This document shows, in pieces, positions 1-64,000 of a stretch of 64,000 nt of DNA; positions within the stretch are counted from its first letter, which is position 1; each line of letters opens with the position of its first letter. The position numbers and the translations under genes are program-made. The stretch lies in assembly GCA_964016885.1 (NCBI GenBank), contig OZ024742.1, positions 80,848,001-80,912,000 on the forward strand, written 5' to 3'. The notes beneath the pieces are model-generated. The model did not search any database. It was given only the letters and a program-made list of their open reading frames with translations, and was not told the DNA's origin. The DNA comes from Eledone cirrhosa (taxonomy: Eukaryota).

Positions 1-3000
1 CACTCACTAGCATTAATAAGGAAGGTCTTAGCACAGTAAAAAAAACTTGGAATATCCGACAGAACCGAACCTCTGACCCCATGTAACCCCACATTTAACC
101 TTAAGGATCACAAAAATAGTTTTGAAACAAACTCTACTATTAGATTAATATGCCCATCCAAGTCGGATATAGGTAAAATTAGCAAGAACAGTCTAGATAG
201 GGTAATCGCAAAATTAAGGGAAAACTAAAAATCAATTTATGGGGTAACACTAATGAAGCAATTGAATGGTTCAATAGAATAAGAAATAGAGAAGCATGCA
301 ACTTCATACAATTTGACATAAATGATTACTACGCATCCATATCCCCAGTTACTCTAGATAAAGCGCTAATATTTGCAAAAATAACTCGGACCTTACCCCA
401 GATGAAATCAAAATAATACTGGTTGCTAGAAGGACTATCATAACATTTGAAAATAGCTATTGGGAAAGAAAAAATAGGATGAATAGTTTCGATATCACAA
501 TGGGATCGAACGATTCAGCGCAAATAACTGATGTTGTGGGGATATTTATAGCACACAACATACATAAATAATTTAATAACCTCCAAGGAGAGATTTATAG
601 AGATGACACGCTCCTTATAGCTACAAACTTAAATAAACAGAGCTTTGAAAGATTAGAACATTCTTCAAAAAACTAGGCCTAGATATTACCTACGAACTGA
701 ATTCTAAAATAGTAAACTTTCTAGACGTAACTCTTAACCTAAGCACGAGATTAATAGAACCCTTCCACAAAACCAATGATAATCTAGCCTGCATTAGTTA
801 TAACTCTAACCACCCCCCATCCATAATTAAATCCATAGCACGTAGTATATCCCTTAGAATATCCCGCCTATCCTTAAACAAGGAATGTTTTAAGGAACAT
901 GCTAATGTTCCTTAAAACGCAGCATTACGCAAGGCAGGGCACAAGGAGGAGCTGCAGTTTATAACAGATAAGGACAAGACAAACAAAACCATTAACACCG
1001 ACAACAACCGCTCATACAAAAATAAAGGTAACTGGACTAGACATAGAACTAGACAAGTAGCACCTAGAGTAGGGGGACCGAACACGAATAATGTAAATCC
1101 TAGAAATTATAGAAGAACTAGAGAGAGAAAATACCTATGGTTTAATCCAATCTTCAACTCCTCTATAAGAACTAGACTGCCTTCTACGTTTTTTTAAATA
1201 ATAGATAAGCACTTTCCTATAACGCATAGATATCATAAAATCATCAATAGAAAAACTATAAAACTCTCATACTCTACTACTGCCAATATTGAATCGCACA
1301 TACGCAAGATCAACCATAAAAATACCTCTAGAAAAGCTACCCCGCCTATACGCAACATAGCACCAAACACTAAACACAAACACATTACCTTATCACAACC
1401 ACACACGCACCACAGCAAAACTTTAATAGGCATGAATTTCAACCCACATATAACAGTTTGCAAAACCACAATGTGAAAGCTGCACAGAATAATACCTCGA
1501 ACTACAATTGACACCTACCGAACAAATTCCCATTAGCGAATAGGTGCCTTGACACAAGCCTAGTGTACATGTGCACTGTAAACTCGGGAAACTCTACTTG
1601 GCACTACATTGGATCCACCGCGGTTGTTTTTAAAAAAAGATGGTATGTGCACACACATTCAATGAACACTGTGCACTGGTAAATTCTACAACCCTCGCCA
1701 ATAAAATCTGGCAACTTAAGGACAAAAACCTTGATTACAATATTAGCTGGTCGAAATTGGCGGCCGCTAAGTCATATAGCAGTGGTATGTCCCATTGCGG
1801 ACTCTGCAACATCGAATTGCTGCATATCTTAAGGAACGATAAAATGCTACTCAACAGCAAAATAGAAAGTCAATTTTCTGCAGACATAGGATTGCTACTA
1901 AATTCGCGACATTTAAACCACCTTAATTCGAACCAACATCACTTAGCATTTAACATTTGACATACGCATTCTCATACAGCCCAATACAGAACATAACCTT
2001 CTATAAACTCCTTCTAGCCCCCCTAATTCTATACACTGGGATATGTCTACAACTATCTTATCAGCCTATAAATCAATCCTATCTTTGCTGTGGTTCTCTC
2101 CTTAGGACCAAACAAAAATATCTCACATTAGCACTCATCATCTATAACAGATGAACTTCTAAGTACATTATCTTATTACTCCTACACTCCTTGAAATCTC
2201 ACTTTCCTATTATTATTATTATGAACATCTCAATGTATCCCTAATATTATTCATCATATTCTCTATAACTACCATGCATATTTTACTATTACATTACCTG
2301 TATTGTCTCTACTATTATTGCTATTATTAATGTTTTATTTATACACGATTGGTTATTGATGTTGTGAAAACTAAACCCACATGATTCGAACGAACAATCC
2401 CTACTTTTAGTATAGGTCACTTAAATAACGAATCTACAACTCCACTTAACACCACATAGAAACTATCATTATCACGAACATCTCTATCTGTCAGACAATA
2501 AGGAAATCCACGGTTTATTGCCAGCACACCTACATCAAAGCACACACCTCATAAATCTTGACCCCAAGTACATTTTAGTTGTCACTGTTATATCACCGCC
2601 ACCTTAACACTATATCTAACGTACCCTATAACAGTTTTCACATGTCAATTTCATACATCTGTATATCAATTTGTTTAAAATGCTAGATTCATCATTTATA
2701 CTCTATTTCTTACTTATATTGATGTTATTATTTTAGCTATTTACTATCTAGTTATTTTATTTTATTATTGATATTATTGTTCTAGTTTAATACCACTCCT
2801 ATATGTGTATATTCTTCACTTTCGCGTGCTCTTATGAAAACGACTGGTTATAAACAAAATATTGGAGATGGATTGACGCAAAATCAAGCGAGTAGCGAAC
2901 TCTAGACCTGCCAGATCGAAGAAACAATTGTCAGCAATGTGAATAAGGCCCTTATTGTATAGCGAACCATGTCACTCTTTTTCTTGAATTATTATTACTC

Positions 3001-3160
3001 CAAGTATAAACTACATAGAAATCACCGCGAACTCGCAGCATCACTATGGAAACGACTTGTTGAGTCAAACTAAGCCACACGTTAATACTATCCACAACAG
3101 GGAGTACTCTAACTGGACTGCATCTAAGTGGACTGCCTATATGGGTAATCTGTTATCTTG
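1..3160 (+). mobile_element. Degenerate Penelope-like element, YRDD/Naiad-like (RT + GIY-YIG + 3' UTR/pLTR), cut by window start
   Basis: Frameshifted translation gives LKDHKNSF..IRLICPSKSDIGKISK, FIQFDINDYYASIS, FDITMGSNDSAQ, YRDDTL, VNFLDVTLNL, then LVYMC..WHYIGST and CGLCNIE of a GIY-YIG nuclease; homologous to 56341-57856; ends in (TA)n near 3160. Confidence 0.9.
2827..2936 (+). ncRNA. Decayed type I hammerhead ribozyme with extended stem II
   Basis: tgct-CTTATGA(G5 mutated)-aaacgactgg...ccagatcgaa-GAAA-CAATTG-TC-agca; stem I tgct/agca; palindromic ACAATTGT stem III. Confidence 0.65.
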
Positions 3161-3258
3161 TATATATATTTATATACTTATATATATATATACTTATATA
3201 TATATATATATTTATATACTTATATATATCTAACAGTATGTTAACAAAGAGCTACTTG

Positions 3259-3261
<3 letters not shown>

Positions 3262-3327
<66 letters not shown>
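3262..3327. repeat. (TA)n microsatellite
   Basis: Pure TA tract; one of dozens in the window. Confidence 0.98.
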
Positions 3328-3331
<4 letters not shown>

Positions 3332-5541
3332 GCGCTTATATTTGTGTAGGTGTATATATGCATGTAAGGATGTAATGATGTATACCTCATTGTCATTGAA
3401 AAACGTGTTATTCCATAGTAGAAGAAGCTCAAAACTCATGCATACACCCTTCCTTCTTCAACATTCTTCTTCAACCACACTTAAAATCAAGGTATATTTG
3501 AAGTCGATGTTTGAACGATTATACTGAATGTATCACCAACACTCAGCCGACCAACTGCAGTGCTGTCTGTCCACTAATTTCTATTTTACATTCAAAATAT
3601 ATTGTTTATTTTACACACATATACATGTAGTATGTGTATAGATTATCTATATAAGCATATGTGTGTGTTTCTGTGCAATTACGTATACTTTTTTGTGTTT
3701 ATTGAATACGCAGCTGTGATGGTGGATAAATGGTGTTCATATGTATGAAAATACCTTATCTCAATATTTGCATGTTCTGAGTTGTAGATCATTGAAATAA
3801 AACTCCTTTACTAAACATAGAGTCGACCTGATTACTGTTCCTTGAAATTGATTTATTTGATCCTGCTATTTATTGTTTTGTAACTGTTTGATACATAGCT
3901 ATTCCTTGCTTTCAATGTACATCTTAAATTATTTACTTACGTGCTCAAACATTTTACTCATTTCATGAAATGTTATTGGAGTTTTAATCATGTTGGTTTA
4001 GATTATTTTCTTCATGATTTATACGCTGATGTCGTTAGCTGTTTTCTTTTGTGAAACTCTGTGTTTCAATGTTTTATTAATTTTTGTTTACTATATTTTA
4101 ATTTAAACATGTTTTTCTTTTCATCTTAATGTTAGATTTTAGATAGAAATCTCACATGATTTTCGTTTTAAATGTCTTCTGACTAGCATTTTGATTCATT
4201 ATTCAACAACACTCCCTTCCATGTCCACGTTAATAAATCATTAAACTTCGTTTATTTAATGTTGTTCTTTATTAGCATATTTGTTCTTCTATTCTCGCAA
4301 CATTCTACTAGTTTGGGAAAAAAACAAATTACGATATCAGAGGCCACATATTAGCTTAATTATATATTAGAATTAATTTTATATTCTGATCTTAAACAGT
4401 GTTTTCTCTGGTCCTGAATGCCTAATGTAGAAGTTAATATGCACCGAATGGTTTGGTGACTCATCTTTTGTTTTATCTTTTAATTTAAACATGTTATCCG
4501 CTGTTTCTGAGATGAATCGTCTCTACGATTAAAATAATTAAAATTTCGTTTTGGCCATATTGTAAACATTTAATTAATTAGTTTCTCTTACACTGTACGA
4601 ATACTTCATGTATGCAATTAATACTGGTGTCATTAGAATGTAGTCTGAGTATTTTTTCCTTATTTATTTTTTAATAATAGAGATAGATGGATATGGAAAA
4701 AGAGAGAAATAGAGAGATTAAAACCGATTAGGAATGTAATAAGCTCAACTTGGATGAACTAAATAAATATTACAAATAAAAACACAATATTCCATTAAAC
4801 GCGGACTACACATAATACCCTATTTATGATTATGTCGAAAAGGTATGGATGAAACAGTTCTTGAGTTTGACTACATTAGTTAAAACACAACGTAAAAAAA
4901 CTCATATATATATATAACTTAAATGATGTAATGGTTAAATGTTGTAATCTAACAATATCAAGTAGATAAATATATAATTAACTACTCTCATAGTTTAGGA
5001 AATAGTAATAGAATAATCGGTCCCATCTTAAAATTTAACCCAAATGAACATTGAATCGAACATATTATATTCGTTAAGTACAACGACTTTAAACAATATG
5101 CATTCGCTCCTATATATATTACTTAAATTGTCCTCTACAATTAGAAAATTACCAGTAATATTCTGGAGGAAGGAATTCGATTAAACTGAATCCAATACAT
5201 GACTGCTATTTTATCATTTCGATAATCAGCTATCCAAAGATATCATCACAGTAATATGAAAGTATGAGATGTAGTGGCCAAACCACTATACAATACAATC
5301 CATATAAAATATAACAAATATATTAAAAGTTACAGCAATGTGAAAGACATGTGCATGCATAATATGAAAGAGTACTAGTAGATAAGAGTAACCTGATATA
5401 ATGCAAGCATCTCAGAGCAGATATAATGATATGGCACAGAGAAAAGAGGGCATGCTCACTAACGGACGGGTGCTACCCTGCAGATGCCAATATAATTTTT
5501 AACATTAGAGTAATGTAGAAGATCTATGCAAAACTAATGAG

Positions 5542-8500
5542 CAGGGCCGGATTAAAACCCTTAGAGGCCCTAAGCACTAAAAAATGTTGGTGCCCCCATA
5601 CATTTGTAGATCAAAACATTAACAATAATATATGGTAAATTAAAGTTTTATTTATTGAAATTTCAAAATAAAGCAAAACATACAGAAAGAGAGAAAATAA
5701 TTTTATTTATTGAATCATTTTTTCCTGCTTTTCTTTCTTGCAAAGTCTTTGATCAGATCCTCGTAACCAATCTTACGTAACACATCTGCTTCTATACACA
5801 ATAGACTTCCAGCCTGTATTGTTGCCTGGTTGGTCTGAAGGGATTTTTAATATTTTTCAACCGTGAAAATGAACGCTCGGGTGAGCAGTTAGTAACCATT
5901 AATGTTAAAAATATACGAAAGGTTATGTCTACTTTTGGAAAGGCACTTTCAATTTGTCTTTTAAAATAATTGTATGAAGTTTAGCATGATTAAATCTTGT
6001 TTTTACATTTTCTGTTGTACTCATCTTATTTCACACATATAAATGAAACTGCTGAAGCTCAGCTGAGAAAATACTATTGAAGTCCTCTGGATAAGCATCG
6101 ATCAACTTTTGACAGTACTGAGAATACCTTTCAATATTAGTAGCTGATGGAGTGCCTATATTTGGCACATCACTAAGAAAAGAAAATAATTTCTCTGCCA
6201 TTTCGTTGTATATCTCTCCTCTTCTTTCCATCTCAGCTGCAAGTTTGTCAACAATCGTGTAAAATGTGGTGGTACGAAACTTATCTCTGGCATCTAAATA
6301 AACTTCTGCTGTATCTCCGTCATTGGGTACTTTTTTCTAATACGTTTGCGAGTTACAGTTTTCCTGTAATCAACATCTGGAAGAATTCCTCGGCTTCTTT
6401 TTCATATCATTCAAATTCATCTCGTGAGGTGTTCAGTTGGTCAGCTAATGATACATAGAGATCTACACATGTCTTTAAGTTCGCACCCTCATTTTGTAGA
6501 ACTTTGCTTACTCTATGAAAATTCTGCAAAATCTCATTCCAAAAAATCAACATAAAAACGAATTCCAGCTCTTGCATCTTATCAACAATATTATTTGCCT
6601 ATCTTCTAGCGTCTCCCTTTTGTGATTGATCTTCGGCTATATATTCTAATGCTTCAGAAATCTCAGGGAACGATTTCAAGATTGCTGCTGTTGCCATAGC
6701 ATGTGCTTCCCATCTTGTATCAGAGAGAGATTTCAAGACACATTCATTCTTAATACAATTTTTGAGAATTTTCCAACGGGTAGTGGAAGCGGAAAAAAAA
6801 TTATAGAGTAACTGTACACTAGAGAAAAAATTAACAGCCTCTTGACAGCAGTCATCAGCACTCCGGCCAACAAGATTTAATGATAGAGCTGCACAGGGCA
6901 CATATATAGCAGACTTGTTTGTTTCTAAAATGTTTTGCTGCATCCCCTTATAACACCCAGACATGTTAGCAGCATTGTAATAAGTGTGACCCCTATATGT
7001 TGAAACATTTAACCCACAAGCTTCACGTAAATGCAGCAGCACCTGATTCGCCATATCCTCGCTAGTGTGGTTTTCTATTATGATGAAGGTTAAAAATCGT
7101 TCAATAAGTTGTCCATCTTGTAAATACCTAAGTACAACACTCAATTGATCGCTATTTGATAAATCTGGTGTTGAATCAACGGACAAACTAAAATAATCAG
7201 AAGATTTAACTTCGTTAATAATGAACTCACGGACCTTTTGTGCCATTAGTTGAATAATTTCCTCGATAGTGGTTTTTGACATGTAAGAAGGATTTCATTT
7301 TCTAGAACTTCTATATTCAGAAATGTGGCCTACTAAAAATGGATCAACCTCGCTTATGAGTTCAAGCAGCCCTAAAAAATTCCCATGTTGCAACGATCCA
7401 AACTTCTCTTCACTTCCTCGAAAAGGCAAGCCACGTTCAGCTAACGTACAAATAACAGCTACGACACGCCTCAAAGCGTGTTCCCAGTAATTGCACACTT
7501 CGTGAATTTGTTTCTCCAAATCTGACTTTAACCCCGCACCTTGCCTGCGTGTTAAATATGCCAGCAAAGAGTCTCGCTGAATAATGCTTTTCTCGTGCTT
7601 TTCAATTACAATAGTATTTCGCCAATCACTGAATCCTTCTCTTAAAACAAAAAATGAATATTTTTCACGAGCAAACAGTTTACAAACAAAACAATAAACT
7701 GACCCTCTTGATGGTGAATAGAGTGACCACTCTCTTTTGTATTTTTCACCATTGGCTTTTTTCCCAATAAAAAGTTTCTGTGAGCAATACCTTACTGTTT
7801 TGCCACTACTAAAATGACGGCAAGACTTTTCAAATGGCCCGTTGTGATGTTGCCAAATACTGGGTTCACAAGTAATCCAATAAGCCATATCATTAGCAGA
7901 GAAATCAAGCCACATTCCTGGATCGTTCGCTAAATTATAATGTTCTTCATATTTTACAGGTAAATTAATTTCACCGCCATTGTCACAGTGCTCTAAACTT
8001 CTATTTTCAGCAATTATTTGAGCCCTATCATCATTTGCAGTAGAGGTATCCGAATAAATAGAATTCACAGGCAAAGTAAGATCAGTTGTGATACATGTGC
8101 TGGACGAACATGCTTGCGACATCTCGGTACTTCTAATGCCATCATATTTTGATTCTGAAGTAATCAAAGTTGTAGTTGCCGCATTCAAGTCTATTTCTGA
8201 TAACGTATATCGGTCTTGACCTGGAATCTGTAAATCATGTTGTGGAACTTGTTAGAAAATATTAGTCAGCTTTGCTATCTTGGGATCTAATTCCGAATAT
8301 TTTTCTTGTTTCTTATTTGAAAGTTTTCGTTTTTGTGCCCCACTTAACTGAATGCGTTTCATCTTGGATTTTGGGATCTGTTAATTAGATTTGAATGGTT
8401 AGATTTTTTTTGGATCTGTTAACTAGATCTGATGGTTAGATTTGAAAAAGGATGGTGTGAACCCCAATAAACAATCTGCAAATACAGTTATGAAATTAAA

Positions 8501-9055
8501 GCTTGAGTTTGTTCAGATAAAAAAAAAGAATTATGTAGAAATAAAAAAGCAGATAATCTAGAACACAAATGACAATTATTTTTGATATTAGAGTCTACAA
8601 TGTTAAAATGTTCAAGTTAAAAAAAAAAATTGTAAAAGAACTAAAAAACCCTAATGAACAGAATTGTTAATAAACAGAAGCAGAAACTAAACCTTGGTTA
8701 GATGGGATTGGGAGTATCAAAAAACTTTCAGCTGGTGGCTATATTCATAACCCTTAAAAGACATTTCAACAAGCATGTAGCCATTTTAAAATTGAACCAG
8801 AATACATTGGAGTTTCAGAAACATTTCTAAAGATAAACGTCTGAAAAACTGAGATTTAACAAATAAACTGAAATGAACAACTATGTTTATACCGAATTTA
8901 TTCATTTCTTATTTCATTTTGAAAATTGCTATAATATTAATTAATTTAATAATTTAAACTGTAAATTCATCATATGAACATTTTGTGAGGTGCCCCTCCT
9001 TCGTTTGATGCCCTAAGCGCGTGCTTACTTTGCTTATATTGTTAATCCACGACTG
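5542..9055 (-). mobile_element. hAT DNA transposon (ZMYM1-like/Tip100-type), full length but decayed
   Basis: Imperfect TIRs cagggccggattaa (5542) / ttaatccacgactg (9042-9055); 8-bp TSD ctaatgag (5534-5541) / ctaatgat (9056-9063). Confidence 0.92.
5707..8362 (-). pseudogene. hAT transposase pseudogene (TTF-type Zn finger, DUF4371-like, dimerisation region)
   Basis: Starts MKRIQLSGAQKRK; CFVCKLF..GFSDW..H, LPFRG, GNFLGLLELI, FSLSVDSTPD, TRW, NCSPERSFSRLK motifs; broken by stops and frameshifts. Confidence 0.9.
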
Positions 9056-9600
9056 CTAATGATTAATCTGCAGATACTCAACCCTGACTAAACCCAGATT
9101 TATACCTGTGATCATTGGGGATGTGCGATATGCTACCAACGACCTACGTACACGCCTTGAGAGAGTGGGCTACACGGAACATAACATAAGACGATTAGTT
9201 AGGAAGTTACAAGTACAATCCAATAATGGAACTGTAAAGATATGTAAAACACTCCAAACATTCTGCATGTAACAACTGCATAAGGATATATAGATATATA
9301 AATATATATAGATACAAAACACATGCACATGCATACATATAACTCAAAGTATACAGAAACACATATAACATACCTGCACACACACACATATGCGCATGCA
9401 CGCTTGCAGATATGCAAACATGTTTACCTAGTTGATGTCTAATTTCCAATGAAAGGTTTTGTGTCTATGATAGAAACCGATTCTCTCTATTGGTAAATAT
9501 CTACAAAATAATGGAACAAGAAGATCATTCATACGTACATGCAGCTATATATGCATACATACATGCATACATACATGGATACATATGTACATTCATACAT

Positions 9601-9639
<39 letters not shown>

Positions 9640-10393
9640 CATACACACAGACAGTGAGATAGACTATTGTAGTCAGTTCGATCCTATAGCGTGTGTAACT
9701 GCTGCTCATATGAAGTCAATAAACCATATATTGGAAACGTTGAGCTCCAGAATTCGGTAAGTTAACCTACGAATGTTCCTACATATGTATTTAAACATAT
9801 ATTGTAACATATCTATATATACGTCACATATATGACGTGGTAATTTTACACATATAATTACTACACTGCATACACATCAAATAAACTAAGTAAACTTTCA
9901 AAATAATTACCAAATGAAAACAGCAAAACATGTTCGTTTAAATACAATTGTAAAACTGAACACGACCTAAAAGGAAATATTACTCCAGCTGTGCACAACT
10001 TTAAATTAAATTCTCACAAAACTTTGTCGAAATTTTGAGGAAGTTCTTCGTCTAATTTTGAAAATACAATATTAGGGAATATACATATAGCATCATGAAC
10101 AAACATATACCTCTCATTTCTCCAATGTATACAATCATTGTATATAAAGGAGCTACAAGCTTAACAATGATTTATCTGAAGCATATATAAAATCTGTCCC
10201 GAAAAAATTGTTTTATGCAAGGGCTAAACAAGTTGTTGAAATCCAAACACTCAGAATTACATTTTTACAAAGCATTTATATGAACAAGCACAACACATAC
10301 TTAGATAAAAACTGATACATTTAATGCAAATCTCCGATCCAAAGCCAGTCATTGAAGAAAATCGCCCCACCTACCTTGATAGATAGACAGACT

Positions 10394-10748
10394 TGTGAGC
10401 TACATGTGGCAGCAAAGAAAACGGCATCCAGTTTACTGAAATCCATATAGATTCTCCTGTATAATAAGAAGAGCACGAAACAATCCTGGACAGATTACAA
10501 ATATTCATTCAGATTATTGTCTGCTACTTCCTTTACAACCTCCAATTCTAATATGCTGAGTTACTTTCTAATACTCGAGATGTATGGCATATCATTCAAA
10601 TTTATGTGATGAACCTGTTGCAATATATCACCCTAGATTATTTGTAATGTGTCCAGGGTTGTTTCGTGCTCTTCTTATTATACAGAAGAATATGTATGGA
10701 TTTGAGTAAACTGGATGCCGTTTTCTTTGCTGCCACATGTAAGTCACA
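10394..10748. repeat. Inverted repeat, ~110-bp arms, ~135-bp spacer
   Basis: acatgtggcagcaaagaaaacggcatccagtttact...gattacaaata (10394-10502) is reverse-complemented at 10639-10748. Confidence 0.9.
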
Positions 10749-10763
10749 GAGAAGTAAGTGTAT

Positions 10764-12854
10764 GAGGACTCTATTTTCAGATAAAATAAAATATCGCAGG
10801 GGTATATTTCAGGGAGACAGTCTCTCTGTGATATTATTCATCCTGTCATTAAACCCCTTGTCCTTTCTGCTCAGGAAATGTGAAGGATGCATTATAGGCT
10901 CACAGGAGGACAGAAATACGAACCTTACCCACAATTTCTTTGTGGATGATCTTAAACTCTATGCCAAGAACATGGATGGGATGAAGACAAATATCGAACT
11001 GGTTACAACGTTCACAAAGGATATAGAAATGGAGTTTGGCCAAGATAAATGCCCATGTGTCACTGTAAAGCGGGGAAAACAACAACCCAATCTAGCAACA
11101 TTGTCATCAATGGCCTAACTGTTTCACCGATATCTGATGAGGACTGCTACAGATACCTGGGGATAGATGAGAAACCAGGAAACTCTATGCCAAGAACTTA
11201 GATGGGATGAAGAAAGATTTTGACCCGGATACAACATTATCAAAGGATATAGCAATTGAGTTTGGCCAAGATAAATGCTCATATATCACTGTATGCGGGT
11301 AAAATTACAACCTAATCTAGCAACATGGTCATCAGTGGCCTAAAGATTTAACCAATATCTGATGAAGACTGCTACAGTTAACTGGGGATAAATGAGAACA
11401 TATACTATAAGGGTATCTGTAATAAGGAACGCGTAACCAGCGAATATTACACCCCATTAAGAAAAATATGGTTATCGGAACTCTGTGCGCACAATAAAAC
11501 AGTGGCTCACAATTTATTTGCAGTTTGGACAATAGAACAAATATAAGCAATTGATATTAGGACTCGAAAAATACTAACCAACACCGGAAACTTCCACATC
11601 AACAGTGACATAGACCGCCTCTACTTGAAACTTAAGCAGGGAGGTTGAGGCCTAACATCAGTCCCGACAGCATTTGAATGTCGCATCATATCCCTCCGAG
11701 AACATCTACAAACCTCGAAGCATAGTAGCCCTTCTCTCGAGGAAGTCTATCTGCATGAGACAGATCAGATCATGAGCGTTGGGAAAGAACTCCTTGAAAT
11801 ATATTCCCTGCCTGATAAAAAATTCACAAACAGTGAATTTGCCCAGCAGTACCGCAGTGAATCCATGGATGAAACATTGCATATTTATCAGTTAAAAGGC
11901 AAGCATGGATACGTTGCCAGGAAGCTCCAGAGTAAGAGTAATATAGATAAAGGAAGTAGTGTATCTTGGACCAAAATCCGTATATTGGCTCCTACTTTGA
12001 AGGAGCAAGAAATCAACACGAAATACCTGATTCACAAAAGAGATAGGGGTGAAGGTAGAACACCTAGATGTGACAACTCTGCAGACTGCAAGTGCAGACT
12101 CTGCAGAATAAACATCGAAGATGACACGCATTTCATAAGCAGGCGTCCAAATATGTCATCGCGGTACTATCCACCTATGAAGCATGATGTAATGGCCAAA
12201 ACACAGTGCAATGCAATCCGTAGAAAGGTTAGCCCCGATAATAACCACATTTAAAGCTACAGCAATGTGGAAGACATACATATAGATAATATCAAAGAGT
12301 ACCGGTGGAATGTTTCAATAAAAACCCCAATAAAATAAAGGTATAACAGATCAGTTATAATGATATGGGACAGGGAAAAGAAGGCATGCCCAGTAGTGGA
12401 AATTAGCTGCCCAGCAGATGCCAATATAATATAAAAGATTAGCGAAGAGGACAATATTTATGCAGAACTAATGAGAATACTCAACCCTGACTATGCCTTC
12501 AGATTTATGCCTGCGGTTATTGGGGCACTGGTGTATGTTAGCAACTGCTTCAATGCAAATCTTGAGAAGCTGGACTTCACAGAAACAGAAAGAACACGAC
12601 TAGTTAACGAATTACAGGTACAATGCGTTAATGAAAATGTAAAACATTCCAAAACTTCTGCATCTAATAACTGCATATACACATGTACAGCTACAAAGCA
12701 TATACATATGCACACATATAACTCAAAACATCCACATCCACACATACAACAACATCCAAACCTGCACACACATGCGCATACAAGCATATATACCTGCCTA
12801 GTTGATGTTGTGCAAATTTCAATGAGAGAGTCTTGTAGCTATATTAGGAACCAA

Positions 12855-12920
<66 letters not shown>

Positions 12921-13010
12921 CTCTTTCTCTCTTTCCCTCTCTCTCCCCCCCCTCTCTCTCTAGATTGGCAAAAAATTGTGAAATTATAAAACCAGAAGAA
13001 CATACATATA
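10764..13010 (+). mobile_element. 5'-truncated R4/Dong-like RLE LINE with internal ~220-bp duplication
   Basis: GIFQGDSLS, FVDDLKLY, CRLC..H Zn knuckle, KHD, VVEISCPAD; ~10955-11170 repeated at ~11181-11400. Confidence 0.9.
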
Positions 13011-13029
13011 TACATGAATACATATATAC

Positions 13030-13440
13030 ATTTCAGATTTATACCTGCGATTATTGGGACACTGACGTATGTTTGTTGCTGCCTCAGCAAACATCTTGAA
13101 GAGCTGGGCTTCACTGAAACAGAAAGAATACGACTAGTTAGCTAATTACAAGTACAATTCATTAATGGAAGAGTAAAATTATGTAAGATATTCTAAAAAT
13201 GTTGCCTCTAATAACTGCATGTACCCATGTACATATACAATGCATATGCATATGCACACATAAAACTAAACAAATACACATCCACACATACCATAACATC
13301 CACTCCTTCACACACATGCATGTGCGCATATCTAGCTAGTTGATGTTATTAATATTCCAACGAAAGAGTTTATGTTAGAAACCGATTCTCTCTCTCTCTC
13401 TGTTGGTAAAATTTTATAGAATTATAAACAAGAACATGCA
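13030..13440 (+). mobile_element. Short 3' fragment of the same R4/Dong-like LINE
   Basis: FRFIPAIIGTL..KLGFTETER-like C-terminus plus shared 3' UTR ending in gaa|catgcatacatac. Confidence 0.85.
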
Positions 13441-13456
13441 TACATACATACATACA

Positions 13457-14062
13457 TAGTGGTGCCAACTCGTTTTCGAGTACGGCCACTACTTTATATC
13501 CATGTAGGTGAACCCCTACCGATGCGCTGAACGAGTGTGACTTTTTAGTCCAGCCAGCGACTTGAAAACCCTGGGGCAAACACTACACTTGTGACAATTA
13601 TTGTCACATAGAGCTGGGCCCATGGTACCATGTGACGACAAGTGCAGAGAGATCTCCAGAGATAAAGCAATGCCTGTGATGTGAAGCATTTATAGTAAGC
13701 AAATGCACTGCACAAAGCCAGTCCCACTCTCTTAACCAAGATGATATTTACCAAAAAGAAGAACAAGTCAACATCATTGGATACCATCAGGGTTGCAGGT
13801 GATATATCAGAGTTTTACTTCTCCTAGAATTCTGCCTTGACAAAGGCTAAGGGGTCATCTCTCCCGGTGATTTTGGATGGCCATTGACTCTTAAGAGCTC
13901 CTTTGTCTTTTGACAGGTTTGTTTTTAGTCCTGCAGGATGTCCAAGTCACCCTCCTCACCAGGGAACCTTGGTGGTGTTGCCAGTTTAGTCGCCAACGAC
14001 GCGACCATGGGACAGGATGTACTGGGATACATGTTACCAGTAGCACCAACTGATGACCTGAC
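13457..14062 (-). mobile_element. GC-richer structured repeat, probably RTE-type 5' UTR / non-autonomous derivative, inserted in (CATA)n
   Basis: Minus strand has ttagcctttgtcaaggcagaattctaggagaag, resembling RTE 5' UTR motifs; partial similarity to 23170-23370; CATA repeats on both sides. Confidence 0.45.
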
Positions 14063-14140
14063 ATACATACGTGCATACATACATACATACATACATACAT
14101 ACATACATACATACATACATACATACATACATACACACAC
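14063..14140. repeat. (CATA)n microsatellite
   Basis: Direct reading. Confidence 0.97.
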
Positions 14141-14908
14141 ATTCAACGCGATCAGTCGCACATTCTGGCGTGGGACACTATTTATTAAATTTAAGATGAA
14201 TACTATCTCCGACAGTAATGCCACAACTACAGTCATGTTGAATAACTGGTTATTCTGCTAACTATATCTACTGAAGACACCTTTTATTCGAATTCGGAGA
14301 GATATCCGACTAAATACATAATTCATTATACAAGGTTTTGCTACAAACACAACATCAGTAGAGTACCGACAAAACACGAGAAAGGTAAACAAAATTGATT
14401 CAGTTGTAGCTACAGAAGAAAGCAAACTTATAAAACGCATTTCTCTTGGGGTTGCGAACTTAATGATGAGTTATTTAATTGTTATAAAATGGAAAAAAAT
14501 GCCTCCAATGGTTAATTGAAGAGAAAGAAGCTACAGTGGGACGAAATGCTCCCAGAGCTAAATTATTTCACAGCGAAACAATTACGCCAACAAGAGACGT
14601 TTGTTGAACGTAAAAATAAGATAAATACTATTGTAAGTCCCCCACAACAAACATGGGATCAACAACACGTGCTACCGGTCGCCATGCTTCCTAGCAGCCA
14701 AGTGGAACAGTGACTTGAAACAACAATGCCTGTATGAAACTTGACACCACGTGTACCATCTAAGTCTAATTCGAATGCTGGGGAAAACACTATCGATAAT
14801 AATAATAATCGAAGAAATAATAATAATAATCGAAGAAATTTGACACTACGTGTACCATCCGAGTCTACATGGACTATTGTGGAAAATACTATCGATAATG
14901 ATAATAAT

Positions 14909-15041
14909 TGTTTCTACATTAGGCACAAGGCCACCAATTACCCAGCACATTACTGGTACTTTATTTTATCGACCCCGTAAGGATGAAAGACAAAGTTAAC
15001 CTCGGCGGGATTTGAACTCAGATCATAAAGGGACGTAACTG
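14909..15041 (-). mobile_element. Truncated tRNA-derived SINE (octopus-type)
   Basis: Minus-strand B-box gagttcaaatccc followed by gccgaggttaactttg..cggggtcgataaaataaagtaccag; second copy at 61878-62040. Confidence 0.85.
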
Positions 15042-18002
15042 AATAATCGAAGAAATTTGACACTACGTGTACCATCCGAGTCTACCTCGACTATTGTGGA
15101 AAATACTATCGATAATGATAATAATCAAAATTATAAACAATTGAAAATGTCCCTGAAAGAAATCTTCCAGAGAGAAATTAATTCATGTATAAATATTTCT
15201 CTTGCTGAACGTATTAAAAGGACAATATTTAATTAAAAAAACAAATAATGAAATATTACGTGTTATTGACGAAATAGGGGATGAATATTTACGACGGATA
15301 AAAACCCCAACAGTTTGGCAAATCAACGCCTGTTTATATGCCTTAGCAACGGCAGTGAAGCATTATCTTGGAGATAGCAGAGATATTAACAAGAACAAAA
15401 CCCCACCAAAAATACCATCTTATATGACTAAAATAGAAAAGAAGTTTGCTGACCTACGAAAAACCATAGGATATCTGACAATGCTCCTTACATGCAACCA
15501 AACACAACAAAACTAACTCCTCGACAACAAGCAGTGACAATTAAAATAGAGATGATGTTTGGTGACAGTGGAACCAGAATTCTTCAATATAAGCTGATCA
15601 CTTTCTAACAAGAATTGAGAGCTGTTAGCGAAAAATGCCGATACCTGAAGAAGGTAGATGAAAGAAAAGTGCTTAATAAAAGATTCAGACGAAACCAAAC
15701 ATCAGTCTATAGAGATATGAGGGGAAAAATAATAAGTGTCACTGAGGCCCCATCTCAGCAAAATATAGTTTCCTTTTGGAGAAAAATATTGGGTGAAAAG
15801 AAGAATTTCAACCAAGATGCAGTGTGCCTAAAAGAAATCTGAAAGAACTATTGTCTCCTACACTACAGCATAAACATACGAAATAAGTGAGACTACCCTT
15901 GAGACTGTGATAGGACAATTCCAAGACAATAAAATCCCAGGAAGAGACATGATTGTCGGCTACTGGTACAAAAAACTGATATTCTATCGGAGGTATGTTA
16001 CTGACCTTTACCAACAAGTTATTAAGGGAGATATACATATACAAGAATGGTTGACATTAGCACAAACATTACTGGTCCCCAAGAACAAAGACATCCGATT
16101 GGCAAAAATCTACCGACCCATTGCATGCCATAACCTGATGTATAAGATGTATACACACTGCCTTAACCTATTCCTCCAAGATCACTGTGAACTTAATAAC
16201 ATCACAGATGAACAAGTAGCTGGAAAGAAAAGGGTGTAGGGATGTGCTGAACAACTCCTAATCAACAAAACTGCGATGTGGGAGGTGCGACAACTTAGGA
16301 GGAATATAGCTACAGCCTGGCAGGACTACAGGAAAGTTTTCGATTCTGTTCCCCACTCTTGGATGATAGAGGCACTCCAACTTGCTAAAGTACCATACAT
16401 TATTATCAGAGCCATAGAGAGGCTGTCTTCTTCTTGGGCTACTATTCTAAGGTTAAAGACAGAGATGGAGGACTCTATTTTCAGATAAAATAAAATATCG
16501 CAGGGGTATATTTCTGAGAGACAGTCTATCTGTGATATTATTCATCCTGTGATTAAACCCCTTGTCCTTTCTGCTCAGGAAATATGAAGGATACATCATT
16601 AGCTCACAGGGGGACAGAAATACGAACCTAACCCACAATTTATTTGTGGATGATCTGAAACTCTATGCCAAGAACATGGATGGGATGAAGACAAATCTCG
16701 ATCTGGTTACAACGTTCTCAAAGGATATAGAAATGGAGTTTGGCCAAGAAAAATGCTCATGTGTCACTGTAAAGTGGGGAAAACAACAACCCAATCTAGC
16801 AACATTGTCATCAATGGCCTAACTGTTTCACTGATATCTGATGAGGACTGCTACAGATACCTGGGGATAGATGAGAACATATCCTATAATGGTATCTGTA
16901 ATAAGGAACGCGTAACCAGGGAATGCTACACCCGATGAAGAAATATTTGGTCATCGGAACTCTCTGCGCAAAACAAAACAGTGGCTCACAATTTATTTGC
17001 TGTGCTTGTCCTAACACTAACGTTTGGAATACTCAATTGGACGATATACCAAATCCGAGCAGTTGATGTTACAACTCGAAAAAATACTGAACAACGCCGG
17101 AAACTTCCACATCAACAGTGACATAGACTGCCTTTACTGGAAACGTAAGCAGGGAGGCAGAGGCCTAATATCACTCCAGGCAGGATTTGAATGTCGCATC
17201 ATATCACTCCGAAAACACCTAGGAACCTCGAAGCGTAGGAGCCCGTCTCTCGAGCAAGTCTATCTGCATGAAACAGATAAGATCACGAGAGTTGGGAACG
17301 AACTCCTTGAAAGTTATTCCCTGCCTGATCAAAAACTCACAAACAGGGATTTTGCCCAGCAGTACCGCAGTGGATCCATGGATGATATTCCCTGTGTGAT
17401 AATAAACATTTCACACCAGTGAAGTCGCTCCGCTGTATCGCAGTGAATCCATGGAAGAAAACCTGCATGCTTATCAGCAAAAAATCATGCATGGATATGT
17501 TGCCAGGAAGCTCCAGTGTGAGAGTAATATAGATAAGGAAAACAACCTCTATATTGGCACCCACTTTGAAGGATACGCTTTTGCAATCCAAGAACAGGAA
17601 ATTACCACGAAATACCTGATTAACAAAAGAGATAGGATGCAGGAAAACACCTAGATGTGATAACAAGTGCAGACTCTCCAGAATTATCATCGAAGATGTC
17701 AGCCATCTCAACAGCAGCTGTCCAAAGACGTCAACATGGTACTATCTACCGATGAGGCATGATGTAGTGGCCAAAACAGTGTACAATGCAATCCGTAGAA
17801 AATATAGCCCCGATGATAAACAAATTAAAAGCTACAGCAATGTCGAAGACATAATATGAAAGAGTACTGGGGGAATGTTCCAGTAAATCCCCAATAAAAT
17901 GCAGGTATAACAGACCACATATTATTATATGGGACAGGGAAAAGAAAGCATGCAGAGTAGTAGAAATTAGCTGGCCAGCAGATGCCAGTATAATATCAAA
18001 GA

Positions 18003-21000
18003 CATCGAATGATGATGAATCCTCAAATCTCAAGGGACGGGGTTCATCTGATGGAGAAGAAACAGGTCCTAACCAAACAACAAGCAAATCTCGCTTAGTT
18101 AGCTGTAAAAAGAAAATAATAGTTAGCTCCTTGAACACCAGAACCCTCCTTCCAACAAGTAGACTCCAGAAGCTGGCAGAGAATGCCAAACTTCAGAACA
18201 TTGACATCCTTGCGGTCCAAGAACACCGCTTTTTCTACCCAAAGAATGATCTCAAGTATCACACCCTAGGATCCTACCAACTTGTCACCTCTTCAGCCAC
18301 CAAGTACCCTGTCAATGCCTCCGTCGGTGGAGTCGGCTGCCTTCTCTCATCTAAAGCCAGCAATAATCTTCTGGGAATTGAAACAATCTCTCCCAGAATA
18401 TTGGTGCTTACACTAGAGGGCAATCCTAGAACCACTGCGATATGTGTATACAGTCCTCAGAACGCCTCTCCTGAGAATGAGGTAAGAGAATTCTACACGA
18501 CCCTTCGCACAGTTGCTGAGCAAGTACCCTTACACAACTTTCTTATCATCGCTGGAGACCTCAACGCTCAACTTGGTCCGGATGAAGTAAATTTCACATA
18601 CAATAGGGTTACTAACCGAAACGGGGAATATCTCAAGGATTTCTTGGAAGAATTCAGTCTATTCAGCTCAAACAACAGCTTCATGAAGACCAGAGGCCAG
18701 CTTTGGACCTTCGAATACCCAAACCAAAAACGAGCTCAGATTGACTATTTGATATTTCGCAAGAAATGGAGAAACTCAATCAAAGATTCTAGATCTTATT
18801 CCTCCTTTAGCTCTGTTAGCTCAGATCATTGAGTCATCTCGGCAACAATCAAACTTAGCCTCAGGATATCCAAGAGGGCCGAACCTCATCCCATGAAAAG
18901 AATAGACTGGAAAGCCGTTTCTTCCAACAAACAACTATCCAATAGCTTCACGCTTCAAGTCTATAACAGATTTCAATCTCTCTCAACTTCTGACATCAAT
19001 GACGATAATATTGAAGATGTGTATGACTGTCTTAAGCAATCAACAGAGGAAGTTTCATTTGCTACCCTACCTAAAAAGAAAAGCCGAAGCCAAATGAAAC
19101 CTAGTGCCTCAGAGAGGGAGTTGAGGAAAGGGCCCATCTTAGGTCAATATCCCAATCTCACCATCAATCACCATCTCAAGGGAAAAAGATACAGCTTATC
19201 TTGGCCAAAAAATCATTAGACGACGCTTATCTTAATGCTGAAGCCGACTATATCTCAGGTAGGATTGATCAGCAATCGCAACATCACATCAGCAAACACC
19301 ATCATCTTGCTTGGAAGGTTGTCAAAGATCTTTCAGGCAAAAACTCAAACTCTGCAGTTGGAATCAAAGGAGGCTCTGCCAAAAAACGTCTTGAAAATTG
19401 GTCTGCTCATTTTAAAAACCTTCTAGGGAAAAAGGCCAGACTCCCTGATAACTATCAACTGCCATCCGTTCAGGTTTCAGAGCCTTTAGGAATCAACACC
19501 TCTCCTTTCACCATGCCTGAGCTGAAAGAAATCATCAAACAGCTCAAAGCCTCAAAAGCCTTTGGGCCGGATAATATACCTACCCTGATTTGGAAGGATG
19601 AGCATTTCCACATCCTTTTGCTCAACTTATGTAACCATACTTTCGAGACCAATAAACCACCTAGCCTCTGGCATGCAGCTCAAATTATCCCCATGCCCCA
19701 AAAAAGGAGATCTTTCTTTAGCCACCAACTATAGAGGAATTTCTCTCATGGTAATTGCCACAAAAATATACAGCAAGATTATTCTTAACCGTTTAGTCCC
19801 ATTTCTTGAGCCAAACCTTCGTAACAACCAGAATGGATTTAGGAAAGGTAGATCAACACTTAGCCAGATACTCTGCCTTCGCTGACTTATAGAGGAGTCC
19901 CAAAACCGCAATCTAGACCATGCACTCATCTTTGTTGATTTTTCAAAAGCCTTCAACTCAGTTGACAGGTCGGGGATGTTTAAAATGTTACAACTCTATG
20001 GGATTCCTTATAAAATCCTCGCAGCCATACGTATAATGTATACAGATACCAAATCAACTGTCCTGACCCCAGATGGGGAAACACCACCTTTCTCAATCCT
20101 CGCTGGAATTTTACAGGGCGATACCCTTGCAAGGTATCTATTTATCATTGTTGTGGATTATGTTTTGCGCATGTCTGTGGATAGGATTCAGTATAAGGGA
20201 TACCAACTACAGCCTAGGAGAAGCTCACGCTACCCAGCAAAATACTTGACCGACACCGACTTTGCTGACGACATCGCATTGACCAGTCGGTCACTGAAAA
20301 ATGCTGAGTCTTTTGAAGTCATTAGAGCAAGCGTCCAACTGTGTTGGACTGTACCTCAACGAATCCAAGACTGAGTATGTGAACAGATGCGAAAACAGCC
20401 CAAACTACCCCATCAGAACCCTTAATGGTACCACCCTTAAGCAGGTGGAAGATTACAAGTATCTTGGCTCATATATCTCCTCCTCCAAAAAATATTTTCT
20501 AACCAGGAAGTGTATGGCATGGTCAGCGTGCAATGACATGTACGCCATATGTACATCTCAACTTACCAACAAGCTAAAACTGGAAATATTCCAAGCAACC
20601 ATTAAGCCCATATTACTTTATGGATCCGAAACTTGGACACTAACATCACAACTTGAGAGGAGATTGGATGGCAGATATACCCGCCTCTTAATGAGAGTGC
20701 AAAACCTATCCTGGAAACGACATCCCACCTTGTCTAAAATCTATGGCGAACTCCCTCGAGCCTCTGCCCTTCTCAAATCCCGGAGAGCTCAATATGCTGG
20801 CCACTGTCACCGTGCCAGCAATGAAATCATATCCGCTCTCTTGCTCTGGAACCCTGACTCCAGCCTGACTAGAAGTAGGAAGCTGTCATTCCCTGACGTT
20901 ATCTCTAGGGATACGGGAATCAGTAGACAGAACCTGGGGGCAGCGATGGGGGACAGGGAATTCTGGGGCATGAGAGTGAGATCCATCATCTCGACAGTAG

Positions 21001-21022
21001 TCGACGAGTGATGATGATGATG
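18003..21022 (+). mobile_element. RTE/RTEX-like LINE (APE endonuclease + RT), nested in the R4-like LINE
   Basis: 13-bp TSD ataatatcaaaga (17990-18002 and 21023-21035); (TGA)n tail; EN motifs NTRTL, AVQE, GDLNA, IDY, SDH; RT motifs YRGISL, QNGFR, DFSKAF, GILQGD, FADD, YKYLG. Confidence 0.95.
18131..21011 (+). pseudogene. EN-RT polyprotein pseudogene of the RTE-type LINE
   Basis: ORF-track pieces 18131-18832, 18893-19219, 19201-19734, 19598-19885, 19976-20374 and 20301-21011 join into one disrupted ORF. Confidence 0.92.
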
Positions 21023-21299
21023 ATAATATCAAAGATAAGCGAAAAGGTGAATATTTATGCAGAACTGATGAAAAATCTGCAGATACTCCACCCTGATTGC
21101 ACCTTCAGACTTATGTCTGTGATTATTGGGGCACTGGGTTATGTTAGTAACTGCCTCAATACAAATCTTTAGAAGCTGGTTTTCACAGAAACAGAAAGAA
21201 GACAACTAGTTAGGAAATTACAAGTACAATCCATTAATGGAATAGTAAAAATATGTAAAACATTCCAAACATTTTCCATCTAAAAACTGCATAATTGTT

Positions 21300-21906
21300 G
21301 CCAGCTGCGAAATAATGTCATCTCTCTACTACCTCCCAATGAGACACGATGGGATAGCTGGAACCATCTGGAACGCCCGTCGGAAAACAAAATAAAAAAA
21401 AACAAGGAAGAATATATTGAGAGAGATGGCACTAAGGAATACTGGTGGAACCTGAAAATAATAACTGCCACCAAATTAAAGCACAATCTGCCTGATATTG
21501 TTGTTTGGGACCACACATTGAAAACGTGTTCTGTTGTGGAGATCAGCTGCCCACATGATGTAAACGTTGTCAGAAAAATACAGGAGAAGGAGGACATATC
21601 CGGACCATGGATGAGGAGTTTACAGATCCAGTATCCAAGATACACCTTTAGCATCATACCCATCATTATTGGAGCTACGATTTATATACCAACCCGCTTG
21701 GACCAATGTATGACTGAACTTGGATTTGCGGACAAAGAACGCAGCTCCCTAATTCATAGTCTACCAATGGCTGCGATAGCTTGCACCTTCAAAATTTGCA
21801 AAACCTTCTTGCGATTATAGGTATGACAATTTCTCTTCTTTTACAACCTTGAAACCATGATAGTGGCCGGTCAAAAATATACTCGAAATTAAGAGAAAGA
21901 GAGAAC
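21300..21906 (+). mobile_element. 3' fragment of a second R4/Dong-like subfamily (RLE domain)
   Basis: EYWWN..HNLPDIVVWD..CSVVEISCPHDVN..KIQEKEDI; ends gagaa|catacg. Confidence 0.85.
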
Positions 21907-23169
21907 ATACGTACTTTCCTATAAACAATCATGTATATCTTTCCAATATGTTAAGGCAAATATTTAGTTATGTCTACCAAGTTGAAAATGCAATAAATCG
22001 TAAATATATACTTATAATGATATGCGCAAATGCTCATCTCTCTTACTATGATACTTCGTGGTACATTAGTGCATGTACACTCATATATGTACATACACAT
22101 ATATATTTATGTCTCCGTATTTATACATATATGTTTGTAAGTATTTACTTATGCATGTATGTGCGTATGTATGTACTCATATATGTATGTATATACGTAA
22201 GTACGAACATATGCATGTACGTATGTATGTGTGTATGCATGTATGTAAGCAGGCACGTATGGATGTAAGTATGTAGGTACGTATGTACGTACATATGTAT
22301 GTACGTATCTATGTATGTGTGTATGTATGTTTGTTTATACATGTTTATAGGACGAGAAATACTTAGTGCTCATGAAACTATTTCAGGAAAAGGTTTATTC
22401 TTCTTAATGATATTAATGACAGAATTAAATGTCAACTTCAAGGGATGTTTGACTATTCAATGTGACGATATAGTGTATATTATATTCTATGAACACTTTG
22501 GGAATTATTATGATGGAGATCAATTGATAATATTAGAAATTAACAATTAGACACACAATTCAAACTGCGGTGATTTCATCGACCGATAACTACATGAAAA
22601 GCTTGCAATCGCTGGTGTATAGAATGCAGATGTCTGAGTAAATTGATATGTATATACTCTAGTCTATTTTGTAAAGGTATTACTTGCAGAATAACAAACC
22701 GATAATAAATATACACAAGAATAGGAAGAAATCAATCATAGGAAATTGACCAGAATACAACTAAAATAAACACATTTCGTGCTATGGTCGCCGGGTATCA
22801 GATAAAATTAAGATACATCAATTAATTTCATGCTAAATCTTTCATTCCAACGTAACATTTGTACAAAATATAAATTGTTAATGATTCATTACAGAGTCAT
22901 GGTTGTGGGCGAGGATATATAATATCTACAAAATGAAATGATATTTGAAGGCAGATTAAAATTGAGAATATACATATAACCTGGTCTTCTGTGGTATGAA
23001 ATGTTAGCTAAGAGTTCAGAAACTTTTCGCATAAATAAGCCGGGTTGTCATATCTGGATTTATTTCAAATCTGAATCGTGATAGTAATTGTGTTGCGAAG
23101 AAGATACTTCGTGGGTCTTCGGGGGCAAAAAGAGGAACAACATTCGTATGAATTTTTGTTGTGAATATA

Positions 23170-26100
23170 TTAAATAAACAATCCTGGCCCAAATCCCAGG
23201 ATGCCCTTTGGCAAGGCACCTGGTAGCCACCCGTGCAGGATTACACCAAGATCCATTTCGTAAACCAGAATGGTGATTAAGCTGAAAAATGGACACTGAT
23301 AAACAGTTCTCTCATTTTTCAGTATTTGTTCGCCTAGCGAAGACACTAGTCATCAGGCAAAGGTATGGGAACTCTGCCTCTATGAGTGGAGCACTGTTCC
23401 AGTGAAATTCATTCGAAGTCACCACACTATTTCTTATAATAGAAAACATGACTGCTGCAAACAATATATCCACGTTGGGAGCCCGCGATCCTCTTTTCCT
23501 ACATGAAAGATCAACGTATTATGTAGATTACGTTCTAAATCTGACTGAATAAGCAGCCTCTGATGTCTGTATAAAGAGGGGTGACTATCTCGAATAAAGA
23601 GACCTACCATCTTCGAAACTCTTAACTAGCACTCACTCACATCCTTTTGATTCTCTGAAGAGTGAAAAAATATATCGTTGCCTATAACATTGCGATTAGA
23701 GATGTTAAAGATCACCGATTATCTACAAAGAAAATGATCCAGGCATAATCGATAATAACATCGGCAAAGGGCCTCTTTTTACTGCATCAGCATAAAACAT
23801 GACATCGTGTCTTCATTTGAGCAGTGGGTTTGGCAGTACACATAAACCTATTTTCTCTACTTTCAAAGGTAAACAAGCTGAATGACAGGATTGTCACAGC
23901 AGCATTCAAAGAAACTCCAAAAGCTGTAATCACAATATGCTATTCACGGCACTATCATCCACCAGAAGAAGTAGAACAGTTTTACAATAAATCAGTGTTA
24001 CTCTTTTTGACGTCCCCCACATGCCATGCTAATTATTGGCAAGTCCTTTAACGTCCAAATTAGAGACAAATTATTATACCAGCAGTGTACAAAAGAAACG
24101 GAATATTTTTACAAGACTTTCTAGATCAGCATATCCTAGCTGGGAATAACATTTTCCAGAAGCCGAAACGGAAACTGGATTTTAAGACATTCAACTCACT
24201 TTAACCTTTGCAGGAAAATATGGAGAAACAGTATTGACGATTGTCAGGAGACGATAACAATATCATCACTGACAACGGTAAACTCAGACTCCTCTTAGAT
24301 GGGAGATCCAATAATAAATAGCTTTACAGAGAGGTGCTAAAGGAAGACGTCAATCTGGCAAGAACAATTCTCAACTCAAATACTCTGAAATGTGATACAT
24401 TGCTAGTCGAAGGGATAAATTATACTTTATTTGATTCCATCTTTAATTAAATGGCTTAAGTAATCTTACATAGACGCCCACGTTGAACCACCCCAACTAT
24501 CGGATGTGCAACAAAGTCTACTATCAGAAGCTACAGATTAAAATTTATAGATTGACATGTAAAACGTCGCCTGAAAAATCAGTGCTAAAACTTCGATCAT
24601 CTGCCGGATTTGGGGAATAGTAACAACACAGCTAGACAAACTAGGATATTGATTAAAGAACTGCCTAATGAGAAGTCTAAGAAGAATTTGATATATATCC
24701 ATGGAGAATAAAACAGCGTTGGAAATTTGAGCGAGCAAATTCACAAGCTCCTCCCTGTAATCATTGTGAGCCTGGTGTAGTGATTGATCTCGAATGTGAA
24801 ATCCATCCAGAGATAAGAATCACTGAACTCTATAGCAAAACTGGAAAATGGACTAAAGTCAATGAAGTCAATCATCCTGTGCTTGAAGGCCTCACTATAT
24901 GCTTCTGTAAATATATATCGCCAGTTTCTTGGAGAATTCAGCATTGAAACCTTTGAACGTCTCTTTTCTGAAGGAGAGCGAATATCAGGAAGTGTCCCAA
25001 TACACAGAAAATATAACTTCCCCATTTTGAGCAACCATTGAGTCATCAATCTCATAAACATTGCAGAAAATACTTCCATTAGAGTGATCCACAATAGAAT
25101 CAAGCCAAGTATCTATAACGCTTTACGTCTCAGAGAAGAATTATTGACAAAGTTAGGAATCACAAAATGGTGTCAGAATTTATAATTAATATATTTCAAG
25201 AAGGCTTTTGACCGAAAGAAGATGAACAATTTTTTTTCTGGCGTATAGGATAGCTCATCAAATTACGAATGCAATTAAAGTCATGTATGAGAATACTGCA
25301 GCACTGAAAGAGATAGCCTGATGTATCTCAGACCTATTCCGGATTTACACCAGTGTCGCCTATGTAGAGACTCTACCCACATTCCTTTTTTTCTGGATTA
25401 TGCACTGCGTAGTATGATTTCACTATCAGATGAGATAAAGTTGAAAAGTATCGGATATCTAGAGGGAATTCTACCTGACATTGCTGATGCAAATGTCAGC
25501 TTTCTTGGAAAACACTAGCAAAAGAAGCTGAGGGCGTTTTAAGCAGAGTGGGAGCTGCAGTAGATTTCATTGGACCCTTCCTGAATGGTAACAAAACAAA
25601 CTTCGTGCATTTCAAATATCAAATGATCAATATCAGTATCAAATACACTATCAAATTATGAAATACATGGGGGTGAAGAAGTGCCAGGAAGTCCCAGTTG
25701 AGGGAAGACGCAGTAGAGGTAGATCACGAAAAATATGGACACAGGGAGAGCCAACTATCGGAGGTATGGGTGTCTCTGATAAACAAAAAACAAGTCCATT
25801 CTCTTCTGCCGATGTGAGATATGAACATTAAGAAAGGCACTCACAAGCGGGTTGAATAACACATTGATACGAGTGCTTAGAATGGTCCAGAGCATTCCTG
25901 GAAAGCACAGATAAATCGCATTATGGTTCACAGCAATGCCTTTCTGATAACATAAAGCGCCGGGAACTCGTATTAACCGGGCATGTAAAACGCTGGAATA
26001 AACGTGCTGGCACAGTTCTTTTCAGGAAACCAGATATATGGAGACGAGTCAGGAGAGGAAACATCTCTCGGAAAGATGTCCTTGATCATTATACGGGGCT

Positions 26101-26200
26101 GTACATTAGGAAAAATTAGGTAGCAAATCTGGACAGGGTCTGTTACAGGAGGAACTTTCTCAATGCAGATGTAACGTATGTGGAAAAAAACTAGATAGAA
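23170..26200 (+). mobile_element. Old, heavily decayed RTE-type LINE
   Basis: Remnants KLNDRIVTAAF..VITICYS (EN), FKKAFD, LDYALR and a C-terminal region colinear with 18131-21011. Confidence 0.65.
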
Positions 26201-28207
26201 AGAATGTGGCCTGGAGACATTATATGATTTCTTTATGCACAGTCAGTGTGTATTTTCATTAATAGTAAATGTGTGCACACTTACTTCCGGATAGGAATTA
26301 ATTTATAACATCGTGGAGAAAATAAATAAAGGACGGGCATGAAATGCAAACGTTTAAAATGCAAAATAAATATACATATACATTGATTCGTTAACATATG
26401 GTATTGAATGAACCTGGAAGCGCCAGGCCTTATCTCTTTGTAGTCCTATTGGTGTTCTGCGGCAATGTAAGCGATCTGAATATATAATATGGTCCCTTAA
26501 TAGACGACCAATCGGAACAACGTAAACGGAAAATAATACTTGCCGACTAAAGATGCTGTGGAAGGCTGCTGGTCGCAATATTTACCTCCCACGTTTTTGT
26601 ATAGTGTATCAGGTGACGGAGCACAAGCCCTCATATTTCCATTGGTTACACATTTTGCTGATAATTTTCAGATAATTTAAGTAATATACCTTCATGCAAA
26701 TTCCATACACTGAAAGCAGAACCAACATTGGGTACTATTGTTATTACTATAATAAATACACAGCTTGTATTTGCTAAATGTTTATGGGAATGTATTGTAA
26801 ATTATTTAACACCTAGACAACTGTATAATATATCGAAAAATAATTGTATATGGCTATCTATAATCGAATGTCTATACATGCGAAAATACTGCTTATTTGC
26901 CGCAAGTAGGAATCCGAATGTTTGTATATACGCAAATATTAGCATGCCGATTGCATATTGCGTTACGAAATTTACAAAGAGGTCTAAGATTACGCTGTAT
27001 GTAGGAAATTGAAGAACTAATAACTCATTAGTTATTAGGGGCAAAATATAGTCTGAATAAGTTCATTTAACATATTTCAAAATGACGTAAAACTGTTACG
27101 ACAGATTTTTAGCAAGTATAATATCCATAATTCAAAATTTAATAGTTAAGGAAATATCGCTAATTATAATCAAATATCATGAATTTAAATAAATACGTTA
27201 AGAGAAAAACTACTAATTAAGTATGCATAAAGTACATACTTAATTGAAAATTGTCTCACGGGTGAAAGTATACAATGTTAGCGACATTTTGAAGGGGCGT
27301 AAAGAAAGACCGAGGTAAGTTCACATCCCATTTATAAAAACAATTTATTTGTTAGAACCGTAAATTGTTCCCATGAGGATTTTGTTTTCTCCCTCCAACT
27401 ATAAAGTAAAAATGTCAGTTAATTAGTTGTTTGCATATGACTTTGAAAACACCAGCCATTTATATCACTATCTAAATTCACACTATTTATTTATTTCAGC
27501 ACATGGAAGTAGTACATTTTGCTTTTAATTTTACTGGCAAAATATCATGCAACTGATGTCTTTTTTATTATTTTCTATTTTCTATTTGTAAAGAAATCAA
27601 TACCTAGGCTAAAGAGATTAGATTATCTTCACTAATCTGGATAAATATCCGGCATGATTACAATAGGTATCCTGGCATGTAGAGAAACATCGGATTATCC
27701 TACACGTAAACATGCAAATAATGACTGGAATTGTTTAAAAATAAAATTTTAAATATTTGCATTTCACACGCCTGTATCTAAATATTTTAAGTATAAATCA
27801 ACATAGTATTTTGAAAATTGAACTGAAATATTTGTTAAACAGTGTAGAGCCATTCTGGGGAATTAATTGCAGTTATGTTCAATTCTAATGTCGATTCAAG
27901 TATCAAGAGAGTTAATTATGTGAAATAATTATATAATCAATTTTATATTTCCTAAATTAGATGTAGATTGTATTATACTAATCAGTAATGCAGGGAAACC
28001 TTACAATATTTCATTTATTTTAAATACTTAGCGAATTTAAGGTATCACGTAGACAGTTTTTAACAGATATTTAATAGAATATGGGTAAGCCAAATTCATA
28101 TAACTTAAGACAATGTACTTATCTTGATTCTATACAAAATTTAGACTTCACTTAATATAAAACCACATGAATAAAATTGGTTACTTCCAATTGTTATATT
28201 GCCATGC

Positions 28208-28248
<41 letters not shown>

Positions 28249-28252
<4 letters not shown>

Positions 28253-28917
28253 TATGTATACGTACAAACATATATGTATACAGACGTACAGTTGTATGTA
28301 TATATATACATACATGCACACATATATATATGTACGTATGGATTTACCGAACATGTATGATAATGCTCGGTATGATTGTAAATAAACATCCCGAATTAAG
28401 CCGTACAGTGTTTAGCAACCATCGTTGACCTTTTGTTCAAGACTGAAAAAGGAATGATGTACTAGTTTCAAGCTTGTTGGCTATCGTCAGCACCGTATAC
28501 CTTCCTGCCAGATTATTGAACGTCTGAAAGTATATACTTTCCTTATGAATATTAACGGGTGAGCAGCGTAATTTGCATAACAAGTGAGTTAATCGGCCGG
28601 GCGCACCGAAAACGATAAACGGAAAAAATTAAACGAAATTTCCTTTCTCAAACTTAGTACGGCTGTTACATAAATATAAGTATGTATACGTACATATATA
28701 TATATATATGTATACAGACGTACAGTAGTATGTATATATATACATACATGCACACATATATATATATGTACATATGGATTTACCGAACATTTATTATAAT
28801 GCTCGGTGTGTTTGTAAACAAACATTCCGAATTAAGCCGTACAATATTTAGCAACCATCGTTGCCCTATGTTCAAAACTGACAAAGGAACGATGTACTAG
28901 TTTCTAGCTTATTAGCT
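28249..28917 (-). mobile_element. Retrozyme-like ~428-bp tandem unit, left arm (1.55 units)
   Basis: Unit boundary taagtatgtatacg at 28249 and 28677 (428-bp period); no ORF; hammerhead on minus strand. Confidence 0.85.
28454..28496 (-). ncRNA. Minimal type I hammerhead ribozyme
   Basis: Reverse complement: acggtg-CTGACGA-tagccaacaagctt-GAAA-CTAG-TA-catcat. Confidence 0.85.
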
Positions 28918-30091
28918 GTTAATATGCATGAGGAAAGTATATATTTTCAAACGTTTAATCATCTGGCAGGAAGGTATACGTGCTGACGATAGCTAATACG
29001 CTTGAAACTAGTACATCATTCCTTTTTCAGTGTTGAACAAAAGGGCAACGAGGGTTGCTAAACACTGTACGGCTTAATTCGGGATGTTTTTTTAGAAACA
29101 CACCGAGCGTTATAATAAATGTTCGGTAAATCCATACGTACATATATATATGTGTGCATGTATGTATATATATATATACATACATACAAATGTACGTATG
29201 TATACATATATGTATGTACGTCACATACTTATATTTAAGTAACAACCGTACTAAGAGTGAGAAATGAAATTTCGTTTCATTTTTTCCGTTTATCGTTTTC
29301 GGTGCGCCCGGCCGATTAACTCACTCGATATGCAAATTACGCTACTCAGCCGTTAATATGCATAAGGAAAGTACATACTTTCAGACCTTCAATCATCTGG
29401 CAGGAAGGTATACGGTGCTGCGATAGCTAATAAGTACATCGTTCCTTTGTCAGTGTTGAACAAAAGGGCAACGATGGTTGCTAAACACTGCACGGCTTAA
29501 TTTCGCGATGTTGGTTTACAAACACACCGAGCATTATAATAAATGTTCGGTAAATCCATACGTAGATATAAATATACATACAACTGTACGTCTGTATACA
29601 TATATGTATGCACGTATACATACTTATATTTAAGTAACAGGCGTACTAAGAGTGAGAAATGTAATTTCGTTTCATTTTATCCGTGTATCGTTTTCGGCGC
29701 TCGCGGCCGATTAACTCACTCGATATGCAAATTGGGCTGCTCAGTATATACTTTCAGACGTTCAATCATCTGGCAAGAAGGTATACGGTGTTGACTATAG
29801 CTAAAAAGCTTGAAACTAGTACATCATTCCTTGTTCAGTGTTTAACAAAAGGGCAACGATGGTTGCTAAACACTGTACGGCTTAATTCTCGATGTTTGTT
29901 TACAAATACACCGAGCATTATAATAAATGTTCGGTAAATCCATACGTACATATATATATGTGTGCATGTATGTATATATATATACATACTACTGTACGTC
30001 TGTATACACATATGTATGTACGTATACATACATATATTTAAGTAACAGCCGTACTAAGAGAAATTAAATTTCGTTTCATTTTTTCCGTTTA
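28918..30091 (+). mobile_element. Retrozyme-like tandem unit, right arm (~2.9 units), inverted relative to left arm
   Basis: Three hammerhead positions: intact core at 28983-29013, deleted core near 29418, TTGACTA variant near 29791. Confidence 0.85.
28978..29019 (+). ncRNA. Minimal type I hammerhead ribozyme
   Basis: acgtg-CTGACGA-tagctaatacgctt-GAAA-CTAG-TA-catcat. Confidence 0.82.
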
Positions 30092-30099
30092 TATATATA

Positions 30100-31387
30100 C
30101 AGGGCGGGGCATAAAAACTGATACAAAATAAAATGCAAATAGTTCTTGAAAAAACATTTATTTCAAGATCTGACTTCAACAAATAGTAAGTAATATACTA
30201 TTAAATAACTGCACAACAATTTATTCAAAATGCTTTCCTCTAGCTCGAAGACTTCTAGGAAAGTCTTCGATGTCTGCACGAACAGTTTCCATGGGTATTT
30301 TCTCCCATACTTTATTCAGTTTTGATTTTAGAGTTTCAATATTTTGGCTAGGAGTAGAGCAGGCTTCACTCTCAAGAATTGACCTTAAAGAAAAATCGAA
30401 AGGGTTGAGATCTGGGGATGTGGGAGGCCACTCTTCCTTACTGATCCATGCAGGACAATGGTCTCTATACCACTGTTGTGTTATGCAAGCAGTGTGACTC
30501 GTCGCTCCATCTTGTTGGAGAGTCCAAACGTCATCACCATAAACAGATATGCACCATGGCATCAGTGCTCCTTCCAAAATATCCTTTATGCAATGTTCTT
30601 TGTTAATTTTAGCTCCTTGATTCACAACAATCAGAGGAGACTTCCCTCTTTCAGAAATGGCTGCCAAACCATCACTGATACTGGTTTCTGTGTTCTGAAT
30701 ACTTTTCCTACACTTGAAGGAATTGATTTGAGACTTTTTGCAGGTACTCGATCATTTTGATGATTGTGAGACTGCTGCAAAGTGAATAACTTCTCATCTG
30801 TAAAGATGATGTTTTGCAGCGTGCCATCCTTGATACGGTTCAATAACAGTTTACTTCTGGAGAGCCTCTTTTCAATTGTGGCTGCAGAAAGAAGCTGCCT
30901 CTTTTGGAACTTATAGGAGGACATCCCCGGATCATCTCGACATATCGTCCGCATAGTTCTCGGTGATGTTTCTGCTTCTTCTGCCATTTTTCTCATGGAC
31001 CTTCTCGGATTGCGCCTTATTTTCCCCTCACAATTTTAACGAGTTTTGGTGTTCTTGAGGTGCGAGGGCATCTGGATTGAGGCCTGTCTTTGGTCGAGGA
31101 AGTTTCCTTAAATCGATCAATTGTCCTTTTGATCAACATTCTACTGATCTTAAGAATTTACCCCAGTTTAAATATCTTGGGAGGAGTTAGGCCTTTTTTC
31201 ATGCTTCTCTATAATGAAATTTCTTTTCAATTCTATGGACATTGCAAATTGTTAATGGAGTAATGTTCTGAAAAATAGTTAATATGGTTATAGTGCATGG
31301 ATTTGATACAAATATATTAGTTTTATTAGCAACATAATGTATTTTTAAATTGATTTAAAAACTTAGTAACAGGAATTATGCCCCACC

Positions 31388-31390
<3 letters not shown>
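30100..31390 (-). mobile_element. Tc1/mariner superfamily DD37D (maT) transposon
   Basis: TIRs cagggcggggcataa / ttatgccccaccctg, flanked by TA; FTDEKLF, QQDGATSH, SPDLNPFDF with 37 residues between second and third D. Confidence 0.93.
30221..31242 (-). pseudogene. DD37D transposase pseudogene
   Basis: ORF pieces 30631-30996 and 30221-30667 plus frameshifted N-terminal HTH region. Confidence 0.88.
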
Positions 31391-31423
<33 letters not shown>

Positions 31424-31427
<4 letters not shown>

Positions 31428-32604
31428 AGAGATATATTTTAATTTTAATTATATCTCATAAAATAATACAACTGGCTTTTCCACATAATACATATTGTTA
31501 GCACCCCAAACACTTAAATTGGGTTTATATTAAAATATAACCCAATGTTTGTTGAGTGAGATGGTTACCAGTCAGAGATTAGCTTTAAACTATCTCTGTT
31601 ATTGTATTAATATTTTACTCTTGATTGGCCAGAGGTGTTTATTTCCAGGTACCTTATAAATTTGACTTTCCGTATTTATTACTGTTGTGCGATATTGTGG
31701 TTTTTATTGGTTGTAACTTCTCTGTTTTTTAACCTAAGAAAATATATATATGCCTATGTATATAATTACATGCATACATTTATTTTTTTAAATGAATTGA
31801 GTTCTTTACCCGAGGAATGGATATTAGTTTTGAAATAACTAATTAACCCGCGTGTGTTTTATGTTTTACTCTTAATTCGGCCGGAGATTTACATTCCCAT
31901 TTGCCCTTTAAATCATAACTTTCCGTATTTACTACGGTTACGAGATGTGGTTTCTTATTCAGGTACAACCTCTGATTTTAGCCTAAGAAAATATCTATAT
32001 GCGTGTGTAATTTATACACGCATATATTTATTTTTTTTTATTTCAATTGAGTTCTTAACACGTTGGATTGATAATGTTTTCGAAAAAACTTATTAACCCG
32101 CGTGTATATTATTTTTTTCCTCCTTTCGTGGATCGTAGTTGTCTCCCCTTCCCGCTTAGTGACGCTATAATACTTCCTCAGTCAAAAACTGCTGGAATTT
32201 CAAATTTGCCGGTCATTCGATGCGGGAAGGAGCAACTTAACAGACACGATTTTTAACTGTGGTAAGAAATGGTTTTCTTATATCAAAGTTTAATGGGCTT
32301 CCACTGATGATTTATAAGCACCCACCTAAATATATTCTTACATTAATGTATGTTAGGCTTCTACATAAACTGGAAATATTCTCCGAATTTGTAGAAAACT
32401 TATAATGAAACAATTGTTTGGAAAGAGAGATATATTTTAATTTTAATTATATCTCATAAAATAATACAACTGGCTTTTCCACATAATACATATTGTTAGC
32501 ACCCCAAACACTTAAATTGGGTTTATATTAAAATATAACCTAATGTTTGTTGAGTGAGATGGTTACCAGTCAGAGATTAGCTTTAAACTATCTCTGTTAT
32601 TGTA

Positions 32605-32609
<5 letters not shown>
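31424..32609 (+). mobile_element. Non-coding ~998-bp hammerhead element (1.19 units; 188-bp terminal direct repeat) in (TA)n
   Basis: 31424-31611 equals 32422-32609 with one mismatch seen; two internal ~240-bp diverged repeats; no credible ORF; hammerhead immediately before second repeat. Confidence 0.85.
32299..32423 (+). ncRNA. Intact-core type I hammerhead ribozyme with branched ~95-nt stem II
   Basis: ttcca-CTGATGA-t-ttataag-[two hairpins]-cttataa-t-GAAA-CAATTG-TT-tggaa; predicted cleavage after 32418. Confidence 0.85.
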
Positions 32610-32646
<37 letters not shown>

Positions 32647-32661
32647 GTGTGTGTGTGTGTG

Positions 32662-32735
<74 letters not shown>

Positions 32736-32947
32736 TCTAATGGTAGCGGTATACCGGTTGAGCACTCTATGCTTCTACTGAGCAGAGTATGAGAGAATGG
32801 AAAAGGAAAAAATCAGTGATGGATCGGAACTCAATGTATTGTGTGTTACAATCGTTTCCCCGGAGCACAGATCCAGGTGCTATCTGTGTGTGGATCGACC
32901 TGACTCTGGACTCGCAGGTTCCTCCGACACTTCTATTGGTTTCGGAG

Positions 32948-33020
<73 letters not shown>

Positions 33021-33024
<4 letters not shown>

Positions 33025-33458
33025 TATGTATACGTACATACATATATGTATACAGACGTACAGTAGTATGAATATATATATACATACATGCACACATATA
33101 TATATGTACGTATGGATTCACCGAACATTTGTTATAATGCTCGGTATGTTTGTAAACAAACATCCCGTATTAAGCCGTAGTATATAGCAACCATCGTTGC
33201 TCGTTTGTTCAACACTGACAAAGGAACGCTATACTAGTTTCAAGCTTATTAGCTATCGTCACCAACGTATACCTTCCTGCCAGATTGTTGAACGTATATA
33301 CTTACCTTATGCATATTAACGGCTGAGTAGCCCAATTTGCATATCGAGTGGGTTAATCGGCCGGGTGCACCGAAAACGATAAACGGAAAAAATGAAACGA
33401 AATTTCATTTCTCACTCTTAGTACGGCTGTTACTTAAATATAAGTATGTACACGTATA
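33021..33458 (-). mobile_element. Retrozyme-like unit, second subfamily (420-bp period)
   Basis: taagtatgta at 33021 and 33441; hammerhead with C3G change (GTGACGA) near 33227-33268. Confidence 0.85.
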
Positions 33459-34480
33459 TGCATAAATCTAATAGAAGGTTCAACATTCAACTTTACACAA
33501 GGACAACATTTCACAGTTAAATACAACTTTACATGTGCATCTGTAAACCTAATCTATGTTTTGACCAGCTCAGGTTGCCGAGAGCATTACATAGGACAGA
33601 GCAAAAACAGCCTCCGACAAATCAAAATACAGGAATGAGAAAGATTGCCTTCAGTTAACATATCGCCAATTGTTCACCTAACCACCTACCAAACTTTAGA
33701 ATTTTGCCCACTTACAAGTTTATAGACAACGCTTTTTTCATCCATAGTACTAATAGGGAAACGTAGTTCATTAACAAATTCAAACCTCTACTTAATGGAC
33801 TAAATTTCGGACTAAACTAAAACAGGAACGAACAATGATCCATAGACGTTCTCTAAAGAGATACCTCCTACACCCTACCTAATATGTTTTCTTATATAAA
33901 TGAATTACCCCTCTCCTCTCTTTCTCCTACCCGACCACTCTGAATTAAATCCCCCTGCATATTAATTCTCTAAAAAGGGAAAACACATCCAATGTCAGGC
34001 GAACATTTGCCTCCATCATGGATCAACTTCTTTAAGCATTCTTACCATAATAAACATTTTTTGAACTGCTTATCCTCAAAAGACAATGCTTGTAAATAAT
34101 ATTATTATTTCTTTCCCATAACCTTATCATGTTCCACATCACCCTTTTCTTGACTTCAAAAACCTTGTTTGTAAATAATATCATACTTTCTTTCCATTTC
34201 AATAACATGTTCAACATAAGCTTAACCAATACAAATTCCCCTTTTTTCTCTCTCACTCACATAGGTTGATAATGCATAAAATGCTGAAACCGGTAATTGA
34301 TAATGATTAAATAAATAAATAAATAAATAAATAAATGCTATTGGTAATTAATAAATAGATTAACTATAACTTAACACTTCACACAAAGTAAAATACTTTG
34401 TTTTAACCATTTTCTAACCCAGAAAAAAGAGAAAAAGATAAGGAAAAATAAATATGTTTCTTCCTAATAATCATTTTTTT
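33456..34480 (+). mobile_element. 3' fragment of Neptune-like PLE (GIY-YIG remnant + 3' UTR)
   Basis: ICINLIEGSTFNFTQGQHFTVKYNFTCASVNLIYVLTSSGCREHYIGQSKNSLRQ, homologous to the C-terminus of ORF 49615-50403. Confidence 0.88.
34264..34298 (+). ncRNA. Minimal hammerhead-like motif, U3-A8 variant
   Basis: TTGATAA-t-gcat-aaa-atgc-t-GAAA-CCGG-TA; stem I weak. Confidence 0.55.
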
Positions 34481-34506
34481 CGTATATATATATATATAAA
34501 TGTTAG

Positions 34507-35087
34507 TATAGCATTGACGAAGCTTTAGTATACGGCCAAGCTAGCGTATATGCATAATCGGTCTGTAGCTTTAGGACTCGGATGAGGTAAGACCCCAGAG
34601 TAATAACATTACATTCAGACAGCTTAGCAAATCAGATATAGCAGTCGGCAGTCCAGCCAGTTTTTGACGATAGAACATAGGATTTACTTCTTCAGCAAGT
34701 CTTTCGTTCTTAGCCAAAGCAGGTATGTTGTAACTTTAAAAGTCACCACAGACACGTGGTTTTCTCCAAGGGAGGTAACCCCCGCTTAGGCGTTGTATTC
34801 TAATTGTATTATTCAAACCGAATAAATCACTCGACTAGAAGTTATCAAACAAACTTAAACAATTAATCAATCAATAGAATTATCAATTAAATTAATCAGT
34901 TAATCGTTAATTCTAGGAGTAAATATAAATTTAATACAGCATTGACGAAGCTTTAGTATACGGCCAAGCTATAGTATATGCATAATCGGTCTGTAACTTT
35001 AGCATTCGGATGATGTAAGACCCCAGATTAATAACATTACGTTCAGACAGCTTAGCAAATCAGATATAGCAGTCGGCAGTCCAGCCG
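34507..35087. repeat. ~150-bp direct repeat at 430-bp spacing (pLTR-like)
   Basis: agcattgacgaagctttagtatacggccaagct...ggcagtccagcc at ~34510-34658 and ~34938-35086. Confidence 0.85.
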
Positions 35088-35272
35088 CATTACCAGAGCA
35101 ACGAAAATACAGGACCCCGAAAAAGATTTTACACTGACCCTGACATAGCGGTGAGGCTGAGTGTAAAATATATAACTTACATCGTATATCCACAATATAG
35201 ATCACAATATCACATCCAACACCAGCGCCAAGTTTCGGCAAATCGAAGATCGACAAATTCCTATTGTAGGAG

Positions 35273-35340
<68 letters not shown>

Positions 35341-36562
35341 GAATTGAGGTAATATATATATACATAATATTTATGCAGGGTATCTCTGGATAAAATGTCC
35401 AGGAAAATAATGCTCAAGACAGCTTATTTAGCTTAAATAAAGTTTCATAAACGTAGCATGTATGCGCGATCAAGATTTCGCTGTCCAGTTATGGCCACCA
35501 TTCTATAATGGAGGAGCCTCTTCGAAATTAGATTATCATACGTGCGCCCAGACTAAAATACGATAAAAACAATTATTTACCCGAATATATTTGGTTTTAA
35601 ACAGTGGAGAGCAGCTTTTCAGGAATAAGAGAAAGCAAATATAGCGATTGCAACAGTCGCCTGGCAACTAAAAGAAAAATGAATACTGCATGATGTTACT
35701 AGGAAAGTGTTCGAAAAGTTCACGCCATACATAAATGGAACGGAGAAATGTATGATCTTGTAACAGTTATGCTCACTTGGCACATATCTACACTCCAAGA
35801 CGGAAGTCATTGGACATTACTGGCATCAGAAGGACCATCTCTTATCCAACTGGAAAACAGAACCAAAAGATGACCCCTCACCAGACCTAAATTCCCCATG
35901 ATCCTATTCCTCACTGTCACCTATCCACACTCAACGGACAAACAAATTTAAACATATCCCCTCCAAATACATGTGTACACAAAACCATAGTCTACCGTAA
36001 CTATCACACATACAATCATCAATTGAAAGCAACGTTTATTTTTGTTTTGATTTTTGCTTTATTATTATTTTCAGACTTTATTAATTGGAAATTATCAAAA
36101 GAGATATAAACAGTTGCCATATAACTGATAGACTACAACGCAAACACATATTTACATCCCCAAAGTCACCTCCCTTGATCTCCTAAATTATTAAAAATTC
36201 AACGATCTCCGTTGGTAACGATATCATTAAAATTGGTTATTAATTTTTTTTTAATAATTACACGTAATTCATGCCACGCGCATTTTACAGAGATTAGTCT
36301 ATAAATAAAACCTCAGGGATCACATACTCCGGAATTACCTCCCTTGTTCCAGAAACCCAACTATCTACTGTTAGAGTTTGCGAAAGTTTTATTTGTTTGT
36401 ATATATATAAATAAATATATTACTAGTACAGATTAAAGTTTAAGCAACGAATCACTGATTACACCCTATTATCGAATGTTCTGATGAGCACGCAATAGGG
36501 TGAAAGCAGCAATTATTTTCGAACCCTCTTCGAATTTTGGTCTCCCTAATAATTATGACTAT

Positions 36563-36627
<65 letters not shown>

Positions 36628-37096
36628 GCTAATATTGATATTCTATGGTGCTACATCATGGACTCTGTATATTAATCACACCAATCACCTTGATGGTTTT
36701 AATATGTGATACTTGTGTACCATATGCAACATAAATCTACTAGATCACATTACAAAAAGTGATGTTCAAAATGACATTACTTGCCACTGTCATTGTCTCG
36801 CATGAAACAAAGTAGGCCATGCAGTCCATAGGACAGCTGCAGCCTCAAGAGAATCTAGACACACAAATATATATATATATGTATATGTGTGTGTGTAGGG
36901 AGGGTGTCCGTGTGTGTGTGTGTGTCTGCGTGAATAAGGGTATATTATTTTCTCGAAATATATACGACAGGACGTTTGTATATGTATTTCAAAATTGGCG
37001 TATTTAAGACAATTGCGCCAACACACGAACTCCCACACACACACATACATACAAACACATACAACTGTCTACACTTGTATGTTTCTCTGCGCATGC

Positions 37097-39269
<2,173 letters not shown>

Positions 39270-39709
39270 CATATTGATTGATAGCCTGGATTAGTGGGAT
39301 CAGGAGGGCCAGAAATAAAAAAAAGTACTCGATTCATCGTGAGATACGGAGTGATTGATTGTATTAATTTTAATGGATGAACCACGATTTAGGCGGTTTC
39401 GGCTAGTTACCTCTTCGGAAGCGTTAACTACCGTAACCACTGTCGAGCCGGTAGCTGCTCTACTTTCATATATCTATATATTTATCTATCAACAAACTAT
39501 CCATCTGTCTATCCCTGTATCTCTCTCGCTTTCTATCTCTTTCTCTCTCCCTCTCTCTATCTCTCTTTCTCTCTCTCTGTATATATATATATATATAAGT
39601 ATGCATATCTAATAATATACGGTATGTTTACGAATAAACATTTTGAATGCTGACGGCTGGCGACGCTTTGACGATTCCAACAGAAGTAGTATATATAAAT
39701 ATATATAAG

Positions 39710-39781
<72 letters not shown>

Positions 39782-40526
39782 GTGTGTGTGTGTGTTTGTG
39801 TGTGTGCTTCTATGTGTGGATGTGTAATCACAGTGCCTCTAAATAGGAGACAATATTATGAAACGAGAGTATGAATCTTTGAAACCAATAAAAAAATAAA
39901 CATTTTTCCTATCTAGGCGAAACCAGAATAGATTCTCTGATTTTAGTTTATTTTATTGTCATTTCATCTTCATTCATTCATTTCCACTAAATAAGCTTTA
40001 TGGCATCCATCTTTATTTTATTTGTTTTTGCTAGTGAAGTGATAGAAATTAAAGAATGTCCCGCGAGCCGAATAAACAAACGAACAAATGTACCGTATCG
40101 CAATTAACCGGAGTGAATGGACTTTATCGCTTTCTCTTTGCAATAATATTAAATGGAATGATCTACGTTCGTAGCTTTCTCCATATGACAATAAATAAGT
40201 TAATAGATAAATAAATGAGTAAATGAATACATACAATATTATTTCGCATTCATTTTCGTATTACTTCGTGTTTAGATTTATAGAATATTAATGATGTTGG
40301 AAAGGTATCGGTGTTGATTGTCCGACTTTATGAGTAGGCGACATTTGTAAGTGGAGCCAAACCTCTTTTACTGATATCTACATGGCTTGAGTTCCGATTT
40401 TGCTGTGTTTGATATCGACAATGTAAATATCAAACATCACATAAATATCAAATTCTCAAAATGTTTTGCAATCTATAAGTCGTTGAGAGCTGCCCTCAAG
40501 TGGTACGGCTTTCGTAATGTTATATA

Positions 40527-41401
40527 CGAGGTGGGACAGAAAAGTTCCAGGACTGAAGTCACAAAAGATTTATTTCAAACCCAAACTTCACACTAAGAGC
40601 TTTCTCCTTCAAAGTAAACCCTCTGGAGTCTAATGCACTCTCCATCCTTTTCTGCCACGCTTGCATGCAGGATCCTCCGCAGTTACGTCGTCACAGCATT
40701 TTGATGTCGTCCACGTCTTCAGAACGGGTCCCCTCCGGGCCGTACTCGAAGATCCATGACTCATCACAGGTGATGACTGTCCCTAGCAAGTCTGGTTCGG
40801 TTTCAGGACTTCTCGAGTATGTGCCGGCACACTTGCATGCGGCGATAACTCTGGTCATCGTTTAGCAGTTTTGGCACCATTTTCGCGCAGACTTTCCGCA
40901 TGTCCAAATCTTCAGTGAGAATCTTCCAGACGCTGTCCCGATTCATGCCCAGCGCATTTGCTATCAGTCGAACAGTCAGCGGACGATCGCTATGCACCAT
41001 CTGCCTGACGCGCTCAACGTTGACCTCAGTCCTGGTTGTTGAGGGCCTTCCGCTCTTGGGGTCATATTCCACGTCCTCGCGTCCTTCTTTTAACCTCTTG
41101 CATCACTCAAAAACACGTGAACGTGACATCGTCTCATCTCCATACACTTGCTGCAGAAATCCGAGTGCTTCTGACGGAGTTTTGAAGTTTGTTCGTTGCT
41201 CTGTGATAATTGCTTGACAACCTGAAACTGAGGACAGGTATATCAAATCATAAAGAAAAAAGTTTGGTCACTGCAGGGAGCTAAGTTTACAGTTACACAC
41301 TCCAGGTGGATTACGTTGAAGGAGAAAACACTTAGTGTGAAGTTTGGGTTTGAAATAAATCTTTTGTGACATCAGTCCTGGAAATTTTCTGACACTCCTC
41401 T
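40527..41401 (-). mobile_element. Internally deleted mariner transposon
   Basis: ~70-bp TIRs (cgaggtgggacagaaaagttccaggactga...cactaag), flanked by TA; SGRPST, KVCAKMVPKLL, ITCDESWIFEY; DDD core largely deleted. Confidence 0.9.
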
Positions 41402-41876
41402 TATATTTCATGTTTTAAATATAAATATATATGTTCTTGTAAATCGTAACAATATATAACAAAAACATCATGTTTCTTCTGCTGACATACATCTCCTGTT
41501 ATCTGAAAAAGCGTGAAAGCCGATATGATCTTTTCTATGAGTTGTCTTATTTATTCGTGACCCTTACAAACCCCCGTGTATTATAGAGTCCAACATTTTC
41601 TTTGCATTCATTTACGGTTAGGTTTAACTTCAAATAAATTAAATTGTTCATTAATCCTAAGAAGTATGCCTCTGTCGACAAAACATGAAGAAATATAAAA
41701 GATTTACTCAAGCTGAATATACGATTCCAATACAAATGTAACAGATTCAATATGTTAGAAGTTTGTGCTTCTCAATAAAGAAGCTCAGTAGACATTATCC
41801 AAAGCTATAATCCAGTCAAGTGTAGGATATATATATGTTCTATATTTGACTTATATATATATATATATATATGTGT

Positions 41877-41919
<43 letters not shown>

Positions 41920-42103
41920 TGTGTTTGTGTGTGTGTGAGTGTGTATAAATATATATATGTATGTGGGGGTGGGGTACATATAAGGAGAGTCTGGGGTGCT
42001 GAGACCAAGTAGACTACTATTCATGTGAATAATCGATACATGGGGAGAGGTCGAGTGGGTATGTAGATATGTAAAATCCCGACCACGGATAAATAATTAA
42101 ATA

Positions 42104-42173
<70 letters not shown>

Positions 42174-43006
42174 TGTGTAAGACCTGAGGTATCATATGCA
42201 TACTAGTTTTCCGTTTCCACACCATCGCAACCTTCCACGGAAAATACAACAGAGCTTGGAGCATGTTAAGTTGCAACTCAGTTCAACAGCTTAGTGAATT
42301 TAGCTCAATGACCATAACTAGGGTTTCAAAATGATTATTTATTAAAGATCCCGGTTGGTTTTATAAATACGAAATTCACATACATATATGTTGATGCTAA
42401 ATGATAATATTTCCTTAAAGTTGAGCCAATTTATACAGCTACATATGCAAATGTGTCTAATCGGTCCACCTACACAGGCTAAACTACTATATAATCTCGC
42501 CCGTTTTCTAGTTTCAGCACAAGTCAGCAAGGAAGCACCGTACCGTTTGGAACCATTAAGTTTGAAATACATATAGGCAGTTATCCCTCGCTGCTTTTTC
42601 TGAAATACGTTTACGGCGCGGCCGTCAGACTTTTGATATCCATAGCTTGGCTTTCAAAACAATTATTTACTAAACATGCCATATATCTTCAGGTATACGA
42701 ACTTCACACACACACACAGACACGTGTGTGTGTGTGTGTTTTTCTTTTATCTTAAACGATTTTTTTTATTATGATACTATATTAGCGTAATATAATAAAT
42801 TTATAATTTATTCAAACTACGGGAAAATATGTAAATTTGACATGTTCAGAAGGCTTAAAATGCACATATATGTATTTATCGTGTATTAGTAATGCTACAA
42901 ATATATGCAGAATCACATACATATATGTATACATAGACAGTCATGGAAACAAATAGATAGTCACACACAGAGGCACAGACATATGATATATATATATATA
43001 TATATA

Positions 43007-43068
43007 TGTTGGCGGCCCGCGTTCCAAAATATATAATCCCGCGCAACTCTGGGTGCCACTGCTAGTAT
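43007..43068 (-). mobile_element. Terminal fragment of the Helitron-like element at 43592
   Basis: Reverse complement matches cagtggtacccggcgttgcacggga...ggaacgcgggccgccaac. Confidence 0.75.
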
Positions 43069-43080
43069 ATAGATATATAG

Positions 43081-43162
<82 letters not shown>

Positions 43163-43484
43163 TGGGAACGAGTAGGACCCCGACGGCTGAGCTCAAGCCG
43201 TTTCGACGGGTAATTCTGGACTAAATAAATATATATATATATATATATATATACAAATTAATATATGATAGGTGTAAACACTGATACAAGTATACATGTG
43301 TTCGCATTGCAAATGACCAAGTTAGCTAGATTGAGTAATACTAATTAAAATAATACGGTTTGCCTGACTCAATTTAAATTAATAAATCAATAAAAACAAA
43401 TCTATCATATAATCATATGTACGCACGGCTCAGAAATATTCCTTTCTTTGGGCTATTTAATTGTAAAAGATTATTTCAGTTTAC

Positions 43485-43537
<53 letters not shown>

Positions 43538-43591
43538 TGTGTGGCGGGGAGGGATATACATTTATATATACTCCTATATGTATATATCTAT

Positions 43592-44240
43592 ATATTAACA
43601 GTGGTACCCGGCGTTGCACGGGATAATCTAATTTGGAACGCGGGCCGCCAACAGACCTAATCGTGGAAAAACTGCATGCCTGGACAATATGTAAAGAAAA
43701 TACACCGAATACTCTGATGGCTCGATAATCTTTAAGATTTTCCTCGATGATGCAGGAAAAATGCAGGTTTTCACATATCATAGGGGATCAATAAATGGAT
43801 TTTTTTTATGTGCATAATATGCCTTGACATTTCGGGAAAATCGGTTACACGTAACACCTCACAAAAGCCCTAAACAGCTGAAAAAATCACGTTTTTCAGC
43901 TAATTCCGGCCCTTGTCCATACAAATTGGATTTTCTTTGTTCACGGTATGAAGAAGAGACTGACTAATACATAGTTACAATTTCAAGGAAATCAGTCTGA
44001 CATAACGCCTAAAAAAAAACACCTAAAAAACTGAACAAAAACTGTTTTTCAGCTAATGCGGGCCCTAGAGATTCAAAAAGTCGCATTTATGTGCATAACA
44101 CTCCCTGGCACATAAGTAATACACATGTAAAGTTTGAAAGAAATCGGTTGGGTACTTCTTAAGTTTTAGGGATTCAAACTCCCAGACACACACACACACG
44201 CACTCACTGATAGACATCCTTAGTTTTATATATAAAGATG
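43592..44240 (+). mobile_element. Non-autonomous Helitron-like (Lep1/DINE-1-like) element
   Basis: Start with cccggcgttgcacggg hairpin; end with aagtttgaaagaaatcgg, CA-rich tract and gttttatatataaagat. Confidence 0.65.
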
Positions 44241-44245
44241 ATATA

Positions 44246-44330
<85 letters not shown>

Positions 44331-44689
44331 GAAAGGTATAGAAAATATTGTAGCAAAAGGCCAACAGTATTCCATAATCTATAAGTGACTATAGCGTCAA
44401 AATGGGAAAATAGTTAACGTAAAATGTGTGAAAAATAATTCAAACTCAACTCAAAGAGAATCAGGATATAGATTCATCCACAGAATTTAGTGAAATCCAG
44501 GGAAAAATCAATAGAGCCTTAACTCATGATAAAATAAATATATATATGTATGTATATTTAGATATATCATATATTTATATATATAGAGATTGTGTGTGTT
44601 TCTCTGTGTTAGTATCTATGTGTCTCTATAACTACCTTCGTTTGCATATATGTATATATACATATATACATATATATGCATATATATAT

Positions 44690-44765
<76 letters not shown>

Positions 44766-44776
44766 GTATGTATTTG

Positions 44777-44845
<69 letters not shown>

Positions 44846-44975
44846 CAAAGGAATTGTGGTAAGGAACGAGATGGACCATAACGCACCAGAGTACTCAATA
44901 CTTAGGGTAGTAGAGTGGGAAATAGGAAAATGTATGACCCCGAAGGCAGAGCTCAAGCCGTTTCGACGGCTATTT

Positions 44976-45085
<110 letters not shown>

Positions 45086-45117
45086 GTATGCATGTATGTA
45101 TGTATGTGTGTATGTTA

Positions 45118-45312
45118 AGAATCATCATCTTGAGGGTCATGATTCGGGGCAACTTGTTTCTCCAGTTCCTGGTTACAGAACGCCAGGATGTTTCCATCAA
45201 AATCACACCTCTTCACACCTCTGATGCCACTCCATCTTCTCCATGAGCCTTGCCCTCCTTGATCTTCTTCTTGGTTCTCTGGAACTCCTCCCTGGTGAAG
45301 GGCTCTGTTTCA
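45118..45312 (-). mobile_element. Small deleted RTE-type LINE remnant
   Basis: [28 protein letters not shown] (pre-RT region) joined to a gatgatgat tail. Confidence 0.55.
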
Positions 45313-45315
45313 ATA

Positions 45316-45357
<42 letters not shown>

Positions 45358-45362
45358 CCTAT

Positions 45363-45400
<38 letters not shown>

Positions 45401-45448
45401 TTATATATAGTAATAATGATAAATTTGAAGACTAAAATCTGTATTTTA

Positions 45449-45499
<51 letters not shown>

Positions 45500-45790
45500 T
45501 ATACATATATATTTATTTATTCAATTAGGTGCTACAATCAGGCAATCTGCTAATATGCATATACGACAGGTCAGTCACTGTATATTCAAAAAAGAAAAAA
45601 AATGTTCAAAAGCTCTGACAGTTGGTAACGAAAGAGTACATAGTACTGGCGAAGTGTAGTAACAGAGAAACATTAGCATTTGCCGTTCTGTTTATAAGCC
45701 AACAAAAGAGCAACAATAACAGGTTCATTCTAGTGACTTGGCTTAAGGGGCTGTTAACAAAATCGCAAACCAAATGAGTATCATTATCAA

Positions 45791-46814
45791 TACTAGCCGA
45801 TTTACCCGCGCCTTGCTGCGTTTAACACATTGTGTTGGGGCAAGAAACATTATGATTCATTTTAAATCAGAGATATAATTTATGGAGGAAAACTCTGCAT
45901 TTCAATATTACACTATGTAAAATGTAATACATGAAGAATTGGAAAACATTTTTTGTAATATATCAAATCAAAATTACATTATCAAATCTTATTCTTATTT
46001 TGTTTCTTGTAAATAATTTTTTTCAAAATATCAATTCAAAACTTTTGTGAATAGGCATCATATCTTGTCATTTACTACGGTTTAAATTTCATATAAACCC
46101 AAGGGAATATTTTTCAGCGGGGGTTTGCGCTCCCGAGGAACCCTAATAGGGGATACCCCCACCAAGACAAACAAAAATGGTGTCTCAATATTATTGAAAT
46201 TTGCTGAAATTTTGTGAATAGATATCATATCTTGTCAGTTACTATGGTTTAAATTTCCTATAAATGGAAGGGAGACATTTTCAGGGGTTTGTGCCCCCCT
46301 ACCCCGGGAATCCCTTTGATTAAAATGAAATATACTTATCGAAGTACCCTGGTCAATGTAGTTTCAGAATATATATGGTTATGGGGGTCAATCTCCAAAA
46401 CCATAGGGGTGTTCGTGAAATCTTGTTCCATTTATTGGCCAACATTTTCACTATACCCACTATAGTGAAAATGTTGGCCAATAAATGGAACAAGATTTAA
46501 CCACCATTAGGGTGTCGATATTATTGACATTTATTGGAATTTTGTGAATAGACATCATATCTTGTCATTGACCTATGGTTTAAATTTCATATAAATCGAA
46601 GGGAAAATATTTTCAGTGGGGGTATTCCGCGGGGGTTTCTGTCCTGGGGAACCATTTGATTAAAATGAAATATACTTATCCAGGTAACGTGGGAAATGTA
46701 GTTTCAGAATAAATGTGGTTATGGGTGACAATCTCCAAAACCATAGGAGGAGTTCGTGAACAAACAAAGAAACAAACAGACAGGAACTACAACTTTATAT
46801 ATTTATCTAGAGAT
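45791..46814 (+). mobile_element. Non-autonomous Helitron-like (Lep1/DINE-1-like) element with internal tandem duplications
   Basis: Starts tactagccgatttacccgcgccttgctgcg; ends acaaacagacaggaactacaactttatatatttatctagagat; tttgtgaatag..catatcttgtca block occurs three times. Confidence 0.65.
46418..46498. repeat. Perfect 38-bp inverted repeat with 5-nt loop
   Basis: aaatcttgttccatttattggccaacattttcactata-cccac-tatagtgaaaatgttggccaataaatggaacaagattt. Confidence 0.97.
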
Positions 46815-47289
46815 TCGAAAAACTCAGATTTACATTTCTTGTATTCCGCCATGTAAAGCGAGAAAACTGCATGTTAGTTATTCGACTATGGCAAAGACAT
46901 TCATTAATTGCTCGTCTACATACATCTGCCTGGTCAATCTGCCGATATGCAAATCTGGCTGATCAGTGGATTTGCTAATATGCAGATCTGGCTGATCCGG
47001 TAGTCGGCTAATATGCAAGTCAGGTTGATAGTGTCACTGTATATTGCAGAAATTATCATATATTTTCACTAGTTCTGGCAGTTGGTCTGTAAACAGTATA
47101 CGGTACAGATGAAGGGTAGTAACGAACAAACATTAGAGTTTGCCGTTACGTTTATATGACAACACAAAGGCGAGAATGAGGGGTCATTCTACTTAAGAGG
47201 CTTTTTGTATAATTGCAAACGAATCGAAAATGATTGTTAATATTCGAAAACATTGAGATTTACATACACGCACATACTCACACACAAAC

Positions 47290-47338
<49 letters not shown>

Positions 47339-47374
47339 GATATATGTAGATAAACGTCGATTTTACTAAACGTC

Positions 47375-47436
<62 letters not shown>

Positions 47437-47994
47437 GTAAGTGCCGTACTAAGAGTGAGAAATGAAATATATAGATATATATATAGTGGACGTTTAGTAA
47501 AATCGACGTTTTGGCTGTGGCCAAGATAACAAAATACAATTAGGAATATGCAGCAAAGCACTCGGTAGGGTTGACAAATTGAAAATTGCGGCAGGTACCC
47601 CTAGCCACATAATACCAAATCAACGAAAATAAACAATGAGGTTAGACGACTGACCTGAACCAAATCGAACTATATTATGCAATACGTCCGATAGGTTTCA
47701 TTGAACCCGAATTCAACAATCCTACTTGCGCAATATGCAAGTTTATGTTATTCAAGTTAACAACAGGTTTCCGTTCTATGCTTCAAGCCAGTGTGAAGTG
47801 TAGCAGTAACTGCTATCGGTGGTAGTAGTGAATGTTTTACTGTCACATGCTTTTTTCCAACAAGGGAAGTAACCCCCGGTTTTTGGCGGGCAAGTTCAAA
47901 ATGTGAACAAAGGAATCAATTCCGTTCCACAATCCGAATGAGAAGCTCTCGACTAGACGTTATATACACTCACACACAGACACATGCACCGATA

Positions 47995-48002
47995 CACACA
48001 CA

Positions 48003-48100
<98 letters not shown>

Positions 48101-48158
48101 GATACACACACACATACACACATACACACATACACACATACACACATACACACACATA

Positions 48159-48226
<68 letters not shown>

Positions 48227-48235
48227 ATATATATA
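47995..48235. repeat. Compound (CA)n-(TA)n microsatellite
   Basis: Direct reading; abuts the 3' end of the Neptune-like PLE. Confidence 0.97.
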
Positions 48236-48765
48236 ATTAAAAGAATAGAGGTGTAACACACACGTTATTATATATTGGTAAACGGAATAGAAAATGCTGA
48301 CAAATTGTTCACAGTTGAAAAATGATTTAATTAGGAATAAAAGAGTATTAGTGATTGTATGGGTTAGTATTCAGTTGTGGTTTTAAGTTTTTAAGTTTTT
48401 AACGGTTGCGCATTTCTAAATGCTTTTCAAAAATAATTTTGAGATAGAGTGTCCGTGCTGTTTGCTCTGATCTGATTAGTTTTGGGAATTATACCTGTTT
48501 TTATGTTAAAAAAGTGGCTCCAGCGTTACTTTGGTGTTGCAAAAATTCTTGTGGTCAAAACAATTTTGATTGGTCGGTAGAGGTCATGTGAATGTAAAAA
48601 ATTGATTTTGCGCCAAGACTGTTTTTATGTTAAAAAAGTGGCTCCAGCACTACTTGGTGTTTGCAAAAATTCTTGTGGTCAAAACAATTTTGATTGGTCG
48701 GTAGAGGTCATTTGAATAAAAAATTGGTGTTGCGCCAAGATTGAGAAATGACTCTTTCACAACAA

Positions 48766-48807
<42 letters not shown>

Positions 48808-49268
48808 TATTAGTAAGGTGCTCGATGTTGTGATAATGGTTAGCAGGGATGTGTGTCAAATGGCTATTAAGATAGGTGTGTGTGTGTGTGTGTGTGTATA
48901 TAGGAGAGTAATTCGTGATAGCAGGGATGGTCAGTAAGAATGTGTCTGAAAGCAATGGGGGGGGAGGGTATTTTAGCATGTCAAAAGATATTTTTCAGCT
49001 TTTGTCTTATACTGAGAAGTGTGTGTGTGTGTGTGTGTGTGTATAAGTCTCTTTGTATGTTAATGTACGCGTGTGTATGTGTGTGTGTATATATGTGTGT
49101 GTGTGTGTGTGGGTGGGTGGACCAGTATTTTTTCTCCCTGGTAAAAAGGTGTACATTATTCGATTTTTTCAGTAAAATCGGTTCTCTTAATAGAACATCA
49201 AACATCTTAACAAAAAAAGGTGTGAAATGATATTCACTATATATATATATACACATACATACATTCAC

Positions 49269-49325
<57 letters not shown>

Positions 49326-49499
49326 TTTTTTGGTGTTGCACCATAGAGCATGTGTATTTACGTAAGTCATTGTGTTTATATGTGGGTAGAGATGTGTGCT
49401 GATTTAGGTATGTATGTTGACGTGTGTATGTTGTGGATTCGTCTTAGGGAGAAGTGTTTAGACGGGGTCCGTATTTGTTAATTAAGTAAGATTCCTTGC

Positions 49500-52400
49500 T
49501 GATGCGCTGGGTGTGGCTGGCATTATATTTAAATTTGTAGATGGGAAAGATTCTGAAGTTGGGATGATTTTGGGCGGCACAGGTATCAATGTGTACACTC
49601 AGTGGCATTTTCCTTTATTCCCGTATTTTAATTTGGGATCTATGGGCAGTCATGCGTTGGCGGAGGCTGTTTTTTGTCTGGCCTATGTATTGTTCTCGAC
49701 AACCTGAGCAAGTTACTACATATATTAGATTTTCCGATGCACATGTGAAATTGTGTTTTACTATAAAACGTTGTCCATCTTTGAAATAGAATTCCGAACC
49801 CTCTATTAGGTTGATGCAAATGCCACAGTTGGATCTATCGAATTTTTTTAATGTGGGTTTCGTTGTTGTGGTTGGCAGTACTTTGGCATGTGTTAGGATG
49901 TTTTTCATTGACTTGGATTGTCTTTTGCTCTTTATGATATCGTGTGTTCGTAGAATTTGGTTCATTCTATAGTCCTTTTTCAACACAGGGATGTTCTGGA
50001 GGATTGTGTCAAAGGCCTCATTGTTGAGGGGGTTGTGTGTGGAGATGTATGGAAGAGCTTTTAATTTCGGTTGATTTACTTTAGGGTGTCTAAGGTCCTG
50101 GGTACTGAGTTTTAGGTCACGTTGGATTCCATTGTCAATTAGTGATGCAGGGTAGTTCCTGCCTATGAGTGTGTTTAGTTCTTGTAGCCGTAAGTAGCAG
50201 ATGTTTTTATTGGAGACTATAGTACAGATTCTCTTGGCTAAGTTGTAGGGAATATTAATTTTAACGTGTCTAGGGTGCCAAGAGTTGAAGGGGAGATACT
50301 GCTTGGAGTATGTGGGCTTGTAGTATATGTCTGTTTCTATGTTTTTGTTATGGATGTTAATGAGGATGTCGAGGAAGGGGAGTTGTTGATGGCTGTATTC
50401 CATCGTGAAGTTAATATTCGTGTTGAGCCCATTTATAAGGGTGTGAAATTCTTTAAGTTTTTCGCGGTTTTCGTGCAGTCATCTAGATATCGCTTCCAGT
50501 TCCTTTCAATGTGTAAGTGGGGGGTGTTTCCAAATTTGTTTAGGACTTTAGTGTAGAGGTTGATTTCCAGGTATCCCATGACTAGGTTGGCATAAGTGGG
50601 GGCTGTTTTCGTTCCCATAGCGGTCCCAGATTTCTGCCTGTAGGGTCTGTTATTGAAAACGAAGTAATTGTTCTCCAAGATAAATTTGAGTCCCTCTATC
50701 ACGAATTCTTTTTTGATGCGTTGTGGGAGTTTATTGTGTAAATTATCCAGCCAGAATTGGATAGCTTCTATTCCTAGGTTGTGGGGGATGTTGGTGTATA
50801 GGTTGACTACATTGAACGTCACTAGTAGGGTTTGTTCAGAAAGTGGCATATTAGGGAGGTGATTGAGCATATCTAGGTCGTCCCTAATATAGCTTTCGAT
50901 GTGTTTGAGGAAGGGTTTGAGAAGGGTATCAATGAAGTTGCTAAGACGGTGCATTTCGCAAGCGGGGCCTGCTATTATAGGTCTTAATTTGAGATCATTG
51001 GGTGAGGGGACATTGATGACTATGTCTGTGGCTTCTTTGCATACTTTACTTATTGATTCGCTTTTATGTACTTGAGGGATACCGTAGAAAAGGCTGGATT
51101 TACTTGTGAAGTCTGTGATGAAGCTGAATTCCTTGTTAGTGAGTCCTTCTTTGTATTGGTTGATTAGAGTTTTTAGGTTTCTCATAATTTTCTGTTGATT
51201 GTAGTGTTCAGCCTTTTCGTAGTATGTTTCGTTTTCCAAAGTGGAGAGCGGTAAGTTGATATAAAATTCTGTCTCCATTAGGACTACTGTACTCCCTTCA
51301 TCAGCCTCTTTAATTGTAATGGTTCTGTCGGTTTTTAATCTATTTAATTCTTCCCATTCTTTCTTGTTGAGTTTTGGCTTGTGTTTTTGTCTGTGCAAGT
51401 GTTGGTAAGGGAAGTTTGTGATGTGTTCACAGAATTCGTCCAGGATTTCATTTCTACCTTTTGAAGGGGTGTAATTGCTTCTATTTCTGGCTAATGATTC
51501 ATCCTCATTGTACTGATCGAATAGTTGTTCACTAAGTCGTAACTTTCTACAGAAGTCTGTGATGTCTTCCTTCATTTCATAGTAGTTAGGACGTAGTGGG
51601 GTCGGTGTGAATTTAAGACCTTTGGAGAGTAAGTTGATAAGGTTGGGTGTTGGTTCTGCACTAGTAAGATTGATAATTTTTATTACTATCGGTTTCTCCT
51701 CCCTGTCTTGTGTTATTTTGTTTGCCTGTATCTGTGCGCTGTGTCTAAAACATGGTTGGGGTAGAGGGGTTGTCTGCTGATGTTAAGTGGTCTGCTGTGT
51801 TTGTTATATTCCTTGTTGTTGTAAAATGTGGTTCGGGTTGGTGGTTGTAGTTTGAATGGGGTGTTCCTGTACTGCGTGTATGGGTGTGTGTTTCTATGTG
51901 CCATGTTGTATTGTGGTGTTATAAGTGGCCTACGTTGTTGGTTGTATCGTGTGGTGTGGGTTTGTTGTGTATTGTGGAAGCGAGAGTTGAGAAAATGGTA
52001 ATTACCTTGCTGTCCCCTTGAAGCGTGGAAGTTGTTACATCTATCATGGCGGTGGTATCTTTTCCCTATGTTTGACGATGAGGCATCCGCGTAGTAGTTG
52101 AGTTATTTGGTATGGTGTCTCCTTGAAGGAGGAAAGTTGTAAATGTCATTCTGGGGGAGATGATTTCTTGGGTTTTTGTTCCTTCTTATGGTAGCGAGGT
52201 TGGGAAGTTCATCTTCGGTGTGGTGCTTCCTTCTTCGTTTGTTAGAGGCTTGGGGGTTTGAGAAGTTGTTGTGCGGTTCGGTTATGCGTTTTCCTATTTT
52301 TATGAACGGGTTATTGGAGGTGTAATCCGTTTGAAAAGTCGATTCATTGTGTAGGAACCAAGCGGCACTTTTTTCCCAGCGTTGAAGGGATTTCAGTTCT

Positions 52401-53023
52401 TCTCTGTTGCAATCCCCATTCCATAATTTGGAGATCTTCTCTACCTTGGGGCCTTCAGTTTTGTTGTTGATTTCCAGGATGATCTCTTCATCGATGGTTT
52501 TGAGTTTTTCCTCATTTGTCTGGGCCCTCAGTTTAAGAAGTTCAATTTCTGTCTTCATTTTTTCCAATGCCATTCTTTCCCTAAGGTGTCTTTGAGGTTC
52601 GGGTTCATTTGGAATGGACTTTATTTGTAGTTTACGGGGGAGAGTTAGAGGGGTTGAGTTAAGCCATTTTTCATATATCTCTGCTTTGTTGTGATTTTGT
52701 ATCATCTTCCAGAATGAGAACTTTCTGTCTCTGAGGGATTTGTTCCATTTTGGAATTGTTCGAATTTTAATTTTGTATGAATCAATCTCACATGGTTTTT
52801 CCTTGGTTTTTCCTCGGTTGGTAGTAGTGAACATAGTTTGGATAGTATCGCAAAGGTTTTGGAGTTTGTCGCCGATTTCGGAGGGTTTGTATCCGGTGGC
52901 GGTTTCCTTATTTGTGGGGTCAAGTTTGTCGACCACCAATGATAGGTTGGTGTTGATTTTCTTGAGTTCCTGTAGGATCTCTTCATTTGAGTTGATGAGG
53001 GTTGTATCCGTTTTTGGTGGCAT
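49500..53023 (-). pseudogene. PLE polyprotein: N-terminal helical domain, low-complexity linker, RT, Cys linker, GIY-YIG
   Basis: ATG at 53023 (MPPKTD); LLSKGLKFTPTP, IKEADEGS (DKG motif), RPII, LYTNIP, GTAMGT, RYLDD, LPFLD, CGIC, FTCASENLIYVVTCSGCREQYIGQT; few frameshifts and a small deletion after YLDD. Confidence 0.93.
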
Positions 53024-53211
53024 TTTCTGTATCTCGTGTGAGGATATGATAGTTAAACGAATAGAGGTGTAACACACAAGTTATTATATATTGGTAAACG
53101 GAATAGAAAATGCTGACAAATTGTTCACGATTGAAAAATGGTTTAATTAGGAATAAAGGAGTATTAGTGATTGTATGGGTTAGTATTCAGTTGTGGTTTT
53201 AAGTTTTTAAG

Positions 53212-53250
53212 TTTTTACCGGTTGCGCATTTCTAAATGCTTTTCAAAAAT
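53212..53250 (-). ncRNA. Variant minimal hammerhead-like motif in pLTR (also near 37372, 39028, 48398, 59476)
   Basis: ttt-TTGAAAA-gcatt-taga-aatgc-GCAA-CCGG-TA-aaa. Confidence 0.5.
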
Positions 53251-53310
53251 AATTTTGAGATAGAGTGTCCGTGCTGTTTGCTCTTATCTGATTAGTTTTG
53301 GGAATTCTAC

Positions 53311-53557
53311 CTGTTTTTATGTTAAAAAAGTGGCTCCAGCGTTACATTGGCGTTGCAAAAATTCTTGTGATCAAAACAATTTTGATTTGTCGGTAGAAGT
53401 CATGTGAATGTAAAAAATTGATTTTGCGCCAAGACTGTTTTTATGTTAAAAAAGTGGCTCCAGCGCTACTTGGTGTTTGCAAAAATTATTGTGGTCAAAA
53501 CAATTTTGATTGGTCGGTAGAGGTCATGTGAATAAAAAATTGGTTTTGCGCCAAGAT
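53311..53557 (-). promoter_or_regulatory. Duplicated 124-bp putative promoter module in pLTR
   Basis: Each unit has ttggcgcaaaa (E2F-like), tcacatgacc (E-box-like) and a CCAAT box (mutated in one unit of this copy); lies upstream of the ORF. Confidence 0.45.
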
Positions 53558-53678
53558 TGAGAAATGACTCTTTCACAACAAATATGTGTGTGTGTGTGTG
53601 TGTGTAGTAGTAGTAGTAAGGCGTTCGATGTTGTGACAATGGTTAGCAGGTATGTGTGTCAAATGGCTATTAAGATAA

Positions 53679-53714
<36 letters not shown>

Positions 53715-53726
53715 GTGCGTGTATGG

Positions 53727-53850
<124 letters not shown>

Positions 53851-54012
53851 GCAGAGTAATTCGTGGAATCAGGGATGGTCAGTAAGAATGTGTCTGAAAG
53901 CAATGGGGGTATTTTAGTATGTCAAAAGATATTTTTCATCTTTTGTCTTATACGGAGAAGTGTGTGTGTGTGTGTGTATAAGTCTCTTTGTGTGTTAATG
54001 TACGCGTGTGTA

Positions 54013-54050
<38 letters not shown>

Positions 54051-54251
54051 GGTGGGTGGACCAGTATTGTTTCCCCCTGGTAAAATCTTACTTCATTAAC
54101 AAATACGGACCCCGTCTAAACACTTCTCCCTAAGACGAACCCACAACAGACACACGTCAACATATATACCTACATCAGCACACATCTCTACCTACATATA
54201 AACACAATGACATACGTAAACACATATGCTCTATGGTGAAACACAAACAAA

Positions 54252-54302
<51 letters not shown>

Positions 54303-54308
<6 letters not shown>

Positions 54309-56347
54309 GAAGTTTATGAAATGGAAATGCGGGTATACAGAATTTATTAGGTAACAATTGTTTCTATAGTGTATGTGTTACCTATACCTCGCTATTTGAA
54401 TAATATAAAAATATTATCATAAACCGAAGGTACACTGTAAGCAAACACACCATGTCGTCAGACCTTTGTATTGGAATGATATGAAAATATTTTATACACT
54501 AGATAAAAGATAAAGAAGTAGGTAGGAAGAGAAGGGGAAGAGGGAAGTGAGTAAAGTGGAGGGAGTCTTAGGATTTAAGACTGTCAGACTAGTAGAGATT
54601 GTAAGGAGAGAATGTTTTGGCAGCAGTTAGCTTAATGAGGCGAGTTAGGGTTGGCGGGAAAAGTAAATTCTTCTAGTGGTGTTGTTCGGACAAAATTTAG
54701 TTAAAGGGGTCAAAGTGGTACAGTGTCACAGACAAGTTATTGGGGCTATTATAGTAGCAGGTTATTTCTAAAGGGGTCCTGGAAACAGTGTTTAGTACTA
54801 TTATTATAGAAAGCCATATCTTGTGTATAAACATATAAAACAGAAATTTGTAAACGGTGGTGTAAAAAGGTAACATTATATGCATTTAACAAAAGAAAAA
54901 GTCGTTTTCAAACGATGATTACAGTATAGAGAACGTTCAATTTTGCTGTTCAAAAGTTTGTTTACCGACGGTAAAATGCAGTATATCTCCAAATTGCATA
55001 ACTTGCAGAATCGATGATTTTGCCTATATGCAGGCGCAGGTGCAATAATTTGCCAATCAAGGGAGAATGCTTGATCGTTCCTCCGGAGCTGCCATGCGTT
55101 ATCGGCGAGTGTTGTTACGGAGCGCATTTTCTCGTGCCTGATCGAAGATCGATGTTGGTATAGGCGAGCCTTGAAAGAAGTTGCGGTACATCCGACGTAA
55201 TACCATTTGTTGGTTCCGGAATTTATTGTACATCGGTAGACAATATTGCGTGCAAGACACTGGTTATTCAGTGGGCACGTACCTGGTTTGGTGCAGTTCC
55301 AATTACTTTAATGTTTTGCAGTAGAATCCTGGATAGTTTGGTGGGGTTGTAGTTGCGTGTTAGTGCGTTGTATGTTGCTATGCCGGTGCGCTGAGTCATT
55401 AGGGATGTACTTATTCAGTAGTGCTGAGTTGAGTTTTTTAATTAGTTGTTCTATGTTAGGTGCAGTGGAGTATGAGAGTCTAATGGTGCGCGAGTTAAAG
55501 ATTTTATAGTATTTATGTCAAGTTGTAAAGTGTTTATTGATTAGTGTATAGAATTGTGAGATAATCTTAGTGCTAATAGAAGAATTGTACACGGGGTTAT
55601 ACCATATGTACTCTCTACATCTGACTCTATTTGCTGGTTTGCACCTATTAGTATGCCTATTGATGTGTGTGTGTGGTGCAATACTTAGATGTGTTTTATT
55701 CATAGTACTTATGTGGTTATCGTCTAAATATTCTATTTTCTCGCAGTAACCAGCTTTTCTAAGTGCGTCATTATAATATTCAGCATGCTCGTTGAAGGTC
55801 TGCAAATTAGACGACAGTCGGGAGATCCTTATGTATATATTTTCAGGGATAGATTTACTGTGCGTCTAGCTTCAAGTATAATATTAATTTCCTCGTTTGT
55901 GAGGTCCGAGTTAATTTTTGCGAAAGAGAGGGCCTTATGCAGGGTTTCGGGTGAAATAGAGGAATAGTATTCATCTATATCGAATTGAATAAAAGAAGAT
56001 TTGTTTTTGTCCCTAATGTTATTGAACCATCTCATTGCCTGATGAGTATTACCCCATAATTTAATATCTACCTTAGCCTAAACTTGGGGGATAATACGAT
56101 CTAATATGTACTTACTAATTCTACTTATATCGGACTTTGAAGGACATATTAATCAAATTTTAGGGTTAGTATCGAAGTTATCCTTATGGTCCTTCAGATT
56201 AAAAGTCGGTGTAGCTGGAGATAGGGGTACCGTTCTGTCGTCAATTTTCAGTTTCTTAACAATATCACATGCTGCATTATTAATGTTGGTTAGTGTAGTT
56301 GCGTTTGTTTTTTTGTACTTCCTATGTAATTCCTTATATAGATATAG
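54303..56347 (-). mobile_element. Naiad-like PLE, left arm of inverted pair, with 403-bp RT-core deletion
   Basis: LKDHKDNF, FIQFDIDEYYSSIS; EARRTV joined directly to the thumb region at ~55856; GIY-YIG and 3' UTR mirror the right arm. Confidence 0.93.
54349..54465 (-). ncRNA. Type I hammerhead with extended stem II (mirror of 58266-58382)
   Basis: Reverse complement aggt-CTGACGA...GAAA-CAATTG-TT-acct. Confidence 0.8.
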
Positions 56348-58428
56348 ATGAAAACTATTCCTCTATTTCACCGAAACCCTGCATAAGGCCTCTCTTACGC
56401 TAAGACTAACTCGGACCTCACAAACGAGGAAATTAATATTATACTTGAAGCTAGACGCACAGTAGTGCACTTTGAAAATAGTTATTGGGTCCGCAGAGAT
56501 AGACTATCGCAATTCGACATTACGATGGGTTCTAATGATTCGGCGGAGGTCACGGATCTGGTTGGGATCTATATAGCCCATAGACTCCAGAGCGAATTTA
56601 CGGACCTCCACGACGGAATATACCGCGACGATACACTTTTATTAGTCAAGAATATCAACAAACAAAACCTAGAAAGGCGACGTAAAAACATTAGGAAACT
56701 TTTCTCAGAACTAGCGCTTAATATTACCTTCGAACACAATCTTAAGGTGGTCAACTTCTTGGATGTCACCTTCAACCTTAATAATGGTAATATAGAGCCA
56801 TTTAACAAACTTAATGAAAATCTCAAGTACGTTAATTTAAAATCGAACCATCCTCATTCCATTATTAAATCTATCCCTAAAAATATATACATAAGGATCT
56901 CCTGACTGTCGTCTAATTTGCAGACCTTCAACGAACATGCTGAATATTATAATGACGCACCTAGAAAAGCTGGTTACTGGAGATAATAGAATATCTAGAC
57001 GATAACCACATAAGTACTATGAATAAAACACATCTAAGTCGAACTAGTATTGCACCACGCACACACATCAATAGGCATACTAATAGGTGCAAACCAGCAA
57101 ATAGAGTCAGACGTAGAGAGTACATATGGTATAACCCCGTGTACAATTCTTCCATTAGCACTAAGATTATCTCATAATTCTATACACTAATCAATAAACA
57201 CTTTACAACTTCACATAAGTACTATAAAATCTTTAACTCGCGCACCATTAGACTCTCATACTCCACTGCACCTAACATAGAACAACTAATTAAAAAACTC
57301 AACTCAGCAATACTGAATAAGTACATCCCTAATGACTCAGTGCAGCGGCATAGCAACATACAACACACTAACACGCAACTACAACCCCACCAAACTATTC
57401 CAGGATTCTACTGCAAAACATAAAAATAATTGTAACTGCACCAAACCAGGTACGTGCCCACTGAATAACCAGTGTCTAGCACGCAATATTGTCTACCGAT
57501 ATACAATAAATTCCGGAAACAACAAATGGTATTACGTCGGATGTACCGCAACTTCTTTCAAGGCTCGCCTATACCAACATCGATCTTCGATCAGGCACGA
57601 CAAAATACGCTCCGTAACAACCCACGCCGATAAAGCCTGGCAGCTCCGGAGGAACAATCAAGCATTCTCCCTTGATTGGCAAATGATTGCACCTGCGCCT
57701 GCATATAAGCAAAATCATCGATTCTGCAAGTTATGCAATTTAGAGATATACTGCATTTTAACGTCGGGAAACAAACTTTTGAACAGCAAAATTGAACGTT
57801 CTCTATACTGTAACCATCGTTTGAAAACGACTTTTTCTTTTTTTAAATGCATATAATGTTACCTTTTTACACCACCGTTTGCAAATTTCTGTTTTATATG
57901 TTTATACACAAGATATGGCTTTCTGTAATAATAGTACTAAACACTGTTTTCCGGACCCCTTTAGAAATAACCTGCTACTATAATAGCCCCAATAACTTGT
58001 CTGTGACACTGTACCACTTTGACCCCTTTAACTAAATTTTGTCCGAACAACACCACTAGAAGAATTTACTTTTCCCGCCAACCCTAACTCGCCTCATTAA
58101 GCTAACTGCTGCCAAAACATTCTCTCCTTACAATCTCTACTAGTCTGACAGTCTTAAATCCTAAGACTCCCTCCACCTTACTCACTTCCCTCTTCCCTTC
58201 TCTTCCTACCTCCTCCTTTCTCTTTTATCTAGTGTATAAAATATTTTCATATCATTCCAATACAAAGGTCTGACGACATGGTGTGTTTGATTACAGTGTA
58301 CCTTCGGTTTATGATAATATTTTTATATTATTCAAATAGCGAGGTATAGGTAACCCATACACTATAGAAACAATTGTTACCTAATAAATTCTGTATACCC
58401 GCATTTCCATTTCATAAACTTCTTCTCT
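56341..58428 (+). mobile_element. Naiad-like PLE, right arm (5'-truncated RT + GIY-YIG + 3' UTR)
   Basis: FDITMGSNDSAE, YRDDTL, VNFLD; linker C-x-C-x5-C-x5-C (CNCTKPGTCPLNNQC); NIVY..YYVGCT..FKAR..H; CKLC. Confidence 0.93.
58266..58382 (+). ncRNA. Type I hammerhead with ~90-nt unbranched stem II
   Basis: aggt-CTGACGA-c-atggtgtgt...atacactat-a-GAAA-CAATTG-TT-acct; inner pairs gtacct/aggtat and ataatat/atattat. Confidence 0.8.
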
Positions 58429-58523
58429 ATATTTAAATATATATATATATATACACATCTCTACCCACATATAAACACAGTGACATACGTAAACACACAT
58501 GCTCTATGGTGCAACACAAAAAA

Positions 58524-58610
<87 letters not shown>

Positions 58611-58980
58611 TATACATATTTATAGTGAATGTATGTATGTGTATATATAAATATAGTGAATATCATTTCACAACTTTTATTGTTAAGATTTTTGATGTTC
58701 TATTAAGAGAACCGATTTTACTGAAAAAATCGAATAATGTACACCTTTTTACCAGGGGGAAAAAAATACTGGTCCACCCACCCACACACACACGCACACA
58801 CATATATACACACACATATACACACGCGTACATTAACATACAAAGAGACTTATACACACACACACACACACTTCTCTGTATAAGACAAAAGCTGAACAAT
58901 ATCTTTTGACATGCTAAAATACCCCCCATTGCTTTCAGACACATTCTTACTGACAATCCCTGCTACCACGAATTACTCTG

Positions 58981-59015
<35 letters not shown>

Positions 59016-59632
59016 TACATACACACACACACACACACACACTTATCTTAATAGCCATTTGACACACATCCCTGCTAACCATTATCACAACATCGAACAC
59101 CTTACTACTACTACACACACACGCACACAGACACACACATATTTGTTGTTAAAGAGTCATTTCTCAATCTTGGCGCAAAACCAATTTTTTATTCACATGA
59201 CCTCTACCGACCAATCAACATTGTTTTGACCACAAGAAGTTTTGGAAACACCAAGTAGCACTGGAGCCACTTTTTTAACATAAAAACAGTCTTGGCGCAA
59301 AATCAATTTTTCACATTCACATGACCTCTACCGACCAATCAAAATTGTTTTGACCACAAGAATTTTTGCAACACCAAAGTAACGCTGGAGCCACTTTTTT
59401 AACATAAAAACAGGTAGAATTCCCAAAACTCATCAGATCGGAGCAAACAGCACGGACACTCTATCTCAAAATTATTTTTGAAAAGCATTTAGAAATGCGC
59501 AACCGGTAGACACTTAAAAACTTAAAACCACAACTGAATACTAACCCATACAATCACTAATACTCTTTTATTCCTAATTAAACTATTTTTCAACTGTGAA
59601 CAATTTGTCAGCATTTTCTATTCCGTTTACCA

Positions 59633-59737
<105 letters not shown>

Positions 59738-60566
59738 AATAATATATCATATATAGGTGAAACAGCCCATAGCAAAAGGGAAAGAATAAGTGAACTCCAG
59801 GATAGGAAAACCTCATCAGTACTCCACCAACATGCAAAATAGCACATAGGGCACATTAACGAACATAGAGATAAACAATGTATCCACACAGAAAAGATGC
59901 AATGCTGAAGCAAATCACAGAGGCAACAAATATAAACGAACTCCCACCAAAATTAAACAGAAAGCATGAGTGGAATAGCAGCATCACAAATAGTAATTAA
60001 TGACAAAATGATGACATACAAACACAAAAACCGAACTAACAAAACAAATCACACACACACAGATAGAAAAAACAACCACTCGTATCAAATAAATAAATGC
60101 ATAAACAAATAAATAAAAAACAACACACATACACACACAAGTGTATGTAACGCATGCACAAAGTAAACATTCAACACACAACACACAAAAACAAAATGGT
60201 GTAGGACAGAACAAAACGGAGACACACAGCATAAAAACCTCGTCAATGAGGATGTCACAGAAGGTGTGAGGAAAGAGCTTTGACAATATATAAATAACCT
60301 TCTCGTTATCGAACTAACCACCCGGAAATTTATAATAAATCGAAGTGAAAAGTTAGAGGTGTGTGTGTTATTATTGACAACATGACCCCCTCAAAGTATA
60401 ACTATATCTGTTTCAACACACGTTTTCAGATAAGAAATCTCACAAAACAAAATCAAAACGAATTATATATACATATTGTGTTACTACTTCTGCCTAACTC
60501 GTCCCAGGGACTGAGTGATCTGCCCCTATGTATATAACCTTCCAGTGTTCTACCTCTCTCTCTCTC

Positions 60567-60690
<124 letters not shown>

Positions 60691-60847
60691 TGTGTGTGTG
60701 TGTTAAATATTTCCGAAGGAAGGCAAAGTTAAAAAGAATGCTCTATGTATAGAACGGAGCTATTGAATTAGAAAGTGAACAACACACTATATAACTACGC
60801 AATTACCAAAGGTTTCAGGACTCTAGAAAATATTAACATACGTCTAG

Positions 60848-60889
<42 letters not shown>

Positions 60890-61065
60890 CTAGTTGCGAC
60901 GTCACAGGTGCCAATATGTATCAGCTCTGGTACAACATCGATGATCTGGTGAAGGGAGACTGCTATGCATGTGAGACTACTGATCTTCCACAAACAACCT
61001 TGCCCTGACTTGTGGCTCGGAGAAGCACTTTGTTTGTACAAATCCTATGGTCAATCGTGACCGAA

Positions 61066-61506
61066 CGTTTTGGATGCCTGCCAAATGCAGATGGGTATGT
61101 ATCCAGGTAACAAATCGGGTGGAAGTAGGAAGAAGGAAGAGAAATGTTGAAAGAAACGTAAAAAGAGACGTAAAAAAAGCGTAAAAAGAAAATCGGAGTT
61201 GGAGTTAACTTGGAAGAGATTTATTGGTCCTTATATTTCACGGAATTTTCCGTCCGGAAACAAACCACAGATAAAGATGGCCACAGTGTTCCCATTTCCC
61301 TTCGTAAACCCCCACCGTCGATGGATGTGAAATCCGAAATATAAGGACCAATAAATCTCAAAGAAAACTCCATCTACGATTTTCTTTTTACGCACTTTTC
61401 GTCTCCTTTTACGTTTCTTTCTACATTTCTCCCTCCTTCCCCCTACTGGCACTTTATTTTGCTACCCGGAGATTTACCTATCTGTATTGTAGATGCTTCC
61501 AAAACG
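61066..61506. repeat. Diverged foldback/MITE-like element, ~190-bp inverted arms
   Basis: gagatttattggtccttatatttc vs gaaatataaggaccaataaatctc; outer cgttttgga vs tccaaaacg. Confidence 0.8.
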
Positions 61507-61587
61507 ACCATTTTTCATATTCCACAATGCTTCAAGTAAGCTTAAACACTTTCTTATAAATATATACATATACATATATATATATAT

Positions 61588-61835
<248 letters not shown>

Positions 61836-61877
61836 TGCATATATATATATATATGTGTGTGTGTAGATGTGTGTTAT

Positions 61878-62045
61878 AATAACTGTTTCTACCTTTGGCA
61901 CAAGGCCAGCAATTACCCAGTACATTACTGGTACTTTATTTTATCGACCCCGCAAGGATGAAAGGCAAAGTCAACCTCAGCGGGATTTGAACTCAGATCG
62001 AAAAGGGACGTAACTATGCTGGAAAGCATGGCGTCCGACCCTCTA
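61878..62045 (-). mobile_element. tRNA-derived SINE (same family as 14909-15041)
   Basis: Minus strand agggtcggacgccatgc...gagttcaaatccc (A/B-box-like) and shared body. Confidence 0.85.
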
Positions 62046-62610
62046 CAACGTTCCTATATCATCATACTCTTTTTCCACGTTCGTATACTGAACATTGGTG
62101 TTATCATAGGTCATTGACACCTAGATTTTAAACATTCTTACGCTGAAATGCTGTCATGTATTTGAACTAGTTTGTCTTAAATTCATTCTTTGTAATGGTA
62201 AGTACACTTATGAGCGGTTGTTTAGGACAATCGTCAGCCACTCCAAAGTGATATTTGGTTATGATATTTTAAGCTCGCTGTCAAATAGCGCTTACATTTA
62301 TAATTTATCTTTCTGGTGTTAATATAACAAAGTACTGGTTGCGTTTAAACGAATATAAATCTCACGAACATAAAGACGCTGAGTAGAAACATCGCAAATC
62401 CTTTAAAGTATTATGGTCTTCAATGATATCTATGCGGTAGAAAGTATTGGCGGATTTGTTCACATATATAGGCATTGCGGTTAAGTAAAATTTCATATAG
62501 TTAGGTTTATACCGGTATTTAAGCTGTCTGCTTTCTCTATTTCGGAACACAATAAATAGAACAAGGAGAGAGAGAGAGATGGGAGAGACAGAGAGAGATA
62601 GAGAGATAGA

Positions 62611-62705
<95 letters not shown>

Positions 62706-63128
62706 CAGCACGTATAAGATACACACTCAGAACATCACAAAGAATCTTAATTATTGGCGCTGCATTTACAAATATATTGTGACTCTACTGAAGCATTGCA
62801 GATTTATATGTTTCGTCTTGACCAAACAAGAGCTATAAATAACAATTTCAGTGTTTTGACTTCACATAGATCATTCTCATGATATTTCCTAATATATTCT
62901 AAATCGGTTCGTTAAAGTTCCATCACTTTTGGGAATGGTTCCAACATTTCCCAATCGATATTGGACCGGTAAGAAGAAATAGTAGTATATTAAGAGCGGA
63001 AACGATGCTGCAGTCGATTCGGTAATTAGTCCAAACCAACATTGAATCTTTTCAAGTTCGTACAGTACACTGAAATTTTATAGCCAGAAGATTTACATAT
63101 CTGTTAGCCACAATGCCATGTACAATAT

Positions 63129-63472
63129 CCGGCAGATTAACCCACTAGATATGCAAATTGGGCTACTCAGCCGTTAATATGCATAAGGTAAGTATATACG
63201 TTCAACAATCTGGCAGGAAGGTATACGTTGCTGACGATAGCTAATAAGCTTGAAACTAGTACAGCGTTCCTTTGTCAGTGTTGAACAAACGAGCAACAAT
63301 GGTTGCTGGACACTACGGCTTAATACGGGATGTTTGTTTACAAACACACCGAGCATTATAATAAATGTTCGGTGAATCCATACGTACATATATATATGTT
63401 GCATGTATGTATATATATATACATACTACTGTACGACTGTATACATATATGTATGTACGTGTACATACTTAT
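63129..63472 (+). mobile_element. Retrozyme-like unit, second subfamily, partial monomer
   Basis: Homologous to 33021-33458 in reverse; ends catactta + (TA)n. Confidence 0.87.
63199..63286 (+). ncRNA. Best-preserved minimal hammerhead with long stem I
   Basis: gttcaaca-at-ctggca-gg-aagg-tat-acgttg-CTGACGA-t-agct-aata-agct-t-GAAA-CTAG-TA-cagcgt-t-cctt-tgtcag-tgttgaac; predicted cleavage after 63261. Confidence 0.88.
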
Positions 63473-63485
63473 ATATATATATATC

Positions 63486-64000
63486 ATTAATGACATCAAC
63501 GAGGCTGGGTTTAAAATCATTTCTAAACTCAACATCCGGGACCGGACTGAAACTCTGGACTCTATTTATCACTTCTTCTTGGAGCTATCTATTTCGCTGA
63601 AACGCTCACGGGGGTTAAGGATTTCGAAGTTGATATCATTCTCAATGCCCGTAAGTCGGTGACTAATTTAGACGACTCAAAAAACGTCAAATAGTACACA
63701 TTCGACGTGTGTATGGGCGTCAGCGATTCGGCGGAGGTTACAGATCTTATCGGCCTTTTCCTTCTTTTCTCTATCAAAGAAGAATTCCCCAACGTAGGCG
63801 GTGGTTTGTATCGCAATGATGGTCATTTAACCATGACAAATTGCGGTCCACGCGCTTGCGAAAGGTTCAGAAAATAATGCACAGCCTTCTTTAAAGGCAT
63901 CAACCTTTCCATGCAGGTTGAGGCCGACCTCTAGGTCGTTAATTTCCTCGACGTTACCCTCAATTTGTCGAATGGCTTGCACTATCCGTATAGAAAATTC
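63486..64000 (+). mobile_element. Third Naiad-like PLE family, decayed RT fragment running off window
   Basis: IILNARKS, FDVCMGVSDSAEVTDLIG, GGLYRNDG, VVNFLDVTLNL. Confidence 0.85.

Follow-up and report, generated by a model that had tools for sequence, protein, structure and literature searches.

Layout of the composite locus

The composite locus consists of a minus-strand retrozyme unit (33021-33456) and a plus-strand PLE fragment (33454-34482), which are joined head-to-head with zero spacer. Positions are those of the window, that is, the whole 64,000-nucleotide stretch of Eledone cirrhosa DNA that was analysed; in the assembly, the locus lies at about 80,880,700-80,883,300 of contig C3. 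Both outer ends of the composite lie on (TA)n; two further repeats flank the composite and have these (TA)n tracts in common with it, and the focal locus is a stack of four (TA)n-ended repeats. A spacer-free fusion at about 33456 in the minus/plus arrangement, bounded by (TA)n on both sides, had been claimed by the first-pass annotation, and both points are real. The features, including two further copies of the retrozyme family, are as follows:

32736-32949, minus strand: left neighbour, 5'-truncated copy of a short repeat family, 17/200 = 8.5% from the family majority; old layer
32950-33021: (AT)36 tract, at which the retrozyme 3' end lies
33021-33456, minus strand: non-LTR retrozyme, about 1.03 units of a 420-422-nt repeat, 7/331 = 2.1% from the family majority
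Retrozyme 3' end, minus strand: short (tail-less) site, at unit position ~21
33226-33268, minus strand: type I hammerhead with palindromic stem III ACTAGT and C3 changed to G
33454-33464: head-to-head junction, GTA exact within a 9/11 imperfect overlap
33454-34482, plus strand: 5'-truncated Neptune-like PLE ("PLE-A") with linker end, GIY-YIG remnant and 3' UTR
33456-33635, plus strand: GIY-YIG remnant of 60 codons, interrupted by a stop and by a private deletion
34261-34300, plus strand: minimal hammerhead-like motif with U3-A8 core, stem III ACCGGT and broken stem I
34483-34498: (TA)8 tract, common to the PLE 3' end and the fixed end of the right neighbour
34499-35276, minus strand as judged from its fixed end: right neighbour, tandem family of ~370-nt units, fixed end on (TA)n
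28243-30092: head-to-head pair of the retrozyme family with a short (unit 21) and a long (unit 77) end, both on (TA)n
63129-63477, plus strand: solo copy of the retrozyme family, hammerhead core intact

The join had also been described as an overlap of similar sequence. This stands for an imperfect overlap, in which the usual continuation of the retrozyme matches 33454-33464 at 9/11 positions (6/8 in the bases beyond GTA), but the GTA at 33454-33456 is the sole exact microhomology (3 nt). At the position equivalent to the focal junction, the continuation is ACATACATA in 115/137 retrozyme copies, and the equivalent PLE breakpoint is preceded by TGTGGT in 16/24 PLE copies. The geometry had been likened to that of inverted insertions at 37209 and 54303. 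Both of these exist, but each is made of two arms of one family, not of two families.

In the pair at 37209, the left arm alone carries a tail. This pair belongs to a further Neptune-like family (48056-53080, 37021-39274, 53044-54287 and 58453-59755), made up of a single decayed copy of nearly full length and several 3' fragments that contain 124-nt subrepeats. The arms of the inverted PLE at 54252-58473 and 57-1960 are 95% identical, and its endonuclease has a different cysteine linker and no evident CCHH. This PLE resembles the Hydra clade, in part by PMC8557442, and not Neptune. The window also holds a direct duplication (31424-31611 and 32422-32609; 188 nt, 99.5% identical, 998 nt apart) and, by motif appearance, decayed LINE-type RT and endonuclease frames (10648-12438, 16468-21011) and a hAT-like transposase remnant (6031-8251, minus strand).

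The retrozyme and PLE families

The focal retrozyme is 96% identical to the solo copy at 63129-63484 and 82-88% identical to the array at 28211-30092. Its family is dispersed, with a high copy number and no LTR structure. The 23-nt hammerhead motif had 8,917 exact matches in the genome, against 0 for the reversed control, giving at least 8,917 hammerhead copies. The units are 420-430 nt long, occur in arrays of up to 7 or more, and contained no ORF other than microsatellite frames. For an unselected set, we started from the first 100 motif matches listed, which fall in 63 loci, and took 60 of these; in these 60 loci, the CTGANGA core with stems I and II was found in 90/106 GAAACTAGTA halves.

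In the same 60 loci, the 3' ends lie mainly at unit position ~21 (short) or ~77 (long), 56 nt apart and followed by (TA)n, and the 5' ends are variable by 5' truncation. Head-to-head pairs were found at 30/60 loci (32 pairs). Both outer ends were canonical in 22/32 pairs, and all 22 combined a long with a short end; after two duplicates were dropped, 20/20 independent pairs were long+short (p=2e-6). The remaining 10/32 pairs had a non-canonical end, with L118 among them possibly long+long. The 29 best-matching loci and the window gave 7 independent long+short pairs and one short+short pair (L005), and solo 3' ends (n=35) were short in 14 cases, long in 12 and other in 9. Some pairs were duplicated together with their flanks, in segmental or tandem fashion over ~2.3-2.6 kb (L006, L007, L014 and L015 at C3 ~294.91 Mb; L084; L105/L106).

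The optional tail that inverted copies carry at one end is a hallmark of PLEs (PMC8557442, PMC3846280); it reflects two RT start sites and has been termed unique to PLEs (PMC11167929). The two 3' ends and the long+short pairs of the retrozyme amount to this tail signature, by which PLE-type mobilisation of the family appears well supported. It is likely that some PLE protein moves the retrozyme in trans and that each head-to-head pair was made by two priming events at one break. The focal junction had been put forward as direct evidence that a Neptune-type RT mobilises the retrozyme; PLE machinery is backed by the family-wide end structure, but the junction itself is no direct evidence. A comparison of the retrozyme with 13 library sequences for pLTR homology gave scores inside the shuffle range.

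The PLE half carries the GIY-YIG remnant in the plus-strand frame from 33456, which reads ICINLIEG...YVLTSSGCREHYIGQSKNSL and is 78% identical over 165 nt to 49821-49657 of the window. The 60-residue remnant alone had no match in Pfam; related ORFs in the window match GIY-YIG and RVT_1 weakly. In long PLE-A copies (L125 and L136, 82-84% identical to the focal piece), RT motifs lie upstream of the endonuclease. A linker of the form C-x4-C-x2-C, within the CX2-5CxxC pattern, was read by eye just upstream of the breakpoint in PLE-A DNA, and a CCHH endonuclease motif is present in the L125 frame LTCSGC...TVH...SEH and partly lost in the focal copy. Among known clades, Naiad is described as lacking the C-terminal GIY-YIG, the linker as absent in Poseidon and reduced in Nematis, and CCHH as absent in Hydra (PMC8557442). 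By these motif criteria, the PLE half appears Neptune-like rather than Poseidon, Naiad or Hydra.

We searched for the PLE half in its own genome (3.0 Gb). There were 2,004 candidates, and among the 40 that were scored, no source copy was found, the best other match being 86%. When up to one mismatch is allowed, the joint of its private deletion has a single match in the genome. PLE-A 3' ends were short (tail-less) in 45/60 cases, and PLE-A pairs (n=17) comprised 12 long+short, 4 short+short and 1 long+long. A second PLE family (L182-L205) has a U3-A8 hammerhead motif with a well-paired stem II, kept in most of 24 copies, and GIY-YIG upstream in several copies.

Minimal hammerheads with palindromic stem III had been noted in both halves. 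Both palindromes are present, ACTAGT at 33233-33238 on the minus strand and ACCGGT at 34289-34294 on the plus strand, but both ribozymes are damaged here. In the retrozyme, C3 is changed to G at 33262 and the first stem-I base is altered at 33231. A C3G change abolishes hammerhead cleavage (PMC11167929), and the focal retrozyme hammerhead is likely inactive because it carries this change. In the PLE half, private changes at 34264 and 34265 disrupt stem I. The U3-A8 core of this motif is family-wide in PLE-A (TTGATAA in 37/50 motifs) and is a variant known from Schistosoma Cercyon PLEs (PMC4209133). In both hammerheads (33226-33268 and 34261-34300), stem II starts at its base with a U opposite a U, followed by a 4-bp helix. 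An Rfam scan gave zero hammerhead matches at E<=1, with 125 weak matches that were microsatellite-driven, and monomer folds of four hammerhead stretches had z-scores of about 0 against shuffles, which is uninformative for motifs expected to act as dimers. The ribozyme calls therefore rest on motif conservation across copies. The common palindromic stem III had also been offered as a sign that the two halves are partners; we rejected this, since palindromic stem III is a general trait of metazoan type I hammerheads (PMC4209133).

Both flanking repeats belong to abundant families. The left-neighbour family (window 32736-32949 and L218-L226) has 1,496 candidates, and no ORF or hammerhead was found in 9 loci. 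An inverted partner was present at 20/39 other scored places, and the partners mostly end ~48 nt short, so this family appears to follow the same long+short rule. The right-neighbour family (window 34499-35276 and L208-L216) has 2,395 candidates with ~370-nt tandem units and a retrozyme-like organisation; no hammerhead was found in it by motif scan.

Ages of the layers and origin of the composite

The two halves differ in their divergence from the family majority. The retrozyme half differs at 7/331 positions (2.1%) with no indel, and the PLE half at 50/827 (6.0%) with 7 indels (Fisher p=0.004; non-CpG positions 7/293 vs 48/801, p=0.018). For each comparison, 40 candidates were scored (from 1,144 retrozyme and 2,004 PLE candidates) and the best 29, picked by likeness to the focal copy, were used. 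Changes found in at most one of the 29 copies made up 44/50 in the PLE half and 1/7 in the retrozyme, where allele sharing is inflated because the copies were picked in this way. In unselected retrozyme arms, the median divergence was 1.9% (n=86), and the age profile of the retrozyme family peaks at 1-3%. With 11, 13 and 10 comparison copies for the neighbour age control, the left neighbour (17/200, 8.5%) differs from the retrozyme (p=0.0009) and not from the PLE half (p=0.20), and the right neighbour (36/583, 6.2%) likewise differs from the retrozyme (p=0.005) and not from the PLE half (p=0.91).

Because three of the four stacked repeats are 6-8.5% diverged and the retrozyme between them is 2.1% diverged, we favour two separate insertions, in which a young retrozyme inserted later beside an older Neptune-like fragment. 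We give this reading a probability of about 70%, and the focal junction is probably an ordinary case of nesting at a (TA)n hot spot. In such an insertion, a PLE endonuclease would have cut the (TA)n tract to the left of the old PLE fragment, and a PLE reverse transcriptase would have begun at the short-end start site of the retrozyme and transcribed about one unit. The end of the cDNA would then have been attached to the opposite side of the break by GTA/TA-like microhomology, and this joining may have removed leftover (TA)n or upstream PLE sequence. Against this reading stands the age of the youngest PLE-A copies (1.5%, measured at the ORF end), which overlaps with that of the retrozyme; the PLE-A family may thus have been active when the retrozyme inserted. 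The left-neighbour copy has a long end, lies head-to-head towards the PLE half and is of similar age. From these three features, the left neighbour and the PLE half could be an older pair that was split by the retrozyme, with a putative joint overlap that is not clean.

PLEs occupy 16,343 of the 64,000 bases of the window (26%), and the PLE library matches 1,271 of 55,292 flank bases. From this flank share and ~2,500 solo copies, a rough estimate puts the head-to-head joints expected by chance at some tens per genome. The 47 other solo retrozymes, a set obtained after three duplicated best-30 loci and L106 were dropped, had no 5' end joined to library sequence (0/47; four PLE families and two neighbour families), and none of 89 PLE-A loci had a retrozyme at the 5' joint. 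An enrichment of retrozyme-PLE chimeras, which a common origin had been thought to leave, was thus absent from the sampled loci: the pooled count of other junctions is 0/136, with an upper 95% bound of 2.2%. A query with the composite DNA returned only PLE matches among all 40 scored candidates, at low power. In 27/48 cases, the solo 5' end lies inside a repeat seen in other fetched loci, a few of these being short retrozyme or microsatellite matches.

Two further candidates were tried and rejected. In L067, which looked like a second fusion, a retrozyme and a PLE lie head-to-head about 420 nt apart and are unfused. In L181 (1486-1800, minus strand; the same place as L169), ~60 nt of the retrozyme long tail and the 3' UTR of the second PLE family are joined and run in the same direction, in the order retrozyme tail, second-PLE 3' UTR, (TA)n and PLE-A fragment (1/25 loci). 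A PLE family with a retrozyme tail was rejected here, because 24 other copies of the second PLE family have no such tail; L169/L181 is a single same-direction joint, possibly a template switch or a short insertion.

The first-pass annotation had proposed one integration event with two RNA templates. A PLE protein would have primed both ends of one (TA)n break, on retrozyme RNA and on a decayed Neptune-like RNA, and the products would have been joined by microhomology. The geometry is indeed that of true pairs, with heads joined, (TA)n outside and a small overlap, and the Poseidon protein of Anolis acts on both strands, cutting and extending each, with a dimer as its predicted form (PMC11167929). 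The same PLE breakpoint also occurs in a true inverted joint between PLEs: at L057 (position 2368), PLE-A is joined to itself in inverted orientation within the palindrome TATGCATA (1/29 loci). However, a single two-template event is expected to leave halves of equal age, and this expectation failed (2.1% vs 6.0%). The arms of true retrozyme pairs do sometimes diverge unequally, at p<0.05 in 2/22 pairs (4.2 vs 1.0%; 5.3 vs 2.2%), but the gap here is threefold and the PLE half matches its old neighbours. The outer ends of the composite are short+short, where true pairs have one tailed end. On the PLE side this point is weak: PLE-A tails are often absent (45/60), a neighbour abuts the PLE end, and its insertion could have removed a PLE tail. 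The missing source copy of the PLE half (best match 86%) and the count of 0/136 also speak against a single event, and a comparison of the retrozyme unit (positions 21-345) with the final 1.2 kb of each PLE tested showed no local similarity above shuffles. With the age gap, no enrichment of fusions and, less firmly, two tail-less outer ends, we consider one event unlikely. It is equally doubtful that the junction fossilises one PLE dimer priming on retrozyme and decayed Neptune-like RNAs, which would name a Neptune-type mobiliser and explain the long+short rule by each subunit working at a different RT start site.

The remaining explanation, that two spaced or larger insertions were later fused by a microhomology-mediated deletion, for example with loss of a second retrozyme arm and of the upstream part of the PLE, seems to us the least probable. 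Inverted pairs are deletion-prone, half of the retrozyme loci are inverted pairs, and spaced head-to-head neighbours exist, as at L067. For most solo copies, moreover, the repeat that the 5' end joins is not continued beyond the retrozyme, and microhomology deletions of PLE copies have been reported (PMC3846280). Against this, a later deletion requires an extra step and is indistinguishable, with one genome, from a deletion at insertion, and young solos are fused directly at the 5' end so often (27/48) that the fusion seems to belong to the insertion itself.

We therefore keep two separate insertions as the preferred reading, with an order of insertion taken from divergence only, because no empty or single-part allele was seen at the focal locus. 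One public run (0.48 of words) gave short contigs 99-100% identical to the PLE half; none of its listed contigs bridges or contradicts the junction, and the run may be the assembly's own sample.

Comparison with known systems

How retrozymes enter DNA in animals has so far been addressed by proposing PLE mobilisation from co-occurrence and pLTR homology. PLEs were proposed as retrozyme mobilisers by Cervera and de la Pena (2020, PMC7229834). The metazoan non-LTR retrozymes described there resemble the present family in having a non-coding tandem unit (range 150-450 nt) with a type I hammerhead per unit, thousands of dispersed copies from monomers to multimers, and coexisting PLEs. In contrast, insertions of the family studied here target (TA)n, have their 3' ends at two fixed sites and form head-to-head pairs, and the words "inverted" and "microsatellite" are absent from that paper. 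Self-cleavage and circular RNA are putative in the present family.

Co-occurrence and pLTR homology in Xenopus have been used to argue that retrozymes are non-autonomous PLE derivatives (Li, Clavereau and Pollet, bioRxiv 10.64898/2026.07.22.740005). Our analysis likewise points to PLE proteins as the likely movers of animal retrozymes, but by an insertion footprint and without pLTR homology; "tail" and "junction" do not occur in the main text of that preprint. A full-text literature search, outside subscription journals and supplements, found no paper reporting a tail footprint on retrozymes.

The PLE half compares best with the Neptune PLEs (Craig et al. 2021, PMC8557442). PLE-A has the same RT, CX4CxxC linker and C-terminal GIY-YIG with CCHH, and likewise a 3'-region hammerhead motif, 5'-truncated and inverted copies, an optional tail and (TA)n ends. 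The focal copy differs in being a dead 1-kb fragment, and its likeness to Neptune is one of motifs.

For the insertion footprint, the closest system is the Poseidon element of Anolis (PAc; Frangieh et al. 2024, PMC11167929), in which, as here, an optional tail is bounded by a pair of RT start sites, cutting and extension take place on both DNA strands, and targets are AT-rich. The retrozyme family adds countable evidence to such work, namely a PLE-specific tail, asymmetric in head-to-head pairs, on thousands of young non-coding ribozyme copies. We believe that this family-wide long+short rule, rather than the single junction, is the part worth following, and two defined RT start sites on a 422-nt RNA offer a compact substrate for a trans-mobilisation assay and for the two-ended priming model. 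Compared with PAc, the retrozyme tail is 56 nt long against 30-40 nt, and the rule of one long and one short end is counted here on a non-coding passenger element.
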